This document shows, piece after piece, positions 1 through 52,898 of a stretch of DNA of 52,898 nt. The translations under genes and the position numbers were made by a program. The stretch covers positions 1-52,898 of the IMG/VR virus record IMGVR_UViG_3300020468_000009; one strand, 5' to 3'. Source of the DNA: a virus (Duplodnaviria; Caudoviricetes). A model generated the notes under the pieces. That model worked only from the letters and a program-made list of their open reading frames with translations. It was not told where the DNA came from and ran no database searches. Within the stretch, counting starts at the first letter, position 1; every line of letters begins with the position of its first letter.

Positions 1-945
1 TTCGATGTCATATAATTCTAAATCTCCACGTTCAACTTGTTCATCGGTTAATTCTACACCATATAAATCTAAATTTCTTTGACGCTCATTATCACGCTCA
101 ACAGTACCATCTTCTATTTCATATTCTTCATACTCAGATTCTGTACCATCATCCATGACTACAACAAATACTTCAGGTTCAGGAGGAGGTGGTGGTATAT
201 ATATCTCTGGCTCTGGTTCAGGTTCAGGAGGTGGAGGTAATGTTGTTGTAGTAGTTGTTGGCTGTATGTATTTAAAGGATATATCATCTACTAAAGTCCA
301 ATCATTTAGTGTCAAAGTAAACTTATCTATAAAAGTATCTAAAGTTGTTCTTATGTTATAAACAATAACTTCATACATTGTTTGAGCTGTTACAAATTGT
401 TGAGCATCAATATTATTTGTTTGAGTTGTTTCATCAGTATGTGTATAAGTTACTTCAGCTTGATTATTCAAAGCTCCAATAGTAAATCCAACTTCATAGA
501 TTTCTATTTCAAGTTCTTCTTCATCAACAGTTGTTGTTTCTGGTAAATCAAATTCATAAGACCCAGAATCTCCATGATGTTGTTGGTACTCAATGTTAAT
601 ACAATAGTCGGTGCAACCATATTGACCAGACCATGTATTGTTATAATCAATATTATTTTCTACTTCGTTACCTTGTATATCTAATTCATCTTGAGGAATA
701 ACCATATCAGTTGCCTGTTCATAAGTTTCAGGAACAGTTGTTGTTGTAGTTGTTGTAGTATCTGTAGATTCTTCTTCTACAGGAGGTGGTCCATCAAATG
801 TTTCTACCTCTTCTACTTCTCCCTCTGGGATAGTTGTTGTTGTTGTTGTCGTAGTTGTATTATCTTGTTCGTTAGCTAACGCTGATAGCGGTAGCAAACT
901 TAAAGATACTACTAACCACCATTGCAGCAGCCGTGTCCACAGCAT
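1..945 (-). CDS. Acidic Thr/Pro-rich secreted protein, divergent allele of 40044..42128 (3' end runs off the window)
   Basis: Hand translation from ATG at 945: MLWTRLLQWWLVVSLSLLPLSALANEQDNTTTTT...DDISFKYIQPTTTTTTLPPPPEPEPEPE; open to position 1 and colinear with the 694-aa ORF; absent from the ORF track. Confidence 0.85.
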   Translation of the reverse strand, partial: MLWTRLLQWWLVVSLSLLPLSALANEQDNTTTTTTTTTIPEGEVEEVETFDGPPPVEEESTDTTTTTTTTVPETYEQATDMVIPQDELDIQGNEVENNIDYNNTWSGQYGCTDYCINIEYQQHHGDSGSYEFDLPETTTVDEEELEIEIYEVGFTIGALNNQAEVTYTHTDETTQTNNIDAQQFVTAQTMYEVIVYNIRTTLDTFIDKFTLTLNDWTLVDDISFKYIQPTTTTTTLPPPPEPEPEPEIYIPPPPPEPEVFVVVMDDGTESEYEEYEIEDGTVERDNERQRNLDLYGVELTDEQVERGDLELYDIE

Positions 946-958
946 TCCATATAACCTC

Positions 959-1144
959 CTACATTAGAGCGTTGACCAACACCACCAATGCAGAACCTGC
1001 AACTAACCAACCGCTTAGTTCTTGTCTTGAAATTTTAGTGTTCACTTTTTCGTGCAGTGAATCTATTCTTTCATTTGTTTTTTCTTGTGTTTCTATAATT
1101 ATGTTTAAAAGTTCTTTGTTTGTATAGCCGTTTCCATTACTCAT
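959..1144 (-). CDS. Small coiled-coil protein with C-terminal TM helix (possible lysis accessory)
   Basis: MSNGNGYTNKELLNIIIETQEK...GWLVAGSALVVLVNALM; start likely 1144 (ATGA overlap with upstream ORF); conserved with synonymous changes in the second copy. Confidence 0.7.
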   Translation of the reverse strand: MSNGNGYTNKELLNIIIETQEKTNERIDSLHEKVNTKISRQELSGWLVAGSALVVLVNALM

Positions 1145-1266
1145 ACAATCCAATCCCAATCATCTTCTGTATAATTGTCTGGTATTTTTGGACTTGCAAA
1201 TCTATCTAGCCAAGCTAGAAACTTACTCATAAAATATCCAAAAAGGAAACCGACAATATAATCCAT
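1141..1266 (-). CDS. 41-aa membrane peptide (not in ORF track)
   Basis: MDYIVGFLFGYFMSKFLAWLDRFASPKIPDNYTEDDWDWIV; frame and length preserved in the divergent allele at 42324..42449; TGCTATAAT lies 6 nt upstream. Confidence 0.75.
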   Translation of the reverse strand: MDYIVGFLFGYFMSKFLAWLDRFASPKIPDNYTEDDWDWIV

Positions 1267-1272
1267 CAAGAG

Positions 1273-1281
1273 ATTATAGCA
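1273..1281 (-). promoter_or_regulatory. Extended -10 promoter (TGCTATAAT), probably leaderless
   Basis: Perfect TGnTATAAT 6 nt before ATG 1266; spacing conserved in the second copy. Confidence 0.6.
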
Positions 1282-1963
1282 TACGCTTCGGTCGTTTCCT
1301 TTTTATACTGTCAAATATCGTACGAATATTTCTATGAAAATTTATACTAGCAGTTGAGTAAGACATATATTTTAGAATATCCTCTGTTGGTTCTATTTCT
1401 TTTAAGTCTATAGGTTTATTAAAAAATATTGTGTTACATGGATTACCTTTTACTAAATTAATTGTTGCAGGTTTATTTATATCGTCCTGTACCCATGCAA
1501 GATTAATTGGTCTTAACCAAGCATAAGGATAGAAAGAACCTATAACAGCAGAACAATTAGTTTTGTCTACATTGTCTAATGGGTTCATTAAAGACATTTC
1601 TAAATCTTTATCATCAGTTACAAATATCATACTTATTGTTTGTTGCAGTACAGCTCTTCCATCATCAGTAGCTCTAACAGATAACATATCACCCATCAAT
1701 GTGTGCATATCATCAGATGTACTATGAACTTTTTCATCTAACATATAGTTGTAATATGGTCCTTCTTTATTTATACCAAATTCTATTTGTACACTTAATA
1801 TTCCAGGCAAAGTAAAAAGTCTATTATTTAATCCACCAATAGATGGACAACCATAAACATTGTTATTTATTTTCTTTAACTCTTGTTGTAATGAGGGATG
1901 CATAAAATCGTTAGGTATATAAAAATATCCTGCTTTAGTTTTTTTTAATTTAGGATACACCAT
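1274..1963 (-). CDS. DUF6065-like protein, paralog 4 (most divergent)
   Basis: YGCPSI and LVKGNPCNTIFF motifs parallel the CP/CLPF and KGTPL motifs of the neighbouring paralogs. Confidence 0.6.
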   Translation of the reverse strand: MVYPKLKKTKAGYFYIPNDFMHPSLQQELKKINNNVYGCPSIGGLNNRLFTLPGILSVQIEFGINKEGPYYNYMLDEKVHSTSDDMHTLMGDMLSVRATDDGRAVLQQTISMIFVTDDKDLEMSLMNPLDNVDKTNCSAVIGSFYPYAWLRPINLAWVQDDINKPATINLVKGNPCNTIFFNKPIDLKEIEPTEDILKYMSYSTASINFHRNIRTIFDSIKRKRPKRML

Positions 1964-2682
1964 TACTTAAATCTTTTCTTAGACCAACTTGTATCACGAT
2001 AATGATTTTGCATAGTAGCATTAAAACCATTTTCAGCTAAAACATCTAGCTCACCATCTTGTAGATACTCTGTCTCCATAGACCAGGACTCTCTTTGAAA
2101 TGGTATTATCTGTGCTAAAGGTGTCCCTTTAGTTATAATGCCTGTAAAATCTTCTTTTAACCACATAGGAAAATGAAAGTTTAATACTTCTTTATCTGTA
2201 TCTACTATGGCAGGTATCATTCTAAGAGGTGTATCATGCCAACCAAAAGGTTGTGTAATTAAACAACTGTAACCTTTAGGTGTTTTAATTATTGTATTCC
2301 AAATGTAATTAACAACTTGACTATTGTATCCAGTAGGTGGTTCTATTATATTTGTACTTGTGTTGTGTATTGTAAATAACAGCTCATCACTATTCCACTG
2401 CAAATCAAATACATTGTCTTTGTTGTGTTGAACAATCATATCTTTACGTAGCTCTACAATATAACCTGCTTTCATAGTATCAATGAAAGGTAAACACTTT
2501 TTAAATGTCATGTTCTTTCCTTCATCTGTCATCATAAGTTTTTTATCAGGTGTTCCATCACTCATATAAACAGGTGACATAGAATACCAAGATGGCTTAT
2601 AGAGATAAGCAGGTTTAGGTGCAGGTTGTATTTTAGAATATCGTTTATTTATAGCTACAAATTTAATCTTTTTGTTTAGCAT
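1963..2682 (-). CDS. DUF6065-like protein, paralog 3
   Basis: KKCLPFIDTMKAGY, TPKGYSCLITQPF, IVDTD, KGTPLAQIIPFQRE; start probably MLNKKIKF at 2682 rather than 2727. Confidence 0.7.
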   Translation of the reverse strand: MLNKKIKFVAINKRYSKIQPAPKPAYLYKPSWYSMSPVYMSDGTPDKKLMMTDEGKNMTFKKCLPFIDTMKAGYIVELRKDMIVQHNKDNVFDLQWNSDELLFTIHNTSTNIIEPPTGYNSQVVNYIWNTIIKTPKGYSCLITQPFGWHDTPLRMIPAIVDTDKEVLNFHFPMWLKEDFTGIITKGTPLAQIIPFQRESWSMETEYLQDGELDVLAENGFNATMQNHYRDTSWSKKRFK

Positions 2683-3385
2683 TACGCTTCCTAAACAGTT
2701 TCCTATATCCATTTTTAAATGAACCAAGATTATTTACATAGCCTCTGGCGGAAAGTTCTTCATCCCATTCTTGTAAAACTAAATTATACTCTTCTCTTTT
2801 ATAAGGAACTATATAACATAATGGTGTGCCTTGTGCAATAAATACATCTTTTACACCATTCTTTAACATAATTTGTGGATTAATTAAATGATATTGGTCA
2901 GTGTGTATTATTCCATAAGCCACTTCCCAATCAGGATTGTTGTGCCATAACATTGGTATCTGCATTATTGAGTATCCATCAGGAGTAATACACTCCCAAG
3001 TGTTATCTAATTTAAAAACAAAATCAAAATTAGAATCTCCATAATCAAGAAATTGGTCACGACTATGTATTACTATTTCTATTCCAGGTATTCCTGTTTC
3101 AAATCTCCAGTCACCATTATCTTTGTTATACATTAATTGTAAATCACATGGTGCAGGTATTACATATCCAGTATTAAAAACATCTACAAAAGATGGGCAT
3201 AACTTTGCTGTTCTTGTTTCACTGTTAGGACCAGTATGTTTGTAAGGGTCTAATGGATTATGTTCTATATCTGCAGCAGCAGGTGTATTTTTCCATATCT
3301 CAGGTATAAAATTTTTAGCAGGTTGTACAGTTACTTCTGAATTAAGTAATCCTTTTATAGGTGTTTGAAACTTTACATCTATCAT
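2663..3385 (-). CDS. DUF6065-like protein, paralog 2
   Basis: TAKLCPSFVDVFNTGYVIPAPCD, TPDGYS, GIIHTD, QGTPLCYIVPYKRE. Confidence 0.7.
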   Translation of the reverse strand: MIDVKFQTPIKGLLNSEVTVQPAKNFIPEIWKNTPAAADIEHNPLDPYKHTGPNSETRTAKLCPSFVDVFNTGYVIPAPCDLQLMYNKDNGDWRFETGIPGIEIVIHSRDQFLDYGDSNFDFVFKLDNTWECITPDGYSIMQIPMLWHNNPDWEVAYGIIHTDQYHLINPQIMLKNGVKDVFIAQGTPLCYIVPYKREEYNLVLQEWDEELSARGYVNNLGSFKNGYRKLFRKRNAKQKD

Positions 3386-4074
3386 TTGTTAAATCTTCTA
3401 TAACCATTTTTAAATTTAGATAATGCTCTATGCATACTGCCTTCTATCTGTGGTTTATACTTATCATAGTTATTATCTATGACTAATTCATAATCTTCTC
3501 TTTTAAATGGAACATAATAACATAAAGGTTCACCTGCTTTAATAAGTATTTCTTTCTTGTTACTTGTATAGCAAATTTGTAAATTAACTTCATTTACTAC
3601 ATCTGCTTTTAGAACACCATAAGCTACATGCCAATCAGGATTGTATTCATAAAACAGTGGTAATTGTCTTACACTATAACCTTTAGGAACAATTATTCTG
3701 TAAGGATAATTTAATTTAAATATTTGTTTTATTACAGGGTTAGGTAAAAAATTATTAAGCTGTCCTTGTCCATGCATTGATATATCAAAGGCTTCATTAG
3801 ATGTTTTCCAAGCCCAATCATTTACACCATCACCATCAACACTTAACCATATATCACAAGGTGCAGGTAAAACAAACCCTTCTGTAAATATATCTAAGAA
3901 GTTAGGACATAACTTTGCTGTTCTAAAGTTAGGTATTTCTGTGTAATTTGTTTCATACTCTACATCTGAAGGCATATTTTTATACCATTCAGGGATATAA
4001 TTTTTTGCAGGTTGTGGTTGAAATTCTTTTATGTCTCTGTGTCCAATCACATCAGAAGTAAATATTATTTTCAT
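3382..4074 (-). CDS. DUF6065-like protein, paralog 1
   Basis: TAKLCPNFLDIFTEGFVLPAPCD, VPKGYS, KAGEPLCYYVPFKRE; clearly paralogous to 2663..3385. Confidence 0.7.
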   Translation of the reverse strand: MKIIFTSDVIGHRDIKEFQPQPAKNYIPEWYKNMPSDVEYETNYTEIPNFRTAKLCPNFLDIFTEGFVLPAPCDIWLSVDGDGVNDWAWKTSNEAFDISMHGQGQLNNFLPNPVIKQIFKLNYPYRIIVPKGYSVRQLPLFYEYNPDWHVAYGVLKADVVNEVNLQICYTSNKKEILIKAGEPLCYYVPFKREDYELVIDNNYDKYKPQIEGSMHRALSKFKNGYRRFNK

Positions 4075-4090
4075 TCTCCACCTATGTTAG

Positions 4091-4588
4091 CTAATCGCCT
4101 AAATCTTGTCCTTGTAATGCATCTTCATCAGCTTGTGTCCATTGAACAAATTCCCAACCTGTTGTATTGTCTGCTTGATATGCTGTTTCATTCCATCTAT
4201 GTAGCCATATTTCATCAGCAGGTTTACTTGTAATATAATCAGGTTGTGCTGCTGCATCATTTGGGTCTATGTCTGCTAATGGATGAGGTAATGGAGCTAC
4301 ATATTCGTTCTTTGTATCATCCCAAGTCCAACTATCAAATGGTTTTGGTTCTTGAAATTTATCAAGAGAGCTATCATAAGTTCCACCAATGTGTGCAAAG
4401 TTACCTCTTATATTGCTGTTATAAGATGTTTGAACCCATGTGCCTTCTAGTTTTAAAACATTAGCTATATAGTCTAAACCAAGTTGTTCTGTATCTGTAC
4501 CTGTAGATTCAGGGTCTGTAATATCATTTGAAATAACAATAACTTGTTCTACTGTATTGTCATCTGCTATTTTTGCAAAGTGTGCCAT
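4091..4588 (-). CDS. Tail-fibre-associated protein (putative fibre chaperone)
   Basis: MAHFAKI..., WVQTSYN..IRGNFA.IG.TYD...D.F..PKPF.SW family that typically follows Gly-rich fibre genes in aquatic phages. Confidence 0.65.
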   Translation of the reverse strand: MAHFAKIADDNTVEQVIVISNDITDPESTGTDTEQLGLDYIANVLKLEGTWVQTSYNSNIRGNFAHIGGTYDSSLDKFQEPKPFDSWTWDDTKNEYVAPLPHPLADIDPNDAAAQPDYITSKPADEIWLHRWNETAYQADNTTGWEFVQWTQADEDALQGQDLGD

Positions 4589-5484
4589 TAGAAAGTAATA
4601 CTTCCTGTCCCATTAAATTGATATATATTATTGCTACCACTTGTTGATGTTATTGGAGAACCAGTAGTTGCTGCTGCTGTAGCTGTAGTGCTTAGGATAA
4701 TTGTTCCTGAACCTCCGCCACCACCGTTAAAAGTTTGTCCATGGTTTCCGTGACCTCCGCCACCTCCGCCACCGCCAAGGTTTCCAGAGCCGCCTCCACC
4801 GCCGCCGCCTTTACCGCCGCCGCCGCCTCCACCAGAGCCACCGCCACCGCCGTGTTGTTCTCCTCCTGCATAGATACGATAGTAAGCACCGCCACCACCG
4901 CCTCCAGCACGAGTTACAGCAGAACCAGTAATTGATGATGAAGCACCTGAGCCACCTGCTCCTCTGTTTTGACCAGAAGCATTGCCACCTGTTGCCCCTG
5001 CTCCACCACCACCAGAGTTACCTCCGCTATTTCCTTCAGCAGGAGAGTAACCTCCAGAGTTTCCTGCTTTGCTTGTGCCACCGCCTGAACCTCCTGTAGC
5101 ATTAGAACCGCCACCACCTGTAGCGTTAATTAAAATATTTCCTGAAGTTGTTTCTGCAATTCGTGAAAACCCACCATTAGCACCAGTTGTTCCGTGACCT
5201 GCACCTGAACCACCACTGCCACCTGCACCAATTGTCATTGTGTATTCAACACCTTGTATAAAACCTACTGTCCCTGTTCGGTATCCACCTCCACCACCGC
5301 CACTAGCAGTAGAGCCTCCTCCTCCACCACCGCCACCTAAGACAAGAAAATCAACTGAAACTTTACCACCCCAGTTGTTATCTTCTGTTAGGTTAGTGAT
5401 GTCATCTAATCCGAACACACCTTGAAGTGCAGCAGTATCATCTGCTACATTTCCTATAAATCCATATTTTTTTCTTTCTACCAT
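4588..5484 (-). CDS. Glycine-rich tail fibre / receptor-binding protein
   Basis: VDFLVLGGGGGGG..GGGGGGYR, SSITGSAVTRAGGGGG, GGGGSGTIIL, YQFNGTGSITF. Confidence 0.75.
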   Translation of the reverse strand: MVERKKYGFIGNVADDTAALQGVFGLDDITNLTEDNNWGGKVSVDFLVLGGGGGGGGSTASGGGGGGYRTGTVGFIQGVEYTMTIGAGGSGGSGAGHGTTGANGGFSRIAETTSGNILINATGGGGSNATGGSGGGTSKAGNSGGYSPAEGNSGGNSGGGGAGATGGNASGQNRGAGGSGASSSITGSAVTRAGGGGGGAYYRIYAGGEQHGGGGGSGGGGGGGKGGGGGGGSGNLGGGGGGGGHGNHGQTFNGGGGGSGTIILSTTATAAATTGSPITSTSGSNNIYQFNGTGSITF

Positions 5485-5503
5485 TTAAAAAAAAACTCCT
5501 TGT

Positions 5504-5830
5504 TTAGACGTCTATTTCAAGAACGCTGAGTGTCATTTCTAAATCTGATGCTGCACCTGCCCAGGACCTAAGTTCATCAGCAGCTTCTAGTACTAGCTTT
5601 CCTCCAATAGGATTTATTGCAGTCTTTGCTGGTACTGATAATGCTGAAACTAGAGCTGAGACAACTGAACCATCATTCATGTCAACGTTTAAATCTGCAG
5701 CATTTGTACCGTCTACGTTAGCAACTTGACAATGAATAACCACTGCGATTTTGCTAGCTGGACAGGTATAAACTACTGCATCTGCACTATTACCTAGTGC
5801 TGTGTTAACTGTTTGAAACGCTTCTGCCAT
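5504..5830 (-). CDS. Small virion structural protein (tail-associated)
   Basis: VYTCPA, QVANVDG, GGKLVLEAADEL family; lies in the tail module; GGAG RBS. Confidence 0.6.
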   Translation of the reverse strand: MAEAFQTVNTALGNSADAVVYTCPASKIAVVIHCQVANVDGTNAADLNVDMNDGSVVSALVSALSVPAKTAINPIGGKLVLEAADELRSWAGAASDLEMTLSVLEIDV

Positions 5831-5856
5831 AATTTATCTCCAATATAATTAATTAA

Positions 5857-6063
5857 TTAACTATCTCCCAATACTATAGCACGACTTTGTGTCGCAGTCA
5901 CGCTTGTTACCGAAAGACTTTCGTAAGTTAATCTGAGGGCTAGGGATATACCTGCTCCTCCTGCTTCATTTAAAGTTAAATCTAAATCTTCATCTAACTT
6001 TGTATTTCCTTTAGCCTCTAAGACTAAATCGCCACCTTCTTTAAGCATCATGAGCATACTCAT
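5857..6063 (-). CDS. Hypothetical protein (tail module)
   Basis: 68-aa ORF tightly packed in the operon with RBS GGAGG. Confidence 0.6.
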   Translation of the reverse strand: MSMLMMLKEGGDLVLEAKGNTKLDEDLDLTLNEAGGAGISLALRLTYESLSVTSVTATQSRAIVLGDS

Positions 6064-6064
6064 A

Positions 6065-6967
6065 TTATCCTCCTAACGCCAAGACCATACCTAATGTTGT
6101 ACCTGCACCTGGGTACAATGTAATCTCACCTTGTCCACCCATTCCTGAGTGTCCACCTGTAGAGCAGTAGTAATATAATTTAGAAGTTGCTCCTGCTATA
6201 CCTAAAGTTTCAGGTGTAATTTCTATTTGATGATAAGCATTAGCACTTCCAGGACTACCACTTGATGTTACATTAGTTGTAAACTCTGAACCTCCACCAT
6301 GAGTACCATCTCTTGTTACAGAAAATTTAAAGTTATGTCCTGATAAAGATGAGTCTGCTAAATCAAATTTGTATTTAAAACCTAATTGAAGTATAAAATT
6401 AGCTGACCTTGTACCTGCACCTGAATCAGTACCTGATAAAAAGTAAAATACATTTTGACTACCTGAGCCATCATCTGCTACTTTTACTGTAATAACAATT
6501 GTCTGTGATGCAGTACCTGCGGTGATACCATCTATCTGTGCTTGAATATTAGAACTTGCATTATCTAGATATTGAAACTCTGTATTACTTATGCTTCCAT
6601 CACCAATAATTGTTGCAGCTATTGCTGAAGGACCAGCATCAATTCTGTCGTGAATATCTTCAAACATTTCTTTTACAACTGCCATACGAACTACAGTTCC
6701 ATCTGCATGTGTAGGGTCAGAAGTATGTCTAGTTTCTACATCTCTAGTAATTGCAGATAAAGTTGTACCTGATGCACCAGTTACTAATATAACTTCTCTG
6801 TTTGATGCACTGTCAGGGTCTAATACTAAATAATATGGTGCTGCTATGTTTGATGTTCCATTTGATGTAGGTGCAGCAGTCAAAGTTGCTGATGAGCTAC
6901 CTGATGCTAATACACCATTTAATGTTGTTTCAAAAAAGTTTGCAAATTTTACTTCTTGTGCAGTCAC
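6065..6967 (-). CDS. Tail fibre/appendage protein with C-terminal cupredoxin-like H...C-x4-H-x2-M motif
   Basis: Ser/Thr/Gly-rich; ITRDVE...HADGTVV attachment-type domain; GHNFKF...LYYYCSTGGHSGMGG. Confidence 0.6.
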   Translation of the reverse strand: MTAQEVKFANFFETTLNGVLASGSSSATLTAAPTSNGTSNIAAPYYLVLDPDSASNREVILVTGASGTTLSAITRDVETRHTSDPTHADGTVVRMAVVKEMFEDIHDRIDAGPSAIAATIIGDGSISNTEFQYLDNASSNIQAQIDGITAGTASQTIVITVKVADDGSGSQNVFYFLSGTDSGAGTRSANFILQLGFKYKFDLADSSLSGHNFKFSVTRDGTHGGGSEFTTNVTSSGSPGSANAYHQIEITPETLGIAGATSKLYYYCSTGGHSGMGGQGEITLYPGAGTTLGMVLALGG

Positions 6968-8902
6968 TTAAGCTCCAAATTTCATAAATCCTAATGCGTT
7001 GATACCAAACACTTCTGCAGAAGTTACATCAGTAACAACATTCTGTCTCGTTCCACGCACTGTAAGTATAGCATATTGAACTACACTTCCTACTTCTGTA
7101 TTAGATTGTACAGGATAGCTTATACTTTCTACAACACCTCTAATAATTTCATTAGGGTCAAAGATTTCAAGGGTAACAGCATCACCTTCTTTATCTCTTA
7201 ATGCATTGTACAAAGTATCTCCTAAACCTTTAACTTTAACTGGTTTTCTATTTGGTCTATTTACTCTGTCTGATATATTTATTGGTATTCTTGCTACAAC
7301 TAATTCTGGTCTTGCTAATGCTCGAAACTGTACAGATTTTACTTTAGGTGTATTAGCAGTATTAGAAGTTTTTAAAGTTATCTTACCTACTAAATATCTT
7401 GATACTTTTTCAATCTGAACTTCGTTGTCACCAGTACCTGTAGTTTGTGTTATAACATTATCAAAAGAACTATCTCCTGAGTTGTTTAATGATTCAAACT
7501 TTGTAGATACATCTATTTCAACACTTGTACCAGCAGTTAACAATTCTGTTGATACTTCTGCACCAACAAACTGTTTATTTTCTGCTGTAAAGAAATCTAC
7601 TGCAGGTAACAATAAAAAACCTTCAGATTCAAATACAGATGTTTGTGCAAATAAACCTGAGCCAGAAACTACAAAAGAAAACTTTTCATTTAATTTACAT
7701 ATTCCTGTAACTAATCCACCTGCTGCAGCTTTATAATATCTAGCAATACCAGCAGAAGGTAAATAGTATCTCCATAAAAAACTTGTTGAAGCAGATTCTT
7801 TTATACCTGTGTAAACAGAGTCTCTTGTTGCATATATTTTTTTTGGTGAAGCATCTATGTTATCAATATCCCATTCTTTTATTAATTGATTTTCTCCAAG
7901 AACATATAAGTCATCTGCTGTTTGTAAATTTGCTCTATATAATCTACCTATTTTTTTTGCTGTAGTTTGGTCTTCTCTAGTTCCATAAAATACAATTCCA
8001 TTTGATTCTGCAATACAAGTAGGAATTTCATTAGTAATTTCTGTTTGTCCTTTTAGTGTAAAAGAGCCAGATACATCTTTAAAAGAATATATTCTTCCAT
8101 CTGTGGCTGTAGCTAATACAACAGCACCAGCATCAACTACATCTGTCCAAGTTTCACCAGATGCTAAAGTAACTAATACTGAACTTACAGTTGTAGCACC
8201 ATCATATTCATAAATGCCTGTACCTGCAGATACTAAAAACTTTCCTTTAACTGACCATATACCATCAAATTGATGTGCTGTTGACTTTTGTGTAGAAGTA
8301 CCTGAAGAATTTAACGTTTCTATTTCTCCTGCAGAAGAACCGTTATTAGCAACCATATACAATAAATCTCCATGTGCAGCCATACCTTTAATTTGTTGAC
8401 CACCAGTAATTCCATGAGATTGTGCTGAATAGGTTTCACCACCATCATCTGATTTATATAATGTTGCATCATCTGAAACGTATATAGTAGTTCCTACTTG
8501 TGCAAGGTAGTTATCAGCATCACTTGATGAAAGACTTCTTAAATTTGTAGTTGTGTTTAGTAATGATATATTGTAAGAATTACCTAAGTCTTTTCCAAAT
8601 ACATCAACACCTGAACTATCCCAGAATCTTATTGTATCTTTTTCTGTACCGTCTCTTCTATGAGCACTATCTAAATTAGAACCACCACTAAAATCATTTC
8701 TTGAAAATACTCTACCTAAGTTTGATGTAAAGTCTTCTGCATTCTGTCTAACATTTACTTGTCCACCTTCAACATCTGAAGATTGAATAGTCATATCTCT
8801 TCCAGGTCCTACAGCAGCTCTTAATAACATATCGTCTAGTTTTATGTCATATCCATATCTTTTTGGATTACTTATGTTTATTGTTGTTGCTACTCTAGGC
8901 AT
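6968..8902 (-). CDS. Putative tail nozzle / tail tubular protein B-like
   Basis: 644 aa, beta-rich, Asp-box-like YKSDDGGETY; position after adaptor and before fibres. Confidence 0.55.
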   Translation of the reverse strand: MPRVATTINISNPKRYGYDIKLDDMLLRAAVGPGRDMTIQSSDVEGGQVNVRQNAEDFTSNLGRVFSRNDFSGGSNLDSAHRRDGTEKDTIRFWDSSGVDVFGKDLGNSYNISLLNTTTNLRSLSSSDADNYLAQVGTTIYVSDDATLYKSDDGGETYSAQSHGITGGQQIKGMAAHGDLLYMVANNGSSAGEIETLNSSGTSTQKSTAHQFDGIWSVKGKFLVSAGTGIYEYDGATTVSSVLVTLASGETWTDVVDAGAVVLATATDGRIYSFKDVSGSFTLKGQTEITNEIPTCIAESNGIVFYGTREDQTTAKKIGRLYRANLQTADDLYVLGENQLIKEWDIDNIDASPKKIYATRDSVYTGIKESASTSFLWRYYLPSAGIARYYKAAAGGLVTGICKLNEKFSFVVSGSGLFAQTSVFESEGFLLLPAVDFFTAENKQFVGAEVSTELLTAGTSVEIDVSTKFESLNNSGDSSFDNVITQTTGTGDNEVQIEKVSRYLVGKITLKTSNTANTPKVKSVQFRALARPELVVARIPINISDRVNRPNRKPVKVKGLGDTLYNALRDKEGDAVTLEIFDPNEIIRGVVESISYPVQSNTEVGSVVQYAILTVRGTRQNVVTDVTSAEVFGINALGFMKFGA

Positions 8903-9884
8903 AAGTAATTTTATTTAAGGCAACTGGTTCTGGATATCTAGCTCTTAAATCTTTCCTTGATTGTTCTATTAAATCACTTTGATATCTTAGTAATGATGTT
9001 CTTATGTTAGCTGCAGAGTTTACTGGAAATGTTGATGTAGCTAATTGGTCAGATATATAATCTGCAGTTGCAGTAGGAATATCACGTCCAGCTATAAGTT
9101 GTGCTGCTACGCCTGCCATAATTATAGGTTCATATTCATTTTCTAATCCTATTGTTGCTAGAGTATCTGCTTCAGCTGTTGGCTCTATAAATTTCTTTTT
9201 AAATGTAACAAAAACTGTATGACCTGATGATACTCCATATACTTGTAAAGCATTTACTTTATTAGGTCCATTATTACTGTATGTTATAGTTTGTGAATTA
9301 CCATCAGAATCTGTATAAGTAAATGGGTTTGGTAAATCAACAAGCTCAACAGCAACACCTTGATATACAATTCCTGTTTCATCAGAACCTGCAGAAAAAT
9401 CTGTCATTTGTGATATAGCACTAATCGGTGCTACTAAATAATTATCATTAGTTCCACCTAAAGGAATATACCCAACTTTAGCTGATACTGATTTAGTTTC
9501 TACTGCAAATAATGTTGGATATAAATTTTTAATTTGGTCACAAACTGCATCAAAAACATTCTTTCTTGGAAAAGGTGGTGCTATTTTAATAATGTCTCCT
9601 GCTGTATGTGCTACTGCAGTAGTTCCTTTTGCACCTCTTTTAACAGTTATAGTATTTGTAACTGAATTTAAATCAGTACATATCATAAGTTCTTGATTTA
9701 TTTCTACTACTGTACCCTTATCTAATGCGTCCTCTTCTTCAATAGATAACATATCTCCATCGAATACAATACTTGAAATTGAATCATTGACACCTGTAGA
9801 CAATGTTGTATAACTTACTAAATCGTCCATAGGTTCTAGATACTCTCTAAAGGTTCTATCTACGAGATTACCAATATTAGCCAT
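8895..9884 (-). CDS. Putative head-tail adaptor / tail tubular protein A-like
   Basis: Position downstream of capsid; helical termini; internal TVKRGAKGTTAVAHTAGD fibre-docking-type domain. Confidence 0.55.
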   Translation of the reverse strand: MANIGNLVDRTFREYLEPMDDLVSYTTLSTGVNDSISSIVFDGDMLSIEEEDALDKGTVVEINQELMICTDLNSVTNTITVKRGAKGTTAVAHTAGDIIKIAPPFPRKNVFDAVCDQIKNLYPTLFAVETKSVSAKVGYIPLGGTNDNYLVAPISAISQMTDFSAGSDETGIVYQGVAVELVDLPNPFTYTDSDGNSQTITYSNNGPNKVNALQVYGVSSGHTVFVTFKKKFIEPTAEADTLATIGLENEYEPIIMAGVAAQLIAGRDIPTATADYISDQLATSTFPVNSAANIRTSLLRYQSDLIEQSRKDLRARYPEPVALNKITYA

Positions 9885-9892
9885 TGGTTCTC

Positions 9893-10225
9893 CTAACTAT
9901 GTCTAAAGTGTAATGTTAAACTTCTATCTGCTGCTTCATTTCCGTCAGATGTAATTCTAATGTAACCATTGCTAGCAAAAGCCCAACCTGATGGGTCAAC
10001 TCTTAAAATGTCTCCAGCTGAAACTGTATAAGTTACATCAGTTCCATCTGTTTCTTTTACATCAACCCAAGTGCTATTGTCCATTGCGAAGTCAAATGAA
10101 ATATTAGAACCTGTCATTGCTGCTGGAAATTGTATACCACAAAGTAACATTCCTTCAGTTTGTACTCCAAGAGAGTTGCTGTTATCTGCAGAAATATCTA
10201 TTAAACATGTTTTTGATTTAATCAT
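9893..10225 (-). CDS. Small beta-rich virion protein (possible decoration protein)
   Basis: 110-aa ORF right after the major capsid gene. Confidence 0.55.
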   Translation of the reverse strand: MIKSKTCLIDISADNSNSLGVQTEGMLLCGIQFPAAMTGSNISFDFAMDNSTWVDVKETDGTDVTYTVSAGDILRVDPSGWAFASNGYIRITSDGNEAADRSLTLHFRHS

Positions 10226-10243
10226 ATCTTCCTTACTATAGCA

Positions 10244-10274
10244 GAAGAAAAGGGTGGAGGTGGAGTTCCACCCT
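10244..10274 (-). terminator. Rho-independent terminator after the major capsid gene
   Basis: Minus strand AGGGTGGA-actccacc-TCCACCCT followed by TTTCTTC. Confidence 0.7.
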
Positions 10275-10290
10275 AATCTTCAATATTAAA

Positions 10291-11418
10291 TTATGCTACT
10301 GCTTGAATTTTGCAGTGATATGAAGGAGGTCCGAACTCGAATCCCATCTCCATATAAATTGCTTTTCCAATTCTAGCGTTTGCATCTTGGTCAATGTCAC
10401 GTACGAACACAGTTCCATATCCAGGGATATTGGTAAATACTGGTTGTACATAAGCTAAGTCTAAGATGAAAGCAGTTCCTGTTGGTATAATATCAGGGTC
10501 AATAACCATCAATCCGATTGAACCGAATGGTGTAATGACTGTATCAATGTCAACTCCTGCAACATTTCTATCTCTAGGAATAATTGCACCTGCTATATCA
10601 ACTGTACCTTTAACAAGTTCATTGTTAAGGTCTAGTAATTGTTTTGGACTAACAGCAAGAACAGGTTGTGTCATTGGTGCATGGTTGTCATACATTCTCT
10701 TTAACGCACCTGAAATGGTGGCGAAAGAGATGACTTGTGCTGAACCAGTTCCGTCACCTGAAGAGTCATTGTAGAAACAGTTACCGCCTAATGGGTTAAC
10801 TGCTGCTGAGTTGTCTGCGTTCTTGCCTATGGAAATCCATACGTCAAGACCGTACATTTCTCTAGTTCCTGACCCAGGTGTTACGTTAGCACCATCTGAG
10901 AAAGAACCATTGAATGCGAACCACTCAACTTCTCTTGCTACTTTTTCCATTGCTTTTTCCATTTGGAAAGCAAATTCGTCTGCCACTGGGCTACCACCAA
11001 AGAAAGCCAATTTGTCTGCAGCTGTTGTTGTTCCGTCTCCATCGGAGGTGTTTACAATGTTAGCTGACAAATCAAATGGGTTTTGATTAGCAGTAGATGC
11101 CAAAGCGGTATATGTCATTTGTACACCCTTGTGAAAGATTTGTGTTACATAGGTATATGCAGCCCTGTCTCTTCCAAGATATTCTGTAGGTGTTGCACCT
11201 TCTTGTCCTTTAGTAGGCTCGGCTGAAATGGTTGCATTATCTTCTACTTGGACTTGCCAATATGTAGAGCTAATACTTTTACCACCATTCAAACCACCAA
11301 CTGCGGATAGTAAAGGTGTTCTTTGACCACCAACTTTGAACAATTCACCAGCGAAGTTATTAATTGTTTGTGCATAAATACTGTTGTTCGTTAAAGAACC
11401 ACCTTGTATTGCTGGCAT
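10291..11418 (-). CDS. Major capsid protein (SU10/DUF5309-like)
   Basis: TPLLSAVG, YVTQIFHKGVQMT, AREVEWFAFNG, REMYGL, VITPFGSI, GFEFG; preceded by scaffold and followed by terminator; strong RBS. Confidence 0.85.
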   Translation of the reverse strand: MPAIQGGSLTNNSIYAQTINNFAGELFKVGGQRTPLLSAVGGLNGGKSISSTYWQVQVEDNATISAEPTKGQEGATPTEYLGRDRAAYTYVTQIFHKGVQMTYTALASTANQNPFDLSANIVNTSDGDGTTTAADKLAFFGGSPVADEFAFQMEKAMEKVAREVEWFAFNGSFSDGANVTPGSGTREMYGLDVWISIGKNADNSAAVNPLGGNCFYNDSSGDGTGSAQVISFATISGALKRMYDNHAPMTQPVLAVSPKQLLDLNNELVKGTVDIAGAIIPRDRNVAGVDIDTVITPFGSIGLMVIDPDIIPTGTAFILDLAYVQPVFTNIPGYGTVFVRDIDQDANARIGKAIYMEMGFEFGPPSYHCKIQAVA

Positions 11419-11441
11419 TTTAATCTCCTCTTATAAATTGT

Positions 11442-11924
11442 TTACTTGTCTTGTTCTTTAAGAGTATCTAACATACGCAATTTTGCATTGATAGAATCTC
11501 TTGTACTTGTGTTGGAATCATTAATGAAGTTGTTGAACTCTTGTGATATATCAACAGGCTCAGCATTAACACCAAGTTTATTAAGCTGTTCAACTCTTCC
11601 TTGAGCTTCAGTAACATTATCTGCAACTTTGTTTTCAACGATAGGTTCAGCATTAATAGCATCACCAAACTCATTACTAACAAAATCTTTGATATCATTT
11701 ACATTCATATCTCCATCGTAAAGTTTTGTTACAGCTTTTCCGATACCTTTGTCAGCTTCTAAACCTAATGACTCTAATGCAGTATTCATGGCTTGTGCCT
11801 TGAATGCTTTGTTCTCAGCTTTAAGTTTTTTAAACTCATCTCTAAGTTGCTTTATATTGTCATTAGAATCTAAAACTTCTTCAATTTTATCTTCTGTAGC
11901 TTGGTCTAATTTATTTTCTTCCAT
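11442..11924 (-). CDS. Capsid scaffolding protein
   Basis: Acidic coiled coil (NIKQLRDEFKKLKAENKAFK) just upstream of capsid; start probably 11924 (GGAG RBS). Confidence 0.7.
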   Translation of the reverse strand: MEENKLDQATEDKIEEVLDSNDNIKQLRDEFKKLKAENKAFKAQAMNTALESLGLEADKGIGKAVTKLYDGDMNVNDIKDFVSNEFGDAINAEPIVENKVADNVTEAQGRVEQLNKLGVNAEPVDISQEFNNFINDSNTSTRDSINAKLRMLDTLKEQDK

Positions 11925-11929
11925 TATTT

Positions 11930-12099
11930 TCTCCGTTTTCTCTAGCATATAAAGAATCCCATATACATAATCGCTAGGTAATTAAAGGGATTTCACAAGG
12001 ATTTATGAATATCAAACAACACACCTTGGTTGTGTCATCGCGTTTGCAGCCCTATATTTAGTGTGCCGAATCCTGCCAGGCACTACATCTAGTATAGCA
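11930..12099 (-). promoter_or_regulatory. Extended -10 promoter (TGCTATACT, 12091-12099) plus structured 5' leader of scaffold/capsid operon
   Basis: Minus-strand pairings GTGCC/GGCAC, GACAC/GTGTT, AATCCC/GGGATT, CTAGC/GCTAG. Confidence 0.5.
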
Positions 12100-12102
12100 G
12101 GT

Positions 12103-13176
12103 TTACTGTTCTGTCAAGCCAGTTACAGCACCTTGTCTATTTTGTCTAGCACCTGTTGCTGCTGCACTAGCTGATTCTGCTTGTGCTGATAATGAACCTA
12201 CTTGGTCCATAAAATCAGTATCTGGTGCTGCACCAAACTCTGCAAATTCTAATGCGGAGTATGTTTCATCAGGTCTATTAAATCTTCTTGCTAATCTTGA
12301 TGCTGTGATTGCTCTAGCAGATGCTGTTTCAAATTCTCCAGCTGCTCTTTGTGCAGTAATACCACCACCAATTAATCTTTGTACTGCATCAAAATCTATA
12401 TCTTCTCCAGTTACTCTTTCAAAAGTTGCACTTATCTGTGATACATTTAATCTTCTATTTAATATTTGTGCATTTACTTCTGGGTCTATAGCCAAAGCAA
12501 CAAGTGTTGAAGCTTTTGGTTCTACAAACTCACCAAGTTCTTGTGAGTAATATTGTTGATATTGCCCAAGAATTTGTGATTTTTGGTCATCAGGAACAGC
12601 GTCTATTGTTTGTTGTACTGCACTTAATCTCTGTCTCATTTCATCAGGTGAAACATTGTTAGCTAATAGTTTTGGAAATACTGTATTAATATTTTCTTTT
12701 GCATAACCACCTAAATTAAATTCATTAAAATGTACAATCACAGCTTCTTTATTTTGCAGATACTGTGCCTCTGTCATTCTTAAAGAACCATCTGTTCTTT
12801 GTATACCCTCAAACATTTCATTGTATTCTGGTGCTCTACGCATAGCAGCTAAGGCAAAGGTTTCTTTTCCTGATTGAATATACCCATCAACATAAGCTTT
12901 TATAAGTTTTTCACCTCTTTGTGGGTCTAACTTTGTAATGTAAGGTAATAATACTTTTGCTTGTTCTACTGTAAAATTAGCAGAAAAAGAATCTTGTAAA
13001 GTACTCTCTGGTTCTGCAGAGGTATTACCTTTAAAATTTGCTCCTCCAGCTGTATAAGATGCTGCTTCTGCTTCAGCAAAGTTTGTTGTATATCCACCAT
13101 CTCTAATCATTATTTTTGCACGCTCTGAATCTACTTCATAACCTTCAAGAAAATCTTTTCTATATACTTTTACCAC
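12103..13176 (-). CDS. Putative internal virion (ejection) protein
   Basis: 357 aa, helical, Ala/Gln-rich; last gene of the internal-protein block. Confidence 0.5.
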   Translation of the reverse strand: MVKVYRKDFLEGYEVDSERAKIMIRDGGYTTNFAEAEAASYTAGGANFKGNTSAEPESTLQDSFSANFTVEQAKVLLPYITKLDPQRGEKLIKAYVDGYIQSGKETFALAAMRRAPEYNEMFEGIQRTDGSLRMTEAQYLQNKEAVIVHFNEFNLGGYAKENINTVFPKLLANNVSPDEMRQRLSAVQQTIDAVPDDQKSQILGQYQQYYSQELGEFVEPKASTLVALAIDPEVNAQILNRRLNVSQISATFERVTGEDIDFDAVQRLIGGGITAQRAAGEFETASARAITASRLARRFNRPDETYSALEFAEFGAAPDTDFMDQVGSLSAQAESASAAATGARQNRQGAVTGLTEQ

Positions 13177-14519
13177 TATAAACTCCTAACTACTGGACCA
13201 CCTAATGACTTATTCATAAGGTCTGCTACGCTATACCCAAAAAATTCATTACCTGTATCATAGGCATTTTGTCTAAAGTTTATAGCTGATGTATTGTAAT
13301 CATTTTGAAACTGTGATAAAAAGAAATCTGATTCTTCATCTGGTGATTCTCCATAGATTGAAGCATAAAGTTTTATATAAGGTGCTGCTACTTTATTGTA
13401 GTTTAAACCTTTTCCTGCAAATCTTTCAAAGTATGGATTGTTGTCAAATAAATTTTGATAGTATGCATTTACGCTTTCTTCTCCTTCAGTTGCAAATAAC
13501 ATAGCACCTTTTCTTTTATCTGCTTCTGATAACCCATTAAATGCACCTGCACCTAAATATGAAATACCTTTTGCATTGTTTTTATTGTTATAAATAAAGT
13601 CAGATAAATCTAATCCAGAACTATCTGCAGTCAACTTTGTTTGCTGATTTTTAAACAAATTATAAAATGGACTGTCAACAGCCACTTCATATCCATCAAT
13701 GTTCTCTACATAACCTAAAAATTTAGGAAGTAGTGCAACAGAAATTTGTCCTTCCACAGCTCTTTGCAATAGCTGCTCATATAGTTCTGGATTGTCTTTT
13801 TTGTAGTCACTTGGATTAATACCTAATCTAACAAAAGCTCCATCAAGTTGTGTTGCTCTTGTTTCACGTAAAGCTAATAACTTTTGATTTGGCTTTCCGT
13901 TTATTGTGTAACCTTCAGTTCCTAATGCATTTAAATATTGTATTGTTTCTGTTGTATAAGGTGCTTGTATTTCTAATAATCTTGGGTCATCTTCTGATAT
14001 TGGTGTGCCATTTATAATAAAATCAAATAATAATTCCATACCTGGATAATCTGTATTACCATCTTCATCTACTACTGCATCAAAAAACCAAGGAGCTACA
14101 TCTTCATAAAGTAGTATTCTGTCATCAAATGTTTCTCCTGGACTCCAGTTGTCTAGATTTGCATACTTACCAGATATATCACCAACCATAAGAACATCTT
14201 CACCTAACAATATTCCAGGTGCTGTTGTAACTGCTCTTGGTCCTACTCTTTTATTTCCTGCAATCGTATCGCCAAAACCATAAGGGTTATATTTTTTTCC
14301 AGCATTGTATGCTAAGTAAGAAGTTCCTTGTGGTTCATCAAGAGTAGAAGATATATCCCAAAGAAAATAATAAAAGTCTCCATCATAATAAACTTCTTCA
14401 GGTGTAGGTTTATTTGAATACGAAAATATACCAGCACTTGCTGTATTTACTTCTGTGTTATCAGAAGTTTTAAAATCTGCTAAAGTATCTACAGTAGGTT
14501 CTGCTGTATTTTCAGACAT
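13176..14519 (-). CDS. Putative internal virion protein
   Basis: 447-aa ORF with overlapping start/stop coupling in the structural operon. Confidence 0.5.
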   Translation of the reverse strand: MSENTAEPTVDTLADFKTSDNTEVNTASAGIFSYSNKPTPEEVYYDGDFYYFLWDISSTLDEPQGTSYLAYNAGKKYNPYGFGDTIAGNKRVGPRAVTTAPGILLGEDVLMVGDISGKYANLDNWSPGETFDDRILLYEDVAPWFFDAVVDEDGNTDYPGMELLFDFIINGTPISEDDPRLLEIQAPYTTETIQYLNALGTEGYTINGKPNQKLLALRETRATQLDGAFVRLGINPSDYKKDNPELYEQLLQRAVEGQISVALLPKFLGYVENIDGYEVAVDSPFYNLFKNQQTKLTADSSGLDLSDFIYNNKNNAKGISYLGAGAFNGLSEADKRKGAMLFATEGEESVNAYYQNLFDNNPYFERFAGKGLNYNKVAAPYIKLYASIYGESPDEESDFFLSQFQNDYNTSAINFRQNAYDTGNEFFGYSVADLMNKSLGGPVVRSL

Positions 14520-15244
14520 TATCTCCTCATCGCTTCTAATATTGAGTCACTCAATATACCTTTTAGTTTAATCGAAGCTTTCCAAGCTCGTTGTTTTTTT
14601 CTAAGTTCAGCTTCTGTAAATACTATTCTTTTATCTTTTGGTATAGGTTTACCATCTACAAGTAATCTACCTGTACCAGGTTCTCTATCTGGTGTATAGA
14701 GCCTATCAGGGTCTACAGCATCTGGTGGTATATTTAGTTCATCTATCTTCTCGTATGTGTATTGTCTTGCATAATCAATGAATTGTGGTGTTCTTGGATT
14801 AGTAACAAAACTATCCCAAGTAGACCAGTTGTCATATCCATTTGCACTTTGCAAGACAATCAAATATGCTTTAGCTGCTAATGTTGGATTTTCTGATATT
14901 AGTTCACTTAGCTTAGGTCCATCAATATCTCGAAACTCAGGGACAAATTTATTATTTATAACTGTAACATCTACAGCACTTGTATCTTTACCCCAAGTTG
15001 TTTCATAAATTTGAGCTGGAGAATAAGATTTTTCTTCTCCTATAGCTTTTCCCATGCCTGGACCATCTTTATCAACTTGATTACCTTTCCTCCATTCAGC
15101 AGCAGATATAGCAATCATATTGTGTAAAACTTGTAAATCTTCTGATGGGTCTAAATCTAATGGCATACCTGCTTCTTTTAATTCAACTGCTGCAGCTACT
15201 ATTTCATTTATCCAATCTATCCATGGAATTTGTTCTCCATCCAT
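14519..15244 (-). CDS. Putative virion-associated lytic transglycosylase (SLT-like)
   Basis: MIAISAAE (catalytic Glu-like), SYSPAQIY, NPTLAAKAYLIV, GYDNWSTW resemble degenerate SLT motifs. Confidence 0.5.
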   Translation of the reverse strand: MDGEQIPWIDWINEIVAAAVELKEAGMPLDLDPSEDLQVLHNMIAISAAEWRKGNQVDKDGPGMGKAIGEEKSYSPAQIYETTWGKDTSAVDVTVINNKFVPEFRDIDGPKLSELISENPTLAAKAYLIVLQSANGYDNWSTWDSFVTNPRTPQFIDYARQYTYEKIDELNIPPDAVDPDRLYTPDREPGTGRLLVDGKPIPKDKRIVFTEAELRKKQRAWKASIKLKGILSDSILEAMRR

Positions 15245-16695
15245 TATCGACCAGCACTAAATGCAGCAACAAGTCTTGCTGTTCCTTCTTTTCTAGCTTG
15301 GTCAACTTGATTTGATTCTATTAGTTCTCCATAAGTAGATAGTATGTATTTATTAAGTTCATACTCAAATGCATTACTTACATCATCTGATGACATAGCT
15401 GATTGTATTTCATATTGTTTATCAGGCAAATTGTACTTCTTTCTTCTCAAAGCATCTTCTTGAGCTTGTCTTAATTGATTAGCATTGAGTCTATATGAAT
15501 CACGAGCTTCTTGATTTAGTTCTTTTATTTTATTATTTGCCCAATCTTGTATTGCATATACAGATAAATCACTACTTGGTAATCCAACTGATGTTATTGC
15601 ATTTTCTATTTGTTGATTAAGTAGTCCTGGTTTTGGTATATAAACTATATCTGGTCCTGTAAATATAGGATTTGTATCTGTAAATTTTATACCATCTAAA
15701 CTATCTAAATAAAAATCTCTTACAAATCCTAAGAAAGCTGCATTGTTTCCACCAGATGCTATTGCAATATCTTCTAAATCATTTGTATCTATCCCAAATT
15801 CTGTTTTAGGATTCATGTAATAAAAAGATTGTTGAACAGCAGCTTGTGTTGCTTCATCATATCTTCCTTCAGCAAAACTATTTGCTTCTAAAAATCCTGC
15901 TTGTACTAATGCAAGTTGGAAGTCAATTACTCTCTCCGATGGTAAATTTTCTAAAAATCCAACTTCTAAACCTGCATTATATAGTGGTGTAAGATTTTGA
16001 TTATTTGCTGTATCTCTGTATGTATCTAAAGCAAATGGGTCATTTGATAAACCATAATATCCAATATCACTTCCCTGTGCAAAACCTAATTCATATTCAT
16101 ATGCTCCTGTAAGTAGTTCTTCATTATTTGCAATTTGGTCTATTTCAGCAAAAGCATTCATTAATTTATTTACATTGCCATCTTCTGTATATTGTTTGTA
16201 TGCTGCGTCTCTAAGTTCTTCTGGAGAAGGTTTTTCTTCTTCTTTAACTCTAGCTCTTGATGTTTCTGCAACTCTTTGAGTAATGTTAGAATATGATACT
16301 TGTGCTTCTTCAACACTATCTCCAGCAATTAAACCAGCAGCTTCTCTTTCTGCATCTATTTCATCAGGAGTTCTATCTTCTAATGCACCGTCTGCAACGC
16401 CTTGTTTAAAGTTATTTACACCTTCAGATAATCCTTGACCCATAACATAACCAAAGTATGCTTCACCTGTCATACCAAGCATTTCAGGATTACCAAATTC
16501 TTCAAAGATATCGTCTGCTAATTCATCAGGTAATGAATCAAAAAAGTTAGCAATCTTTTGACCAAGCAAAGAACCTATAAAAGATTCTGGACTTTGTCCT
16601 AAATAAGCAGGGTCAACTGCAGTAAATCCAGATGCTTTAGTCTCTGACCATGCTCTTCCTAATCTGTAAAAAAGACCTTTTTTCTTTTTATTCAT
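15244..16695 (-). CDS. Putative internal virion protein with peptidoglycan-binding-like motif
   Basis: VIDFQLALVQAGFL...EGRYDEATQAAVQQ matches the PG_binding_1 pattern. Confidence 0.55.
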   Translation of the reverse strand: MNKKKKGLFYRLGRAWSETKASGFTAVDPAYLGQSPESFIGSLLGQKIANFFDSLPDELADDIFEEFGNPEMLGMTGEAYFGYVMGQGLSEGVNNFKQGVADGALEDRTPDEIDAEREAAGLIAGDSVEEAQVSYSNITQRVAETSRARVKEEEKPSPEELRDAAYKQYTEDGNVNKLMNAFAEIDQIANNEELLTGAYEYELGFAQGSDIGYYGLSNDPFALDTYRDTANNQNLTPLYNAGLEVGFLENLPSERVIDFQLALVQAGFLEANSFAEGRYDEATQAAVQQSFYYMNPKTEFGIDTNDLEDIAIASGGNNAAFLGFVRDFYLDSLDGIKFTDTNPIFTGPDIVYIPKPGLLNQQIENAITSVGLPSSDLSVYAIQDWANNKIKELNQEARDSYRLNANQLRQAQEDALRRKKYNLPDKQYEIQSAMSSDDVSNAFEYELNKYILSTYGELIESNQVDQARKEGTARLVAAFSAGR

Positions 16696-19600
16696 TAATA
16701 CTCCATTGGTGTAAATACATCAGTAAACTCTTCTTCTACTTCAAACCTAAGTATATCATCATAAACATAGTAGAAATCTGGAAACTGTGAAAATAGTTCT
16801 TGTGCTTTTCTTCTTAACACTTCTCTAAAATATGTATATTCTTGTCTTTTAAGTGTTGCTCTTGGTCCATCTCTTCTTTGTATTTGTGCAAGAACACTAT
16901 CTCTTATTTCTAAATATGATACTAAACCTTGCATTGATGGCAATTCTTTTAATAACATTGTCTCTCCATTAGGAAGATTAACTGTTCTTTCACCTTCATT
17001 TTGTATCATGTTTATAAGTTGCAATCTTTTTGATTCTGCATCAATAGCTTTTGCAGTAGTAGATGTCTGTCCATAGCCAGGATATTCTTGACGTAATGCC
17101 ATTCTATAATCTGTAAGTATTTCATATTTTCTTTCAGGAGTTAGATTTCTATGTGCTCCTGACTCAAATAACAATCTTCTTTGATATTCATAGGCTAATC
17201 TACCTTGTGCTTGTCTTACAGCTGTAACATATTCATCTTCGGATAAATCTACTCTATCTCTATCTGCAAATGAATCAGCCCAAGCAACAAAACTAAATTC
17301 ATCAAGTGGGTTATCTGGAAATAAGTAATATCCAACATCTGGATATATATTTAAAATTTCTTCATTATCTCTACCAAATTTGACACCTTCATCTGTATAA
17401 CTTCTTTTCTTAATCTCTTTTGATTTAGAAACTAATAATGCTGTAGGGTCTAATCCAAACTGATTTACAAATTCTTTTGTAGCAAGAACTTGGTCTCCAC
17501 CATACTTAGAAAGTATTCTATAATACGCATCTGTAAGAATAGACATTCCATAAAAATGATGTTTAGGGTCATCACCTTTTGTTTGTAAAGGGTCTACGAA
17601 TAGTTGTCCACCTGGTGCAACTTCTATATCATATCTTATTACTGCACCTGTAGGAGCAGCAAACTGTATAAATGTTCTTGCTGCAGTTAAAAACATAGCT
17701 GTCTTTTTAGCTTCTTCTAACATTCTTGCTTGTTTAGCTGGTGTAGAATCATCATACAATCCTGTAGTAACAAACATTTTAATTACATCTTTGTATACGT
17801 TAGCAAATCCTCTTTGCATATCAGGGTCTGATGCACCCATAGACATTGCTTTTTTTGCCCATGAAGGTATTAATGCATTTGCATATGTAGCTGGACTTAA
17901 TGCACTCTTTGTTTCTCTTCCATATGGAAAAAATACTTTATCTATTAGTTCTGTTTCAGGTAATATCTTAGACGCTGGTATTCCAACTAATGGTCCAAGA
18001 CCAGGAGCAGGATTACCTACAATCATATTCAAAGATGATACATAACCTTTTAGATTTATTTTTGCATCTGGTGCTGCAAGTTCTTCACCTGTTACAGGAT
18101 TTTTAATTGTTCTTGAATCTCTATTTCCTTCAAACATCCAGTTTGTTAAGAACTCTGAACCAGGAAAGAAAAACATTTCTTCTCCTGTCATTGCATCTGT
18201 GTGAAAGAATCCTTCGTCATCATTATTTAAATCAGCTTTTCTTGCACCATCAATACCTCGTGTTATTTTTCTTGTTGCTAAGAATTTCTTTTGATTCAAT
18301 AATCTTGACCAAGTTCCCATAATCTCTATATATACTTCTGCGAAAGGAAAAGCTAGACGTAACATATCAGATACAACATGTCTTCTATTTAAATCATAAA
18401 GTAATGATTGTGTTTCTGATAATGCGTAGGCTTTTGCTGTTTCATCTAGTGTATCTAAATCTGCAATTCTTAAGAGTTTACCTTCATCAGCTGAAACTTT
18501 TCCTGTTGTATCTAATTGTTTAATAAAACTTTTTGGCAAGTTAGATGCTTGTGCTTGTTGTTTAATTTGTTTTCTAAGTCCATCATCAAAATATGCAATG
18601 TTAGTTTCCATAAATCTCCAATAGAATTGTCTAAATGCAGGAGAACGTGAAAGTCTATTTGTAGGTGCTGACATAACAATACTAAACAATCTTTCTACAG
18701 CAGCATCATAGGAACTTACTCTTTCTCCATCCATATCAAATACAGATTTTTTCATTACGTGTATTGGTTTATAAGGGTCTTTTTTAGCTAACCACTTTGT
18801 ATATGTTTTTTTATTACCAATACTTGCTTTTCTTCCTATAGCTACAGTTTTACCATCAATATCTACAAGTATTGCTTTGTCATCAACAGCATTTATACCT
18901 TTAGATATATGCTCTAATAATTCTGCATCTCCAGTTGTAACAAGTTCAAACTCTATTTCTGATTGTGGAGATTTTCTAATTCTTTTCATTCCTTCCATAT
19001 CTTCAAATACTATACGTGTACCATCTGGTTTAACTTCTGTAACTTTATATGAACCACCTGTTTTGTAATGAACTCTAGCTGCAACCGAATCAATATAATC
19101 ATCAGCCCATTTTCTATCATTTAATATTTTAATTTTTTGATACTTACCTGCTTCATCAGACCCATAAGCTAAAGCTGTTCTCCAACTACTCAAATCTCCA
19201 TCTTCATTCCAAAATCTATCTTTTATATTTTGTAGTCCAGATTTTATATCATCAACTCCACCTTTAAGTGTTGCTATTTCTGCAGCAATAGGGTCATCTA
19301 CTAATTGAAATATTTCTGAGACTGCAGCTCCGTGATATCCTTTATCTCCTTTTTGAACTTCTTTGAATGCAAAAGTTCTTTTAAGTTTATCACCATCTAA
19401 AATTCCACTGTGTGACATAGACATACTTGATTTATGATAAATACTATCTGCTAATATTTCATTGTCTCTAATACCAAACATACCTCTTTGTATGGTTCTA
19501 TCTATATCTAGGTCTTCATATCCTCTTACTCTTCTTAAAACAGATTGTCTATCTTTTCCTAATATCCAAGCAAATGCTGATAGAGGATGTGTAAATACAT

Positions 19601-22600
19601 TATCTAAATCATCTGCCCACATTCTGATTTGTTCTTCACCAACAACTCTTGCAGTCCATGCACCTCTAATAAGTATGAATGGTTTCCAAGCTCTATTCAT
19701 ATAGTTATCTCCTAATTTAGATAACCAACCTTGCACTAATGCATTAGCATCTGCGTCATCTGCTGATAAATCAAATTTTTTCCTAGCTGTTTTTACTGTC
19801 ATTTTTAACCAATCTGTAATACCTTTTTGGTCATTTGTTTGTAATTCAAATAAATCAGCTACTGGTTTTGCTAACATCTCTTCAAATTCAGAAAGTTCAA
19901 ACTCTCGTCCATCTTCTAAATTGACAGTTTTTCTAGTAGAACTTACTCTTGCTCTTTTAGAACTAGGTATAATTCTTGTCCAAAATTCTCTAGCTGGTGA
20001 GAACACTCTTAAAAATAATCTTGCATCTGGCAAAGGTAATGCACCTGATGCTAAATATTCTGATATCAAATGTGCAGTAGGTCTTCCAACAACTGCTTCT
20101 ATTTCATCAAAATTAGCACGTTTCATTAATGTATTTGTTGCTGTTGTAAGAACATCATCTTCAGTGGTTATGTCAGAAAAATAATTAAGTATTTGATTTG
20201 GAGATACCTTTGCATTTTTAAATACTTTAAATCCTGCTTTAGTATCAAATGCATCTTGTGTTTTTGTAAATAAAGTTTTAAGAACAGGACTTATCTTTGA
20301 CGCATCTCCTGTTCTAGGTCCAATAACATTTACTGTAGGATATTTCTTAATAAGCTCTTGTATCTCTTGAACAAATTTATTATCAATTCTTTGTGCAGTA
20401 TCAACAACTACTAATGGTCTGTTACCTTGATATACACCTTGCTCAGGTATTTTAGCTTGTGACCATTTACCTTTTCTTGCGTAGTTAATTGCACCAGTTG
20501 TACCTTTACCAGCTGGATTACTTGCAGAATCAAATATTGCAATAGTTATATCTGCATCATCAATGTTCTTTTGACTTCTTGCAACAAAATATTTATTAGC
20601 TGGCATCTTATCATTAATATTTTCAGAAGTTAATCTATTTCTTTCACGTTGTAATGTTTCTAATTTCTTTACAGCTGTGTCATCATTAATGTCATTAAGC
20701 CTTGCTTTTAACTGTGCTTCATGTTTTGCTAGAGATTGTTTTTCTTTGTTAATTCTTTTTTGTAAATTTTTATATGCTCTTTGATAACCAGGCATATCAA
20801 AACTATCATATTGTAATATTTTGTTTGGACCTTCTTCTATTAAGTTTGTAGCATATCTAAGTATTGATGCTTTAGCTTCTAGCTCTAATCTAGCTGCTAA
20901 AGATAATTCAGGTGCATCTCCATTCTTTATCCTTACATCATCAGCATCTAATGCTTTTCTTGCAATATAACCAGCTTGTAATTTATTTTGTATTTTTAAA
21001 TCATCTCTAACAGGAGAAAGCTCTAATTCTTTGTAAGCTTTTTCTAAACCTTTTATTTTTGATTTATCATTAGAAACTGTTTGTTTCAATCTATTGTATG
21101 TTGTAGTAAGAGCTCCTACTCTTTTATCTTTAAATACTGCTTCTTTTTCAGTCCTTGAAATTGTTTCATCAATAAAACCAACTTGTCTAGCAGTGTCATC
21201 TGTTAATCCATAATCTATTAACTCTGCTTCATGTAGTCCATAACTACCTGCTTTAGTTTGTGCAGAGTCTCCAAAACCAGGAGTTGCTGTACCACCTGTT
21301 TCTATATCAAGTTCTTTTGCAACTCTAAGTGCTTGTATTTCTGTACCTCTACCACCATTTGAAATAACCTTTGCAGGTAATACTTCTGCTTCTGCTATAT
21401 CTGTTGGTACTCTTTGTGCTGAATCAACTTTAGATAAAAAGTCATCTTTAATATCTTGTATGCTTCTTAATCTTCCAGACTTTTTAAAATTAGAGTTACT
21501 TATTATTTCATCAATAATATCTAATGTTTGTTCCATGTTAAAAGAAACATTATCTAAATTATTTCTACCTTTATCTAAGATATCAATTTTTTGTAAGTTC
21601 CAAGCTTCTTCTCCATATGCACCATAAAAATATTTGTTGGCTTCGTCAACACTAGCAACTAATTTACCAATTTGATTAACTACACCTTTTGGTATATTCA
21701 CAGCTTCAAACTTATCCATAATGTGTTTAAGAACTCCGCCTTCACCACCATAAATATCTAACATCATATTTAATTTTTGTAGTGAAGCTGGACTTCCTTC
21801 AAGAGCTTGAATAACTTCATCATCCATAGCATCAACAATTCTATCTAGTGCTCTTGTTGCAACATCATCATCAACTTTTGCAAACTTCATAAAGTTTTTT
21901 AATTCAAAAAAAGTATCATTTAAACTATCTGTTTGTATTCTTGGTGCAGGAAACACATTAAATAATCTTTCGAAGATACTATTTTTACTATTTAATTTCA
22001 TTGCAGTTCTAAAACCTACTGCTGATGTTTTATCTCCATAAACAAATTTAGCTGCTGCTTTTGATAATGAACCATTAAATAGTAATGACGTTGGGTCAAG
22101 TCTTGCCATTGCATCTGTAGTAGGGTCTTGAGCAGCTTCAACAAGAATATTTTTTATTGCTTGTTTATCTTCAGTATCCCTAAGTCTTCTGTAAAGTTTT
22201 GCACCACCAGCACTTCTTGCAATAGTTCTATCTGAAACTCTTTTACCTTGTTTTCCTAAAAGTATTTCTACTTCATCATATGTTTTTGCTTGTGCAAACA
22301 AATCTGCAATATCATCACCAGTTTTAGTTTCAAAATAAAACTCTCTTGCTTTAGGTACTTTTACTGTCTTTCTAACAACATTATCAATTAAGCCACTTGA
22401 TTTTTTTGTTTCTGTAAGGTTAAATGATTTTTTGATTTTTCCTGCTTTTGCTAATGCACCACCAGCATATGTTGCAGGGTCAGTTACTACTGTATAAACT
22501 CCGTCAATAATACCTGACAATAAATTAAAAGATTTCGTTCCTGGTTCAAATACTTCAACAGCTGCAACACGACCAGGAGATAATTTAACAGTACCTTTTC

Positions 22601-23324
22601 TACCTCTATAAGTTCCTGCATTACCTTCTCTAGTATTCATTTCTAATTGTGTAATTGGTTTGCCATAATATTCTTGGATAATTTGTTTTACTTCATCAGG
22701 ATTTGCACCTCTACCAACTAACTCTTTATAAACTTCTGTGTCTTCTGCAACTGTAGAATTACCAAAATAACCTTCACCTAAGTTAACTTTTTTACCTTGA
22801 CGTAATTGTTGAAAGGCTCTAGTAGCTACAGTAGGTCCTTGGTCTTGTAATGATTGTACAAACTCATTTCTACCATTAGGGTCAAGTAATGGTACTAATG
22901 TGCCTACACCTGTAAAAGCAAGTAGTGGATTCATTTTTCTTGCAGCATAATATTTCATACTTGCTGTGCCATATTTTTTTACAAATTGTGATGCAGACTC
23001 CATTCCAACTACTGCACCCCTTACTGCACCTCTTCCTGCAGCTTTAACACCTTCCCACCATGATGTTTCTTTTTCTAAAAATCTTTCTACAATACTTGTA
23101 AATTCTGGTGAGTCTTTTGTAAGTCCCATCAATGCACCTGCAACCTGTACATCTTTTGGTAAGAATCCATAAGTCTTAGATATCTCAGACATGTTATAAG
23201 GTATAGATGGATTGTTTGCGAAAAAGTTATCTATTTGTTCAGCTTGTCCAAGTAATTCATTTTTGTAAATTTCGTCCTGGTCTTCTTGCCAGGGTGCTAC
23301 CCAGTTCCACCTAAAAGCCGTCAT
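16695..23324 (-). CDS. Giant internal virion / DNA-ejection protein (2209 aa) with embedded SLOG-like domain
   Basis: Large helical protein in a podovirus-like module; KVISNGGRGTEIQAL...ETGG and RSQKNIDDADITI...GTTGAINYA...VNVIGPR. Confidence 0.7.
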   Translation of the reverse strand: MTAFRWNWVAPWQEDQDEIYKNELLGQAEQIDNFFANNPSIPYNMSEISKTYGFLPKDVQVAGALMGLTKDSPEFTSIVERFLEKETSWWEGVKAAGRGAVRGAVVGMESASQFVKKYGTASMKYYAARKMNPLLAFTGVGTLVPLLDPNGRNEFVQSLQDQGPTVATRAFQQLRQGKKVNLGEGYFGNSTVAEDTEVYKELVGRGANPDEVKQIIQEYYGKPITQLEMNTREGNAGTYRGRKGTVKLSPGRVAAVEVFEPGTKSFNLLSGIIDGVYTVVTDPATYAGGALAKAGKIKKSFNLTETKKSSGLIDNVVRKTVKVPKAREFYFETKTGDDIADLFAQAKTYDEVEILLGKQGKRVSDRTIARSAGGAKLYRRLRDTEDKQAIKNILVEAAQDPTTDAMARLDPTSLLFNGSLSKAAAKFVYGDKTSAVGFRTAMKLNSKNSIFERLFNVFPAPRIQTDSLNDTFFELKNFMKFAKVDDDVATRALDRIVDAMDDEVIQALEGSPASLQKLNMMLDIYGGEGGVLKHIMDKFEAVNIPKGVVNQIGKLVASVDEANKYFYGAYGEEAWNLQKIDILDKGRNNLDNVSFNMEQTLDIIDEIISNSNFKKSGRLRSIQDIKDDFLSKVDSAQRVPTDIAEAEVLPAKVISNGGRGTEIQALRVAKELDIETGGTATPGFGDSAQTKAGSYGLHEAELIDYGLTDDTARQVGFIDETISRTEKEAVFKDKRVGALTTTYNRLKQTVSNDKSKIKGLEKAYKELELSPVRDDLKIQNKLQAGYIARKALDADDVRIKNGDAPELSLAARLELEAKASILRYATNLIEEGPNKILQYDSFDMPGYQRAYKNLQKRINKEKQSLAKHEAQLKARLNDINDDTAVKKLETLQRERNRLTSENINDKMPANKYFVARSQKNIDDADITIAIFDSASNPAGKGTTGAINYARKGKWSQAKIPEQGVYQGNRPLVVVDTAQRIDNKFVQEIQELIKKYPTVNVIGPRTGDASKISPVLKTLFTKTQDAFDTKAGFKVFKNAKVSPNQILNYFSDITTEDDVLTTATNTLMKRANFDEIEAVVGRPTAHLISEYLASGALPLPDARLFLRVFSPAREFWTRIIPSSKRARVSSTRKTVNLEDGREFELSEFEEMLAKPVADLFELQTNDQKGITDWLKMTVKTARKKFDLSADDADANALVQGWLSKLGDNYMNRAWKPFILIRGAWTARVVGEEQIRMWADDLDNVFTHPLSAFAWILGKDRQSVLRRVRGYEDLDIDRTIQRGMFGIRDNEILADSIYHKSSMSMSHSGILDGDKLKRTFAFKEVQKGDKGYHGAAVSEIFQLVDDPIAAEIATLKGGVDDIKSGLQNIKDRFWNEDGDLSSWRTALAYGSDEAGKYQKIKILNDRKWADDYIDSVAARVHYKTGGSYKVTEVKPDGTRIVFEDMEGMKRIRKSPQSEIEFELVTTGDAELLEHISKGINAVDDKAILVDIDGKTVAIGRKASIGNKKTYTKWLAKKDPYKPIHVMKKSVFDMDGERVSSYDAAVERLFSIVMSAPTNRLSRSPAFRQFYWRFMETNIAYFDDGLRKQIKQQAQASNLPKSFIKQLDTTGKVSADEGKLLRIADLDTLDETAKAYALSETQSLLYDLNRRHVVSDMLRLAFPFAEVYIEIMGTWSRLLNQKKFLATRKITRGIDGARKADLNNDDEGFFHTDAMTGEEMFFFPGSEFLTNWMFEGNRDSRTIKNPVTGEELAAPDAKINLKGYVSSLNMIVGNPAPGLGPLVGIPASKILPETELIDKVFFPYGRETKSALSPATYANALIPSWAKKAMSMGASDPDMQRGFANVYKDVIKMFVTTGLYDDSTPAKQARMLEEAKKTAMFLTAARTFIQFAAPTGAVIRYDIEVAPGGQLFVDPLQTKGDDPKHHFYGMSILTDAYYRILSKYGGDQVLATKEFVNQFGLDPTALLVSKSKEIKKRSYTDEGVKFGRDNEEILNIYPDVGYYLFPDNPLDEFSFVAWADSFADRDRVDLSEDEYVTAVRQAQGRLAYEYQRRLLFESGAHRNLTPERKYEILTDYRMALRQEYPGYGQTSTTAKAIDAESKRLQLINMIQNEGERTVNLPNGETMLLKELPSMQGLVSYLEIRDSVLAQIQRRDGPRATLKRQEYTYFREVLRRKAQELFSQFPDFYYVYDDILRFEVEEEFTDVFTPMEY

Positions 23325-23689
23325 GTTTGAAATGATTCAGATTCAGATTGTGCTGTCCCATCATTCATTAATGCTATAATTTCTTTACTCTGTAACACAT
23401 TTGCCATTCTTCTTAATACCATATCTGCATCATAAATAGGTTGCCCTGAAGCTGCCTTATACTGACTTGTTGATACATCTTCACCAGGTACATTAGTAGG
23501 TGTATCAAATATTGATTTACCTGGTTGCATAAATTTTCTAACCCTATCTACTCTTGGAGCACCTTGTGTTTGTGCTACTTCATCTACAAACATTTCTGCA
23601 GAATTTTGTAATTCATTTAACTCTGTGCCTTGTCCGTATTTCTCTGAATCAAATTGTGCTTTGTTTGTTGAAGGTGTATATCTAGTCAT
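23321..23689 (-). CDS. Hypothetical protein downstream of portal
   Basis: YGQGTELNELQ and FDTPTNVPGEDVS motifs; coupled to neighbours. Confidence 0.6.
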   Translation of the reverse strand: MTRYTPSTNKAQFDSEKYGQGTELNELQNSAEMFVDEVAQTQGAPRVDRVRKFMQPGKSIFDTPTNVPGEDVSTSQYKAASGQPIYDADMVLRRMANVLQSKEIIALMNDGTAQSESESFQT

Positions 23690-23915
23690 CTAGTACTCCA
23701 TAATCAAAATCTTCTGGCACAACTAATATATCTATTCTTCCTAATGTAGGAATAAAAGCTATAGTTATTGCATCAATAATAAAACCTGGTTTTTGTTGTT
23801 GACTAAATAGTTCTTCATCAAAAGCATCAGCATACATCTCCCACATAGGTTGTTCATCTGCTGTATAGTTATTTGCAATAATTTGTGCAAACTCAAAGTT
23901 TTCTGATTTATCCAA
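23682..23915 (-). CDS. Hypothetical acidic protein
   Basis: 77-aa ORF overlapping the portal stop; GGAG RBS. Confidence 0.55.
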   Translation of the reverse strand: MDKSENFEFAQIIANNYTADEQPMWEMYADAFDEELFSQQQKPGFIIDAITIAFIPTLGRIDILVVPEDFDYGVLDD

Positions 23916-25662
23916 CTGCTCCTCCTAACAATGCTGCAAGATTAGGTGGTCCTTGTTGTTGAACTTGTTGTGCTTGTTGTAAGACAGCTTGTTCTTCTGG
24001 ACTAGGTTCTTCACCACTTGCTGTAAAGTATTTTTCTAAAATATCTCCAATGTCTTTTGGATTATTATAGATTTCTACTACAGCCATCATTGCAGCTTTA
24101 TCTCCTTGTTGTGACTGTTGTAACAACATAGAAAATAATATTTCTTCAGTTTTTTGTTTAGTTATTCTTTCATTAATTTGACTTAGATTTTCTAAACCAT
24201 CCATTTCTTGTTGCATAGTTTCTTTGTCTATAATACCTGCCTGTAACAATTGCAACCCAGTAATAATTTTGTTTGGTGCATCAAAAGAAGCCATTGCACC
24301 ATATTTTCTTTTTGTAACATAGTTCTTATCAATATCAGTTCCAGGTGTGTAACTTTCAGAAAAAGACGCACCTTTGTATGTACCACTAATAGGTTTTCTT
24401 TTTTTAGTAAATAATATTTCGTCTAACTCTAATCTTTTAGAATCTACTTCTTGTAATGCATTCTCAAGTATTGTGTGGTATTCAGATACCATTGCTCCAA
24501 CACCTGCTTCAAGTTCTTCTAGTCCTCTACCAGTAACAAAAGAATTTGGTGATATTGCATCATCTTGTACAGGATAACCTGCAACAACTCTTAATTGTCT
24601 TTCTAATCTACCTACGGACTCAAATAATTGATACGGTAGGTTATTGACAGGTTTGACAACTTGTGAACCAGGAGATAAATAATTTATAGAGTTTCTACCT
24701 TTTCTATATTGTCCTGACTCTAGTTCTCCAATAATGTTTGTTTCTGTAAATACTGCATCTTCCATAGCTATAACAGATAAAATATTAATCTTTGCCATAG
24801 ATGCCATAAGTCCTATGACTTGGTCAAATTGACCTTGTAATTTATCAAAGCTAAATCTTTTAGCAATAACAAACGAAGGACCTGACTTAAGTGGGTTAGG
24901 AACAAAATCAACAATTTTTTTAGATGCAGGATGCATAATGTATGTTCCTTCAATATTCATGTATTCAACAATTACTTCACCACTTTCATTTGCATTTTCC
25001 CAACTACCATCATTTGTATATTGGTTAAAAGAAATGTTGTAGTATTGTTCTTGTTTATCTTTATTGTCTTTTTCAAAATAAGCTTTAAGTTCTGGATACA
25101 TTTGAATTAAGTTTTTAACAGGAACTTTTTGTATAATTGCAAGTTCTTGTGGTTCTTGCATATTTCCATAGTATCCAGGAAAGCAATCATATGGATTACG
25201 TAATTCTGCACATGGGTACATGTTTCCATTTGTATCTGGTTTAGATGTTATTACCCATACTGCAAATCCATAACCAGGCAACCATCTAGCTACTTGGGGA
25301 AGTTGTAAATCTAATCTTTGCATTTTATCAAATGCAGTAACAATTCTTTCTAACTTATCTTTTTTACTTTTGTTTCTTTGACTATCTCTTGCATTTGTAA
25401 TATGTACGTCTAATGTAGGTACTTTTCCAATCTTTTGTGCAAGTCTATCTAATGCAGACAATAATAAGTTTGGTGCAGGTAATGTAAAAGAATCCATACT
25501 ATCCATACCTGGACCAAGTAAATCTCTTATGCCATGTTCTCCACCATTAAGAATGTTTCTAAATCTGCTTCTATCAAGAAGACTATCATCATGCATTTGC
25601 TTAAGATATACTGCTCTATCAATTATCTGGTCAGGTGTCAATTTAACTCCATGGTATGTCAT
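23908..25662 (-). CDS. Portal protein
   Basis: 584 aa directly after terminase; NPYDCFP, GQFDQVIG, LLQAGIIDKET, Gln-rich C-terminus. Confidence 0.8.
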   Translation of the reverse strand: MTYHGVKLTPDQIIDRAVYLKQMHDDSLLDRSRFRNILNGGEHGIRDLLGPGMDSMDSFTLPAPNLLLSALDRLAQKIGKVPTLDVHITNARDSQRNKSKKDKLERIVTAFDKMQRLDLQLPQVARWLPGYGFAVWVITSKPDTNGNMYPCAELRNPYDCFPGYYGNMQEPQELAIIQKVPVKNLIQMYPELKAYFEKDNKDKQEQYYNISFNQYTNDGSWENANESGEVIVEYMNIEGTYIMHPASKKIVDFVPNPLKSGPSFVIAKRFSFDKLQGQFDQVIGLMASMAKINILSVIAMEDAVFTETNIIGELESGQYRKGRNSINYLSPGSQVVKPVNNLPYQLFESVGRLERQLRVVAGYPVQDDAISPNSFVTGRGLEELEAGVGAMVSEYHTILENALQEVDSKRLELDEILFTKKRKPISGTYKGASFSESYTPGTDIDKNYVTKRKYGAMASFDAPNKIITGLQLLQAGIIDKETMQQEMDGLENLSQINERITKQKTEEILFSMLLQQSQQGDKAAMMAVVEIYNNPKDIGDILEKYFTASGEEPSPEEQAVLQQAQQVQQQGPPNLAALLGGAVG

Positions 25663-27550
25663 TTAAGTCTAACATATTGTAACCTTCATAACTAGGAGTG
25701 TAATCTAATCCCATATCTGCATATGTTAGTTTTTGCAAGTTTCTAATTACTTTCATTGGAAACCAGCTTGCCATAACTATATCACTTTTATAAGAGTTTT
25801 TATTGCCTTTTGAAGCAAAATATGAAAGTTGTTTTGTGTACGAAATACTCTTAGATTGTGCTTCTGCAGAGTAAAAAGGTAAAACAATTTTATGTTCTGC
25901 AAACATTGGTGCTAATGCTGTTACACCAAATCTTTCATCCCATTTGTTTTTATGTGTTTCGTGACCTTCTAATTTAATTCCATGCATATTTGCAAACTGT
26001 TTTGTAGTTTCATCTTGTCGTATAGCTTTTTGAAAACCATTTTCTTCTATAACCCAGTGATAACATCCATACATATCAAACCATTTTTTAATTAAGTTTC
26101 TTGCTTCTTCTAGTCCTCCACCTTGTTGATTCTCCATATCTACCATTTGTAACTTTATATCATCAACAGATGTTTCGACTGCCCATAAAAATCCTGCTTG
26201 ATATCCTGTAGCAGCTGGGTCAAGTCCTGCAACTAAGTAAGAAGATGCTGGAACGTTGCCTAAATCTATATTTTGGTCATAACATTCTTTAATAACTTCA
26301 GGATTAAACAAAGATAAACCTTTTGCTTGTGCTTTATTTAAATAAACCATCTCAAACCTTTGTACACCACCAGTAGTCATAGCATCACGTTTTCTATTCA
26401 TAAGCCATTTAAAACTTCTTTTATCTTCCCACAACATACATTCTTTATGTTCTTCTTCATCAAACTCTGGTATTACACACATTGAATCATGTGCTTCTTC
26501 TACTATTGTCTCCCATGCTTCGTTTTCTAATAATGCAGAATATAAATCATCAGGATGTTGTCTTGAACCAATAACTACCATTGCTGTATGTTCTTCTTTA
26601 CGAGAGCCTAATGTAGTTGTCCACCAATTTTTTGTATTCTTTCTTGATGCAGGTTGCATAGTAGATGAAAAATCTTCAATGTCATCTGCAATAATTATGT
26701 CACAGTCTCTTGATAGAATCTTACCACCTCTACCTAAACCAACCATTGTAGGTGATTTAATACCTGATACTGTTCTAGTAGATACTGTAAAACCATTCTG
26801 TGACCAAGACTTACCTGTTCTTGTTGCTGGTTTAAAAGAACCATTAGGTCCACAAAAATCTTCTTTTAATTTTTCATTGTTTTCTAATGTATCTAATACA
26901 GAAGATACAGAGTTTTTAGAAATATCTTCGTTACCACCTATCCAAAGTATTCTTATGTTTGGATTTCTACAAATAAGCCATATAACAAAATGTATTAGTA
27001 ATTCTGTTTTGCCGTGTCTTGGTGGTGATAGAATCATTTGTTGTCCACCAGTAAGTAAAGCTTTGTTAATTGACTTAATCCAATTGTTATGAAAGTCTGC
27101 TGTTTCAAAAGGTACACCTAGTTCTGTAAGAAAATATCTATCTCTAAAACCTTTAAATTCTTTTAAAGATTGTTTTGCATCATCAGATAGTTCCCAGTTT
27201 TTTGTTGCTACTTCTGTTTCTATATCTTCTCTATAGGCTGCCATAAGTCTAGCTACATTGCCAACTGTACAACCTAATCCTGCTGCAACTTCTTGTCTAG
27301 TTATCTTTCCGTTAAGAAGTTCTAATGCGTAACCTTCATTAACAAATTTTTCATAATATTGTCCTCTTCTTACTGTTGCAGCTTGTGGTTGATTTACATC
27401 TTTAATTGGTAATACATACTCTTCACCTTTGTCTTTAGCTCTTTTAATACGCATTGATATTCTTCTATAACAAGTTTTAGAACAATATTTTGTTGCGTTA
27501 GGTGGTAATGAATTGTTGCAGTCGTCTGCTATACAGACAACATTTACCAT
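25643..27550 (-). CDS. terL: Terminase large subunit with N-terminal Zn-finger/HTH extension
   Basis: Walker A PPRHGKT, Walker B IIIADDIE, GSRQHPDDLY, nuclease AGLDPA, VIEENGFQK, SDIVMASWF. Confidence 0.93.
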   Translation of the reverse strand: MVNVVCIADDCNNSLPPNATKYCSKTCYRRISMRIKRAKDKGEEYVLPIKDVNQPQAATVRRGQYYEKFVNEGYALELLNGKITRQEVAAGLGCTVGNVARLMAAYREDIETEVATKNWELSDDAKQSLKEFKGFRDRYFLTELGVPFETADFHNNWIKSINKALLTGGQQMILSPPRHGKTELLIHFVIWLICRNPNIRILWIGGNEDISKNSVSSVLDTLENNEKLKEDFCGPNGSFKPATRTGKSWSQNGFTVSTRTVSGIKSPTMVGLGRGGKILSRDCDIIIADDIEDFSSTMQPASRKNTKNWWTTTLGSRKEEHTAMVVIGSRQHPDDLYSALLENEAWETIVEEAHDSMCVIPEFDEEEHKECMLWEDKRSFKWLMNRKRDAMTTGGVQRFEMVYLNKAQAKGLSLFNPEVIKECYDQNIDLGNVPASSYLVAGLDPAATGYQAGFLWAVETSVDDIKLQMVDMENQQGGGLEEARNLIKKWFDMYGCYHWVIEENGFQKAIRQDETTKQFANMHGIKLEGHETHKNKWDERFGVTALAPMFAEHKIVLPFYSAEAQSKSISYTKQLSYFASKGNKNSYKSDIVMASWFPMKVIRNLQKLTYADMGLDYTPSYEGYNMLDLNDIPWS

Positions 27551-27837
27551 TTAGTTTTGTTAGCCCAGTATGCTGCAGACATTTTACCCTTCTTTATATT
27601 CTTAGCATGTCTAGCTTTAAAAGACTTTCTCCTTGCTTTAGACCTTGCATCTTGTTTCTTACCTGCAGTAGTTACTCCCTGTTGTCCAAACCTAATTAAT
27701 TTAAGTTGATGACCTTCTTGTGCTAAAACAATATGTGATTTAGTTTTATGCTTCGGTGTACGTTTTGGTTTATTAACACCTTTAAGTCCGTGTTTCTTTA
27801 AAAGATTTTTTTTTCTTGCAGAATTACTATGTGGCAT
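27544..27837 (-). CDS. Small basic protein (DUF5754-like)
   Basis: KLIRFGQQG...ARRKSFKARH...KMSAAYWANKTKW. Confidence 0.7.
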   Translation of the reverse strand: MPHSNSARKKNLLKKHGLKGVNKPKRTPKHKTKSHIVLAQEGHQLKLIRFGQQGVTTAGKKQDARSKARRKSFKARHAKNIKKGKMSAAYWANKTKW

Positions 27838-27971
27838 CAGCTCATCTTTGGTTTTCTTTTACCGTTCTGACGTAGTTTTTTAAAGTCAGCTCCAGTAATT
27901 TTATCAAAAGGTGGTGCAGCTTGTGCAATTTTTTTTTGTGCTGCAGTAAGTTTACCATTACCCTTTGTCAT
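27837..27971 (-). CDS. 44-aa basic protein (not in ORF track)
   Basis: MTKGNGKLTAAQKKIAQAAPPFDKITGADFKKLRQNGKRKPKMS; TAATG and TGATG coupling at the two ends. Confidence 0.7.
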   Translation of the reverse strand: MTKGNGKLTAAQKKIAQAAPPFDKITGADFKKLRQNGKRKPKMS

Positions 27972-28144
27972 TATTTGCCTACTTTCTTCTGTGCATTGAC
28001 ATGAGCTTTACTAAAACTAGCTCCTCTTCTCATACTATTATACATAAATTGCATGTGTTTTTTTGTATGATTCTTAGAATGTTTCTTCATAGCCTTTTGT
28101 TGTGACTTAGAAAGTTTTGATATATCTACGCCTTTTACTTTCAT
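27971..28144 (-). CDS. 57-aa basic His/Lys-rich protein (not in ORF track)
   Basis: MKVKGVDISKLSKSQQKAMKKHSKNHTKKHMQFMYNSMRRGASFSKAHVNAQKKVGK; ATGA coupling. Confidence 0.7.
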   Translation of the reverse strand: MKVKGVDISKLSKSQQKAMKKHSKNHTKKHMQFMYNSMRRGASFSKAHVNAQKKVGK

Positions 28145-28269
28145 TTTTTCTTCTTTACTATTTTTTTAATTTTGCCATTTTTAGTTCTAGCAAACTTATG
28201 TGTTTTAGTTTCTCTAATAAGAGTACCGTAGTATCTTTTACCTTTCCACATCCAACTTACTTTTGCCAT
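28141..28269 (-). CDS. 42-aa basic protein (not in ORF track)
   Basis: MAKVSWMWKGKRYYGTLIRETKTHKFARTKNGKIKKIVKKKK; coupled at both ends. Confidence 0.7.
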   Translation of the reverse strand: MAKVSWMWKGKRYYGTLIRETKTHKFARTKNGKIKKIVKKKK

Positions 28270-28325
28270 CAATCATCACCTGCCCAATTGGGATTACCTG
28301 AATATTCTATATCTGTTTCTTCCAT
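28269..28325 (-). CDS. 18-aa acidic micro-peptide
   Basis: MEETDIEYSGNPNWAGDD exactly fills the gap, with TAATG and TGATG overlaps. Confidence 0.5.
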   Translation of the reverse strand: MEETDIEYSGNPNWAGDD

Positions 28326-28522
28326 TATCTTTTTTTCTTTTTTTTAACAGCTCTAGATTTTTGTACAGCTTTTAAATCTATATACCGTCCTTCTTTATAA
28401 GCCTTAGCTGTACTTCGAATTTCACGTGCCACAGACGCTTTAGAGTTTCTTTTATTCTGTAAATACTTAGAAGGTACACCTTTCTCATATTTAACCTTTC
28501 TCTTACTTTTTTTTCTTGGCAC
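28325..28522 (-). CDS. Small basic protein
   Basis: GVPSKYL...AREIRSTAKAYKEG; Lys/Arg-rich; GTG start. Confidence 0.65.
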   Translation of the reverse strand: MPRKKSKRKVKYEKGVPSKYLQNKRNSKASVAREIRSTAKAYKEGRYIDLKAVQKSRAVKKKKKR

Positions 28523-28763
28523 TCTTGCCCTTCTTTATATCATTATCTTGAGAATGACCACCCCTAATAAAACTATTAACTCTTCCCATAGCCCAAGCAG
28601 CCATGGAAGCTGACTTAGAACCTGATGATAAATATGCTCCTTGTCCACGCCTATATACTCTTGAGAGTTGTCCATATGTGTATTTGGACTTAGCAGCTTT
28701 CTTTTGTAATGTAGCTTTTGTTTTTGCATTCAAGGGTTTCCTTGCAGGTTTCTTTTTTGCCAT
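28503..28763 (-). CDS. Small basic protein (DUF5824-like)
   Basis: LQKKAAKS...LSRVYRRGQGAYLSSGS...AWAMGRVNSFIRGG. Confidence 0.7.
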   Translation of the reverse strand: MAKKKPARKPLNAKTKATLQKKAAKSKYTYGQLSRVYRRGQGAYLSSGSKSASMAAWAMGRVNSFIRGGHSQDNDIKKGKSAKKKK

Positions 28764-28972
28764 TATTCTTCTTCCAAACTATTTTTTAAATTTACCATGT
28801 CTTGCATATTTATATTATAGTCAGAAACAAACTTTTCTATCAACGCATCAATTTTAGATACATTGTGCTTTTTATTTATAAGTTTTGACCCACATGCTTC
28901 TGTTAGGTCTATTGCCCAAGATTTTAAATCTTCTGGTGTTTTAAATATATTTTGTTGATTCTTTATGGACAT
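28763..28972 (-). CDS. Hypothetical protein
   Basis: Strong RBS GGAGGTGG before ATG 28972; ends EEE with TAATG coupling. Confidence 0.6.
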   Translation of the reverse strand: MSIKNQQNIFKTPEDLKSWAIDLTEACGSKLINKKHNVSKIDALIEKFVSDYNINMQDMVNLKNSLEEE

Positions 28973-29003
28973 ATCCACCTCCTCTAAATATTTAAGACGT
29001 AAC

Positions 29004-29180
29004 TTATGTTACATCTTTTTCTTTTTTTTCTTCATGTTTTTTTTGGCTTTGTGATACATTAAGTTTCCCTCCGAATCGTTTGTTATATTCTGTACAGCCT
29101 AGATTACCACATTTTCTGTAGTCTGACTCAATCTTAAATGTAGTGTGACATTTCTTGCACGCCAACACTAATTTACTCAT
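29004..29180 (-). CDS. 58-aa zinc-ribbon protein (not in ORF track)
   Basis: MSKLVLACKKCHTTFKIESDYRKCGNLGCTEYNK...; ATGA overlap with the nuclease stop. Confidence 0.55.
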   Translation of the reverse strand: MSKLVLACKKCHTTFKIESDYRKCGNLGCTEYNKRFGGKLNVSQSQKKHEEKKEKDVT

Positions 29181-29710
29181 GCAATAAGTATCTCATCTAC
29201 AATATGGTAGCTAACTGTAATCTCCTTGACTATGTTCGTAGCTAATAAATCCTTTTTGGGGACTAGCATAGTTCGTGAAAAAAAATTTTTATTTTGGGCT
29301 TCTACAATTTTATATTTATTGTCGTACATCCAGTCTATAATGTAAGGCACTAACTCTTGTGGATTCCAGTAATATAAAGTCGAAGTTGGGTATTCCCAGT
29401 AAAATAAGAAATCTGCAAACGTTTTAAGTGCTGCCCCAATTTTCTTTTCTCCGTTGTCCTGGACAATCATTATCTCTAATGCAAAGTTGTCTGTATTTTT
29501 TATCTGTGTATCTGTTTTGACTTCAACGTATCTTGCACCTAATTCATTATTAATAATAAATAAATCTGCACCTTTCATTTGGTCATCGAATGTTACATCT
29601 CTACAAATAAACTGACGTTTGCCTTCATTGTCTGTTTGTGCTTCATAGTATTTTTTAACTAGGGTTTCCCCTTTTTTTCCTATTGCATTTTGTGTTTCGA
29701 AATCGAACAT
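29177..29710 (-). CDS. PD-(D/E)xK restriction-endonuclease-like nuclease
   Basis: GKKGE helix, GADLFI, YVEVKTD, NFALEI; RBS AGGAGG. Confidence 0.75.
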   Translation of the reverse strand: MFDFETQNAIGKKGETLVKKYYEAQTDNEGKRQFICRDVTFDDQMKGADLFIINNELGARYVEVKTDTQIKNTDNFALEIMIVQDNGEKKIGAALKTFADFLFYWEYPTSTLYYWNPQELVPYIIDWMYDNKYKIVEAQNKNFFSRTMLVPKKDLLATNIVKEITVSYHIVDEILIA

Positions 29711-29789
29711 AATCCTCCTGTAAATAACTTGTTTTATTCTAACATGCTGTTTATACTATCCACAACAAATAGTTTTTTTTAACTATAGA

Positions 29790-30111
29790 GTTACAGGTAA
29801 GAGCTATCGGACGGCAAAAAGCTGACTGCATCTTATGGATGGACTGGGATTACCACAAAGTCAGTACCCAAGGACTCTTGAAAGAAAAAAATTCAAAAAA
29901 TATGCATATATGTCCGCTATGCTCGAAAACACACTACACATTCCTACAGTAAATAATACGTGTTTTAACTATACATACTACAAAAACGTGTTAATATACT
30001 ACATAGGGAGACTGGTGTAGTCCTTGTTTGGTAATACCTGTAAGTAACCTGTAACAATAAACATCACGCAAGTGATGGTTCACAAACATCTTGCTGGTCT
30101 CCCACCTTTTT
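29790..30111 (+). ncRNA. Putative structured non-coding RNA of unknown family
   Basis: Multiple stems with plus-strand G-U wobbles, GCAA tetraloop hairpin at 30062-30077, terminal U-run, upstream TATACT at 29752-29757. Confidence 0.5.
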
Positions 30112-30652
30112 CAAAGTAAAAATTACCAGAAAATCCCGAGAACCTTACGTATATACATACCCCACCCCCTATGTTAAAACATAGGTCTGCCCTGTTAACG
30201 CACGGTGCATACCCCCCATTACTCTATAGTTACTCTGTAATCAAACGTTATGTCAATGAAAAGAAACGTAATACTCTAGGTACATACTGTAGTGTTTTGT
30301 ATAACAAATGGTAGCCCTATGCATTGAACCATACAAAGTACAATAAGCCTAGCTAACAGTACGTTATCCCAAGAAAACATTGTCCCCAAGACTGCATTAC
30401 AAAGCCAAGCACTCGTGCATGTCTTTGCCTATATATGCAGTCATTAACGGGGTACTACTACTAGTTCCCCCTACTGAAGTAGCTTTGCTACTTGGTCGGG
30501 GTGGACATCTAGCACATGTTTCCTATTAGTAAAGTATTTTTTCAAAATACCTAGCAATAAAAAAACGCTCACAAGCGTTTTCAATTATTGTTGACAAATA
30601 GGGACAGGTGCTCTTGTCCCCTTAGTAGTAGCTCAGTAGAAAGGATAAAACA

Positions 30653-31033
30653 ATGAGTAATTACGTAAATAAAGAAAAGAACTATGACCCGATTGGCTCG
30701 ACTGGATTCTTTGGCGTTAAACGCCTTAGTGTCCCGAGTAGAAAAGGACAAAGTTCTTTTTATCTTGTTAAGATGAATGACTTTTGGACTTCCAAAAGTA
30801 ATTCTCTTGGAACTGTTATCAATCAAGAGCCTTTAACAAACTATGATTGCATCATACAGTTTGAAGCTCTTGTGAATAACAAGAAGTTCCAACTTAACAA
30901 GAACGGAACAATGCCTAAAGAACTTGTATCCATGATGGGGACTAACGAACTCGCACGCGAATTCGAAGGAGTCCCATCATTAGACCAAATCAAAGAGATA
31001 AAATCTGGTTGGTCTAAAGGTCGTAAGGCATAG
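30653..31033 (+). CDS. Hypothetical early protein (first gene of the rightward arm)
   Basis: RBS AGAAAGGA; TTGACA at 30591-30596; own terminator. Confidence 0.75.
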   Translation: MSNYVNKEKNYDPIGSTGFFGVKRLSVPSRKGQSSFYLVKMNDFWTSKSNSLGTVINQEPLTNYDCIIQFEALVNNKKFQLNKNGTMPKELVSMMGTNELAREFEGVPSLDQIKEIKSGWSKGRKA

Positions 31034-31043
31034 TTCCTATGTT

Positions 31044-31086
31044 GTATAGCTCGGGGGGTTTATCCCCCCTTGCTATATATTTTTTT
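31044..31086 (+). terminator. Rho-independent terminator
   Basis: TATAGC..GGGGGG ttta TCCCCCC..GCTATA followed by a T-run. Confidence 0.7.
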
Positions 31087-31344
31087 GCATTCTGCAAAAA
31101 GTTCTAGCTAGTATCATACCAAAACCTACCCCCCATACAAGAAAGAGAACCCCATACAGACCCAGAAAATTTTTTTTTCTTTCGCATATGCAATGGGGAA
31201 CGGCTCTCTATACACGCGTGAAAGGGGATTGTCAAGTCTTCCCCATACATGAGGAAATTTGCAAAGCAAAAATTTTGGCGTAAGATTTTCGGCAAGACAT
31301 TTTTTGTTCTTAAATTTATTTATATTGTAGAAAGGAAATATATT

Positions 31345-31827
31345 ATGAGTAGAAAAAAGTATGTTCAGCATACGCCTAAGACAAAGAAAGCATTGACTAA
31401 GGTCATTGAGAGAAATGGTAAGTTAGTTCGTATCTATGTAGATACTGGATTACCTATCATCTCTAGTACGGCAGAGTATATGCTAGAAGTAGAGAATGCT
31501 ACTATACCACACACAGATTGTCGGTACTGTGGCAAATCTACAGACGCTATATCAAGCCTATGTTTTGAGTGTAGAGATTTGAACAAGGATTTAGAAATGA
31601 AGATGAAAAGAATTGCTAAGGTAACGAGAGAACAGATTAGAGAAGGAAGTGTTACTGAGACTGATAAAGGATTAGTACCTAAGAAGTTCGGGGTTACTGA
31701 TGGTAGTTGGAAACCATACAGAGATACTCCTGTTATGGAAGAAGATTATCGCACTTGCAGTCGTTGTTACATTGTCTTACCAATTAGCTTTGGTCGTAAA
31801 AGACTTTGTGAAGATTGCAGAAAATAA
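31345..31827 (+). CDS. Protein with two Cys4 zinc fingers
   Basis: CRYC..CFEC and CSRC..CEDC; start probably ATG 31345 with RBS AGAAAGGA. Confidence 0.7.
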   Translation: MSRKKYVQHTPKTKKALTKVIERNGKLVRIYVDTGLPIISSTAEYMLEVENATIPHTDCRYCGKSTDAISSLCFECRDLNKDLEMKMKRIAKVTREQIREGSVTETDKGLVPKKFGVTDGSWKPYRDTPVMEEDYRTCSRCYIVLPISFGRKRLCEDCRK

Positions 31828-31834
31828 AGCTAAG

Positions 31835-32230
31835 TAATTAGCTAGAGTACATAGCCTATACAAGTTAGCCCTTTGTTTACGGGGTTATGTACTCTGTGGT
31901 AATTATATTCATAGAGTGGATATGCCTTTCTACAACCCTGTAGACATACCAACTACTACTAGATATGTCCACTCTGTGAAGCTACCTACCATAAGACCAA
32001 AGGTAACGTTGCGTGTATTGTGGGCTTCATTTCCCACTCCTTTCTCAACGTTGCCTGTAGGTAGCTAGATACTCATACAGAACTATGTTCTCCCTTATAA
32101 AAAATGTTATTAGTCGTGTGGGTATCTAGCTATCTATTCCAAAAGATAGCAATCATGACAAGTTCGGTAATGGGCTAGTTAATTCAGTAGTGCCTCCTTA
32201 AGTGCTAAAGAAAAACTAGCCCTTGCCGAG
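31835..32230 (+). ncRNA. Tandem array of five long hairpins with anti-Shine-Dalgarno loops (putative antisense sRNA array)
   Basis: Five abutting hairpins with 13-21 bp of stem each; non-canonical stem pairs are mostly plus-strand G-U; loops contain CCCTTT, CCTTTCT, CTCCTTTCT, CTCCCTT, CCTCCTT. Confidence 0.65.
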
Positions 32231-32255
32231 AACCATAGAAAGAGAGAGATATATT

Positions 32256-32405
32256 ATGATATGTGATTTGTGTCATCAAGACACATACATGAAACTAATG
32301 ATAGAAGCAAACGTCAAAAGCTCTGTATATCACAGAGTTATGTGTCGTACTTGTGGCTATCAAACAGTTAAAAGAATGAATACAAAGAAAGGTGGTGTTT
32401 ATTAA
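32256..32405 (+). CDS. Small zinc-ribbon protein
   Basis: MICDLC...MCRTCG; start probably 32256. Confidence 0.65.
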   Translation: MICDLCHQDTYMKLMIEANVKSSVYHRVMCRTCGYQTVKRMNTKKGGVY

Positions 32406-32935
32406 TGCCCGTAGATAAAGTACCCAATGATGGAAAAGATGCTAGAGAATATAAAAAGCATGTTAGAAGTCTGGGTTTTGAGAACCATTTGCAGTATCGA
32501 CCTACAAGGTTGAAGACAATATATGGGGCTAATGTAGTACAGATTACTTCTAATGAAGAAAATGTATCTAAGCATAAGTTCTCTATTGAAGCTGCGAATT
32601 ATCCAGAAGCTATGACAAAGCTCTGGGAAACAATGATACAAACTGCTGTTGCAACACAGCTCAAAGCGATTGGCTCTTTGATGAAAGCGTTACTAAAAGA
32701 CCAAGACTTTGCAACTACAGAACAACTTGTAGAGAATGTTAGCGATATGCTAACTGATAGCGACTTTGCAGAAACGTTCTTTGATGCGTTGTATCATACG
32801 CAACCCGACATGATTGTCTTAGGTAATCCTGAGATTGTTGGCTCTATGCAAGTAGGAACTGTTGATGAAAGTCAAGCTAGTGATATTGTAGAGAAGCTAA
32901 TCAAAGATGTGTTGGGGGGTGATGAAGAAGAATGA
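32405..32935 (+). CDS. Hypothetical early protein
   Basis: 176-aa ORF, RBS AAAGGTGG, TAATG coupling. Confidence 0.7.
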   Translation: MPVDKVPNDGKDAREYKKHVRSLGFENHLQYRPTRLKTIYGANVVQITSNEENVSKHKFSIEAANYPEAMTKLWETMIQTAVATQLKAIGSLMKALLKDQDFATTEQLVENVSDMLTDSDFAETFFDALYHTQPDMIVLGNPEIVGSMQVGTVDESQASDIVEKLIKDVLGGDEEE

Positions 32936-33078
32936 TAGATATGCAATGTACTAAAGTTCTAAGCCACGAGAAAGAGTGGATTAAATGCGAAAGACCAATA
33001 AAGAATATTGGTTTCTGGAAACATGATGACCACATTTATAGACTTGCTTGTGAAGAACATAGGGAAGGAGGAAGTTAG
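32932..33078 (+). CDS. 48-aa Cys/His protein (not in ORF track)
   Basis: MIDMQCTKVLSHEKEWIKCERPIKNIGFWKHDDHIYRLACEEHREGGS; ATGA coupling. Confidence 0.55.
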   Translation: MIDMQCTKVLSHEKEWIKCERPIKNIGFWKHDDHIYRLACEEHREGGS

Positions 33079-33080
33079 TA

Positions 33081-33260
33081 ATGAATGAAGAAATTGTATC
33101 AATCAATGGCGACATTATAAGTGTTACTGTTGATGATGATTTGTATCTTAGAGTAAAACTCGGGATAACAGAGAAGTATCTTACTGAAGAACAGTTAGCA
33201 GAAGTCAATGATAGGACAGAGCAAGCTGTTACAGAGATACTTAGAAAGGAAGAAGAATGA
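33081..33260 (+). CDS. 59-aa acidic protein (not in ORF track)
   Basis: MNEEIVSINGDIISVTVDDDLYLRVKLG...EILRKEEE; RBS AAGGAGG. Confidence 0.65.
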   Translation: MNEEIVSINGDIISVTVDDDLYLRVKLGITEKYLTEEQLAEVNDRTEQAVTEILRKEEE

Positions 33261-33472
33261 CCGTATACGAGTACATTACTTCTATTAATAATAAGAAAAC
33301 AAATGAGCTAACTGTTGATTTTATCTTTGATATTGAGACTTCAAAGAGTTCTGCTATAGAACAAATTGATATGTTAGTTCAACTAGCCAATGATAATGAG
33401 AACATAAAGTTCTTAGCTCATGAGCCAAAGTTCTTTGAAAAGAGCAAGTGGTCGGAAGTAGAAGAAGAATGA
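33257..33472 (+). CDS. Hypothetical protein
   Basis: 71-aa ORF, RBS AGAAAGGA, ATGA coupling. Confidence 0.65.
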   Translation: MTVYEYITSINNKKTNELTVDFIFDIETSKSSAIEQIDMLVQLANDNENIKFLAHEPKFFEKSKWSEVEEE

Positions 33473-33612
33473 TATGTAAACATTGTAGTCAAGAAGTTAA
33501 TAAAGCAGTTGTGTCAATAGATGATATATTAGCACACCCTGATATAACTCTTGATGTAGATTATTGGTTAGAACAATCACATAAAGAAGAATGTAAAGGA
33601 GTAAAACTATGA
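33469..33612 (+). CDS. 47-aa CxxC...HxxxC protein (not in ORF track)
   Basis: MICKHCSQEV...WLEQSHKEECKGVKL; ATGA coupling at both ends. Confidence 0.6.
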   Translation: MICKHCSQEVNKAVVSIDDILAHPDITLDVDYWLEQSHKEECKGVKL

Positions 33613-34142
33613 CAGATGAAGATAGTGATATTAAAGAGTTGAGTGGGAAACTAACTAACTGTGCTATTACAGTAGATATACTTAGGTATCTCAATGACTT
33701 GGCTATTGATATGGAATACAACAGAAGTCTTAATCCAGAGTTTCTTGATGAGACTATGGATACAGAACTAGCTATGAAAATGGACTTAGTTGCTGATACT
33801 AGATTTCCTGTTGTTGTATTGATGGCTACACCTCACTACTACAAACAAGGAACAAGAACAGATATGCACGTAAGACTAATGCTTGATGTTGTTGTTAAAA
33901 GTAAAGTCGGTGCAAAACTAGATAAGGAATATGCAACAGTTACTATTGATGTTCCTTTGGAAGCAATTAATCATCTACCAAATATCCCAGAGATAAGGTG
34001 GATTGATACGGCTTCTACCGACAGAAAGAAATGGAAAGAAGTATGGGACAACGTTGATAAAGATAAGTTAAGTGAAAACTTTATCAAAGACTTTGAAACG
34101 TACTTAGATAATGAAAGGGAAGAAAGAGATGAAGAAGAATAA
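33609..34142 (+). CDS. Hypothetical acidic protein
   Basis: 177-aa ORF, RBS AAAGGAG. Confidence 0.7.
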   Translation: MTDEDSDIKELSGKLTNCAITVDILRYLNDLAIDMEYNRSLNPEFLDETMDTELAMKMDLVADTRFPVVVLMATPHYYKQGTRTDMHVRLMLDVVVKSKVGAKLDKEYATVTIDVPLEAINHLPNIPEIRWIDTASTDRKKWKEVWDNVDKDKLSENFIKDFETYLDNEREERDEEE

Positions 34143-34818
34143 TTGGGAATTGCTAGACCTAGTTATTGCTTGTTCGCCAAGAATACTTTTGTATGGTGTT
34201 GCTGGCACGGGCAAAACTTATCAAGCTAATACCCTGAAACTAAAGAAAAATCAAAAGAGCTACAATACTACACTTACGGCAGACAGCACGGCAAGTGAAT
34301 TGATGGGGCATTATATAGCTACTGACAAAGGTGGTTTTGTCTGGCAAGATGGTGTAGGTATTAAAGCTTGGAAAGAAGGTGCAAGACTTGTTATCAATGA
34401 GATAGACCATGCTGGTGTAGATGTTATGACATTCCTACATGCTCTATTAGATGACAAAGAGTTCGCAAAGTTTACTTTACCTAATGTAGATAAAGAAACT
34501 GTAAGACCAGACACAAACTTTCAAGTTATTGCAACTATGAATGGTGTGCCTGATGACTTACCAGAGCCACTTGCAGATAGATTTCCTATCAAGTTAGAGA
34601 TTGATGAAGTACATGAGAGTGCTTTGAACTCTCTACCTGATAAGTTGAAAGCTGTTTACTACGACTACAACAACGGACAGTACTCTGTTCGTAAGTGGAT
34701 TGCTTTCAAGCAGTTGCTAGATAGTGGTATTGATGAACAACAAGCGTGTGCAGTTGTATTCAAAGATGATGCCTATGATATTCTTGAAGCACTAGGTGTG
34801 CAAGATGTCATTATTTAG
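34129..34818 (+). CDS. MoxR/CobS-like AAA+ ATPase
   Basis: Walker A GVAGTGKT, Walker B LVINEID, FQVIATMN, LPEPLADRF, SVRKW. Confidence 0.88.
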   Translation: MKKNNWELLDLVIACSPRILLYGVAGTGKTYQANTLKLKKNQKSYNTTLTADSTASELMGHYIATDKGGFVWQDGVGIKAWKEGARLVINEIDHAGVDVMTFLHALLDDKEFAKFTLPNVDKETVRPDTNFQVIATMNGVPDDLPEPLADRFPIKLEIDEVHESALNSLPDKLKAVYYDYNNGQYSVRKWIAFKQLLDSGIDEQQACAVVFKDDAYDILEALGVQDVII

Positions 34819-36445
34819 TAATAGTGTAAAAGGCTCAATCAAAGTTAAAAGCCAAAAATTACTTCCTAACCTATCTCTTGTAGGTAATGAAGTTAGGAAA
34901 CATGAAGTTGTATATTCTACAACCCCATGGGAAGAAGAACTAAAAGACAGAAATGTAATTGCAGTTCCTAAATCTATGTTGAGTACTACAAGGAAAGACA
35001 GAGAGAATGTAATTAAGGCTCTTATATTGAAGCATAAGTTATTCAAAGGTTGGCGTTTCCGTAACAAGAACCCAGAGTATTTATATTATGCTTTATATCT
35101 TTGGTCGCTCAAAAGACATAAGCACTATCAAAGGGAAACTAGAAAGAAGTTACTTACGGAAGATGAAATCCGTAGTTTAACCTTCTTAGACCGAGATACA
35201 GAAGATAAAGATGAATTGTCTTATGAGCAGAAAAGATTGATTGAGCTAGTAAAAGATGTTGAGTTTCCTGTTATGGACGCGAAATTGTATGAGATTTCGC
35301 TAATGAGATTGATTGGAAACTTATATCGTACTAACAATGTTGATATGTTTATTAAGGAATACGTTAGAGAAAATATCTTTACAAAGTATTCTTACAAAGC
35401 AAACAACAGAGAGATAGTAGAAGTTGCAGTTCAAAGTAATATTGATGTACGTTTACCACAACATGTAGCGTTACAAGATAGAAGCTTTCTTAACATGCTA
35501 GTAGAATATTGCATGTACAAAGTGCAATCTACACAACGATATGCTATGAATACATACACGGGATATTGGGATTGGGACGAAGTAAAAAAGACATGGACAA
35601 GAAAAGAATATTGGAATAAATCTAAGGTAAGACATAGAATTAACAATATTTACAAATTGCTTGTTAAAAAGCCAATGTCTAATTCAATATCACAAGGTGG
35701 ATTACCTAGTGCAGATTATCAAGAAGTGCCAGAAGAAGATATGGTACTTAAATTACCACCAGAAATCAAAGGCAAACTTGCTGATGAAATTATGGAAGAT
35801 GCCGACAGAAAGCATAAGACTGCTTTTGATTGGTATCAAGGTAATGGTGTTCATGGTAATGCTATGTTGCACAAGTTCAATGGAACTAGGAAGATACACA
35901 AAGCTATTAGAGAGCTTAGGCGAAACAATAGTGATGTAGGTGTTGTACCTAGAAACATGCACAGAATGACTACCGACCGAAAAGTTTTCTCTACTAAGAG
36001 AAGCGTAGCAGGGGGTAGCATGCTGATAGATTGTTCTGGAAGTATGGGCTTAACAATGAGAGATGTTGAAGAAATTGTCAATAATTTACCAGCTAGTACT
36101 ATAGCTGGTTATGTTGGATTTCCACATGAAGTAAATGGTATTCATGGCGACATTCGTATCATTGCACAGAACGGCAGAATTAGTGATGAAGCTATGCAAG
36201 AATTACAAAATCATGGATACAACTCCATTGATAAAGAAGCTCTTGAATGGCTAGCTAAACAACCAGAGCCACGAATATGGGTAAGCGACCAACAAGTTGT
36301 TGGTGTTACCGAGAAAGGTGGACACCCTACTAATCTTACCAAACATGGTTTAGATGAAATTAAAAGTATTATGTTACAAAACAACATAATACCTATTGAA
36401 GATGAAGAACAAGTTAAGGCAGTAGCTAAGAAACTTGCCTTATAA
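34805..36445 (+). CDS. VWA-domain (CobT-like) partner of the AAA+ ATPase
   Basis: MIDAS LIDCSGSM, IWVSD; directly follows the MoxR-like ATPase. Confidence 0.75.
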   Translation: MSLFSNSVKGSIKVKSQKLLPNLSLVGNEVRKHEVVYSTTPWEEELKDRNVIAVPKSMLSTTRKDRENVIKALILKHKLFKGWRFRNKNPEYLYYALYLWSLKRHKHYQRETRKKLLTEDEIRSLTFLDRDTEDKDELSYEQKRLIELVKDVEFPVMDAKLYEISLMRLIGNLYRTNNVDMFIKEYVRENIFTKYSYKANNREIVEVAVQSNIDVRLPQHVALQDRSFLNMLVEYCMYKVQSTQRYAMNTYTGYWDWDEVKKTWTRKEYWNKSKVRHRINNIYKLLVKKPMSNSISQGGLPSADYQEVPEEDMVLKLPPEIKGKLADEIMEDADRKHKTAFDWYQGNGVHGNAMLHKFNGTRKIHKAIRELRRNNSDVGVVPRNMHRMTTDRKVFSTKRSVAGGSMLIDCSGSMGLTMRDVEEIVNNLPASTIAGYVGFPHEVNGIHGDIRIIAQNGRISDEAMQELQNHGYNSIDKEALEWLAKQPEPRIWVSDQQVVGVTEKGGHPTNLTKHGLDEIKSIMLQNNIIPIEDEEQVKAVAKKLAL

Positions 36446-36481
36446 TAATAGGCTATAACTCTCTTTCTAGTCTATTGAAAG

Positions 36482-36513
36482 ATAGCTCGGTGTAAAAGCC
36501 GAGCTATTTTTTT
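36482..36513 (+). terminator. Rho-independent terminator
   Basis: ATAGCTCGG tgtaaaag CCGAGCTAT followed by a T-run. Confidence 0.8.
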
Positions 36514-36600
36514 ATTCTCCCTTATGCATTGCATATTTATTAATCAAGAAATAATCATTTGGTTGTTGTAATCAGCAAACAATCAGCTTATAATAAGCGT

Positions 36601-36876
36601 ATGAACACAGAAAATACTAAACAAGATATTGAAAAAGCTATTGCTAAAGCTACTGCAAAAGTACAAGGTGGGCAACAGCATTGGTATGAAAGGTTGCCTA
36701 AAGAAGCTTTACCTTTTATAAATACACTTGCAGACAGGGTGGAAAATCACGGACAGAAAGCCAACGCTAGAGTTGTTAGCGAAATACTAATGGATAAGTA
36801 TAATTTCGCAGTATCACGTAGCAGAGTGCGATTATGGTTAGTTGAACTAGAGAAACGCAATGCCGAAAAAAATTGA
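36601..36876 (+). CDS. Small putative DNA-binding (HTH-like) protein, probably leaderless
   Basis: ANARVVSEILMDKYNFAVSRSRVRLWL; TATAAT (36589-36594) 6 nt before ATG 36601. Confidence 0.6.
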   Translation: MNTENTKQDIEKAIAKATAKVQGGQQHWYERLPKEALPFINTLADRVENHGQKANARVVSEILMDKYNFAVSRSRVRLWLVELEKRNAEKN

Positions 36877-37924
36877 TACAGAATTAGCAAAGCTTATAGC
36901 TGAAGCTGAAAGCGATAAGATAAAAGATTTAAAAGATACAAATGCCAGACTACTCAAACAGATTGACAAACTCAAAGATAAGAAAGCCGACATGGTAGAA
37001 GCCGTGTTTTCTGGTGCTAGAGATGGAATGAGAACACTTCAATTTCCAGATATATCTAATCCTAAAATCAAACACAAACCCAAAACACAAACAGAAATCT
37101 GTGTCCCCTTGCTCTCGGATATTCAGCTCGCAAAGAGAACCCCAGACTACGACACTGCTACTGCAGAAGTTAGAGTCAGAAGATATGCAGAAAAGATAGT
37201 CAAACTTACAGAAATCAAAAGAGCTTCTATGAATGTAGATAAATGTGCAGTCTTATGTCTAGGTGACATTGTTGAGGGTGAGCTTATATTTCCAGGACAG
37301 TCACATTTAATAGACAGTTCTTTATATAGACAAGTGACAGTTGATGGTCCAAGAATATTGCATACGTTTTTCTCTATATTATTAGAAAATTTTAAAGAAG
37401 TAGACGTATACTGGGTAATAGGTAATCATGGAGCTTTGGGTGGTAGGTCTCGTAGAGATTACAACCCTGAGACAAACGCTGATAGAATGTTAGGAAAGAT
37501 ACTACAGACAATGTTTGCGTCAGAGAAACGCATCAAGTTTGTTATCCCTGAAGGCGTTGATAATCACTGGTATACAGTTGCTAGACTTGGTCCAAAAGCC
37601 AAGTTTTTTTGTTTTCATGGAGATAATATTCGTGGAAGTATGGGTGTACCATTCTATGGTTACAACAAAAAAATACTGGGTTGGAAAGCACTTGCATCAC
37701 AAGGGCTGATGGAAGACTTTACACACGCAGTCTGCGGTCATTATCACACACCAACATCTTTATATATTAATGATGTACGTGTATGGGTTAATGGTTCGAC
37801 AGAAAGTTATAATAGCTATGCACAAGAACAACTAGCAAGTATGGGTAGACCTTCACAATTTTGTTTGTTTGTGAAACCTACTAAAGGAGTTACTGCTGAG
37901 TATCTTGTCAATTTAGAGGAATAA
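36860..37924 (+). CDS. Calcineurin-like metallophosphoesterase with N-terminal coiled coil
   Basis: LSDIQ, LGDIVEG, GNHG, FHGD, GHYH, VNGS motifs. Confidence 0.85.
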   Translation: MPKKIDTELAKLIAEAESDKIKDLKDTNARLLKQIDKLKDKKADMVEAVFSGARDGMRTLQFPDISNPKIKHKPKTQTEICVPLLSDIQLAKRTPDYDTATAEVRVRRYAEKIVKLTEIKRASMNVDKCAVLCLGDIVEGELIFPGQSHLIDSSLYRQVTVDGPRILHTFFSILLENFKEVDVYWVIGNHGALGGRSRRDYNPETNADRMLGKILQTMFASEKRIKFVIPEGVDNHWYTVARLGPKAKFFCFHGDNIRGSMGVPFYGYNKKILGWKALASQGLMEDFTHAVCGHYHTPTSLYINDVRVWVNGSTESYNSYAQEQLASMGRPSQFCLFVKPTKGVTAEYLVNLEE

Positions 37925-38071
37925 ATGAGTACAAAAACAAAAGTGGTTGCCGTTGAGTATGCAGGGGTTGGAAGTATACCTCAGTTTATTGTAAAAATAG
38001 ACGGCTCATATCAATATGTACCTGTGAAAACAGGAGTAAATCCTATTGATGTACTATTAGAAGAAGAATAA
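37925..38071 (+). CDS. 48-aa hypothetical protein (not in ORF track)
   Basis: MSTKTKVVAVEYAGVGSIPQFIVKIDGSYQYVPVKTGVNPIDVLLEEE; RBS GAGG. Confidence 0.6.
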   Translation: MSTKTKVVAVEYAGVGSIPQFIVKIDGSYQYVPVKTGVNPIDVLLEEE

Positions 38072-38094
38072 AGCTAATACAAAAGGAGAGTGGA

Positions 38095-38868
38095 ATGGCG
38101 AAATTCAATTTGGACGACTATGAATTGGTCGAAGATAGATTAAAAAAATATTGGAAAGATAATCCTGAAGGAAGGATAGAAACAAACGTTGTACACATTA
38201 CTGATGATGGTTCATGTGTAACCATAAAAGCAGAAATTATGGACAACGAAGGAAGACTTGTAACTACAGGTATTGCACAAGAGACTAAAGGAGATGGTTT
38301 TGCAAACACTACATCATGGATGGAGAACTGTGAAACATCTGCTATAGGTAGAGCGTTGGCAAATTGGAAGTATCAAGGTAGTAAGAACAGACCTAGTCGT
38401 GAAGAAATGATGAAGGTTCAGAAAAATTCAGTAACGCCAACCACTGATAAAAAGGAGAAGGACATTGCTCAGGAGGATGGGAAAAAGGCTATGCCTCCGT
38501 CCTCCACTTCTCCAATAGAGCAAATAAAAGAAGCAGGATTTGGTGATACAAAAGGTTCTAAACATCCTAATGGTGCTTTAGCTATTGATGAAGATGGACT
38601 TATTTGTCCTTGTGGTTCTAACGCAAGAGTTAAATATTACAAAGCACATGAGAAAAGTAAACCTAAAAGTCCTGACTTTAGATGTCAAGCAATGGGACAA
38701 TGTACAGCAGGAGATACAGTAGATGGTAAAGTATTTGCTAAATCTTGGTGGATGGATAATAAAGAAACACCAGAAGCTTGGAAAGACTTTGCTGCAGTAC
38801 AAAATGGTATGTCATTACCTAAAGCAAAATCATTAGATGATATAAAACCAGGAGAAGCTCCCTTTTAA
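38095..38868 (+). CDS. Putative ssDNA-annealing protein (Rad52/Sak-like) with C-terminal Zn ribbon
   Basis: DYELVEDRL, TGIAQE, ENCETSAIGRALAN, SREEM; CPCG..SPDFRC..C; C-terminal EAPF tail. Confidence 0.6.
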   Translation: MAKFNLDDYELVEDRLKKYWKDNPEGRIETNVVHITDDGSCVTIKAEIMDNEGRLVTTGIAQETKGDGFANTTSWMENCETSAIGRALANWKYQGSKNRPSREEMMKVQKNSVTPTTDKKEKDIAQEDGKKAMPPSSTSPIEQIKEAGFGDTKGSKHPNGALAIDEDGLICPCGSNARVKYYKAHEKSKPKSPDFRCQAMGQCTAGDTVDGKVFAKSWWMDNKETPEAWKDFAAVQNGMSLPKAKSLDDIKPGEAPF

Positions 38869-38918
38869 AATAGCAGAAGCTGAGGGAGAAAGGATTAAAA
38901 AAACCTCAGCTTTGCTCT
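38869..38918. terminator. Terminator hairpin between the convergent arms
   Basis: AGCAGAAGCTGAGG / CCTCAGCTTTGCT stem with an 18-nt loop; U-tail on the minus strand. Confidence 0.7.
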
Positions 38919-38923
38919 AAGAT

Positions 38924-39214
38924 TTACTTGCTAATTTGTTTTTTTGCGTATTCTTTTACTACTACTAGAGCTGCACCACCACCTGCAATAGCTGCAAGTT
39001 CAACTGCATTTGCGTCAACACCAACTAATGGGCTAACTACTAATGCACCTATGAATGCTTCAATGAACGTCCATACGGTTTTCTCTAGCATGTCTTTAAG
39101 TGAATCACTCATTTTATAACTCCATGCTTCGTTCCAAGGAGTCCACCCCACATCCTTCTTGAATGTGCCGTCTTGGTTTCTTTTCCTATTATTCTTTTCG
39201 AATAAATCTGACAT
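38924..39214 (-). CDS. Holin (r1t-type) with N-terminal basic extension
   Basis: MLEKTVWTFIEAFIGALVV...AAIAGGGAALVVVK, two TM segments; internal Met at 39112. Confidence 0.7.
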   Translation of the reverse strand: MSDLFEKNNRKRNQDGTFKKDVGWTPWNEAWSYKMSDSLKDMLEKTVWTFIEAFIGALVVSPLVGVDANAVELAAIAGGGAALVVVKEYAKKQISK

Positions 39215-39777
39215 TATGTAATATTCCTTCCACTAAGTTTACTATTTAATACTTTGATTTCACCGCTTATCTCTTGTAACTTCTCATAAACATCTGACTG
39301 TTCAGCAGGTTTATTAATTAAATTTTCTATAGTTGTATATTCTATTGTAACTTTCTTACCTTGAAGTAATTGATTTGCTACTTTTGCATACATTTTCTTG
39401 TAAGCAACTGTACTAGAACCTATAAATCCATCTTTAGATATATCAAGGTCCTGTTGTGTCTCTCCAACTATGAGACAACCTGAGGTGTGTTCGTCACTAT
39501 TCCCCGTATGAATTAAGATATAGGTAAAGTTTGGTACGTCTTGTACGTGGAGCATACCATAATGTGCGTTCTTATATCTCTCTGAATATTTTGCATGGAA
39601 TCCACCAGTTTTTCTAAACTCAACATCGTATGTTCCTTCTGGAATACAAGTTTCATGCATGACTTTTACAGCTTGATACTGGTCTTCCAATGTATAACAC
39701 TCAAATAATCCATCAATGAATAACAAACCATTTGTTGCATCTGTACCAAACTGTGTTCTAACTACTGTAAGTTTCAT
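39214..39777 (-). CDS. DUF5675-family protein, probable endolysin
   Basis: CYTLED, ETCIPEGTY, VPNFTYILIHTGN, HTSGCLIVG; next to holin; start MKLTVVR with AGGAGG RBS. Confidence 0.75.
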   Translation of the reverse strand: MKLTVVRTQFGTDATNGLLFIDGLFECYTLEDQYQAVKVMHETCIPEGTYDVEFRKTGGFHAKYSERYKNAHYGMLHVQDVPNFTYILIHTGNSDEHTSGCLIVGETQQDLDISKDGFIGSSTVAYKKMYAKVANQLLQGKKVTIEYTTIENLINKPAEQSDVYEKLQEISGEIKVLNSKLSGRNIT

Positions 39778-39864
39778 AATCCTCCTATTTACCAAGGCTA
39801 CCATATTTAGAATTATTTATAGTAACATTTGTGTACCCATTTGGGTGCTTAAATGTCCTATACT

Positions 39865-40047
39865 TTACTTTCGGAAGCCTATTGTTAGTAACCATATACC
39901 TAATGTTATTATAGTGGCTAACCCAGTAACTTGCTGGGCAGAACCAGTTAATGTAAGTGTAGCTATAACTAAACCAACCAAAGTCCAACTTAGGTTAAGA
40001 GTTTCTTTTATAGCTTCTACAAACCAGTTCCATAATCTATTTATCAT
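39865..40047 (-). CDS. Small two-TM membrane protein
   Basis: WTLVGLVIATLTLTGSAQQVTGLATIITLGIWLLTI; ATGA-coupled to the acidic protein. Confidence 0.7.
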   Translation of the reverse strand: MINRLWNWFVEAIKETLNLSWTLVGLVIATLTLTGSAQQVTGLATIITLGIWLLTIGFRK

Positions 40048-42128
40048 ATTTGTTTCCTAAACATAAACGCAGCCATACTTGCTATTCTAGTCAAAATTAC
40101 AGGGACTACCACCTCTTGTGCTTTTTCTTTCTGGTCAGATGTCATATCATTTCCTATAGTTGCAATACTTATATCTTCAAAATCTATATCTACAAAAGTT
40201 TCTATTGGATTCTCTAAGAATGTTTCAAACTGTACCTCTGTTACTACGTCAGCAAGTGTGTAGTTTTCTACATCTGCATTCTCTACAGCTCTTTCAACGT
40301 ATTCTTCTACAGCTTCTGCTACAACTTCATCCTCTTGTATTGCTTCTGCAATGATTTCAACGTCTTCAGTCTGTACCTGTAGTACCTCAGCAACAACCTC
40401 AACTTGTTCTTCAGTAAGTATTTCAATATCATCAATAGCCTCCTCCACTACAGCCTGTATGACCACCTGTGTTTCCTCGGTGGCTTGAGATAGATTTTGT
40501 ACACCTATATCATTTACCTCTTCAAGAACTTCTACAACTTCTTCGGTGTCGAGTTCTTGCACAAAAGTTTCAATAACTTCTTCGATTTGTTCATCTGATA
40601 AATCTTCTTCCTCTATATCAGGTATCTCTATTATTTCTTCTAGTTCTTCAATCTCTTCTTCAACCATCTCTTCAGTAAGTACCTCTTCAATCTCCTCGGC
40701 AATATCTTCCACCTGTAGAACTTCAGGTTCTTCATTGTCATCTCTTCGTATATCCTTTTCGAGTAACTCATCTTTATCTTCTTTTATTTTCTCTTGAACT
40801 TCTTCTAAATCATTTTGTATATCTTCTTCAGAAGGTGGGAACAAATCTGTTTCTATATAAAATTCTACCATATCTATCTCTATTTCTTCTATATCCTCTA
40901 TAATTACAAACTCAAACTCTTCTAAATCTTCTAAATACTCTTCTACTTCTATGATTGTGTCTATGTATTCATCCATTTGTTCTTCAGATTCAAACTCCAA
41001 TATCTCAATCTCTTCTTCATATTCAAGTTTCTTAACATCTCTTTCCATTTGTCTGTCAAGCTCTTCAATCTCTTCATCTGTAAGTTCAACTTCCACATAC
41101 TCAGGTATATCAACATCATCAAAAAACTCTTCTCCGATTTCTGATTCCATAATTTGTAACTCATCTTGTTCATAATCTCTTTCAAGTTGTTCATCAGTTA
41201 ACTCAACTCCATACATTTCTAGGTTATTTTGTCTCTGTTGGTCTCTTTCTAATGTACCATCATCTATTTCTCTTTGTGAATATTCTACAATTTCACCACT
41301 ATCTAGCTCTATAGGTATATCTTTTATTTCTTCAGGTGGAATTATAAATATAGGTTCAGGCTCAGGTTCGGGTTCGGGTGGTGGCGGTAATGTAGTTGTG
41401 GTTGTTGTTGGTTGTATGTACTTAAATGATATGTCATCAAGTAGTGACCAGTCATTTATTGTTATTGTAAAGCTATCTATAAATGTATCTAAAGTGTCGT
41501 AAATGTTATAAACTACATCTTCAAACATAGTCTGTATGTTGCTGTTGCTTTGCCCTTCTAAAACATTCTCTTGTGTAGTTTCATCTGTATGTGTGTATGT
41601 AACTGTGCCATCATTATTTAATGCACCGATTCTAAAACCTACTTCATATATATCTATGTCTAATACTTCATCATCAACTGTTGTTGTATCAGGTAAGGTA
41701 AATATATAATCATTACTACTATCGCCATGTCTTTGATAATGTAAATTCATATGATAGTCAGTCATTCCACAGCACTGCCAATTACCATTACTGTGTTGGT
41801 CATCTATTTGTATATTGTTATCTACTTCATTACCTTGACTATCTAATTCATCTTCAGGTAAAACTATATCTGTAGTTTGTTCGTATGTATCAGGCACAGT
41901 TGTAGTAGTAGTTGTTGTAGTTGTGTCTGTGTTATTAGGAATAGTTGTGGTCGTAGTTGTTTCATCAGGACCATCAAATGTCTCTATCTCTTCTACTTCT
42001 CCAGGTATAGTCGTAGTAGTAGTTGTCGTTGTTGTAGTTGTATTATCTTCTTCATTAGCTAACGCTGAGAGCGGTAACATAACAAGAGATACTACTAACC
42101 ACCATTGCAGCAGCCGTGTCCGCAGCAT
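40044..42128 (-). CDS. Large acidic secreted / membrane-anchored protein
   Basis: Signal peptide (..LSALA), poly-Thr and PPPPEPEPEP linkers, long Glu/Asp-rich region, C-terminal VVVPVILTRIASMAAFMFRK. Confidence 0.8.
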   Translation of the reverse strand: MLRTRLLQWWLVVSLVMLPLSALANEEDNTTTTTTTTTTTIPGEVEEIETFDGPDETTTTTTIPNNTDTTTTTTTTTVPDTYEQTTDIVLPEDELDSQGNEVDNNIQIDDQHSNGNWQCCGMTDYHMNLHYQRHGDSSNDYIFTLPDTTTVDDEVLDIDIYEVGFRIGALNNDGTVTYTHTDETTQENVLEGQSNSNIQTMFEDVVYNIYDTLDTFIDSFTITINDWSLLDDISFKYIQPTTTTTTLPPPPEPEPEPEPIFIIPPEEIKDIPIELDSGEIVEYSQREIDDGTLERDQQRQNNLEMYGVELTDEQLERDYEQDELQIMESEIGEEFFDDVDIPEYVEVELTDEEIEELDRQMERDVKKLEYEEEIEILEFESEEQMDEYIDTIIEVEEYLEDLEEFEFVIIEDIEEIEIDMVEFYIETDLFPPSEEDIQNDLEEVQEKIKEDKDELLEKDIRRDDNEEPEVLQVEDIAEEIEEVLTEEMVEEEIEELEEIIEIPDIEEEDLSDEQIEEVIETFVQELDTEEVVEVLEEVNDIGVQNLSQATEETQVVIQAVVEEAIDDIEILTEEQVEVVAEVLQVQTEDVEIIAEAIQEDEVVAEAVEEYVERAVENADVENYTLADVVTEVQFETFLENPIETFVDIDFEDISIATIGNDMTSDQKEKAQEVVVPVILTRIASMAAFMFRKQI

Positions 42129-42141
42129 TCCATATTACCTC

Positions 42142-42327
42142 CTACATTAGTGCGTTGACCAACACCACCAATGCAGAGCCTGCAACCAACCAACCACTTA
42201 ATTCTTGTCGTGATATTTTTGAGTTTACTTTTTCGTGAAGTAAATCAATTCTTTCGTTTGTTTTTTCTTGTGTTTCAATAATTATATTGAGCAACTCTTT
42301 ATTTGTATAACCATTACCATTACTCAT
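42142..42327 (-). CDS. Small coiled-coil + TM protein (allele of 959..1144)
   Basis: Near-identical protein, divergent DNA. Confidence 0.7.
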   Translation of the reverse strand: MSNGNGYTNKELLNIIIETQEKTNERIDLLHEKVNSKISRQELSGWLVAGSALVVLVNALM

Positions 42328-42449
42328 TTTATCCAATCCCAATCTTCTTCTGTATAATTATCAGGTACATTTGGTGATACGAGGTCATCTAACCAAACAT
42401 AAAAGTTTTTTAAAAAGTATCCAAATATAAATCCGATTAAATAATCCAT
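42324..42449 (-). CDS. 41-aa membrane peptide (allele of 1141..1266)
   Basis: MDYLIGFIFGYFLKNFYVWLDDLVSPNVPDNYTEEDWDWIK. Confidence 0.75.
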   Translation of the reverse strand: MDYLIGFIFGYFLKNFYVWLDDLVSPNVPDNYTEEDWDWIK

Positions 42450-42456
42450 CAAAAGA

Positions 42457-43146
42457 TTATAGCATACGCTTTGGTCGTTTCCTTTTTATACCTTCAAATA
42501 TCGTACGAATATTTCTATGAAAATTTATACTAGCAGTTGAGTAAGACATATATTTTAGAATATCTTCTGTTGGTTCTATTTCTTTTAAGTCTATAGGTTT
42601 ATTAAAAAATATTGTGTTACATGGATTACCTTTTACTAAATTAATTGTTGCAGGTTTATTTATATCGTCCTGTACCCATGCAAGATTAATTGGTCTTAAC
42701 CAAGCATAAGGATAGAAAGAACCTATAACAGCAGAACAATTAGTTTTGTCTACATTGTCTAATGGGTTCATTAAAGACATTTCTAAATCTTTATCATCAG
42801 TTACAAATATCATACTTATTGTTTGTTGCAGTACAGCTCTTCCATCATCAGTAGCTCTAACAGATAACATATCACCCATCAATGTGTGCATATCATCAGA
42901 TGTACTATGAACTTTTTCATCTAACATATAGTTGTAATATGGTCCTTCTTTATTTATACCAAATTCTATTTGTACACTTAATATTCCAGGCAAAGTAAAA
43001 AGTCTATTATTTAATCCACCAATAGATGGACAACCATAAACATTGTTATTTATTTTCTTTAACTCTTGTTGTAATGAGGGATGCATAAAATCGTTAGGTA
43101 TATAAAAATATCCTGCTTTAGTTTTTTTTAATTTAGGATACACCAT
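42457..43146 (-). CDS. DUF6065-like paralog 4 (second copy)
   Basis: Same as 1274..1963 except DS to EG near the C-terminus. Confidence 0.6.
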   Translation of the reverse strand: MVYPKLKKTKAGYFYIPNDFMHPSLQQELKKINNNVYGCPSIGGLNNRLFTLPGILSVQIEFGINKEGPYYNYMLDEKVHSTSDDMHTLMGDMLSVRATDDGRAVLQQTISMIFVTDDKDLEMSLMNPLDNVDKTNCSAVIGSFYPYAWLRPINLAWVQDDINKPATINLVKGNPCNTIFFNKPIDLKEIEPTEDILKYMSYSTASINFHRNIRTIFEGIKRKRPKRML

Positions 43147-43865
43147 TACTTAAATCTTTTCTTAGACCAACTTGTATCACGATAATGATTTTGCATAGTA
43201 GCATTAAAACCATTTTCAGCTAAAACATCTAGCTCACCATCTTGTAGATACTCTGTCTCCATAGACCAGGACTCTCTTTGAAATGGTATTATCTGTGCTA
43301 AAGGTGTCCCTTTAGTTATAATGCCTGTAAAATCTTCTTTTAACCACATAGGAAAATGAAAGTTTAATACTTCTTTATCTGTATCTACTATGGCAGGTAT
43401 CATTCTAAGAGGTGTATCATGCCAACCAAAAGGTTGTGTAATTAAACAACTGTAACCTTTAGGTGTTTTAATTATTGTATTCCAAATGTAATTAACAACT
43501 TGACTATTGTATCCAGTAGGTGGTTCTATTATATTTGTACTTGTGTTGTGTATTGTAAATAACAGCTCATCACTATTCCACTGCAAATCAAATACATTGT
43601 CTTTGTTGTGTTGAACAATCATATCTTTACGTAGCTCTACAATATAACCTGCTTTCATAGTATCAATGAAAGGTAAACACTTTTTAAATGTCATGTTCTT
43701 TCCTTCATCTGTCATCATAAGTTTTTTATCAGGTGTTCCATCACTCATATAAACAGGTGACATAGAATACCAAGATGGCTTATAGAGATAAGCAGGTTTA
43801 GGTGCAGGTTGTATTTTAGAATATCGTTTATTTATAGCTACAAATTTAATCTTTTTGTTTAGCAT
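43146..43865 (-). CDS. DUF6065-like paralog 3 (second copy)
   Basis: Identical translation to 1963..2682. Confidence 0.7.
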   Translation of the reverse strand: MLNKKIKFVAINKRYSKIQPAPKPAYLYKPSWYSMSPVYMSDGTPDKKLMMTDEGKNMTFKKCLPFIDTMKAGYIVELRKDMIVQHNKDNVFDLQWNSDELLFTIHNTSTNIIEPPTGYNSQVVNYIWNTIIKTPKGYSCLITQPFGWHDTPLRMIPAIVDTDKEVLNFHFPMWLKEDFTGIITKGTPLAQIIPFQRESWSMETEYLQDGELDVLAENGFNATMQNHYRDTSWSKKRFK

Positions 43866-44568
43866 TACGCTTCCTAAACAGTTTCCTATATCCATTTTTA
43901 AATGAACCAAGATTATTTACATAGCCTCTGGCGGAAAGTTCTTCATCCCATTCTTGTAAAACTAAATTATACTCTTCTCTTTTATAAGGAACTATATAAC
44001 ATAATGGTGTGCCTTGTGCAATAAATACATCTTTTACACCATTCTTTAACATAATTTGTGGATTAATTAAATGATATTGGTCAGTGTGTATTATTCCATA
44101 AGCCACTTCCCAATCAGGATTGTTGTGCCATAACATTGGTATCTGCATTATTGAGTATCCATCAGGAGTAATACACTCCCAAGTGTTATCTAATTTAAAA
44201 ACAAAATCAAAATTAGAATCTCCATAATCAAGAAATTGGTCACGACTATGTATTACTATTTCTATTCCAGGTATTCCTGTTTCAAATCTCCAGTCACCAT
44301 TATCTTTGTTATACATTAATTGTAAATCACATGGTGCAGGTATTACATATCCAGTATTAAAAACATCTACAAAAGATGGGCATAACTTTGCTGTTCTTGT
44401 TTCACTGTTAGGACCAGTATGTTTGTAAGGGTCTAATGGATTATGTTCTATATCTGCAGCAGCAGGTGTATTTTTCCATATCTCAGGTATAAAATTTTTA
44501 GCAGGTTGTACAGTTACTTCTGAATTAAGTAATCCTTTTATAGGTGTTTGAAACTTTACATCTATCAT
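43846..44568 (-). CDS. DUF6065-like paralog 2 (second copy)
   Basis: Identical translation to 2663..3385. Confidence 0.7.
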   Translation of the reverse strand: MIDVKFQTPIKGLLNSEVTVQPAKNFIPEIWKNTPAAADIEHNPLDPYKHTGPNSETRTAKLCPSFVDVFNTGYVIPAPCDLQLMYNKDNGDWRFETGIPGIEIVIHSRDQFLDYGDSNFDFVFKLDNTWECITPDGYSIMQIPMLWHNNPDWEVAYGIIHTDQYHLINPQIMLKNGVKDVFIAQGTPLCYIVPYKREEYNLVLQEWDEELSARGYVNNLGSFKNGYRKLFRKRNAKQKD

Positions 44569-45257
44569 TTGTTAAATCTTCTATAACCATTTTTAAATTT
44601 AGATAATGCTCTATGCATACTGCCTTCTATCTGTGGTTTATACTTATCATAGTTATTATCTATGACTAATTCATAATCTTCTCTTTTAAATGGAACATAA
44701 TAACATAAAGGTTCACCTGCTTTAATAAGTATTTCTTTCTTGTTACTTGTATAGCAAATTTGTAAATTAACTTCATTTACTACATCTGCTTTTAGAACAC
44801 CATAAGCTACATGCCAATCAGGATTGTATTCATAAAACAGTGGTAATTGTCTTACACTATAACCTTTAGGAACAATTATTCTGTAAGGATAATTTAATTT
44901 AAATATTTGTTTTATTACAGGGTTAGGTAAAAAATTATTAAGCTGTCCTTGTCCATGCATTGATATATCAAAGGCTTCATTAGATGTTTTCCAAGCCCAA
45001 TCATTTACACCATCACCATCAACACTTAACCATATATCACAAGGTGCAGGTAAAACAAACCCTTCTGTAAATATATCTAAGAAGTTAGGACATAACTTTG
45101 CTGTTCTAAAGTTAGGTATTTCTGTGTAATTTGTTTCATACTCTACATCTGAAGGCATATTTTTATACCATTCAGGGATATAATTTTTTGCAGGTTGTGG
45201 TTGAAATTCTTTTATGTCTCTGTGTCCAATCACATCAGAAGTAAATATTATTTTCAT
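44565..45257 (-). CDS. DUF6065-like paralog 1 (second copy)
   Basis: Identical translation to 3382..4074. Confidence 0.7.
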   Translation of the reverse strand: MKIIFTSDVIGHRDIKEFQPQPAKNYIPEWYKNMPSDVEYETNYTEIPNFRTAKLCPNFLDIFTEGFVLPAPCDIWLSVDGDGVNDWAWKTSNEAFDISMHGQGQLNNFLPNPVIKQIFKLNYPYRIIVPKGYSVRQLPLFYEYNPDWHVAYGVLKADVVNEVNLQICYTSNKKEILIKAGEPLCYYVPFKREDYELVIDNNYDKYKPQIEGSMHRALSKFKNGYRRFNK

Positions 45258-45273
45258 TCTCCACCTATGTTAG

Positions 45274-45771
45274 CTAATCGCCTAAATCTTGTCCTTGTAA
45301 TGCATCTTCATCAGCTTGTGTCCATTGAACAAATTCCCAACCTGTTGTATTGTCTGCTTGATATGCTGTTTCATTCCATCTATGTAGCCATATTTCATCA
45401 GCAGGTTTACTTGTAATATAATCAGGTTGTGCTGCTGCATCATTTGGGTCTATGTCTGCTAATGGATGAGGTAATGGAGCTACATATTCGTTCTTTGTAT
45501 CATCCCAAGTCCAACTATCAAATGGTTTTGGTTCTTGAAATTTATCAAGAGAGCTATCATAAGTTCCACCAATGTGTGCAAAGTTACCTCTTATATTGCT
45601 GTTATAAGATGTTTGAACCCATGTGCCTTCTAGTTTTAAAACATTAGCTATATAGTCTAAACCAAGTTGTTCTGTATCTGTACCTGTAGATTCAGGGTCT
45701 GTAATATCATTTGAAATAACAATAACTTGTTCTACTGTATTGTCATCTGCTATTTTTGCAAAGTGTGCCAT
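45274..45771 (-). CDS. Tail-fibre-associated protein (second copy)
   Basis: Identical translation to 4091..4588. Confidence 0.65.
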   Translation of the reverse strand: MAHFAKIADDNTVEQVIVISNDITDPESTGTDTEQLGLDYIANVLKLEGTWVQTSYNSNIRGNFAHIGGTYDSSLDKFQEPKPFDSWTWDDTKNEYVAPLPHPLADIDPNDAAAQPDYITSKPADEIWLHRWNETAYQADNTTGWEFVQWTQADEDALQGQDLGD

Positions 45772-46667
45772 TAGAAAGTAATACTTCCTGTCCCATTAAA
45801 TTGATATATATTATTGCTACCACTTGTTGATGTTATTGGAGAACCAGTAGTTGCTGCTGCTGTAGCTGTAGTGCTTAGGATAATTGTTCCTGAACCTCCG
45901 CCACCACCGTTAAAAGTTTGTCCATGGTTTCCGTGACCTCCGCCACCTCCGCCACCGCCAAGGTTTCCAGAGCCGCCTCCACCGCCGCCGCCTTTACCGC
46001 CGCCGCCGCCTCCACCAGAGCCACCGCCACCGCCGTGTTGTTCTCCTCCTGCATAGATACGATAGTAAGCACCGCCACCACCGCCTCCAGCACGAGTTAC
46101 AGCAGAACCAGTAATTGATGATGAAGCACCTGAGCCACCTGCTCCTCTGTTTTGACCAGAAGCATTGCCACCTGTTGCCCCTGCTCCACCACCACCAGAG
46201 TTACCTCCGCTATTTCCTTCAGCAGGAGAGTAACCTCCAGAGTTTCCTGCTTTGCTTGTGCCACCGCCTGAACCTCCTGTAGCATTAGAACCGCCACCAC
46301 CTGTAGCGTTAATTAAAATATTTCCTGAAGTTGTTTCTGCAATTCGTGAAAACCCACCATTAGCACCAGTTGTTCCGTGACCTGCACCTGAACCACCACT
46401 GCCACCTGCACCAATTGTCATTGTGTATTCAACACCTTGTATAAAACCTACTGTCCCTGTTCGGTATCCACCTCCACCACCGCCACTAGCAGTAGAGCCT
46501 CCTCCTCCACCACCGCCACCTAAGACAAGAAAATCAACTGAAACTTTACCACCCCAGTTGTTATCTTCTGTTAGGTTAGTGATGTCATCTAATCCGAACA
46601 CACCTTGAAGTGCAGCAGTATCATCTGCTACATTTCCTATAAATCCATATTTTTTTCTTTCTACCAT
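45771..46667 (-). CDS. Glycine-rich tail fibre protein (second copy)
   Basis: Identical translation to 4588..5484. Confidence 0.75.
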   Translation of the reverse strand: MVERKKYGFIGNVADDTAALQGVFGLDDITNLTEDNNWGGKVSVDFLVLGGGGGGGGSTASGGGGGGYRTGTVGFIQGVEYTMTIGAGGSGGSGAGHGTTGANGGFSRIAETTSGNILINATGGGGSNATGGSGGGTSKAGNSGGYSPAEGNSGGNSGGGGAGATGGNASGQNRGAGGSGASSSITGSAVTRAGGGGGGAYYRIYAGGEQHGGGGGSGGGGGGGKGGGGGGGSGNLGGGGGGGGHGNHGQTFNGGGGGSGTIILSTTATAAATTGSPITSTSGSNNIYQFNGTGSITF

Positions 46668-46686
46668 TTAAAAAAAAACTCCTTGT

Positions 46687-47013
46687 TTAGACGTCTATTT
46701 CAAGAACGCTGAGTGTCATTTCTAAATCTGATGCTGCACCTGCCCAGGACCTAAGTTCATCAGCAGCTTCTAGTACTAGCTTTCCTCCAATAGGATTTAT
46801 TGCAGTCTTTGCTGGTACTGATAATGCTGAAACTAGAGCTGAGACAACTGAACCATCATTCATGTCAACGTTTAAATCTGCAGCATTTGTACCGTCTACG
46901 TTAGCAACTTGACAATGAATAACCACTGCGATTTTGCTAGCTGGACAGGTATAAACTACTGCATCTGCACTATTACCTAGTGCTGTGTTAACTGTTTGAA
47001 ACGCTTCTGCCAT
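46687..47013 (-). CDS. Small virion structural protein (second copy)
   Basis: Identical translation to 5504..5830. Confidence 0.6.
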   Translation of the reverse strand: MAEAFQTVNTALGNSADAVVYTCPASKIAVVIHCQVANVDGTNAADLNVDMNDGSVVSALVSALSVPAKTAINPIGGKLVLEAADELRSWAGAASDLEMTLSVLEIDV

Positions 47014-47039
47014 AATTTATCTCCAATATAATTAATTAA

Positions 47040-47246
47040 TTAACTATCTCCCAATACTATAGCACGACTTTGTGTCGCAGTCACGCTTGTTACCGAAAGA
47101 CTTTCGTAAGTTAATCTGAGGGCTAGGGATATACCTGCTCCTCCTGCTTCATTTAAAGTTAAATCTAAATCTTCATCTAACTTTGTATTTCCTTTAGCCT
47201 CTAAGACTAAATCGCCACCTTCTTTAAGCATCATGAGCATACTCAT
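47040..47246 (-). CDS. Hypothetical protein (second copy)
   Basis: Identical translation to 5857..6063. Confidence 0.6.
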   Translation of the reverse strand: MSMLMMLKEGGDLVLEAKGNTKLDEDLDLTLNEAGGAGISLALRLTYESLSVTSVTATQSRAIVLGDS

Positions 47247-47247
47247 A

Positions 47248-48150
47248 TTATCCTCCTAACGCCAAGACCATACCTAATGTTGTACCTGCACCTGGGTACA
47301 ATGTAATCTCACCTTGTCCACCCATTCCTGAGTGTCCACCTGTAGAGCAGTAGTAATATAATTTAGAAGTTGCTCCTGCTATACCTAAAGTTTCAGGTGT
47401 AATTTCTATTTGATGATAAGCATTAGCACTTCCAGGACTACCACTTGATGTTACATTAGTTGTAAACTCTGAACCTCCACCATGAGTACCATCTCTTGTT
47501 ACAGAAAATTTAAAGTTATGTCCTGATAAAGATGAGTCTGCTAAATCAAATTTGTATTTAAAACCTAATTGAAGTATAAAATTAGCTGACCTTGTACCTG
47601 CACCTGAATCAGTACCTGATAAAAAGTAAAATACATTTTGACTACCTGAGCCATCATCTGCTACTTTTACTGTAATAACAATTGTCTGTGATGCAGTACC
47701 TGCGGTGATACCATCTATCTGTGCTTGAATATTAGAACTTGCATTATCTAGATATTGAAACTCTGTATTACTTATGCTTCCATCACCAATAATTGTTGCA
47801 GCTATTGCTGAAGGACCAGCATCAATTCTGTCGTGAATATCTTCAAACATTTCTTTTACAACTGCCATACGAACTACAGTTCCATCTGCATGTGTAGGGT
47901 CAGAAGTATGTCTAGTTTCTACATCTCTAGTAATTGCAGATAAAGTTGTACCTGATGCACCAGTTACTAATATAACTTCTCTGTTTGATGCACTGTCAGG
48001 GTCTAATACTAAATAATATGGTGCTGCTATGTTTGATGTTCCATTTGATGTAGGTGCAGCAGTCAAAGTTGCTGATGAGCTACCTGATGCTAATACACCA
48101 TTTAATGTTGTTTCAAAAAAGTTTGCAAATTTTACTTCTTGTGCAGTCAC
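47248..48150 (-). CDS. Tail fibre/appendage protein (second copy)
   Basis: Identical translation to 6065..6967. Confidence 0.6.
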   Translation of the reverse strand: MTAQEVKFANFFETTLNGVLASGSSSATLTAAPTSNGTSNIAAPYYLVLDPDSASNREVILVTGASGTTLSAITRDVETRHTSDPTHADGTVVRMAVVKEMFEDIHDRIDAGPSAIAATIIGDGSISNTEFQYLDNASSNIQAQIDGITAGTASQTIVITVKVADDGSGSQNVFYFLSGTDSGAGTRSANFILQLGFKYKFDLADSSLSGHNFKFSVTRDGTHGGGSEFTTNVTSSGSPGSANAYHQIEITPETLGIAGATSKLYYYCSTGGHSGMGGQGEITLYPGAGTTLGMVLALGG

Positions 48151-50085
48151 TTAAGCTCCAAATTTCATAAATCCTAATGCGTTGATACCAAACACTTCTG
48201 CAGAAGTTACATCAGTAACAACATTCTGTCTCGTTCCACGCACTGTAAGTATAGCATATTGAACTACACTTCCTACTTCTGTATTAGATTGTACAGGATA
48301 GCTTATACTTTCTACAACACCTCTAATAATTTCATTAGGGTCAAAGATTTCAAGGGTAACAGCATCACCTTCTTTATCTCTTAATGCATTGTACAAAGTA
48401 TCTCCTAAACCTTTAACTTTAACTGGTTTTCTATTTGGTCTATTTACTCTGTCTGATATATTTATTGGTATTCTTGCTACAACTAATTCTGGTCTTGCTA
48501 ATGCTCGAAACTGTACAGATTTTACTTTAGGTGTATTAGCAGTATTAGAAGTTTTTAAAGTTATCTTACCTACTAAATATCTTGATACTTTTTCAATCTG
48601 AACTTCGTTGTCACCAGTACCTGTAGTTTGTGTTATAACATTATCAAAAGAACTATCTCCTGAGTTGTTTAATGATTCAAACTTTGTAGATACATCTATT
48701 TCAACACTTGTACCAGCAGTTAACAATTCTGTTGATACTTCTGCACCAACAAACTGTTTATTTTCTGCTGTAAAGAAATCTACTGCAGGTAACAATAAAA
48801 AACCTTCAGATTCAAATACAGATGTTTGTGCAAATAAACCTGAGCCAGAAACTACAAAAGAAAACTTTTCATTTAATTTACATATTCCTGTAACTAATCC
48901 ACCTGCTGCAGCTTTATAATATCTAGCAATACCAGCAGAAGGTAAATAGTATCTCCATAAAAAACTTGTTGAAGCAGATTCTTTTATACCTGTGTAAACA
49001 GAGTCTCTTGTTGCATATATTTTTTTTGGTGAAGCATCTATGTTATCAATATCCCATTCTTTTATTAATTGATTTTCTCCAAGAACATATAAGTCATCTG
49101 CTGTTTGTAAATTTGCTCTATATAATCTACCTATTTTTTTTGCTGTAGTTTGGTCTTCTCTAGTTCCATAAAATACAATTCCATTTGATTCTGCAATACA
49201 AGTAGGAATTTCATTAGTAATTTCTGTTTGTCCTTTTAGTGTAAAAGAGCCAGATACATCTTTAAAAGAATATATTCTTCCATCTGTGGCTGTAGCTAAT
49301 ACAACAGCACCAGCATCAACTACATCTGTCCAAGTTTCACCAGATGCTAAAGTAACTAATACTGAACTTACAGTTGTAGCACCATCATATTCATAAATGC
49401 CTGTACCTGCAGATACTAAAAACTTTCCTTTAACTGACCATATACCATCAAATTGATGTGCTGTTGACTTTTGTGTAGAAGTACCTGAAGAATTTAACGT
49501 TTCTATTTCTCCTGCAGAAGAACCGTTATTAGCAACCATATACAATAAATCTCCATGTGCAGCCATACCTTTAATTTGTTGACCACCAGTAATTCCATGA
49601 GATTGTGCTGAATAGGTTTCACCACCATCATCTGATTTATATAATGTTGCATCATCTGAAACGTATATAGTAGTTCCTACTTGTGCAAGGTAGTTATCAG
49701 CATCACTTGATGAAAGACTTCTTAAATTTGTAGTTGTGTTTAGTAATGATATATTGTAAGAATTACCTAAGTCTTTTCCAAATACATCAACACCTGAACT
49801 ATCCCAGAATCTTATTGTATCTTTTTCTGTACCGTCTCTTCTATGAGCACTATCTAAATTAGAACCACCACTAAAATCATTTCTTGAAAATACTCTACCT
49901 AAGTTTGATGTAAAGTCTTCTGCATTCTGTCTAACATTTACTTGTCCACCTTCAACATCTGAAGATTGAATAGTCATATCTCTTCCAGGTCCTACAGCAG
50001 CTCTTAATAACATATCGTCTAGTTTTATGTCATATCCATATCTTTTTGGATTACTTATGTTTATTGTTGTTGCTACTCTAGGCAT
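48151..50085 (-). CDS. Putative tail nozzle protein (second copy)
   Basis: Identical translation to 6968..8902. Confidence 0.55.
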   Translation of the reverse strand: MPRVATTINISNPKRYGYDIKLDDMLLRAAVGPGRDMTIQSSDVEGGQVNVRQNAEDFTSNLGRVFSRNDFSGGSNLDSAHRRDGTEKDTIRFWDSSGVDVFGKDLGNSYNISLLNTTTNLRSLSSSDADNYLAQVGTTIYVSDDATLYKSDDGGETYSAQSHGITGGQQIKGMAAHGDLLYMVANNGSSAGEIETLNSSGTSTQKSTAHQFDGIWSVKGKFLVSAGTGIYEYDGATTVSSVLVTLASGETWTDVVDAGAVVLATATDGRIYSFKDVSGSFTLKGQTEITNEIPTCIAESNGIVFYGTREDQTTAKKIGRLYRANLQTADDLYVLGENQLIKEWDIDNIDASPKKIYATRDSVYTGIKESASTSFLWRYYLPSAGIARYYKAAAGGLVTGICKLNEKFSFVVSGSGLFAQTSVFESEGFLLLPAVDFFTAENKQFVGAEVSTELLTAGTSVEIDVSTKFESLNNSGDSSFDNVITQTTGTGDNEVQIEKVSRYLVGKITLKTSNTANTPKVKSVQFRALARPELVVARIPINISDRVNRPNRKPVKVKGLGDTLYNALRDKEGDAVTLEIFDPNEIIRGVVESISYPVQSNTEVGSVVQYAILTVRGTRQNVVTDVTSAEVFGINALGFMKFGA

Positions 50086-51067
50086 AAGTAATTTTATTTA
50101 AGGCAACTGGTTCTGGATATCTAGCTCTTAAATCTTTCCTTGATTGTTCTATTAAATCACTTTGATATCTTAGTAATGATGTTCTTATGTTAGCTGCAGA
50201 GTTTACTGGAAATGTTGATGTAGCTAATTGGTCAGATATATAATCTGCAGTTGCAGTAGGAATATCACGTCCAGCTATAAGTTGTGCTGCTACGCCTGCC
50301 ATAATTATAGGTTCATATTCATTTTCTAATCCTATTGTTGCTAGAGTATCTGCTTCAGCTGTTGGCTCTATAAATTTCTTTTTAAATGTAACAAAAACTG
50401 TATGACCTGATGATACTCCATATACTTGTAAAGCATTTACTTTATTAGGTCCATTATTACTGTATGTTATAGTTTGTGAATTACCATCAGAATCTGTATA
50501 AGTAAATGGGTTTGGTAAATCAACAAGCTCAACAGCAACACCTTGATATACAATTCCTGTTTCATCAGAACCTGCAGAAAAATCTGTCATTTGTGATATA
50601 GCACTAATCGGTGCTACTAAATAATTATCATTAGTTCCACCTAAAGGAATATACCCAACTTTAGCTGATACTGATTTAGTTTCTACTGCAAATAATGTTG
50701 GATATAAATTTTTAATTTGGTCACAAACTGCATCAAAAACATTCTTTCTTGGAAAAGGTGGTGCTATTTTAATAATGTCTCCTGCTGTATGTGCTACTGC
50801 AGTAGTTCCTTTTGCACCTCTTTTAACAGTTATAGTATTTGTAACTGAATTTAAATCAGTACATATCATAAGTTCTTGATTTATTTCTACTACTGTACCC
50901 TTATCTAATGCGTCCTCTTCTTCAATAGATAACATATCTCCATCGAATACAATACTTGAAATTGAATCATTGACACCTGTAGACAATGTTGTATAACTTA
51001 CTAAATCGTCCATAGGTTCTAGATACTCTCTAAAGGTTCTATCTACGAGATTACCAATATTAGCCAT
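50078..51067 (-). CDS. Putative head-tail adaptor (second copy)
   Basis: Identical translation to 8895..9884. Confidence 0.55.
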   Translation of the reverse strand: MANIGNLVDRTFREYLEPMDDLVSYTTLSTGVNDSISSIVFDGDMLSIEEEDALDKGTVVEINQELMICTDLNSVTNTITVKRGAKGTTAVAHTAGDIIKIAPPFPRKNVFDAVCDQIKNLYPTLFAVETKSVSAKVGYIPLGGTNDNYLVAPISAISQMTDFSAGSDETGIVYQGVAVELVDLPNPFTYTDSDGNSQTITYSNNGPNKVNALQVYGVSSGHTVFVTFKKKFIEPTAEADTLATIGLENEYEPIIMAGVAAQLIAGRDIPTATADYISDQLATSTFPVNSAANIRTSLLRYQSDLIEQSRKDLRARYPEPVALNKITYA

Positions 51068-51075
51068 TGGTTCTC

Positions 51076-51408
51076 CTAACTATGTCTAAAGTGTAATGTT
51101 AAACTTCTATCTGCTGCTTCATTTCCGTCAGATGTAATTCTAATGTAACCATTGCTAGCAAAAGCCCAACCTGATGGGTCAACTCTTAAAATGTCTCCAG
51201 CTGAAACTGTATAAGTTACATCAGTTCCATCTGTTTCTTTTACATCAACCCAAGTGCTATTGTCCATTGCGAAGTCAAATGAAATATTAGAACCTGTCAT
51301 TGCTGCTGGAAATTGTATACCACAAAGTAACATTCCTTCAGTTTGTACTCCAAGAGAGTTGCTGTTATCTGCAGAAATATCTATTAAACATGTTTTTGAT
51401 TTAATCAT
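51076..51408 (-). CDS. Small beta-rich virion protein (second copy)
   Basis: Identical translation to 9893..10225. Confidence 0.55.
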   Translation of the reverse strand: MIKSKTCLIDISADNSNSLGVQTEGMLLCGIQFPAAMTGSNISFDFAMDNSTWVDVKETDGTDVTYTVSAGDILRVDPSGWAFASNGYIRITSDGNEAADRSLTLHFRHS

Positions 51409-51426
51409 ATCTTCCTTACTATAGCA

Positions 51427-51457
51427 GAAGAAAAGGGTGGAGGTGGAGTTCCACCCT
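51427..51457 (-). terminator. Terminator after capsid gene (second copy)
   Basis: Same hairpin as 10244..10274. Confidence 0.7.
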
Positions 51458-51473
51458 AATCTTCAATATTAAA

Positions 51474-52592
51474 TTATGCTACTGCTTGAATTTTGCAGTG
51501 ATATGAAGGAGGTCCGAACTCGAATCCCATCTCCATATAAATTGCTTTTCCAATTCTAGCGTTTGCATCTTGGTCAATGTCACGTACGAACACAGTTCCA
51601 TATCCAGGGATATTGGTAAATACTGGTTGTACATAAGCTAAGTCTAAGATGAAAGCAGTTCCTGTTGGTATAATATCAGGGTCAATAACCATCAATCCGA
51701 TTGAACCGAATGGTGTAATGACTGTATCAATGTCAACTCCTGCAACATTTCTATCTCTAGGAATAATTGCACCTGCTATATCAACTGTACCTTTAACAAG
51801 TTCATTGTTAAGGTCTAGTAATTGTTTTGGACTAACAGCAAGAACAGGTTGTGTCATTGGTGCATGGTTGTCATACATTCTCTTTAACGCACCTGAAATG
51901 GTGGCGAAAGAGATGACTTGTGCTGAACCAGTTCCGTCACCTGAAGAGTCATTGTAGAAACAGTTACCGCCTAATGGGTTAACTGCTGCTGAGTTGTCTG
52001 CGTTCTTGCCTATGGAAATCCATACGTCAAGACCGTACATTTCTCTAGTTCCTGACCCAGGTGTTACGTTAGCACCATCTGAGAAAGAACCATTGAATGC
52101 AAACCACTCAACTTCTCTAGCTACTTTTTCCAATGCTTTTTCCATTTGGAAAGCAAACTCATCTGCCACTGGGCTACCACCAAACAAACCTAATTTATCA
52201 CCAGCAGTTGTTGTTCCGTCTCCATCAGAGGCGTTTGCAATGTTTGCTGACAAGTCAAAAGGATTTTGATTTTGGGTAGATGCTAAAGCGGTATATGTCA
52301 TTTGTACACCTTTGTGGAAAATCTGAGTTACATATGTGTATGCAGCTCTGTCTCTTCCAAGGTATTCAGTAGGACTAGCACCTTCTTGAGCTTTAGTTGG
52401 TTCAGATGAAATGGTTGCATTATCTTCTACTTGGACTTGCCAAAATGTAGAGTTTAATGTTTTACCTCCATTTAAACCACCTGCTGCTGTAAGTAAAGGT
52501 GTCCTTTGACCACCGACTTTAAACAATTCACCAGCGAAGTTATTAATGTTTTGTGCATAAATCGTATTGTTTGTTAACGATATGTCTGCCAT
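51474..52592 (-). CDS. Major capsid protein, second allele
   Basis: C-terminal ~210 aa identical to 10291..11418; N-terminal part divergent (MADISLTNNT vs MPAIQGGSLTNNS). Confidence 0.85.
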   Translation of the reverse strand: MADISLTNNTIYAQNINNFAGELFKVGGQRTPLLTAAGGLNGGKTLNSTFWQVQVEDNATISSEPTKAQEGASPTEYLGRDRAAYTYVTQIFHKGVQMTYTALASTQNQNPFDLSANIANASDGDGTTTAGDKLGLFGGSPVADEFAFQMEKALEKVAREVEWFAFNGSFSDGANVTPGSGTREMYGLDVWISIGKNADNSAAVNPLGGNCFYNDSSGDGTGSAQVISFATISGALKRMYDNHAPMTQPVLAVSPKQLLDLNNELVKGTVDIAGAIIPRDRNVAGVDIDTVITPFGSIGLMVIDPDIIPTGTAFILDLAYVQPVFTNIPGYGTVFVRDIDQDANARIGKAIYMEMGFEFGPPSYHCKIQAVA

Positions 52593-52616
52593 TTTTATCT
52601 TCTCCTATTTAAATTG

Positions 52617-52898
52617 TTATTTTTTTTCGTCTTTTATAGAGTCCATCATACGCAATTTAGCGTTAATGGTATCTCTTGGTCTTTGGTTGGAATCTGTAAC
52701 GAATTTGGCGAACTCTTGTGATATATCAACAGGTTCAGCATTTACACCAATTTGATTCAAAGTCTCAACACGTGATTGAGCGTCTACTACATTTTGAGTC
52801 ATATCAGCAGGAGTTGAACTAGGTTGTGTGGAACTACTAACTTCTCCAAACTCTTGAGTTACAAAATCCTGTATGGACTCTACATTCATATCACCTGT
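52617..52898 (-). CDS. Scaffolding protein, divergent allele (5' end outside the window)
   Basis: NVVDAQSRVETLNQIGVNAEPVDISQEF...RDTINAKLRMMD aligns with 11442..11924. Confidence 0.75.
   Translation of the reverse strand, partial: TGDMNVESIQDFVTQEFGEVSSSTQPSSTPADMTQNVVDAQSRVETLNQIGVNAEPVDISQEFAKFVTDSNQRPRDTINAKLRMMDSIKDEKK

Follow-up and report, generated by a model that had tools for sequence, protein, structure and literature searches.

Between the two divergent gene arms of this phage genome lies what appears to be a previously undescribed, conserved structured RNA that matches no curated RNA family. We are almost certain that it is a genuine and functional structured RNA, and its best-supported part, judging from the aligned relatives, is a pseudoknotted three-way-junction domain that we call the head (Table 1). 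Conservation, structure, strand, promoter motif, and modularity can all be read from comparisons of related sequences. The sequence-only reading from which we started had proposed an unclassified structured RNA on the + strand at 29790-30111, and this central claim held up, as the RNA covaries and an Infernal-type scan of the Rfam models found no match to it.

The window, that is, the whole stretch of 52,898 nucleotides that was analysed, is one entire IMG/VR virus record. Positions 1-11582 and 41356-52757 are one 11.4-kb stretch that occurs twice (96.6% identity, 51 gaps), so the genome should measure ~41.2 kb, the assembly having run past its own start, and the two end copies apparently stem from two strains. 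Leftward genes start at 29710 and include small ORFs, the large terminase, a 584-aa ORF, a 2209-aa ORF, and an SU10-type capsid protein, and rightward genes start at 30653 with a 126-aa ORF, an AAA ATPase, and an exonuclease. The 2209-aa ORF (16695-23324, - strand), which sits beside putative portal and terminase genes, matched no PHROG family and had only one subthreshold match in Pfam. The first rightward ORF belongs to one family across lineages (25 to 45% identity); it matched no Pfam or PHROG family, and its AlphaFold model (pLDDT of 75) found nothing in the PDB with Foldseek at E values up to 0.001. Both gene orientation and GC skew switch at the RNA region, and in all lineages the RNA is the first element of the rightward (early) arm, in the same orientation as the genes downstream. 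Across the 942 nt between the arms (29711-30652) all six frames are closed by many stops of all three kinds, which rules out recoded or hidden coding there. A fixed genome end beside the RNA was also rejected, as the distances from the head to the contig end are unclustered in 48 whole contigs.

Every segment listed by the sequence-only reading lies where it had been placed, and the minimum free energy (MFE) structure of the + strand holds nearly all of its nested helices, with the long stem absent. The RNAfold MFE of 29790-30111 on this strand is -76.2 kcal/mol, compared to a shuffle mean of -63.3 (SD, 4.9; z of -2.65), with 1 of 100 shuffles folding as well, and the reverse strand has a z of -1.30. 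The folding energy thus agrees with the earlier proposal, although a single-sequence z of this size is modest alone, suggestive of structure and not proof of it; that the structure goes beyond chance is argued from the covariation across relatives. With the Rfam 15 covariance models the whole window gave no hits at the gathering threshold, and the region 29600-30750, at E values up to 10, gave only seven weak and unrelated ones (10.9 to 18.5 bits, with thresholds of at least 45). Scanning 16 diverse members of the RNA family gave one unrelated weak hit, and none of the known families considered (GOLLD, ROOL, phi29 pRNA, 6S, known riboswitches, and ribozymes) reached its gathering score.

The evidence for the head comes from two alignments. 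The first (A4) is a MAFFT alignment of 50 distinct sequences, with pairs counted according to a model suggested by RNAalifold and inspection; 90.2% of its cells are paired, versus 34 to 42% with the 3' partners slid, and its covariation score is 0.382 versus 0.093 in shuffles (0 of 500 as high). A covariance model built from A4 matched all 100 sources supplied, which had been prechosen by sequence pattern. The second (A5) is fitted to this model, and therefore biased toward it, and contains 72 distinct sequences, with 92.0% of cells paired (34 to 41% in the slid controls) and double changes in 19 of 25 pairs, so that the covariation on which the earlier proposal depended is present. Within A4, changes on both sides occur in six of the seven columns of P1 (the seventh, outermost pair is unformed in the window), in 5/7 of P2, and in all five of P3; P2a goes from U-A to A-U in four sequences and the pseudoknot PKa from A-U to G-C in 3 of 50, and a divergent subtype reads CGGG with CCCG throughout in PKa. 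P1b (GGT with ACC) covaries in A5, with G-C in 59 sequences and A-U in 13, and the support for P1c consists of U-G to C-G only, GCT/GGC becoming GCC/GGC in the divergent subtype. As the partner of the hairpin-loop segment CGGAC is a tail past the variable linker, this pairing is a pseudoknot relative to P1. The strand can also be assigned, since two near-invariant G-U pairs of A5 (UG in 63/72 sequences, GU in 72/72) would be A-C on the other strand, and the RNA is therefore read from the + strand.

Table 1. Features of the RNA and its surroundings (window coordinates unless a locus is named)
Feature	Position	Strand	Details
Sigma-70-like promoter	29729..29757	+	-35 TTGTTT 29729-34, 17-nt spacer, -10 TATACT 29752-57
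Head	29787..29916	+	Pseudoknotted three-way-junction domain, ~130 nt; from comparative alignments
P1	29787-92 with 29873-78	+	
Internal loop between P1 and P1b		+	ACA vs CAAG
P1b	29796-98 with 29866-68	+	
P1c	29803-05 with 29813-15	+	
P2	29821-27 with 29859-65	+	
P3	29829-33 with 29837-41	+	
P2a	29845-47 with 29853-55	+	3 bp
Pseudoknot PKa	29808-12 with 29912-16	+	P1c loop CGGAC with GTCCG
Linker, P1 to pseudoknot tail	29880..29911	+	A/U-rich; length and sequence vary among lineages (A4)
61-aa ORF, not a gene	29835..30020	+	ATG to ATA in L002 and L003; internal 1-nt indel
Poorly conserved middle	29917..30005	+	Holds the TAATACGT/ACGTGTTA and ACTACAC segments; ends in conserved TTAATATACTACA
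Long interrupted hairpin	30006..30103	+	Basal stem GGGAGACTGGTG 30006-17 with TGCTGGTCTCCC 30092-103
Apical part of long hairpin	30030-34; 30036-43 and 30047-54; 30062-77	+	GGTAA; two copies of ACCTGTAA; GNRA hairpin
U-run, terminator-like	30107..30111	+	TTTTT, 3' of the long hairpin
Block A	30123..30160	+	TTACCA, exactly 17 nt, then TACGTATATAC (TACGTA...)
Block B	30288..30351	+	Conserved stretch with TTGAACCATACA; from alignment
Second head	L073:4399-5551	-	Also in L047, L049, L053, L056, L058, L068, L070, L072, L074-L079, L084

Several helices proposed from the single sequence can be recognised in this fold. The CTGACT/AGTCAG helix corresponds to P2 and covaries, as does the inner hairpin (P3), and so does the CGGAC/GTCCG pairing (29808-12/29912-16). 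The longer GAGC..CGGAC/GTCCG..GCTC helix (29801-12/29912-24) that had been drawn around the latter is retained only in this covarying half, as GAGC/GCTC pairs in 46.5 to 75% of cells. A TGGG/CCCA pseudoknot crossing P2 was abandoned, since four sequences change from TGG..CCA to AGG..CCT with CCCA unchanged, which favours a local 3-bp hairpin.

The unpaired columns of the head are more conserved than the paired ones, with 88% versus 56% identity between L147 and the window, and 80 to 91% versus 52 to 68% in the most distant lineages of the subtype nearest to the window. For comparison, terminase identity goes down to 52% and that of the first ORF to 25 to 45%, so the junction nucleotides of the head are more conserved than the phage's own terminase; more than 40 nucleotides of the head are nearly invariant. 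As in RNAs of the riboswitch kind, the head is an aptamer-like domain whose stems covary and whose junction nucleotides are conserved. A more distant relative, L178 (G001:C36, 10591-10747), has the head of the divergent subtype without the GGGATTACC hairpin, and its terminase gene starts right next to the RNA, without intervening small genes.

The region between the head and the long hairpin is less conserved, and two helices proposed for it were lost in the comparison: ACTACAC (29933-39) with GTGTAGT (30015-21) pairs in only 42.7% of cells, and pairs of TAATACGT/ACGTGTTA are already lost in L003, which is 88% identical. The closing helix between GTTACAGGT (29790-98) and ACCTGTAAC (30047-55) is a more complex case. 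It is paired in 89.8% of cells and is almost wholly invariant, with covariation in one of nine pairs, in two sequences. Its sequence is thus conserved, but the helix competes with the covarying P1 and P1b, with which it shares nucleotides. Drawn as a nested helix it also crosses the long stem, and for both to be present at once it would have to be a pseudoknot between loop and 5' end. A fold constrained to contain P1 and P1b is 8.5 kcal/mol less stable in the nested energy model, which has no term for the pseudoknot. A pair of mutually exclusive folds, as had been suggested, does exist, although it sets the closing helix against P1/P1b and does not involve the 29933/30015 helix. This last helix was the sole candidate for a conserved antiterminator and is not conserved, so none was found.

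The long stem 30006-17/30092-103 had been taken for an alternative pairing; it does covary, but it is the conserved fold and not the alternative one. MAFFT misaligns the 3' hairpin across lineages, and it was therefore tested by duplex folding, in which flanks of the same sequence reached a mean of -27.3 kcal/mol versus -15.4 for flanks from different sequences (48 sequences). The stem is kept in all 48 sequences examined, as interrupted stems of 16 to 27 bp; in the window the basal stem has 12 bp, four of them G-U pairs, and is followed by ACC and five U. The GNRA hairpin, which had been read as CATCAC-GCAA-GTGATG (30062-77), covaries as well and was found in 32/48 sequences, where its stem comes in four versions and its loop is GCAA or GCGA. 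The U-run reported after the long stem is there in the window, and a run of at least five within 12 nt of the hairpin occurs in 30/48 sequences, but it is missing in the other 18, among them the near relatives L003, L005, and L012, the L080 group, and the L087 group. The hairpin domain is altogether absent from the L147-type lineage and the divergent subtype, in which only a small hairpin separates the head from Block A. With the U-run absent in 18 sequences and the hairpin in two lineages, termination at this site cannot be the universal mechanism. The long hairpin was not listed by the automated terminator scan, whose loop limit was 3 to 8 nt.

Downstream of the RNA, every lineage has 610 to 1040 nt without a real ORF before the first ORF, and in the window ~540 nt separate the hairpin from it. 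A simple scan, with a script blind to long hairpins, detected few canonical terminators, and in most representatives none of the short kind ahead of the first ORF. Conservation continues in this leader. Block A was found in 17/17 aligned representatives and in the lineages that lack the long hairpin, and it accompanies the second head described below at 13 of its 15 loci; it was rejected as a sigma-70 promoter, as by eye its downstream hexamer is without the conserved last T in most lineages. Block B may be further RNA structure. Further on, a hairpin at 30562-30581 with A-run and T-run flanks is terminator-like on both strands, more strongly on the - strand, and its stem shows a compensatory change in two near relatives.

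The head is a replaceable module. Among further loci, 55 of 57 gave no match to the head model, and several of these keep an 826- to 1153-nt gap at the same place. At 15 distinct loci we found the same promoter position and a 3' hairpin of the same kind, most like the one in the L080 group, with a different 5' module of ~200 nt. This second head has covariation of its own (double changes in 10 of 30 predicted pairs, 12 sequences) and no match in Rfam, with one weak snoRNA hit, and it is unrelated to the first head, occupying the same slot in sister phages. The first ORFs of second-head genomes are 50 to 55% identical to those of the L080 group, which carries the first head, so heads have been swapped among genomes that are otherwise related. 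This amounts to a natural swap experiment on the role of the module.

The RNA seems to have its own promoter. A TATACT -10 box at 29752-57 had been pointed out before, and it proved to be part of a sigma-70-like layout kept in relatives (TTG.., ~17 nt, then TATAGT or TATACT at a fixed distance) that we found in 22/22 representatives. The pattern TTGNNN-N16-18-TANNNT recurs at this distance in 59 of 74 distinct upstream regions; of the other 15, most show near variants. Transcription would start near 29764. The automated promoter scan of the window did not list this promoter, and a repeated phage-specific promoter was discarded, as the motifs TTAATATACTACATAGGGAG and ACAAATAGTTTTTT are single copy or at chance level. 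The ribosome-binding site and start codon of the leftward gene adjoin the promoter of the RNA (29711-29790), so the promoter of the left arm must lie elsewhere, to the right. None was identified; if it does lie there, left-arm transcripts would run antisense across the RNA gene.

The expression data consist of assembled contigs and provide no measure of expression. One RNA-library run, which may contain DNA, has contigs over 29594-29811 and 29936-30277 at a depth of ~3, and deeper ones over the left-arm genes; positions 29812-29935 are bridged by contigs of no run. Two RNA runs of another study cover only 30775-31056, with word depths of 139 and 27.6, a stretch that corresponds to a 283-nt contig inside the first rightward ORF. 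The RNA-library contigs neither show nor exclude transcription of the RNA.

Relatives of the RNA were found in a widespread family of uncultured marine phages. A blastn search with 29700-30700 against 50,697 deposited phage records gave no match, and the nearest cultured terminases are those of Streptomyces phages, with 24% identity. With two flanking proteins as queries only near-identical contigs were recovered, and a terminase search gave 116 related loci, of which 80 were kept (69 to 97% protein identity). By intergenic blastn, 40 of 84 loci matched (64 to 93% DNA identity), the window's own copy being among the 40, with homology mostly over 29765-30180 and extending to ~30340 in some lineages. 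The exact core motif occurs in 66 viral contigs, and a looser 5' pattern occurs in 94 viral stretches, a number that includes about ten chance matches without the rest of the RNA. The 5' motif also turned up in 93 metagenome stretches, whose contig names often follow the style of Tara Oceans. In the GTDB species genomes, the core motif is present in one contig of one metagenome-assembled genome (MAG), of ~1.1 Mb and labelled Actinomycetota, where matches to the head model are confined to two phage-like contigs. The first is a copy of an IMG/VR contig that exceeds genome length, and the second keeps the same gene order and encodes a terminase with 52% identity to that of the window. A MAG contig also carries a 2016-aa counterpart of the 2209-aa ORF. 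As the head model gave no matches in 150 relatives of the MAG, a host-encoded homologue can be dismissed for the genomes searched, and the MAG itself is a weak hint of the host. No description of this RNA turned up in the literature searched, passages of PMC7771536 included, which is not proof of its being unpublished.

Complex conserved folds of this size have mostly proved to be riboswitches, ribozymes, or ribonucleoprotein scaffolds. We tentatively favour a cis-acting element of the early leader as the role of the head: it holds a fixed position after the promoter, no universal terminator follows it, the leader beyond is conserved, and its 5' strand has competing pairings. A host-type RNA polymerase would transcribe the RNA rightward from the promoter at 29729-57, and the head would act in cis on its own transcript, either by sensing a ligand or by acting on the elongating polymerase. 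It would thereby determine how much transcription or processing gets beyond the long hairpin, through the conserved 0.5-kb leader, and on to the first early gene at 30653. A switch could consist of the 5' strand GTTACAGGT forming P1/P1b or, alternatively, pairing with the ACCTGTAA copies in the apical loop of the hairpin. Transcription ends, switching, ligand, and any effect on the early genes are what we infer from the arrangement. The ~540 nt from hairpin to ORF, long for a riboswitch, speak against this reading, as do the U-runs and hairpins missing in some lineages, the lack of a conserved antiterminator, the near absence of covariation in the closing helix, and a first ORF family that offered no hint of function. 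A stand-alone, trans-acting stable RNA, freed by termination or cleavage at the long hairpin and aiding takeover of the host, comes second and nearly as likely, although taken by itself it is not what we would expect. Its partner could be the host RNA polymerase, the ribosome, or a tRNA-handling enzyme, or the RNA could assemble into a larger particle. An own promoter, a terminator-like end in 30/48 sequences, and interrupted stems of 16 to 27 bp, long enough for a double-strand-specific RNase, would all suit such a molecule. Unpaired nucleotides as extremely conserved as these would fit a macromolecular partner that is itself conserved, just as the interchangeable heads would fit self-contained modules, and GTTACAGGT could equally pair with the two ACCTGTAA copies between molecules. 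However, the L147-type and divergent lineages have no terminator or long hairpin after the head, and conservation runs on through Blocks A and B.

The remaining explanations fit less well. That the RNA is self-cleaving or otherwise catalytic and processes the early transcript seems improbable to us: the compact pseudoknotted fold and its many nearly invariant nucleotides are typical of ribozymes and aptamers alike, but no Rfam ribozyme matched even at E values up to 10, no catalytic-core motif is recognisable, and the data mark no cleavage site. Lower still we would place a mainly DNA-level element, such as a replication origin or operator cluster between the arms, with the repeated TTACAGG/CCTGTAA and TTAC motifs as protein-binding sites and any RNA as a priming transcript. 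The position at the switch of gene orientation and GC skew, the single TTACAGG with two inverted copies ~250 bp away, and the 17-bp spacing fixed in Block A would agree with it, but compensatory pair changes and G-U pairs possible on one strand only are signatures of RNA, the window shows no enrichment of ATTACCAS (8 occurrences versus 4.2 expected), and the other motifs are single copy. As to a chance structure in a spacer, or a small protein gene at 29835..30020, the z of only -2.65 and the existence of the 61-aa ORF could have been quoted for them, and protein conservation of this ORF would have spoken against the RNA from the beginning. The ORF had no Pfam or PHROG hit, its region has indels that are not multiples of three across lineages, and in relatives its start is lost and its frame broken, with six frames closed between the arms; together with the covariation and conservation seen in over 70 distinct sequences, this leaves virtually no room for either explanation, and from the alignments we consider both refuted.

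Known RNA systems offer partial parallels, although we do not assign the RNA to any of them. ZTP riboswitches are a class whose aptamer has a variable linker and a pseudoknot. Like these aptamers, the RNA described here has a compact 5' domain just past the promoter, covarying stems with conserved junctions, a pseudoknot with a tail past a linker of variable length, and, in most lineages, a downstream hairpin with a U-run. It has no sequence or model similarity to the Rfam riboswitches and, unlike ZTP-type ones, shows no conserved antiterminator, lies ~540 nt from the first gene, and precedes a gene without metabolic identity. The put RNAs of phage HK022 are cis-acting processive antiterminators of ~70 nt with two stem-loops that modify RNA polymerase. 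Here too a structured RNA comes right after an early promoter and before a terminator-like hairpin on the early-gene transcript, but by inspection the head differs in being a 130-nt three-way junction with a pseudoknot. GOLLD and ROOL are large, ornate RNAs often found on phages or prophages, and our RNA resembles them as a phage-borne, complex, multidomain noncoding RNA with conserved noncoding blocks over ~600 nt; it differs in that no model hit was obtained at E values up to 10, the window has no tRNA genes, and the host environment is another. Early transcripts of T7-type phages contain intrinsic terminators and RNase III processing hairpins, which the long interrupted stem of 16 to 27 bp and the U-run in 30/48 sequences recall. 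The structured apical insert of ~75 nt is, however, far larger than the loop of a normal terminator, and the U-run is not universal.

In all, the RNA marks the start of the early arm in a phage family without a cultured member, and its 93 metagenome stretches and its conservation indicate that it is abundant and strongly selected. Rather speculatively, the two interchangeable heads might be two sensor classes that gate the early programme of a globally distributed marine phage family, either as aptamers that recognise a metabolite or signal of the host or as modules that bind the polymerase. If this were true, these phages would possess a regulatory RNA of their own whose input domains can be exchanged while the output platform, formed by the long hairpin and Block A, is shared.

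Follow-up and report, generated by a model that had tools for sequence, protein, structure and literature searches.

The 52,898-nt stretch of DNA analysed here (the window) spans an entire virus record, in which nt 1-11715 recur at 41184-52898 with an ORF offset of 41,183, so that, for example, the ORFs from 1274 onward reappear from 42457 onward. Because both ends repeat each other, the record is a concatemer or a circularly permuted assembly, and since its first ~11.7 kb recur at its end, the unique genome is about 41.2 kb long. The known packaging and structural genes lie on the minus strand, and a block of small early-type genes lies on the plus strand (Table 1). The phage GenBank collection holds no DNA match to the window in either near or distant search mode and no match to the early Zn-finger protein described below; for the capsid protein, its best matches are below 30% identity and come from actinobacterial phages only. 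Judged by sequence against that collection, this is a phage without a close cultured relative. The stretch is present in marine metagenome runs of nine studies, with no RNA run among those listed, and one metagenome contig of 41,216 nt (L087) encodes a Zn-finger protein with 97.5% identity. Among the other features of the record are a 2,209-aa ORF on the minus strand (16695-23324) that has no PHROG family and a sub-threshold Pfam match to cpYpsA (20.4 bits, cut-off 26.2), and a gene-free stretch of 942 nt (29711-30652) between the divergent late and early blocks, which folds with a z score of -6.18 (20 shuffles) and contains a bidirectional terminator-like hairpin at 30561-30582. Scans for tRNA and tmRNA genes found none in the window or in eight related loci.

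Table 1. Features of the window that bear on the early intercistronic spacer, in order of position.
Feature	Position	Strand	Description	Basis
SU10-type capsid protein	10291-11418	-	structural gene	
Terminase	25643-27550	-	packaging gene	
Leader of first early gene	30623-30644	+	TAGTAGTAG (30623-30631), CTCA, GTAGAAAGG (30636-30644)	
Block of small early-type genes	30653 to ~38900	+	8.2 kb	ORF list
First early gene	30653-31033	+	126 aa, conserved across the clade	
Terminator-like hairpin	31052-31072		follows the first early gene	
Zn-finger ribosome site	31325-31335	+	TTGTAGAAAGG: SD GAAAGG plus 5' flank TTGTA	
Early Zn-finger gene	31345-31827	+	160 aa, two CxxC pairs	ORF
Structured intercistronic RNA (spacer)	31828-32255	+	428 nt, tandem long hairpins, from the Zn-finger gene to the 49-aa gene	
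Hairpin 2	31908-31980	+	17-bp stem with G-U pairs, 39-nt loop	minimum-energy and centroid folds
Anti-RBS tract	31925-31935	+	CCTTTCTACAA, 5' side of the hairpin-2 end loop	
Second single-stranded tract	31953-31961	+	CTACTACTA, 3' end of the hairpin-2 loop	
Hairpin-3 loop tract	32037-32047	+	CTCCTTTCTCA, with CCTTTC at 32039-32044, 3' of a small apical hairpin	
Hairpin 4	32065-32135	+	most widely conserved spacer module; long stem, loop TGTTCT ... ATGTTA	
Apical loop of last hairpin	32193-32199	+	CCTCCTT, complementary over 7 nt to AAGGAGG at the ribosome site of gene 33081	
Zn-ribbon gene	32256-32405	+	49 aa, directly 3' of the spacer; anchor for finding relatives	

Neither PHROGs nor Pfam assigns a family to any of three early genes, namely the first one, the Zn-finger gene and the 49-aa gene. 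The non-coding stretch ahead of the Zn-finger gene (31200-31345) is better conserved among three genomes than the gene itself, and a 10-nt insertion after position 31313 occurs among natural variants. The spacer between the Zn-finger and 49-aa genes folds on the plus strand to -157.3 kcal/mol with a z score of -9.83; the minus strand gives a weaker z score (-3.92) because many of the stem pairs are G-U. Nine of its 94 consensus pairs are compensated among three genomes, three of these in the stem of hairpin 2. In hairpin 4, 8 of 14 stem pairs are compensated in seven lineages, and a covariance model recovers 24 loci (the window and 23 related ones) at 49.6-82.1 bits on the plus strand and at no more than 29.9 bits on the minus strand. 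Rfam 15 has no match at the gathering score anywhere in the window, and at E <=10 over 29700-32400 it yields eight chance-level matches of at most 21 bits, none of them c4 (RF01695). The stem motif AGCTAYCTAY shows no excess elsewhere in the window. A sigma-70 promoter scan returned fewer matches than in shuffles and no convincing promoter for the spacer, and the interval from 31827 to 31925 holds no convincing terminator, with weak terminator-like matches confined to the hairpins.

The anti-RBS tract of hairpin 2, CCTTTCTACAA, begins 98 nt past the stop codon of the Zn-finger gene and, as both the reading of the window and a pattern search confirm, is the exact reverse complement of TTGTAGAAAGG, which comprises the SD and 5' flank of that same gene. 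The two lie 600 nt apart and are the sole two exact copies in the window; the GG of the SD stands 9 nt from the ATG. With up to one mismatch the 11-mer has six matches against 1.69 expected, a count reached in 2 of 100 shuffles. The original prediction had also named two shorter matches and a local stem, and all three are there: a 9-nt match to GTAGAAAGG ahead of the first early gene, an 8-nt match of the hairpin-2 loop to TAGAAAGG (33242-33249, plus strand) in the ribosome site of the gene whose ATG is at 33257, and a TCTACA/TGTAGA stem (31929-31934 with 31939-31944) predicted with pair probabilities of 0.78-0.96. In the predicted fold the UCUACA part of the tract thus sits in a 6-bp local stem with UGUAGA, and its CC/UU part is largely unpaired (C31925, U31928). 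Among the three genomes, three pairs of the hairpin-2 stem have changed on both sides and the loop is invariant, which argues for a sequence-specific role of the loop; a homologous hairpin 2 with further compensated stem changes is present in L021-L025. The hairpin-3 tract is likewise unpaired in the fold and is complementary over 8 nt to AGAAAGGA, which forms part of the ribosome sites of the genes at 31345 and 33257; it is not kept in the close relative L020, and C32046T occurs among natural variants.

The type of ribosome site that these loops complement is shared by early genes, as had been claimed: GAAAGG occurs in 5 of 59 start regions, all of them in the early plus-strand block, and in none of the 40 late ones. 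On the plus strand of the 8.2-kb early block CCTTTC occurs at two sites only, 31925 and 32039, both in spacer loops. When 14 non-trivial CCTTTC sites of the 41.2 kb are extended into the flanks against the five GAAAGG-type start regions, hairpin 2 gives the longest extension, 5 nt, and the next reaches 4. Hybridisation energies set the loop apart far less. Among the 59 start regions the gene at 30653 ranks third and the Zn-finger gene eighth as partners of the loop (taken as 41 nt), with two late genes ahead of both, and dinucleotide-shuffled loops find best partners at a mean of -23.9 kcal/mol against -23.2 observed. Within the genome the match is thus unremarkable by energy, shuffled loops being equal to the real one, and the 11-mer taken alone within one genome is suggestive and no more.

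The predicted fold suggests how the two partners might meet. The Zn-finger ribosome site is predicted to form a local hairpin with GAAAGGAAA as its apical loop and the AUG in its stem. Because both sites fold locally, the first contact would be between two loops, and two short stems would have to open. The 11-mer duplex is calculated at -13.7 kcal/mol, and opening costs +3.4 kcal/mol on the side of the start region and +4.2 kcal/mol on the side of the loop. A fold of the whole 981-nt message lacks the long-range pairing; in it, local stems take up the SD flank and one half of the anti-RBS tract. A second candidate partner is the leader of the first early gene, where two 9-nt stretches are complementary, in antiparallel order, to opposite ends of the hairpin-2 loop: TAGTAGTAG, the exact complement of CTACTACTA, and GTAGAAAGG, opposite the anti-RBS tract. 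Their duplexes are calculated at -11.1 and -10.0 kcal/mol. Pairing with this message would be in trans, because a terminator-like hairpin follows the first gene.

Relatives were found through the neighbouring proteins, first two close ones and then the whole clade. The 49-aa gene occurs in 67 viral contigs, and in 46 of them the Zn-finger gene lies upstream. Metagenomes contribute 80 loci of the same lineages, 36 of which have the Zn-finger gene; since all 36 belong to clades already sampled, they are within-clade variants and no independent replicate. When viral contigs were scanned for exact copies of the hairpin-2 loop, the two close relatives alone came up. The anti-RBS tract and its ribosome site are both invariant in the window, L020, L026, L087 and L089, so no covariation can be read from the window's 11-mer pair itself, and the exact 5-nt extension occurs in the window's own clade alone. 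Contig comparison of four natural populations found no joints, both 11-mer sites unvaried and nearby positions variable, and with neither site varying these populations give no test of covariation. Two further observations count against the original prediction. In L026 the RBS flank of the gene at 30653 has changed and the loop has not followed. L031-L034 of another clade, whose Zn-finger proteins are only about 28-30% identical, have the window's 16-nt stretch containing the RBS, TATATTGTAGAAAGGA, in identical form and are without CCTTTCTACAA or a loop of the hairpin-2 type. Over the clade as a whole, spacers combine long hairpins in mosaic fashion, the stems being conserved and the content variable. 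Most lineages present a CCUUUC-type tract in an unpaired loop; the spacers that lack the motif are those of L035/36/60, L073 and L074/77/78.

The lineages together allow a comparison that the window alone does not. Spacers were matched against the 24 nt before start codons, pairing each spacer either with its own genes or with those of other lineages, and gene starts were called by a simple ad hoc rule. From the clade of 46 related loci, with 23 RBS classes, 18 representatives were used; dropped as near-copies of kept rows were L038, L061, L072, L075 and L084, together with the class of L020 and L026, whose 11-mer is that of the window. Over all upstream genes, the longest Watson-Crick match averages 9.0 nt for own genes and 7.85 nt for those of other lineages, a difference that none of 20,000 permutations reached. 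Genes downstream of the spacer, treated in the same way, give 7.78 nt for own and 7.81 nt for other lineages (p 0.60). The ribosome site of the Zn-finger gene alone separates the two less widely (7.78 versus 7.22 nt, p 0.012). Matches of at least 10 nt fill 6 of 18 own cells and 19 of 306 cross-lineage cells. In the 13 lineages that bear a CCUUUC/GAAAGG core, the match extends past the core by 2.92 nt in own pairings and 1.67 nt in cross pairings (p 6e-5), although five of the 13 (L028, L032, L037, L041 and L056) have own extensions of just 0-2 nt. These permutation p values overstate independence because the lineages are related; with one row per clade (nine clades), all 12 possible picks give p 0.00015-0.011.

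Calculated duplex energies agree in part. Restricted to loops, upstream start regions pair at -18.5 kcal/mol with their own spacer and at -16.8 kcal/mol with others (p 0.011), against -19.34 and -18.88 kcal/mol for downstream start regions (p 0.25), which in absolute terms bind the loops at energies as low as the upstream ones do. Over whole spacers the means differ (-19.31 own versus -18.40 kcal/mol cross, p 0.008), and the minima do not separate (-22.57 versus -22.00 kcal/mol, p 0.18). The best-matched target also differs between lineages. In the window it is the Zn-finger gene (11 nt), and in other lineages it is often one of the two genes that precede this one. L021 and L085 match the first gene (10 nt each), and the middle gene is matched in L027 (10 nt), in L031 (13 nt, this gene only) and in L110 (9 nt, via the opposite flank). 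L065 matches its Zn-finger gene over 9 nt with both flanks unlike the usual SD, and in L073 a 12-nt match lies over the end of the SD and the spacer that follows it. On this comparison of sequences, spacer loops appear to co-vary with the start regions of their own upstream early genes, and to do so in a lineage-specific way. Of the compensatory changes of loop and RBS expected under the original prediction there are signs in this tracking of upstream RBS flanks across lineages, and none in the window's own 11-mer, which is invariant.

Could pure chance have produced this pattern, by way of an AT-rich 11-mer match and of a clade signal that arises from shared ancestry and the choice of rows and starts? 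By simple counting, about four exact 11-nt complements would be expected between the 428 nt of the spacer and one strand of 41 kb, matches of 10-11 nt do occur across lineages in the cells counted above, and start sites were called by the ad hoc rule. Yet the downstream-gene control, run by the same procedure, shows no excess, the result stands for every one-per-clade pick, and both CCTTTC copies of the 8.2-kb block sit in spacer loops. We regard chance as an improbable account of the whole.

The same data bear on two readings in which the loops would not act as RNA on the plus strand. In the first, the 11-mer and its inverted copy would be DNA operators that bind an early protein, perhaps the Zn-finger protein itself, and would co-vary within a lineage too. 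The inverted pair does flank the gene of the Zn-finger protein, and TCTACA-N4-TGTAGA in the loop is a perfect palindrome. Against operators, the shared core is always an SD at working distance from a start codon, the copy is in every case placed in an unpaired loop of a co-varying RNA, and the long matches hit single start regions, such as the one gene matched over 13 nt in L031, instead of a common motif; this makes operators the most doubtful of the readings considered here. In the second, which is nearly as doubtful, GAAAGG would be read on the minus strand as the true ribosome site of mini-genes, 11-22 codons long, that run antisense to the early operon. Seven of 15 cores are indeed followed at 6-12 nt by an ATG and a frame of 11-22 codons, among them the window's two cores, spaced at 8 and 12 nt. 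The remaining eight cores have no start codon, however, and in the window the hairpin-2 tract combines the 12-nt spacing with a frame of only 11 codons. Folding, G-U pairing and the covariance model each point to the plus strand, and the two-sided changes in stems keep a pairing that a coding frame does not need. The peptides are alike only where conserved stems force likeness, and a CAU ahead of CCUUUC is equally expected from the antisense image of an SD followed by AUG.

The reading we prefer, and to which we give about an even chance, is that the spacer is an anti-ribosome-site RNA in the early operon that pairs with immediate-early start regions and limits their translation. The spacer would be transcribed on the plus strand, either within the early message or as a product of its processing, and would fold into a row of long hairpins, several of which would present a single-stranded CCUUUC-type pyrimidine tract. 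Such a tract would be the antisense image of the GAAAGG-type ribosome sites used by early genes only. The hairpin-2 loop would pair over 11 nt at the Zn-finger ribosome site, probably on the same RNA and hence in cis, and in trans with the first early gene, whose leader offers the two 9-nt stretches. Pairing might start between the exposed SD loop and the exposed CCUU and spread as the local stems, both short, are opened; the SD would then be out of reach of the 30S subunit, and RNase III could find a target in the double strand so formed, with the outcome that translation of immediate-early genes is limited or ended. From complementarity and its comparative behaviour we infer the pairing itself, its action in cis or in trans, the direction of repression and the part of RNase III, and with them the feedback shut-off of early genes. 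The idea that the loop is aimed at early-gene ribosome sites, central to the original prediction, thus comes out plausible and with comparative backing, which it owes to the lineages and not to the window's 11-mer, where covariation is lacking.

The main competitor keeps the structured RNA and gives it another job, such as RNase III processing, stabilising hairpins placed between early genes, or a platform for a protein; the pyrimidine loops would then be generic and the window's 5-nt extension to 11 nt a matter of chance. A generic pyrimidine loop could be a look-alike of the 3' tail of 16S rRNA, or alternatively a binding site for ribosomal protein S1. Consistent with such a role are the unremarkable within-genome statistics, the equally low energies of downstream start regions, and the long near-perfect stems, which, to judge from the fold, resemble RNase III substrates. 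In L085, moreover, the loop bears a long anti-SD tract of generic type, which fits the sites of many lineages equally well (seven cross cells of at least 10 nt). A generic anti-SD tract nevertheless leaves unexplained the preference of loops for upstream start regions of their own lineage, the matches that are unlike the usual SD on both sides (L065, L031-33) and those that lie over the spacer between SD and start codon and not over the SD (L073, L035). We consider this other role unlikely, though the likeliest of the alternatives.

By analogy, the closest described mechanism is the 3'UTR-5'UTR pairing of the icaR mRNA of Staphylococcus aureus, in which a pyrimidine-rich anti-SD motif in the 3'UTR is reported to pair with the SD of its own message, to block the initiation complex and to create a substrate for RNase III (PMC3868564). 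The likeness lies in an anti-SD motif downstream of the stop codon that is complementary to the SD of the same gene. The present case differs in being a 428-nt multi-hairpin intercistronic spacer of a phage with several loops, in that the best target in some lineages is another early gene, possibly on another transcript, and in that the pairing is a computed one. Among phages, the closest precedent would be the c4 antisense RNA of P1 and P7, which goes back to work of Citron and Schuster in 1990. It is reportedly made from the same operon as its target and pairs through exposed loops with the ribosome-site region of an early gene, and its pairing specificity is said to differ between related phages. 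Unlike c4, to which it has no Rfam match, the spacer is downstream of its candidate targets, is far larger and modular, and has the SD itself as the core of its complementarity.

Small RNAs of Gram-positive bacteria that block SDs, such as RNAIII with its 3' hairpins and RsaE/RoxS, do so as stand-alone transcripts with unpaired UCCC-type loops that act on several messages. The spacer resembles them as a multi-hairpin RNA with unpaired pyrimidine tracts directed at several SD regions; in contrast to those stand-alone bacterial RNAs with UCCC-type loops, it is a phage spacer for which the promoter scan gave no convincing promoter of its own. Switching from early to middle expression in phages is usually credited to proteins, namely sigma factors, anti-sigma factors, RegA and RegB. 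If the preferred reading is right, the spacer would be an RNA-only limit on immediate-early expression that is built into the early operon. In phage T4 the RegB endoribonuclease is reported to attack the SD (GGAG) of the phage's own early messages (PMC1702504). Both cases would involve an early shut-off through a class-specific SD mark of early genes, but RegB is a protein nuclease that acts on GGAG, and the agent proposed for the present phage is an RNA, with GAAAGG as the mark. Among the matches listed from the literature on phage RNAs that pair with ribosome sites, a spacer array of this kind is undescribed.

A bolder version of the preferred reading takes the variation between lineages at face value. 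The spacer might be a modular 'address array' of exchangeable hairpin cassettes, each antisense to one immediate-early start region (the SD, its flank and sometimes the AUG), which would provide a timed, RNA-only shut-off of individual genes and which shuffling or editing of cassettes between phages would retarget. We put this forward tentatively and think it less probable than the simpler reading. The clade is abundant in marine metagenomes, and among its natural variants are dozens whose loop and target appear to have changed together.

Some details of the spacers are recorded here for their own sake. Two candidates were set aside: a tRNA T-arm look-alike in a hairpin insert of the L037 spacer (~2413-3000), in which ARAGORN calls no tRNA, and a second complementary segment of 7 nt in the L021 clade, which is not kept in L022, L023 and L025. 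The spacers of L027-L041 consist of repeated hairpins with variable inserts and near-identical stems, AGCTATCTA.../...TAGGTAGCT and TGTAGCACATA.../...TGTGTGTTACA (for example L028 2577-3000, L032 2338-3000 and L041 2511-3000), and the number of hairpin units varies between close relatives as if recombination at the repeated stems had gained or lost cassettes. As RNA structures, both the mosaic array of hairpins and the conserved motif of hairpin 4 are uncatalogued. Hairpin 4, which is without an Rfam match, has a co-varying stem of 12-14 bp and the invariant loop elements TGTTCT and ATGTTA, with examples at L021 2883-2958, L073 2799-2872 and L065 2429-2506, and on reading of the alignment its short inner helix seemingly co-varies too.

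Follow-up and report, generated by a model that had tools for sequence, protein, structure and literature searches.

In the early region of phage T7, polycistronic mRNA carries hairpins that are processed by RNase III; classical substrates of this enzyme are ~20 bp long (about two turns of double-stranded RNA) and often contain an internal loop. DicF is a small regulatory RNA that lies between cistrons of a prophage operon and is released by RNase III/E as a single unit with a known target. Staphylococcal RNAIII and RsaE-type RNAs are autonomous transcripts, with their own promoter and terminator, whose C-rich unpaired motifs pair with Shine-Dalgarno (SD) sequences. The multi-hairpin RNAs CsrB/RsmZ and CrcZ are protein sponges with short recurring loop motifs. 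RNase III processing hairpins of SP82 early mRNA are cited in PMC4838370, DicF is cited in a review (PMC12197685), and GOLLD and ROOL are presented as large, highly structured phage-associated non-coding RNAs (bioRxiv 10.1101/2024.12.08.627333).

A gap of 430 bases (31828-32257) among the early genes of an uncultured marine phage, which holds no conserved ORF, is considered here; the whole stretch of DNA analysed, 52,898 nucleotides, is referred to as the window. Judged by sequence, the gap is part of a widespread group, not curated to date, of "clamp-and-cargo" hairpin arrays found in uncultured marine phages of ~40 kb, in which clamps are the basal stems and the cargo is the part that a clamp encloses.

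Like the RNase III hairpins of T7 and SP82, the hairpins of the arrays lie between early genes on the gene strand, are conserved in sequence among sites, and would be expected to be cut and to leave protective hairpins; unlike those sites, which are single hairpins spread between genes, 2-9 hairpins abut here in one cluster per genome, with inserts of 13-179 nt that are either conserved or hypervariable. As with DicF, an RNA lies between cistrons of a phage operon, but it is an array of many units, whose release by processing is proposed. Several hairpins display C-rich motifs able to pair with an SD, as in RNAIII/RsaE, although the array is embedded in an operon and only one or two of the five loops behave as anti-SD. 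As in CRISPR arrays, variable inserts are set between conserved repeats, and close relatives differ in the number of units, but the repeats are inverted and the inserts are structured, partly conserved, and, for the 11 cargo loops compared, without a match to other phage DNA. The arrays share a multi-hairpin build and recurring loop motifs with the CsrB/RsmZ/CrcZ sponges, from which they differ in that the motifs are C/U-rich and heterogeneous. Unlike GOLLD and ROOL, each with one integrated fold, the array is a linear chain of exchangeable hairpins, and the Rfam comparison gave no match to them. Among literature listings and abstracts, no account of such arrays was found.

Layout of the Gap

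The features of the gap and its two neighbouring genes are as follows.

31345 to 31827, plus strand: upstream early gene, a Cys-rich ORF of 160/192 aa (160 aa from the likely start) with four CxxC pairs
31828 to 31843, plus strand: mini-hairpin AGCUAA-GUAA-UUAGCU, 5' edge of the array in the MFE fold
31844 to 31896, plus strand: HP1, with a 13-bp stem (31844-31856 / 31883-31895), an inner 5-bp stem, and an apical loop containing GCCCUUU
31908 to 31980, plus strand: HP2, with a 17-19-bp stem whose arms lie within 31897-31923 / 31965-31991
31980 to 32066, plus strand: HP3, with arms 31980-31989 / 32057-32066 plus 32001-32011 / 32046-32056
32063 to 32131, plus strand: HP4, with arms 32058-32078 / 32116-32136 and a 16-bp clamp
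32128 to 32150, plus strand: empty clamp AGCUAUCUAU-UCCAAA-AGAUAGC
32163 to 32230, plus strand: HP5, with an 8 + 9-bp stem (arms 32172-32180 / 32214-32222) and loop GUGCCUCCUUAAG
32231 to 32257, plus strand: purine-rich leader and ribosome-binding site (RBS) of the next gene (GAACCAUAGAAAGAGAGAGA...AUG)
32258 to 32405, plus strand: downstream early gene, an ORF for a 49-aa zinc-ribbon protein

The stop codon of the upstream 160-aa gene falls just before or inside the first mini-hairpin, and no Pfam or PHROG family matched its protein. All five inverted repeats with which the original prediction tiled the gap were found in their places, as was every loop string that it quoted; the mini-hairpin and the hairpin of the empty clamp (32129-32150) are additions to its list. 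An AGCU shared by adjacent hairpins marks the points where they abut, at 31980, 32063, and 32128, and the AGCTA noticed earlier at hairpin junctions recurs as AGCTA/TAGCTA at 31839, 32062, and 32127. The description of the stems as largely unrelated holds in part: HP3, HP4, and the hairpin at 32128-32150 share the base AGCUAnnUAY, a conserved repeat in relatives. The related view of an array without repeats fails at the family level, where the stems are conserved inverted repeats.

In terms of the family, HP3 has the commonest clamp type, AGCUACCUAC / GUAGGUAGCU; the fast-changing cargo within it consists of a stem of 11 bp, a small G/C hairpin, and the C/U tract CUCCUUUCU. The clamp of HP4, AGCUAGAUACUCAUAC / GUGUGGGUAUCUAGCU, belongs to a second type and surrounds the conserved cargo GUUCUCCCU ... 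UUGUUA; the clamp at 32128-32150 is empty; and HP1, HP2, and HP5 are further modules. HP5 has the sole loop of the array with a canonical anti-SD core (CCUCC).

Folding and Covariation

The comparison with dinucleotide shuffles that had been suggested for the array was run, and the plus-strand RNA folds at -157.3 kcal/mol vs. -97.6 +/- 6.2 for 100 shuffles, none of which is as good (z -9.66); the minus strand folds at -123.9 kcal/mol (z -4.02). Among 844 segments of 200 nt taken genome-wide on the plus strand, 10 of the 25 most stable fall on the array. For the window, L002, and L003, z ranges from -9.7 to -10.6 on the early strand vs. -3.9 to -5.4 on the opposite strand, and all 11 arrays that were folded are more stable on the early strand, the opposite strand being 20-60 kcal/mol worse. 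The opposite strand folds worse because every wobble pair is G-U when read on the gene strand, in agreement with the earlier observation that the non-Watson-Crick stem pairs are G-U on the plus strand. G-T pairs would stabilise single-stranded DNA of the same strand as well, so the strand asymmetry by itself is no proof of RNA. The unpaired bases of the array are G-poor (0.085) and A-rich (0.39).

In a comparison of five sequences, 96.3% of 490 cells pair, and 12 of 100 pairs are altered on both sides vs. 7.6 +/- 1.5 in shuffles (0 of 500 reach 12) and 0-3 in slid controls. In the same five sequences, the mini-hairpin at 31828-31843 has five of its six pairs invariant; the HP2 stem has three pairs altered on both sides (UA/CG, AU/GC, and GC/AU); and HP3 combines an invariant lower clamp helix with an upper helix in which six pairs are altered on both sides. 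The HP4 clamp covaries among six sequences, with CG/UA in two of the six, UG/CG in two of the six, and an AU/GU/GC series. The five hairpins in the gap are real, and the fold z-scores, strand asymmetry, and compensatory changes support what was first proposed for them, a structured non-coding RNA on the plus strand of the early operon.

Single units differ in their history. The HP3 apex is a hot spot, with seven changes in 32017-32041 between the window and L011, and the architecture of the HP3 cargo is also present in type C and L217/L218. In type B another small stem stands in place of the HP1 apex; in the HP1 homologue of L018/L216, pairing is kept despite altered stem letters (by eye), and so is the loop GCCCUUUGU. 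The clamp that is empty at 32128-32150 is filled in types B and C by a branched domain of 170-230 nt, and type B has a loop-E module there as well; L018/L216 have a second empty clamp. HP5 is found in the window, L011 (where its lower stem is not retained), and type B (where the loop differs), and is missing from type C and L018/L216-218. The purine-rich leader is nearly invariant in the five sequences, and a similar one is present in L018 and L216-218. Searches with nhmmer using single hairpins of the window gave matches only in L015 and L018. The relatives thus differ in unit number, as anticipated for several independent hairpin units, while the anticipated retention of anti-SD tracts in homologs is seen in part: type B has lost the HP1 tract, that of HP3 is altered, and type C lacks HP5.

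A Family of Clamp-and-Cargo Arrays

Across the family, neighbouring hairpins abut without a linker at the shared AGCU, and the clamps keep the very same letters, fixed G-U pairs included, in phages with diverged genes. The clamp stem seen most often, AGCUAYCUAY / RUAGRUAGCU, lies on the gene strand and has a fixed U-G pair; the window has it in HP3 and in the empty clamp at 32128-32150. Clamps recur in L018, L023, L025, L027, L030, L079, L090, and L091. One clamp junction is present in at least 120 viral contigs vs. one contig among 185,579 prokaryote genomes, and among the matches listed, 143 of 152 clamp-junction sites have the closing arm at most 200 nt away, enclosing 118 distinct cargos. 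The window has no copy of a widespread second clamp, AGCUUGUAGCACAU / GUGUUACAAGCU, whose slot is occupied by HP4 with a different stem sequence; the HP4-type junction occurs in six IMG/VR contigs, and L018/L216 carry the HP4-type clamp and the common type together in one array.

The order p126-p160-gap-p49-p176, in the early operon and divergent from the terminase side, is found in L015, L018, L023, L025, and L027. Around the gap, the order p160-gap-p49 is kept at 31-46% protein identity (p160: L018, L023, L025, and L027), with gaps of ~440-630 nt, and p49 homologues lie 3' of the array in L018, L023, L025, L027, L026, L028, and L032. The commonest neighbouring protein is an AAA ATPase (48 of 121 loci); no protein that could be a universal partner neighbours the arrays among these 121 loci. 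Cultured relatives are distant: in 50,697 phage records, blastn found nothing matching the region, and the terminase relatives found, mostly of Streptomyces phages, have at most 24.5% identity.

Some cargos are conserved structured modules; others are exchanged completely between phages that are nearly identical. In L025 and L027 the flanks are identical at 396 of 400 positions and the clamps with their modules at 72 of 74 and 75 of 75, vs. 26 of 66 for the cargo. In L079, L090, and L091 the flanks are ~57-82% identical and the end modules agree at 69-71 of 70-73 positions, and the cargo is unrelated. The loop-E cargo module of relatives shows covariation at five pairs among 18 distinct sequences. 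The letter-for-letter conservation of clamps could equally reflect DNA-level recombination linkers.

Known Classes and Coding Potential

None of the 4227 Rfam models matched in the window; for 31600-32500 the matches are chance-level miRNA precursors, the best with E 0.48. Among relatives, none of eight reached the gathering score, nine more loci gave nothing at E<=0.05, and the L091 array gave nothing relevant. ARAGORN called no tRNA or tmRNA in the window or in 121 array-bearing loci. A CRISPR array was considered and set aside, as the repeats are inverted and pair across the insert instead of forming direct 25-40-nt repeats with unique spacers, and no Cas family was found among the proteins scanned, a subset of the ORFs. 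An integron attC array was likewise set aside, as the hairpins abut with no ORF cassette between them; the family scans made, which covered part of the ORFs, gave no integrase.

No conserved protein ORF, which had been named as an explanation that would count against an RNA, accounts for the region, three of the four ORFs in the gap being broken in relatives: three of four relatives have a break or frame shift in the plus-strand ORF 31916-32068, and the count is the same for each of the minus-strand ORFs 31877-31972 and 31930-32037.

Transcription Context

A discrete sRNA would be expected to have its own promoter and terminator, or defined processing; in the window, no promoter and no strong terminator borders the array. 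Promoter-like sites show no excess (26 vs. 35.2 +/- 5.8). A crude rule placed an intrinsic terminator behind one of 101 distinct 3' ends of arrays, but overlooked the U-run that is visible by eye behind the arrays of L079, L090, and L091. Metatranscriptomes account for two of the 24 runs listed, each having a small share of the words. Metatranscriptome contigs (runs X20 and X19) cover 32265-32428 and 32644-32798, which are downstream coding sequence and uninformative on the array; the array itself is spanned by contigs of X18 (RNA only by guess) and X17 (DNA).

Possible Functions of the Array

The reading preferred here, to which about an even chance is given, is that the gap encodes a plus-strand non-coding RNA within the early polycistronic transcript, built as a clamp-and-cargo member in which the clamps serve for processing or as a scaffold. 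The clamps may be recognition and cutting sites for a host double-strand-specific endoribonuclease of the RNase III type, or else rigid scaffolds. Cutting at the clamps would split the early RNA and leave protective hairpins on the flanking messages, and the cargo hairpins could be released, or at least displayed, as stable small RNAs that would act on partners of the host or phage through conserved unpaired loops poor in G and rich in C/U. As at phage RNase III sites, the hairpins are intercistronic, on the gene strand, and in an early operon; the stems measure 10-19 bp, and HP3 consists of a lower stem, an internal loop, and an upper stem. Several observations count against the preferred reading: the clamps, at 10-16 bp, are shorter than a classical RNase III substrate unless neighbours stack; the HP1, HP2, and HP5 modules of the window were found in close relatives only; 11 cargo loops had no significant antisense match in 1.9 Mb of related phage DNA; and both the clamp conservation and the strand asymmetry admit the DNA-level readings given above. 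Abutting clamps might stack to ~20-24 bp.

The array may instead be a purely cis-acting leader, whose hairpins would punctuate or protect the early mRNA (through RNase III-type cuts, 3'/5' stabilisation, and protection of a long untranslated stretch from Rho) and perhaps tune translation of the next gene, the loops being functionless; this is possible, though on balance unlikely. Such a leader fits the intercistronic, gene-strand position of all arrays (every real flanking ORF cluster lies on the array strand), the freedom of loops to vary, and the 35 of 84 arrays that end directly before an SD and start codon, with an open frame, within 60 nt downstream. It sits less well with a single array per genome in place of one hairpin per gene pair, or with cargos that, like the end modules of L079, L090, and L091, are better conserved than the neighbouring genes. 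Cargos also hold invariant unpaired motifs that a mere barrier would not need, and the apical 40 nt of HP2, which include a 6-bp inner hairpin, are identical in five sequences while the stem changes.

Possible too, though likewise unlikely on balance, is a decoy or sponge RNA, whose hairpin motifs would titrate a host RNA-binding protein or an RNA-targeting defence and whose cargo turnover would reflect an arms race. Several hairpins present related G-poor, C-rich loop motifs (CCCUUU, CCUUUC, and CCCUGU); CCCTGTT lies on the array strand in 60 of 106 loci and on the opposite strand in four; T-arm-like hairpins occur in cargos at 11 of 106 loci vs. none on the opposite strand; and the most conserved cargo has a loop-E-type internal loop, a common type of protein-binding module. 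The location in the early region and the hypervariability of the cargo within near-identical phages are also consistent with a decoy. Against a decoy, the motifs are heterogeneous, unlike the uniform GGA of CsrB-type sponges, and no tRNA was called at the 121 loci.

A more speculative idea, held with little confidence, is that the array is an RNA "cassette rack" in which the clamps would be both RNA processing signals and DNA homology arms, so that phages could gain, lose, and swap small structured RNAs from one genome to another (decoys or guides directed at host factors or defences).

The original prediction had the array cut into sRNAs that block RBSs by anti-SD loops, a repeat-less guide array against host or phage messages. 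That now seems rather improbable, the anti-SD reading of the loops being weakly supported. The anti-SD tract said to lie in every loop is not above chance in the window: against 1000 shuffles there are four 5-mer sites vs. 2.0 +/- 1.3 (p 0.12) and six 4-mer sites vs. 5.75 (p 0.52). Pairing of the loops with 43 phage start regions, as had been suggested, singled out HP5, for which none of 100 shuffled loops is as good and whose best pairing, -23.5 kcal/mol, is with the gene at 40044-42128; HP3 is borderline (0.08), and HP1, HP2, and HP4 do no better than shuffles (p 0.90, 0.55, and 0.42). The phage genes have strong SDs (AGGAGG, AAGGAG, and GAAAGGA), and the RBSs of three early genes have 11, 9, and 8 nt that are complementary to the HP2 loop. 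No start region has a longer perfect complement in the array than the first of these, which pairs 31925-31935 with the RBS at 31325-31335 of the upstream gene, but 139 of 1000 shuffles also reach 11 nt (P 0.139). Perfect complements of at least 10 nt between arrays and their own genomes occur in about the number expected by chance, and that of the HP2 loop is the only one on a start region. Blast searches with 11 cargo loops against 1.9 Mb of related phage DNA gave no significant antisense or sense match except same-module copies in L091/L023 and L046.

At the family level, anti-SD 6-mers number 52 vs. 18.5 +/- 5.3 (200 shuffles, maximum 36), an excess inflated, like the other family enrichments, by the counting of related sequences; 38 of 108 arrays carry at least one such 6-mer vs. 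15 expected, CCTTTC occurs 28 times in arrays vs. 2.8, and HP3-type cargos of several relatives retain a C/U tract. Against the guide reading, 70 of the 108 arrays have no anti-SD 6-mer, SD-like 6-mers are likewise enriched (123 vs. 53.5), and GCCCUGUU, the loop motif best conserved in the family, is no anti-SD. The tract of HP3, a hairpin listed as terminator-like, can also be taken for the U/C tail of a weak terminator, and the phage's own genes would be among the targets. Under the preferred reading, a Shine-Dalgarno sequence is a plausible partner for HP5 only, perhaps also for HP3 and HP2.

Very unlikely is an element acting at the DNA level, such as sites of recombination or cassette exchange, cruciforms, or part of a replication origin, with the RNA fold incidental. 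Sequence-conserved clamps do flank exchanged inserts, clamps exist both empty and filled, and the palindrome TAGCTA stands at junctions. Yet wobble pairs are all G-U on the gene strand and all 11 arrays fold worse on the other strand, compensatory changes preserve pairing, including by G-U intermediates, conserved unpaired motifs are confined to one strand, and no direct-repeat iterons were found.

A small protein encoded by the 36-aa minus-strand ORF 31842-31952 can practically be dismissed: although the frame is open in five of five sequences, with an in-frame 6-nt indel in type B, it begins with TTG with no SD before it, runs opposite to all early genes, overlaps stems with compensatory changes, and differs at 6 of 36 residues between the window and L003 over a stretch with few base changes, so that no purifying selection is visible.

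Implications for Marine Phages

Little is known of non-coding RNAs in phages, and next to nothing of those in uncultured marine phages. What is new here is a modular family of phage RNA arrays, defined by sequence and covariation, whose members occur in at least 120 viral contigs and have no match among curated RNA families. If the inserts are released small RNAs, decoys, or guides, the arrays would represent a novel means of carrying RNA tools and trading them among phages; a "cassette rack", if true, would parallel integron- or CRISPR-like arrays with RNA alone and be used in host takeover or counter-defence. If the hairpins merely process or stabilise the early mRNA, they would still form the largest such cluster described and offer a handle on the early gene expression of abundant phages. 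In either case, the clamp sequences are a simple probe for such phages and their RNAs in ocean metatranscriptomes.

Phage genome and setting

The window, an IMG/VR virus record, is a concatemer in which a genome of about 41.2 kb is present about 1.28 times, because genes at 1274-11418 are repeated at 42457-52592 with an offset of 41,183 bases; the genome is probably circularly permuted or terminally redundant. Late and structural genes are carried on the minus strand, the sign of GC and AT skew flips at the early block, and the phage genes carry strong Shine-Dalgarno (SD) sequences. No close cultured relative was found: blastn of the region against 50,697 phage records gave no match, and terminase identity to these records does not exceed 24.5%.

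Main features of the record
1-11715 and 41184-52898, duplicated ends, by ORF recurrence
10291-11418, minus strand, major head protein (late/structural gene)
25643-27550, minus strand, large terminase (late gene)
30653-38868, plus strand, early block
31828-32257, plus strand, gap with the hairpin array

The terminase has a Cys-rich N-terminal extension, in which 15 sequences all keep C5, C10, C22, and C26, and some sources label its homologues YacG-like or Zn-ribbon proteins. A 2208-aa ORF at 16695-23324 (minus strand) was assigned to no PHROG family, and its only Pfam match (cpYpsA SLOG, E 4.6e-4) falls below threshold.

Structure of the array

The gap is flanked by two plus-strand genes, one for a Cys-rich protein (ending at 31827) and one for a 49-aa zinc-ribbon protein (starting at 32258). 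All five inverted repeats (HP1 to HP5) were found where the original prediction had placed them, together with two extra small hairpins at 31828-31843 and 32129-32150. As RNA, the plus strand has a folding energy of -157.3 kcal/mol; 100 dinucleotide shuffles average -97.6 ± 6.2 and none is as stable (z -9.66). For the minus strand the energy is only -123.9 (z -4.02). When 844 windows, each 200 nt long, were ranked by plus-strand stability, 10 of the top 25 fell on the array, and in these ten the minus strand is much weaker. The z-scores, the strand difference, and the scan therefore show a genuine structure that greatly exceeds chance expectation and is specific to one strand. Few of the unpaired bases are G and many are A, as is usual in structured RNAs. 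ARAGORN finds no tRNA or tmRNA in the window, and Rfam gives nothing there at gathering scores and chance-level hairpin matches only at E up to 10.

Close relatives and covariation

Judging from database searches, the flanking proteins are limited to a small clade; the upstream protein has only 2 homologues among 5.8 billion proteins searched. Scans gave six related contigs and five distinct gap versions, 419-622 nt long in the close relatives.

Gap types
Type A, window and L011
Type B, L002/L013 and L012
Type C, L003/L014

In L002 and L003, the gap has a folding z-score of -10.6 on the plus strand, and of -3.9 and -5.4, respectively, on the minus strand. With the window fold placed on the five-sequence gap alignment, pairing is kept in 96.3% of 490 cells. 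Both partners have changed in 12 of 100 pairs; column shuffles average 7.6 ± 1.5 such pairs, none of 500 shuffles reaching 12, and a shift of the partners by 1-3 columns leaves 0-3. HP2 has three double changes in its stem and an invariant 40-nt apical region, the inner HP3 stem changes from U-G to U-A and from U-A to U-G, and HP4 contains an A-U / G-U / G-C series; in a comparison of its 16-bp stem across six sequences, which includes three further contigs, a C-G/U-A change is seen in two and a U-G/C-G change in two. A variant, 32046 C>T, in sequencing runs X17 (DNA) and X18 (RNA only by guess) turns a G-C pair into G-U.

Between the window and L011, whose flanking proteins are 98% identical, changes gather in hot spots: 32017-32041 has 7 and 32151-32171 has 17, and the rest shows 1-6 per 100 nt. 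Type B has another small stem instead of the apical part of HP1, type C is without HP5, and the inner hairpin of HP3 differs between the three types within an invariant outer stem. A branched domain of 170-230 nt, missing in the window, is closed in types B and C by the stem of hairpin 32128-32150.

Upstream of the gap, 940 nt without an ORF (29711-30652) separate the divergent late and early blocks; the stretch contains tracts rich in C and, at 30562-30581, a hairpin resembling a bidirectional terminator, folds with z -5.8 over 30000-30652, and may hold further RNAs or a control region. Identity among types A, B, and C is 95% over 29700-31360, a higher conservation than in the neighbouring proteins. 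Region 30653-31344 folds with z -9.96 despite the coding look of its 126-aa ORF, in which the single change checked affects a third codon position; no 200-nt window of the genome is more stable than 30901-31100 on either strand (-76.7 and -76.5), with a strong intrinsic terminator following at 31052-31072.

A family of clamps with exchangeable cargo

The array belongs to a large phage-specific family with conserved basal stems (clamps) and exchangeable enclosed sequences (cargos). The terminase has 1206 homologues at E<=1e-20, with 59-97% identity among the 120 matches listed, and a terminase profile search of IMG/VR led to 80 loci. The order p126-p160-gap-p49-p176 (early proteins named by length in aa) is kept in L018, L023, L025, and L027, where the upstream protein is just 31-46% identical and the gap, of about 440-560 nt, is a hairpin chain as well. 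Stems of the family are conserved repeats of two kinds, which alternate and abut, such that a 3' arm and the next 5' arm form a single 20-nt repeat sharing AGCU.

Stem types of the family
First type, AGCUAUCUAY paired with RUAGGUAGCU, fixed wobble pair
Second type, AGCUUGUAGCACAU paired with GUGUUACAAGCU, fixed wobble pair

In the window, the HP3 stem is of the first type, hairpin 32128-32150 is an empty first-type clamp, and HP4 fills a slot of the second type with a different stem sequence; the window is linked to the family because L018/L216 combine HP4-type and common-type stems within one array. The 19-nt junction of the common type occurs in at least 120 viral contigs and, among 185,579 prokaryotic genomes, in only one 3-kb MAG contig. 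A closing arm lies within 200 nt of 143 of the 152 junction sites in 121 loci, and the clamps enclose 118 different inserts, 13-179 nt long with a median of 61.5. Parsing by motif, a rule that overlooks diverged stems (HP4 for example), counted between 1 and 9 clamp hairpins in each of 84 distinct arrays. In 35 of these 84, a start codon with an SD and an open reading frame lies within the next 60 nt. The real neighbouring ORF clusters are all on the array strand (121 loci), and none of them is universal.

Between L025 and L027 the upstream sequence (396 of 400 bases) and the clamp modules (72/74 and 75/75) are nearly identical and the second-type hairpin encloses unrelated inserts (26/66); L027 has one unit more. 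L079, L090, and L091 have flanks that are just about 57-82% identical, first and last modules that agree at 69-71 of 70-73 positions, and unrelated inserts between them. One insert is common to L023 and L091, another to L027 and L046.

On sequence comparison, some cargos are themselves conserved RNA modules. The commonest, of 60-70 nt, lies inside the common clamp at L002:2512-2572 and in 17 other loci, and in type B occupies the exact place of the window's empty clamp. It has an invariant apical GCCCUGUU, a helix that covaries at 5 pairs (18 distinct sequences), and an invariant internal loop, AGUARGAG opposite CYGAAAG, which we take to be loop-E- or bulged-G-like. Of 106 loci, 60 carry CCCTGTT on the array strand and 4 on the opposite strand; for T-arm-like hairpins (GGTT[CG][AG]A..CC) the counts are 11 and 0, respectively. 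None of these three has a match in Rfam, and ARAGORN calls no tRNA in the 121 array-bearing loci.

The cargo inserts with a T-arm-like hairpin include those of L217 (early strand, 4850-4970), L218, and others. Small 'ORFs' directly upstream of the L079, L090, and L091 arrays (early strand, about 12995-13160, 12958-13140, and 5063-5197) are probably RNA modules rather than genes, because they match by eye a 90-nt insert family found inside clamps of other contigs and are flanked by pairable arms, purine-rich on one side and C/U-rich on the other.

Interpretation and alternatives

The array, a non-coding element of the early operon, has a structure that is strand-specific and supported by covariation. 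There is an even chance that three proposals hold together: the array would act as RNA, its clamps would be recognised by a sequence- or shape-specific factor, most simply a host double-strand endoribonuclease, and the cargos would be its working parts. Early RNA of T7 has RNase III sites, a proposed parallel for the clamps. The RNase III sites of SP82 early mRNA (cited in PMC4838370) are likewise proposed as a parallel for clamp recognition. This combined reading overlaps its alternatives, so that the likelihoods do not sum to one.

A purely cis-acting leader is considered unlikely. A protein or defence decoy is unlikely to the same degree. The RNA readings are all weakened in that the two metatranscriptome contigs found are both on coding sequence downstream of the array.

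Slightly more doubtful is the original prediction that anti-SD tracts in every loop mark a cassette processed into RBS-blocking sRNAs. The quoted tracts are present, but without enrichment over shuffles in the window (5-mers, 4 against 2.0 ± 1.3, p 0.12; 4-mers, 6 against 5.75, p 0.52); L002 has 2 sites against 2.0 expected and L003 3 against 1.4. When each loop was paired by RNAduplex with 43 start regions (100 shuffles per loop), HP5 exceeded its shuffles, HP3 came near, and HP1, HP2, and HP4 did not.

Loop pairing with start regions, p (mean energy)
HP1 loop, 0.90
HP2 loop, 0.55
HP3 loop, 0.08
HP4 loop, 0.42
HP5 loop, 0.00

HP5 forms its best duplex (-23.5 kcal/mol) with gene 40044-42128. 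The longest uninterrupted complementarity between array and start regions, 11 nt between the HP2 loop (31925-31935) and the RBS of the adjoining upstream gene (31325-31335), is not significant (139 of 1000 shuffled arrays reach 11 nt, P 0.139); that loop is also complementary to 9 and 8 nt in the RBSs of two other early genes, at 30653 and 33257, which have (U)AGAAAGG in common. Across 108 distinct arrays (44.3 kb, 200 shuffles), anti-SD 6-mers number 52 against 18.5 ± 5.3 (shuffle maximum 36) and occur in 38 arrays against 15 expected, and SD-like 6-mers are likewise enriched (123 against 53.5), all figures being inflated because the sequences are related by descent; 70 of the 108 arrays have no anti-SD 6-mer. 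From the loop counts and RNAduplex results, C/U-rich loops therefore truly characterise certain modules (HP3-type cargos, HP5) and are not the common principle.

The early strand is more stable than the other in all 11 arrays folded, and a DNA-level element is very improbable. Of the four ORFs (31-50 aa) that overlap the gap, three were rejected as genes, being frame-shifted or stopped in three of four relatives; the minus-strand ORF 31842-31952 (36 aa) is open in all five gap versions, with an in-frame 6-nt indel in type B, but has a TTG start, no SD ahead, and an orientation against the operon, differs at 6 of 36 residues between the window and L003, and is judged non-coding. A small protein encoded in the gap is scarcely credible.

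No description of such hairpin arrays was found in the literature, searched chiefly at abstract level. The array is filed as a phage intercistronic structured or processed RNA. The commonest cargo module could count as an RNA motif by itself and, on a bolder reading, the array may be a rack of exchangeable RNA cassettes.
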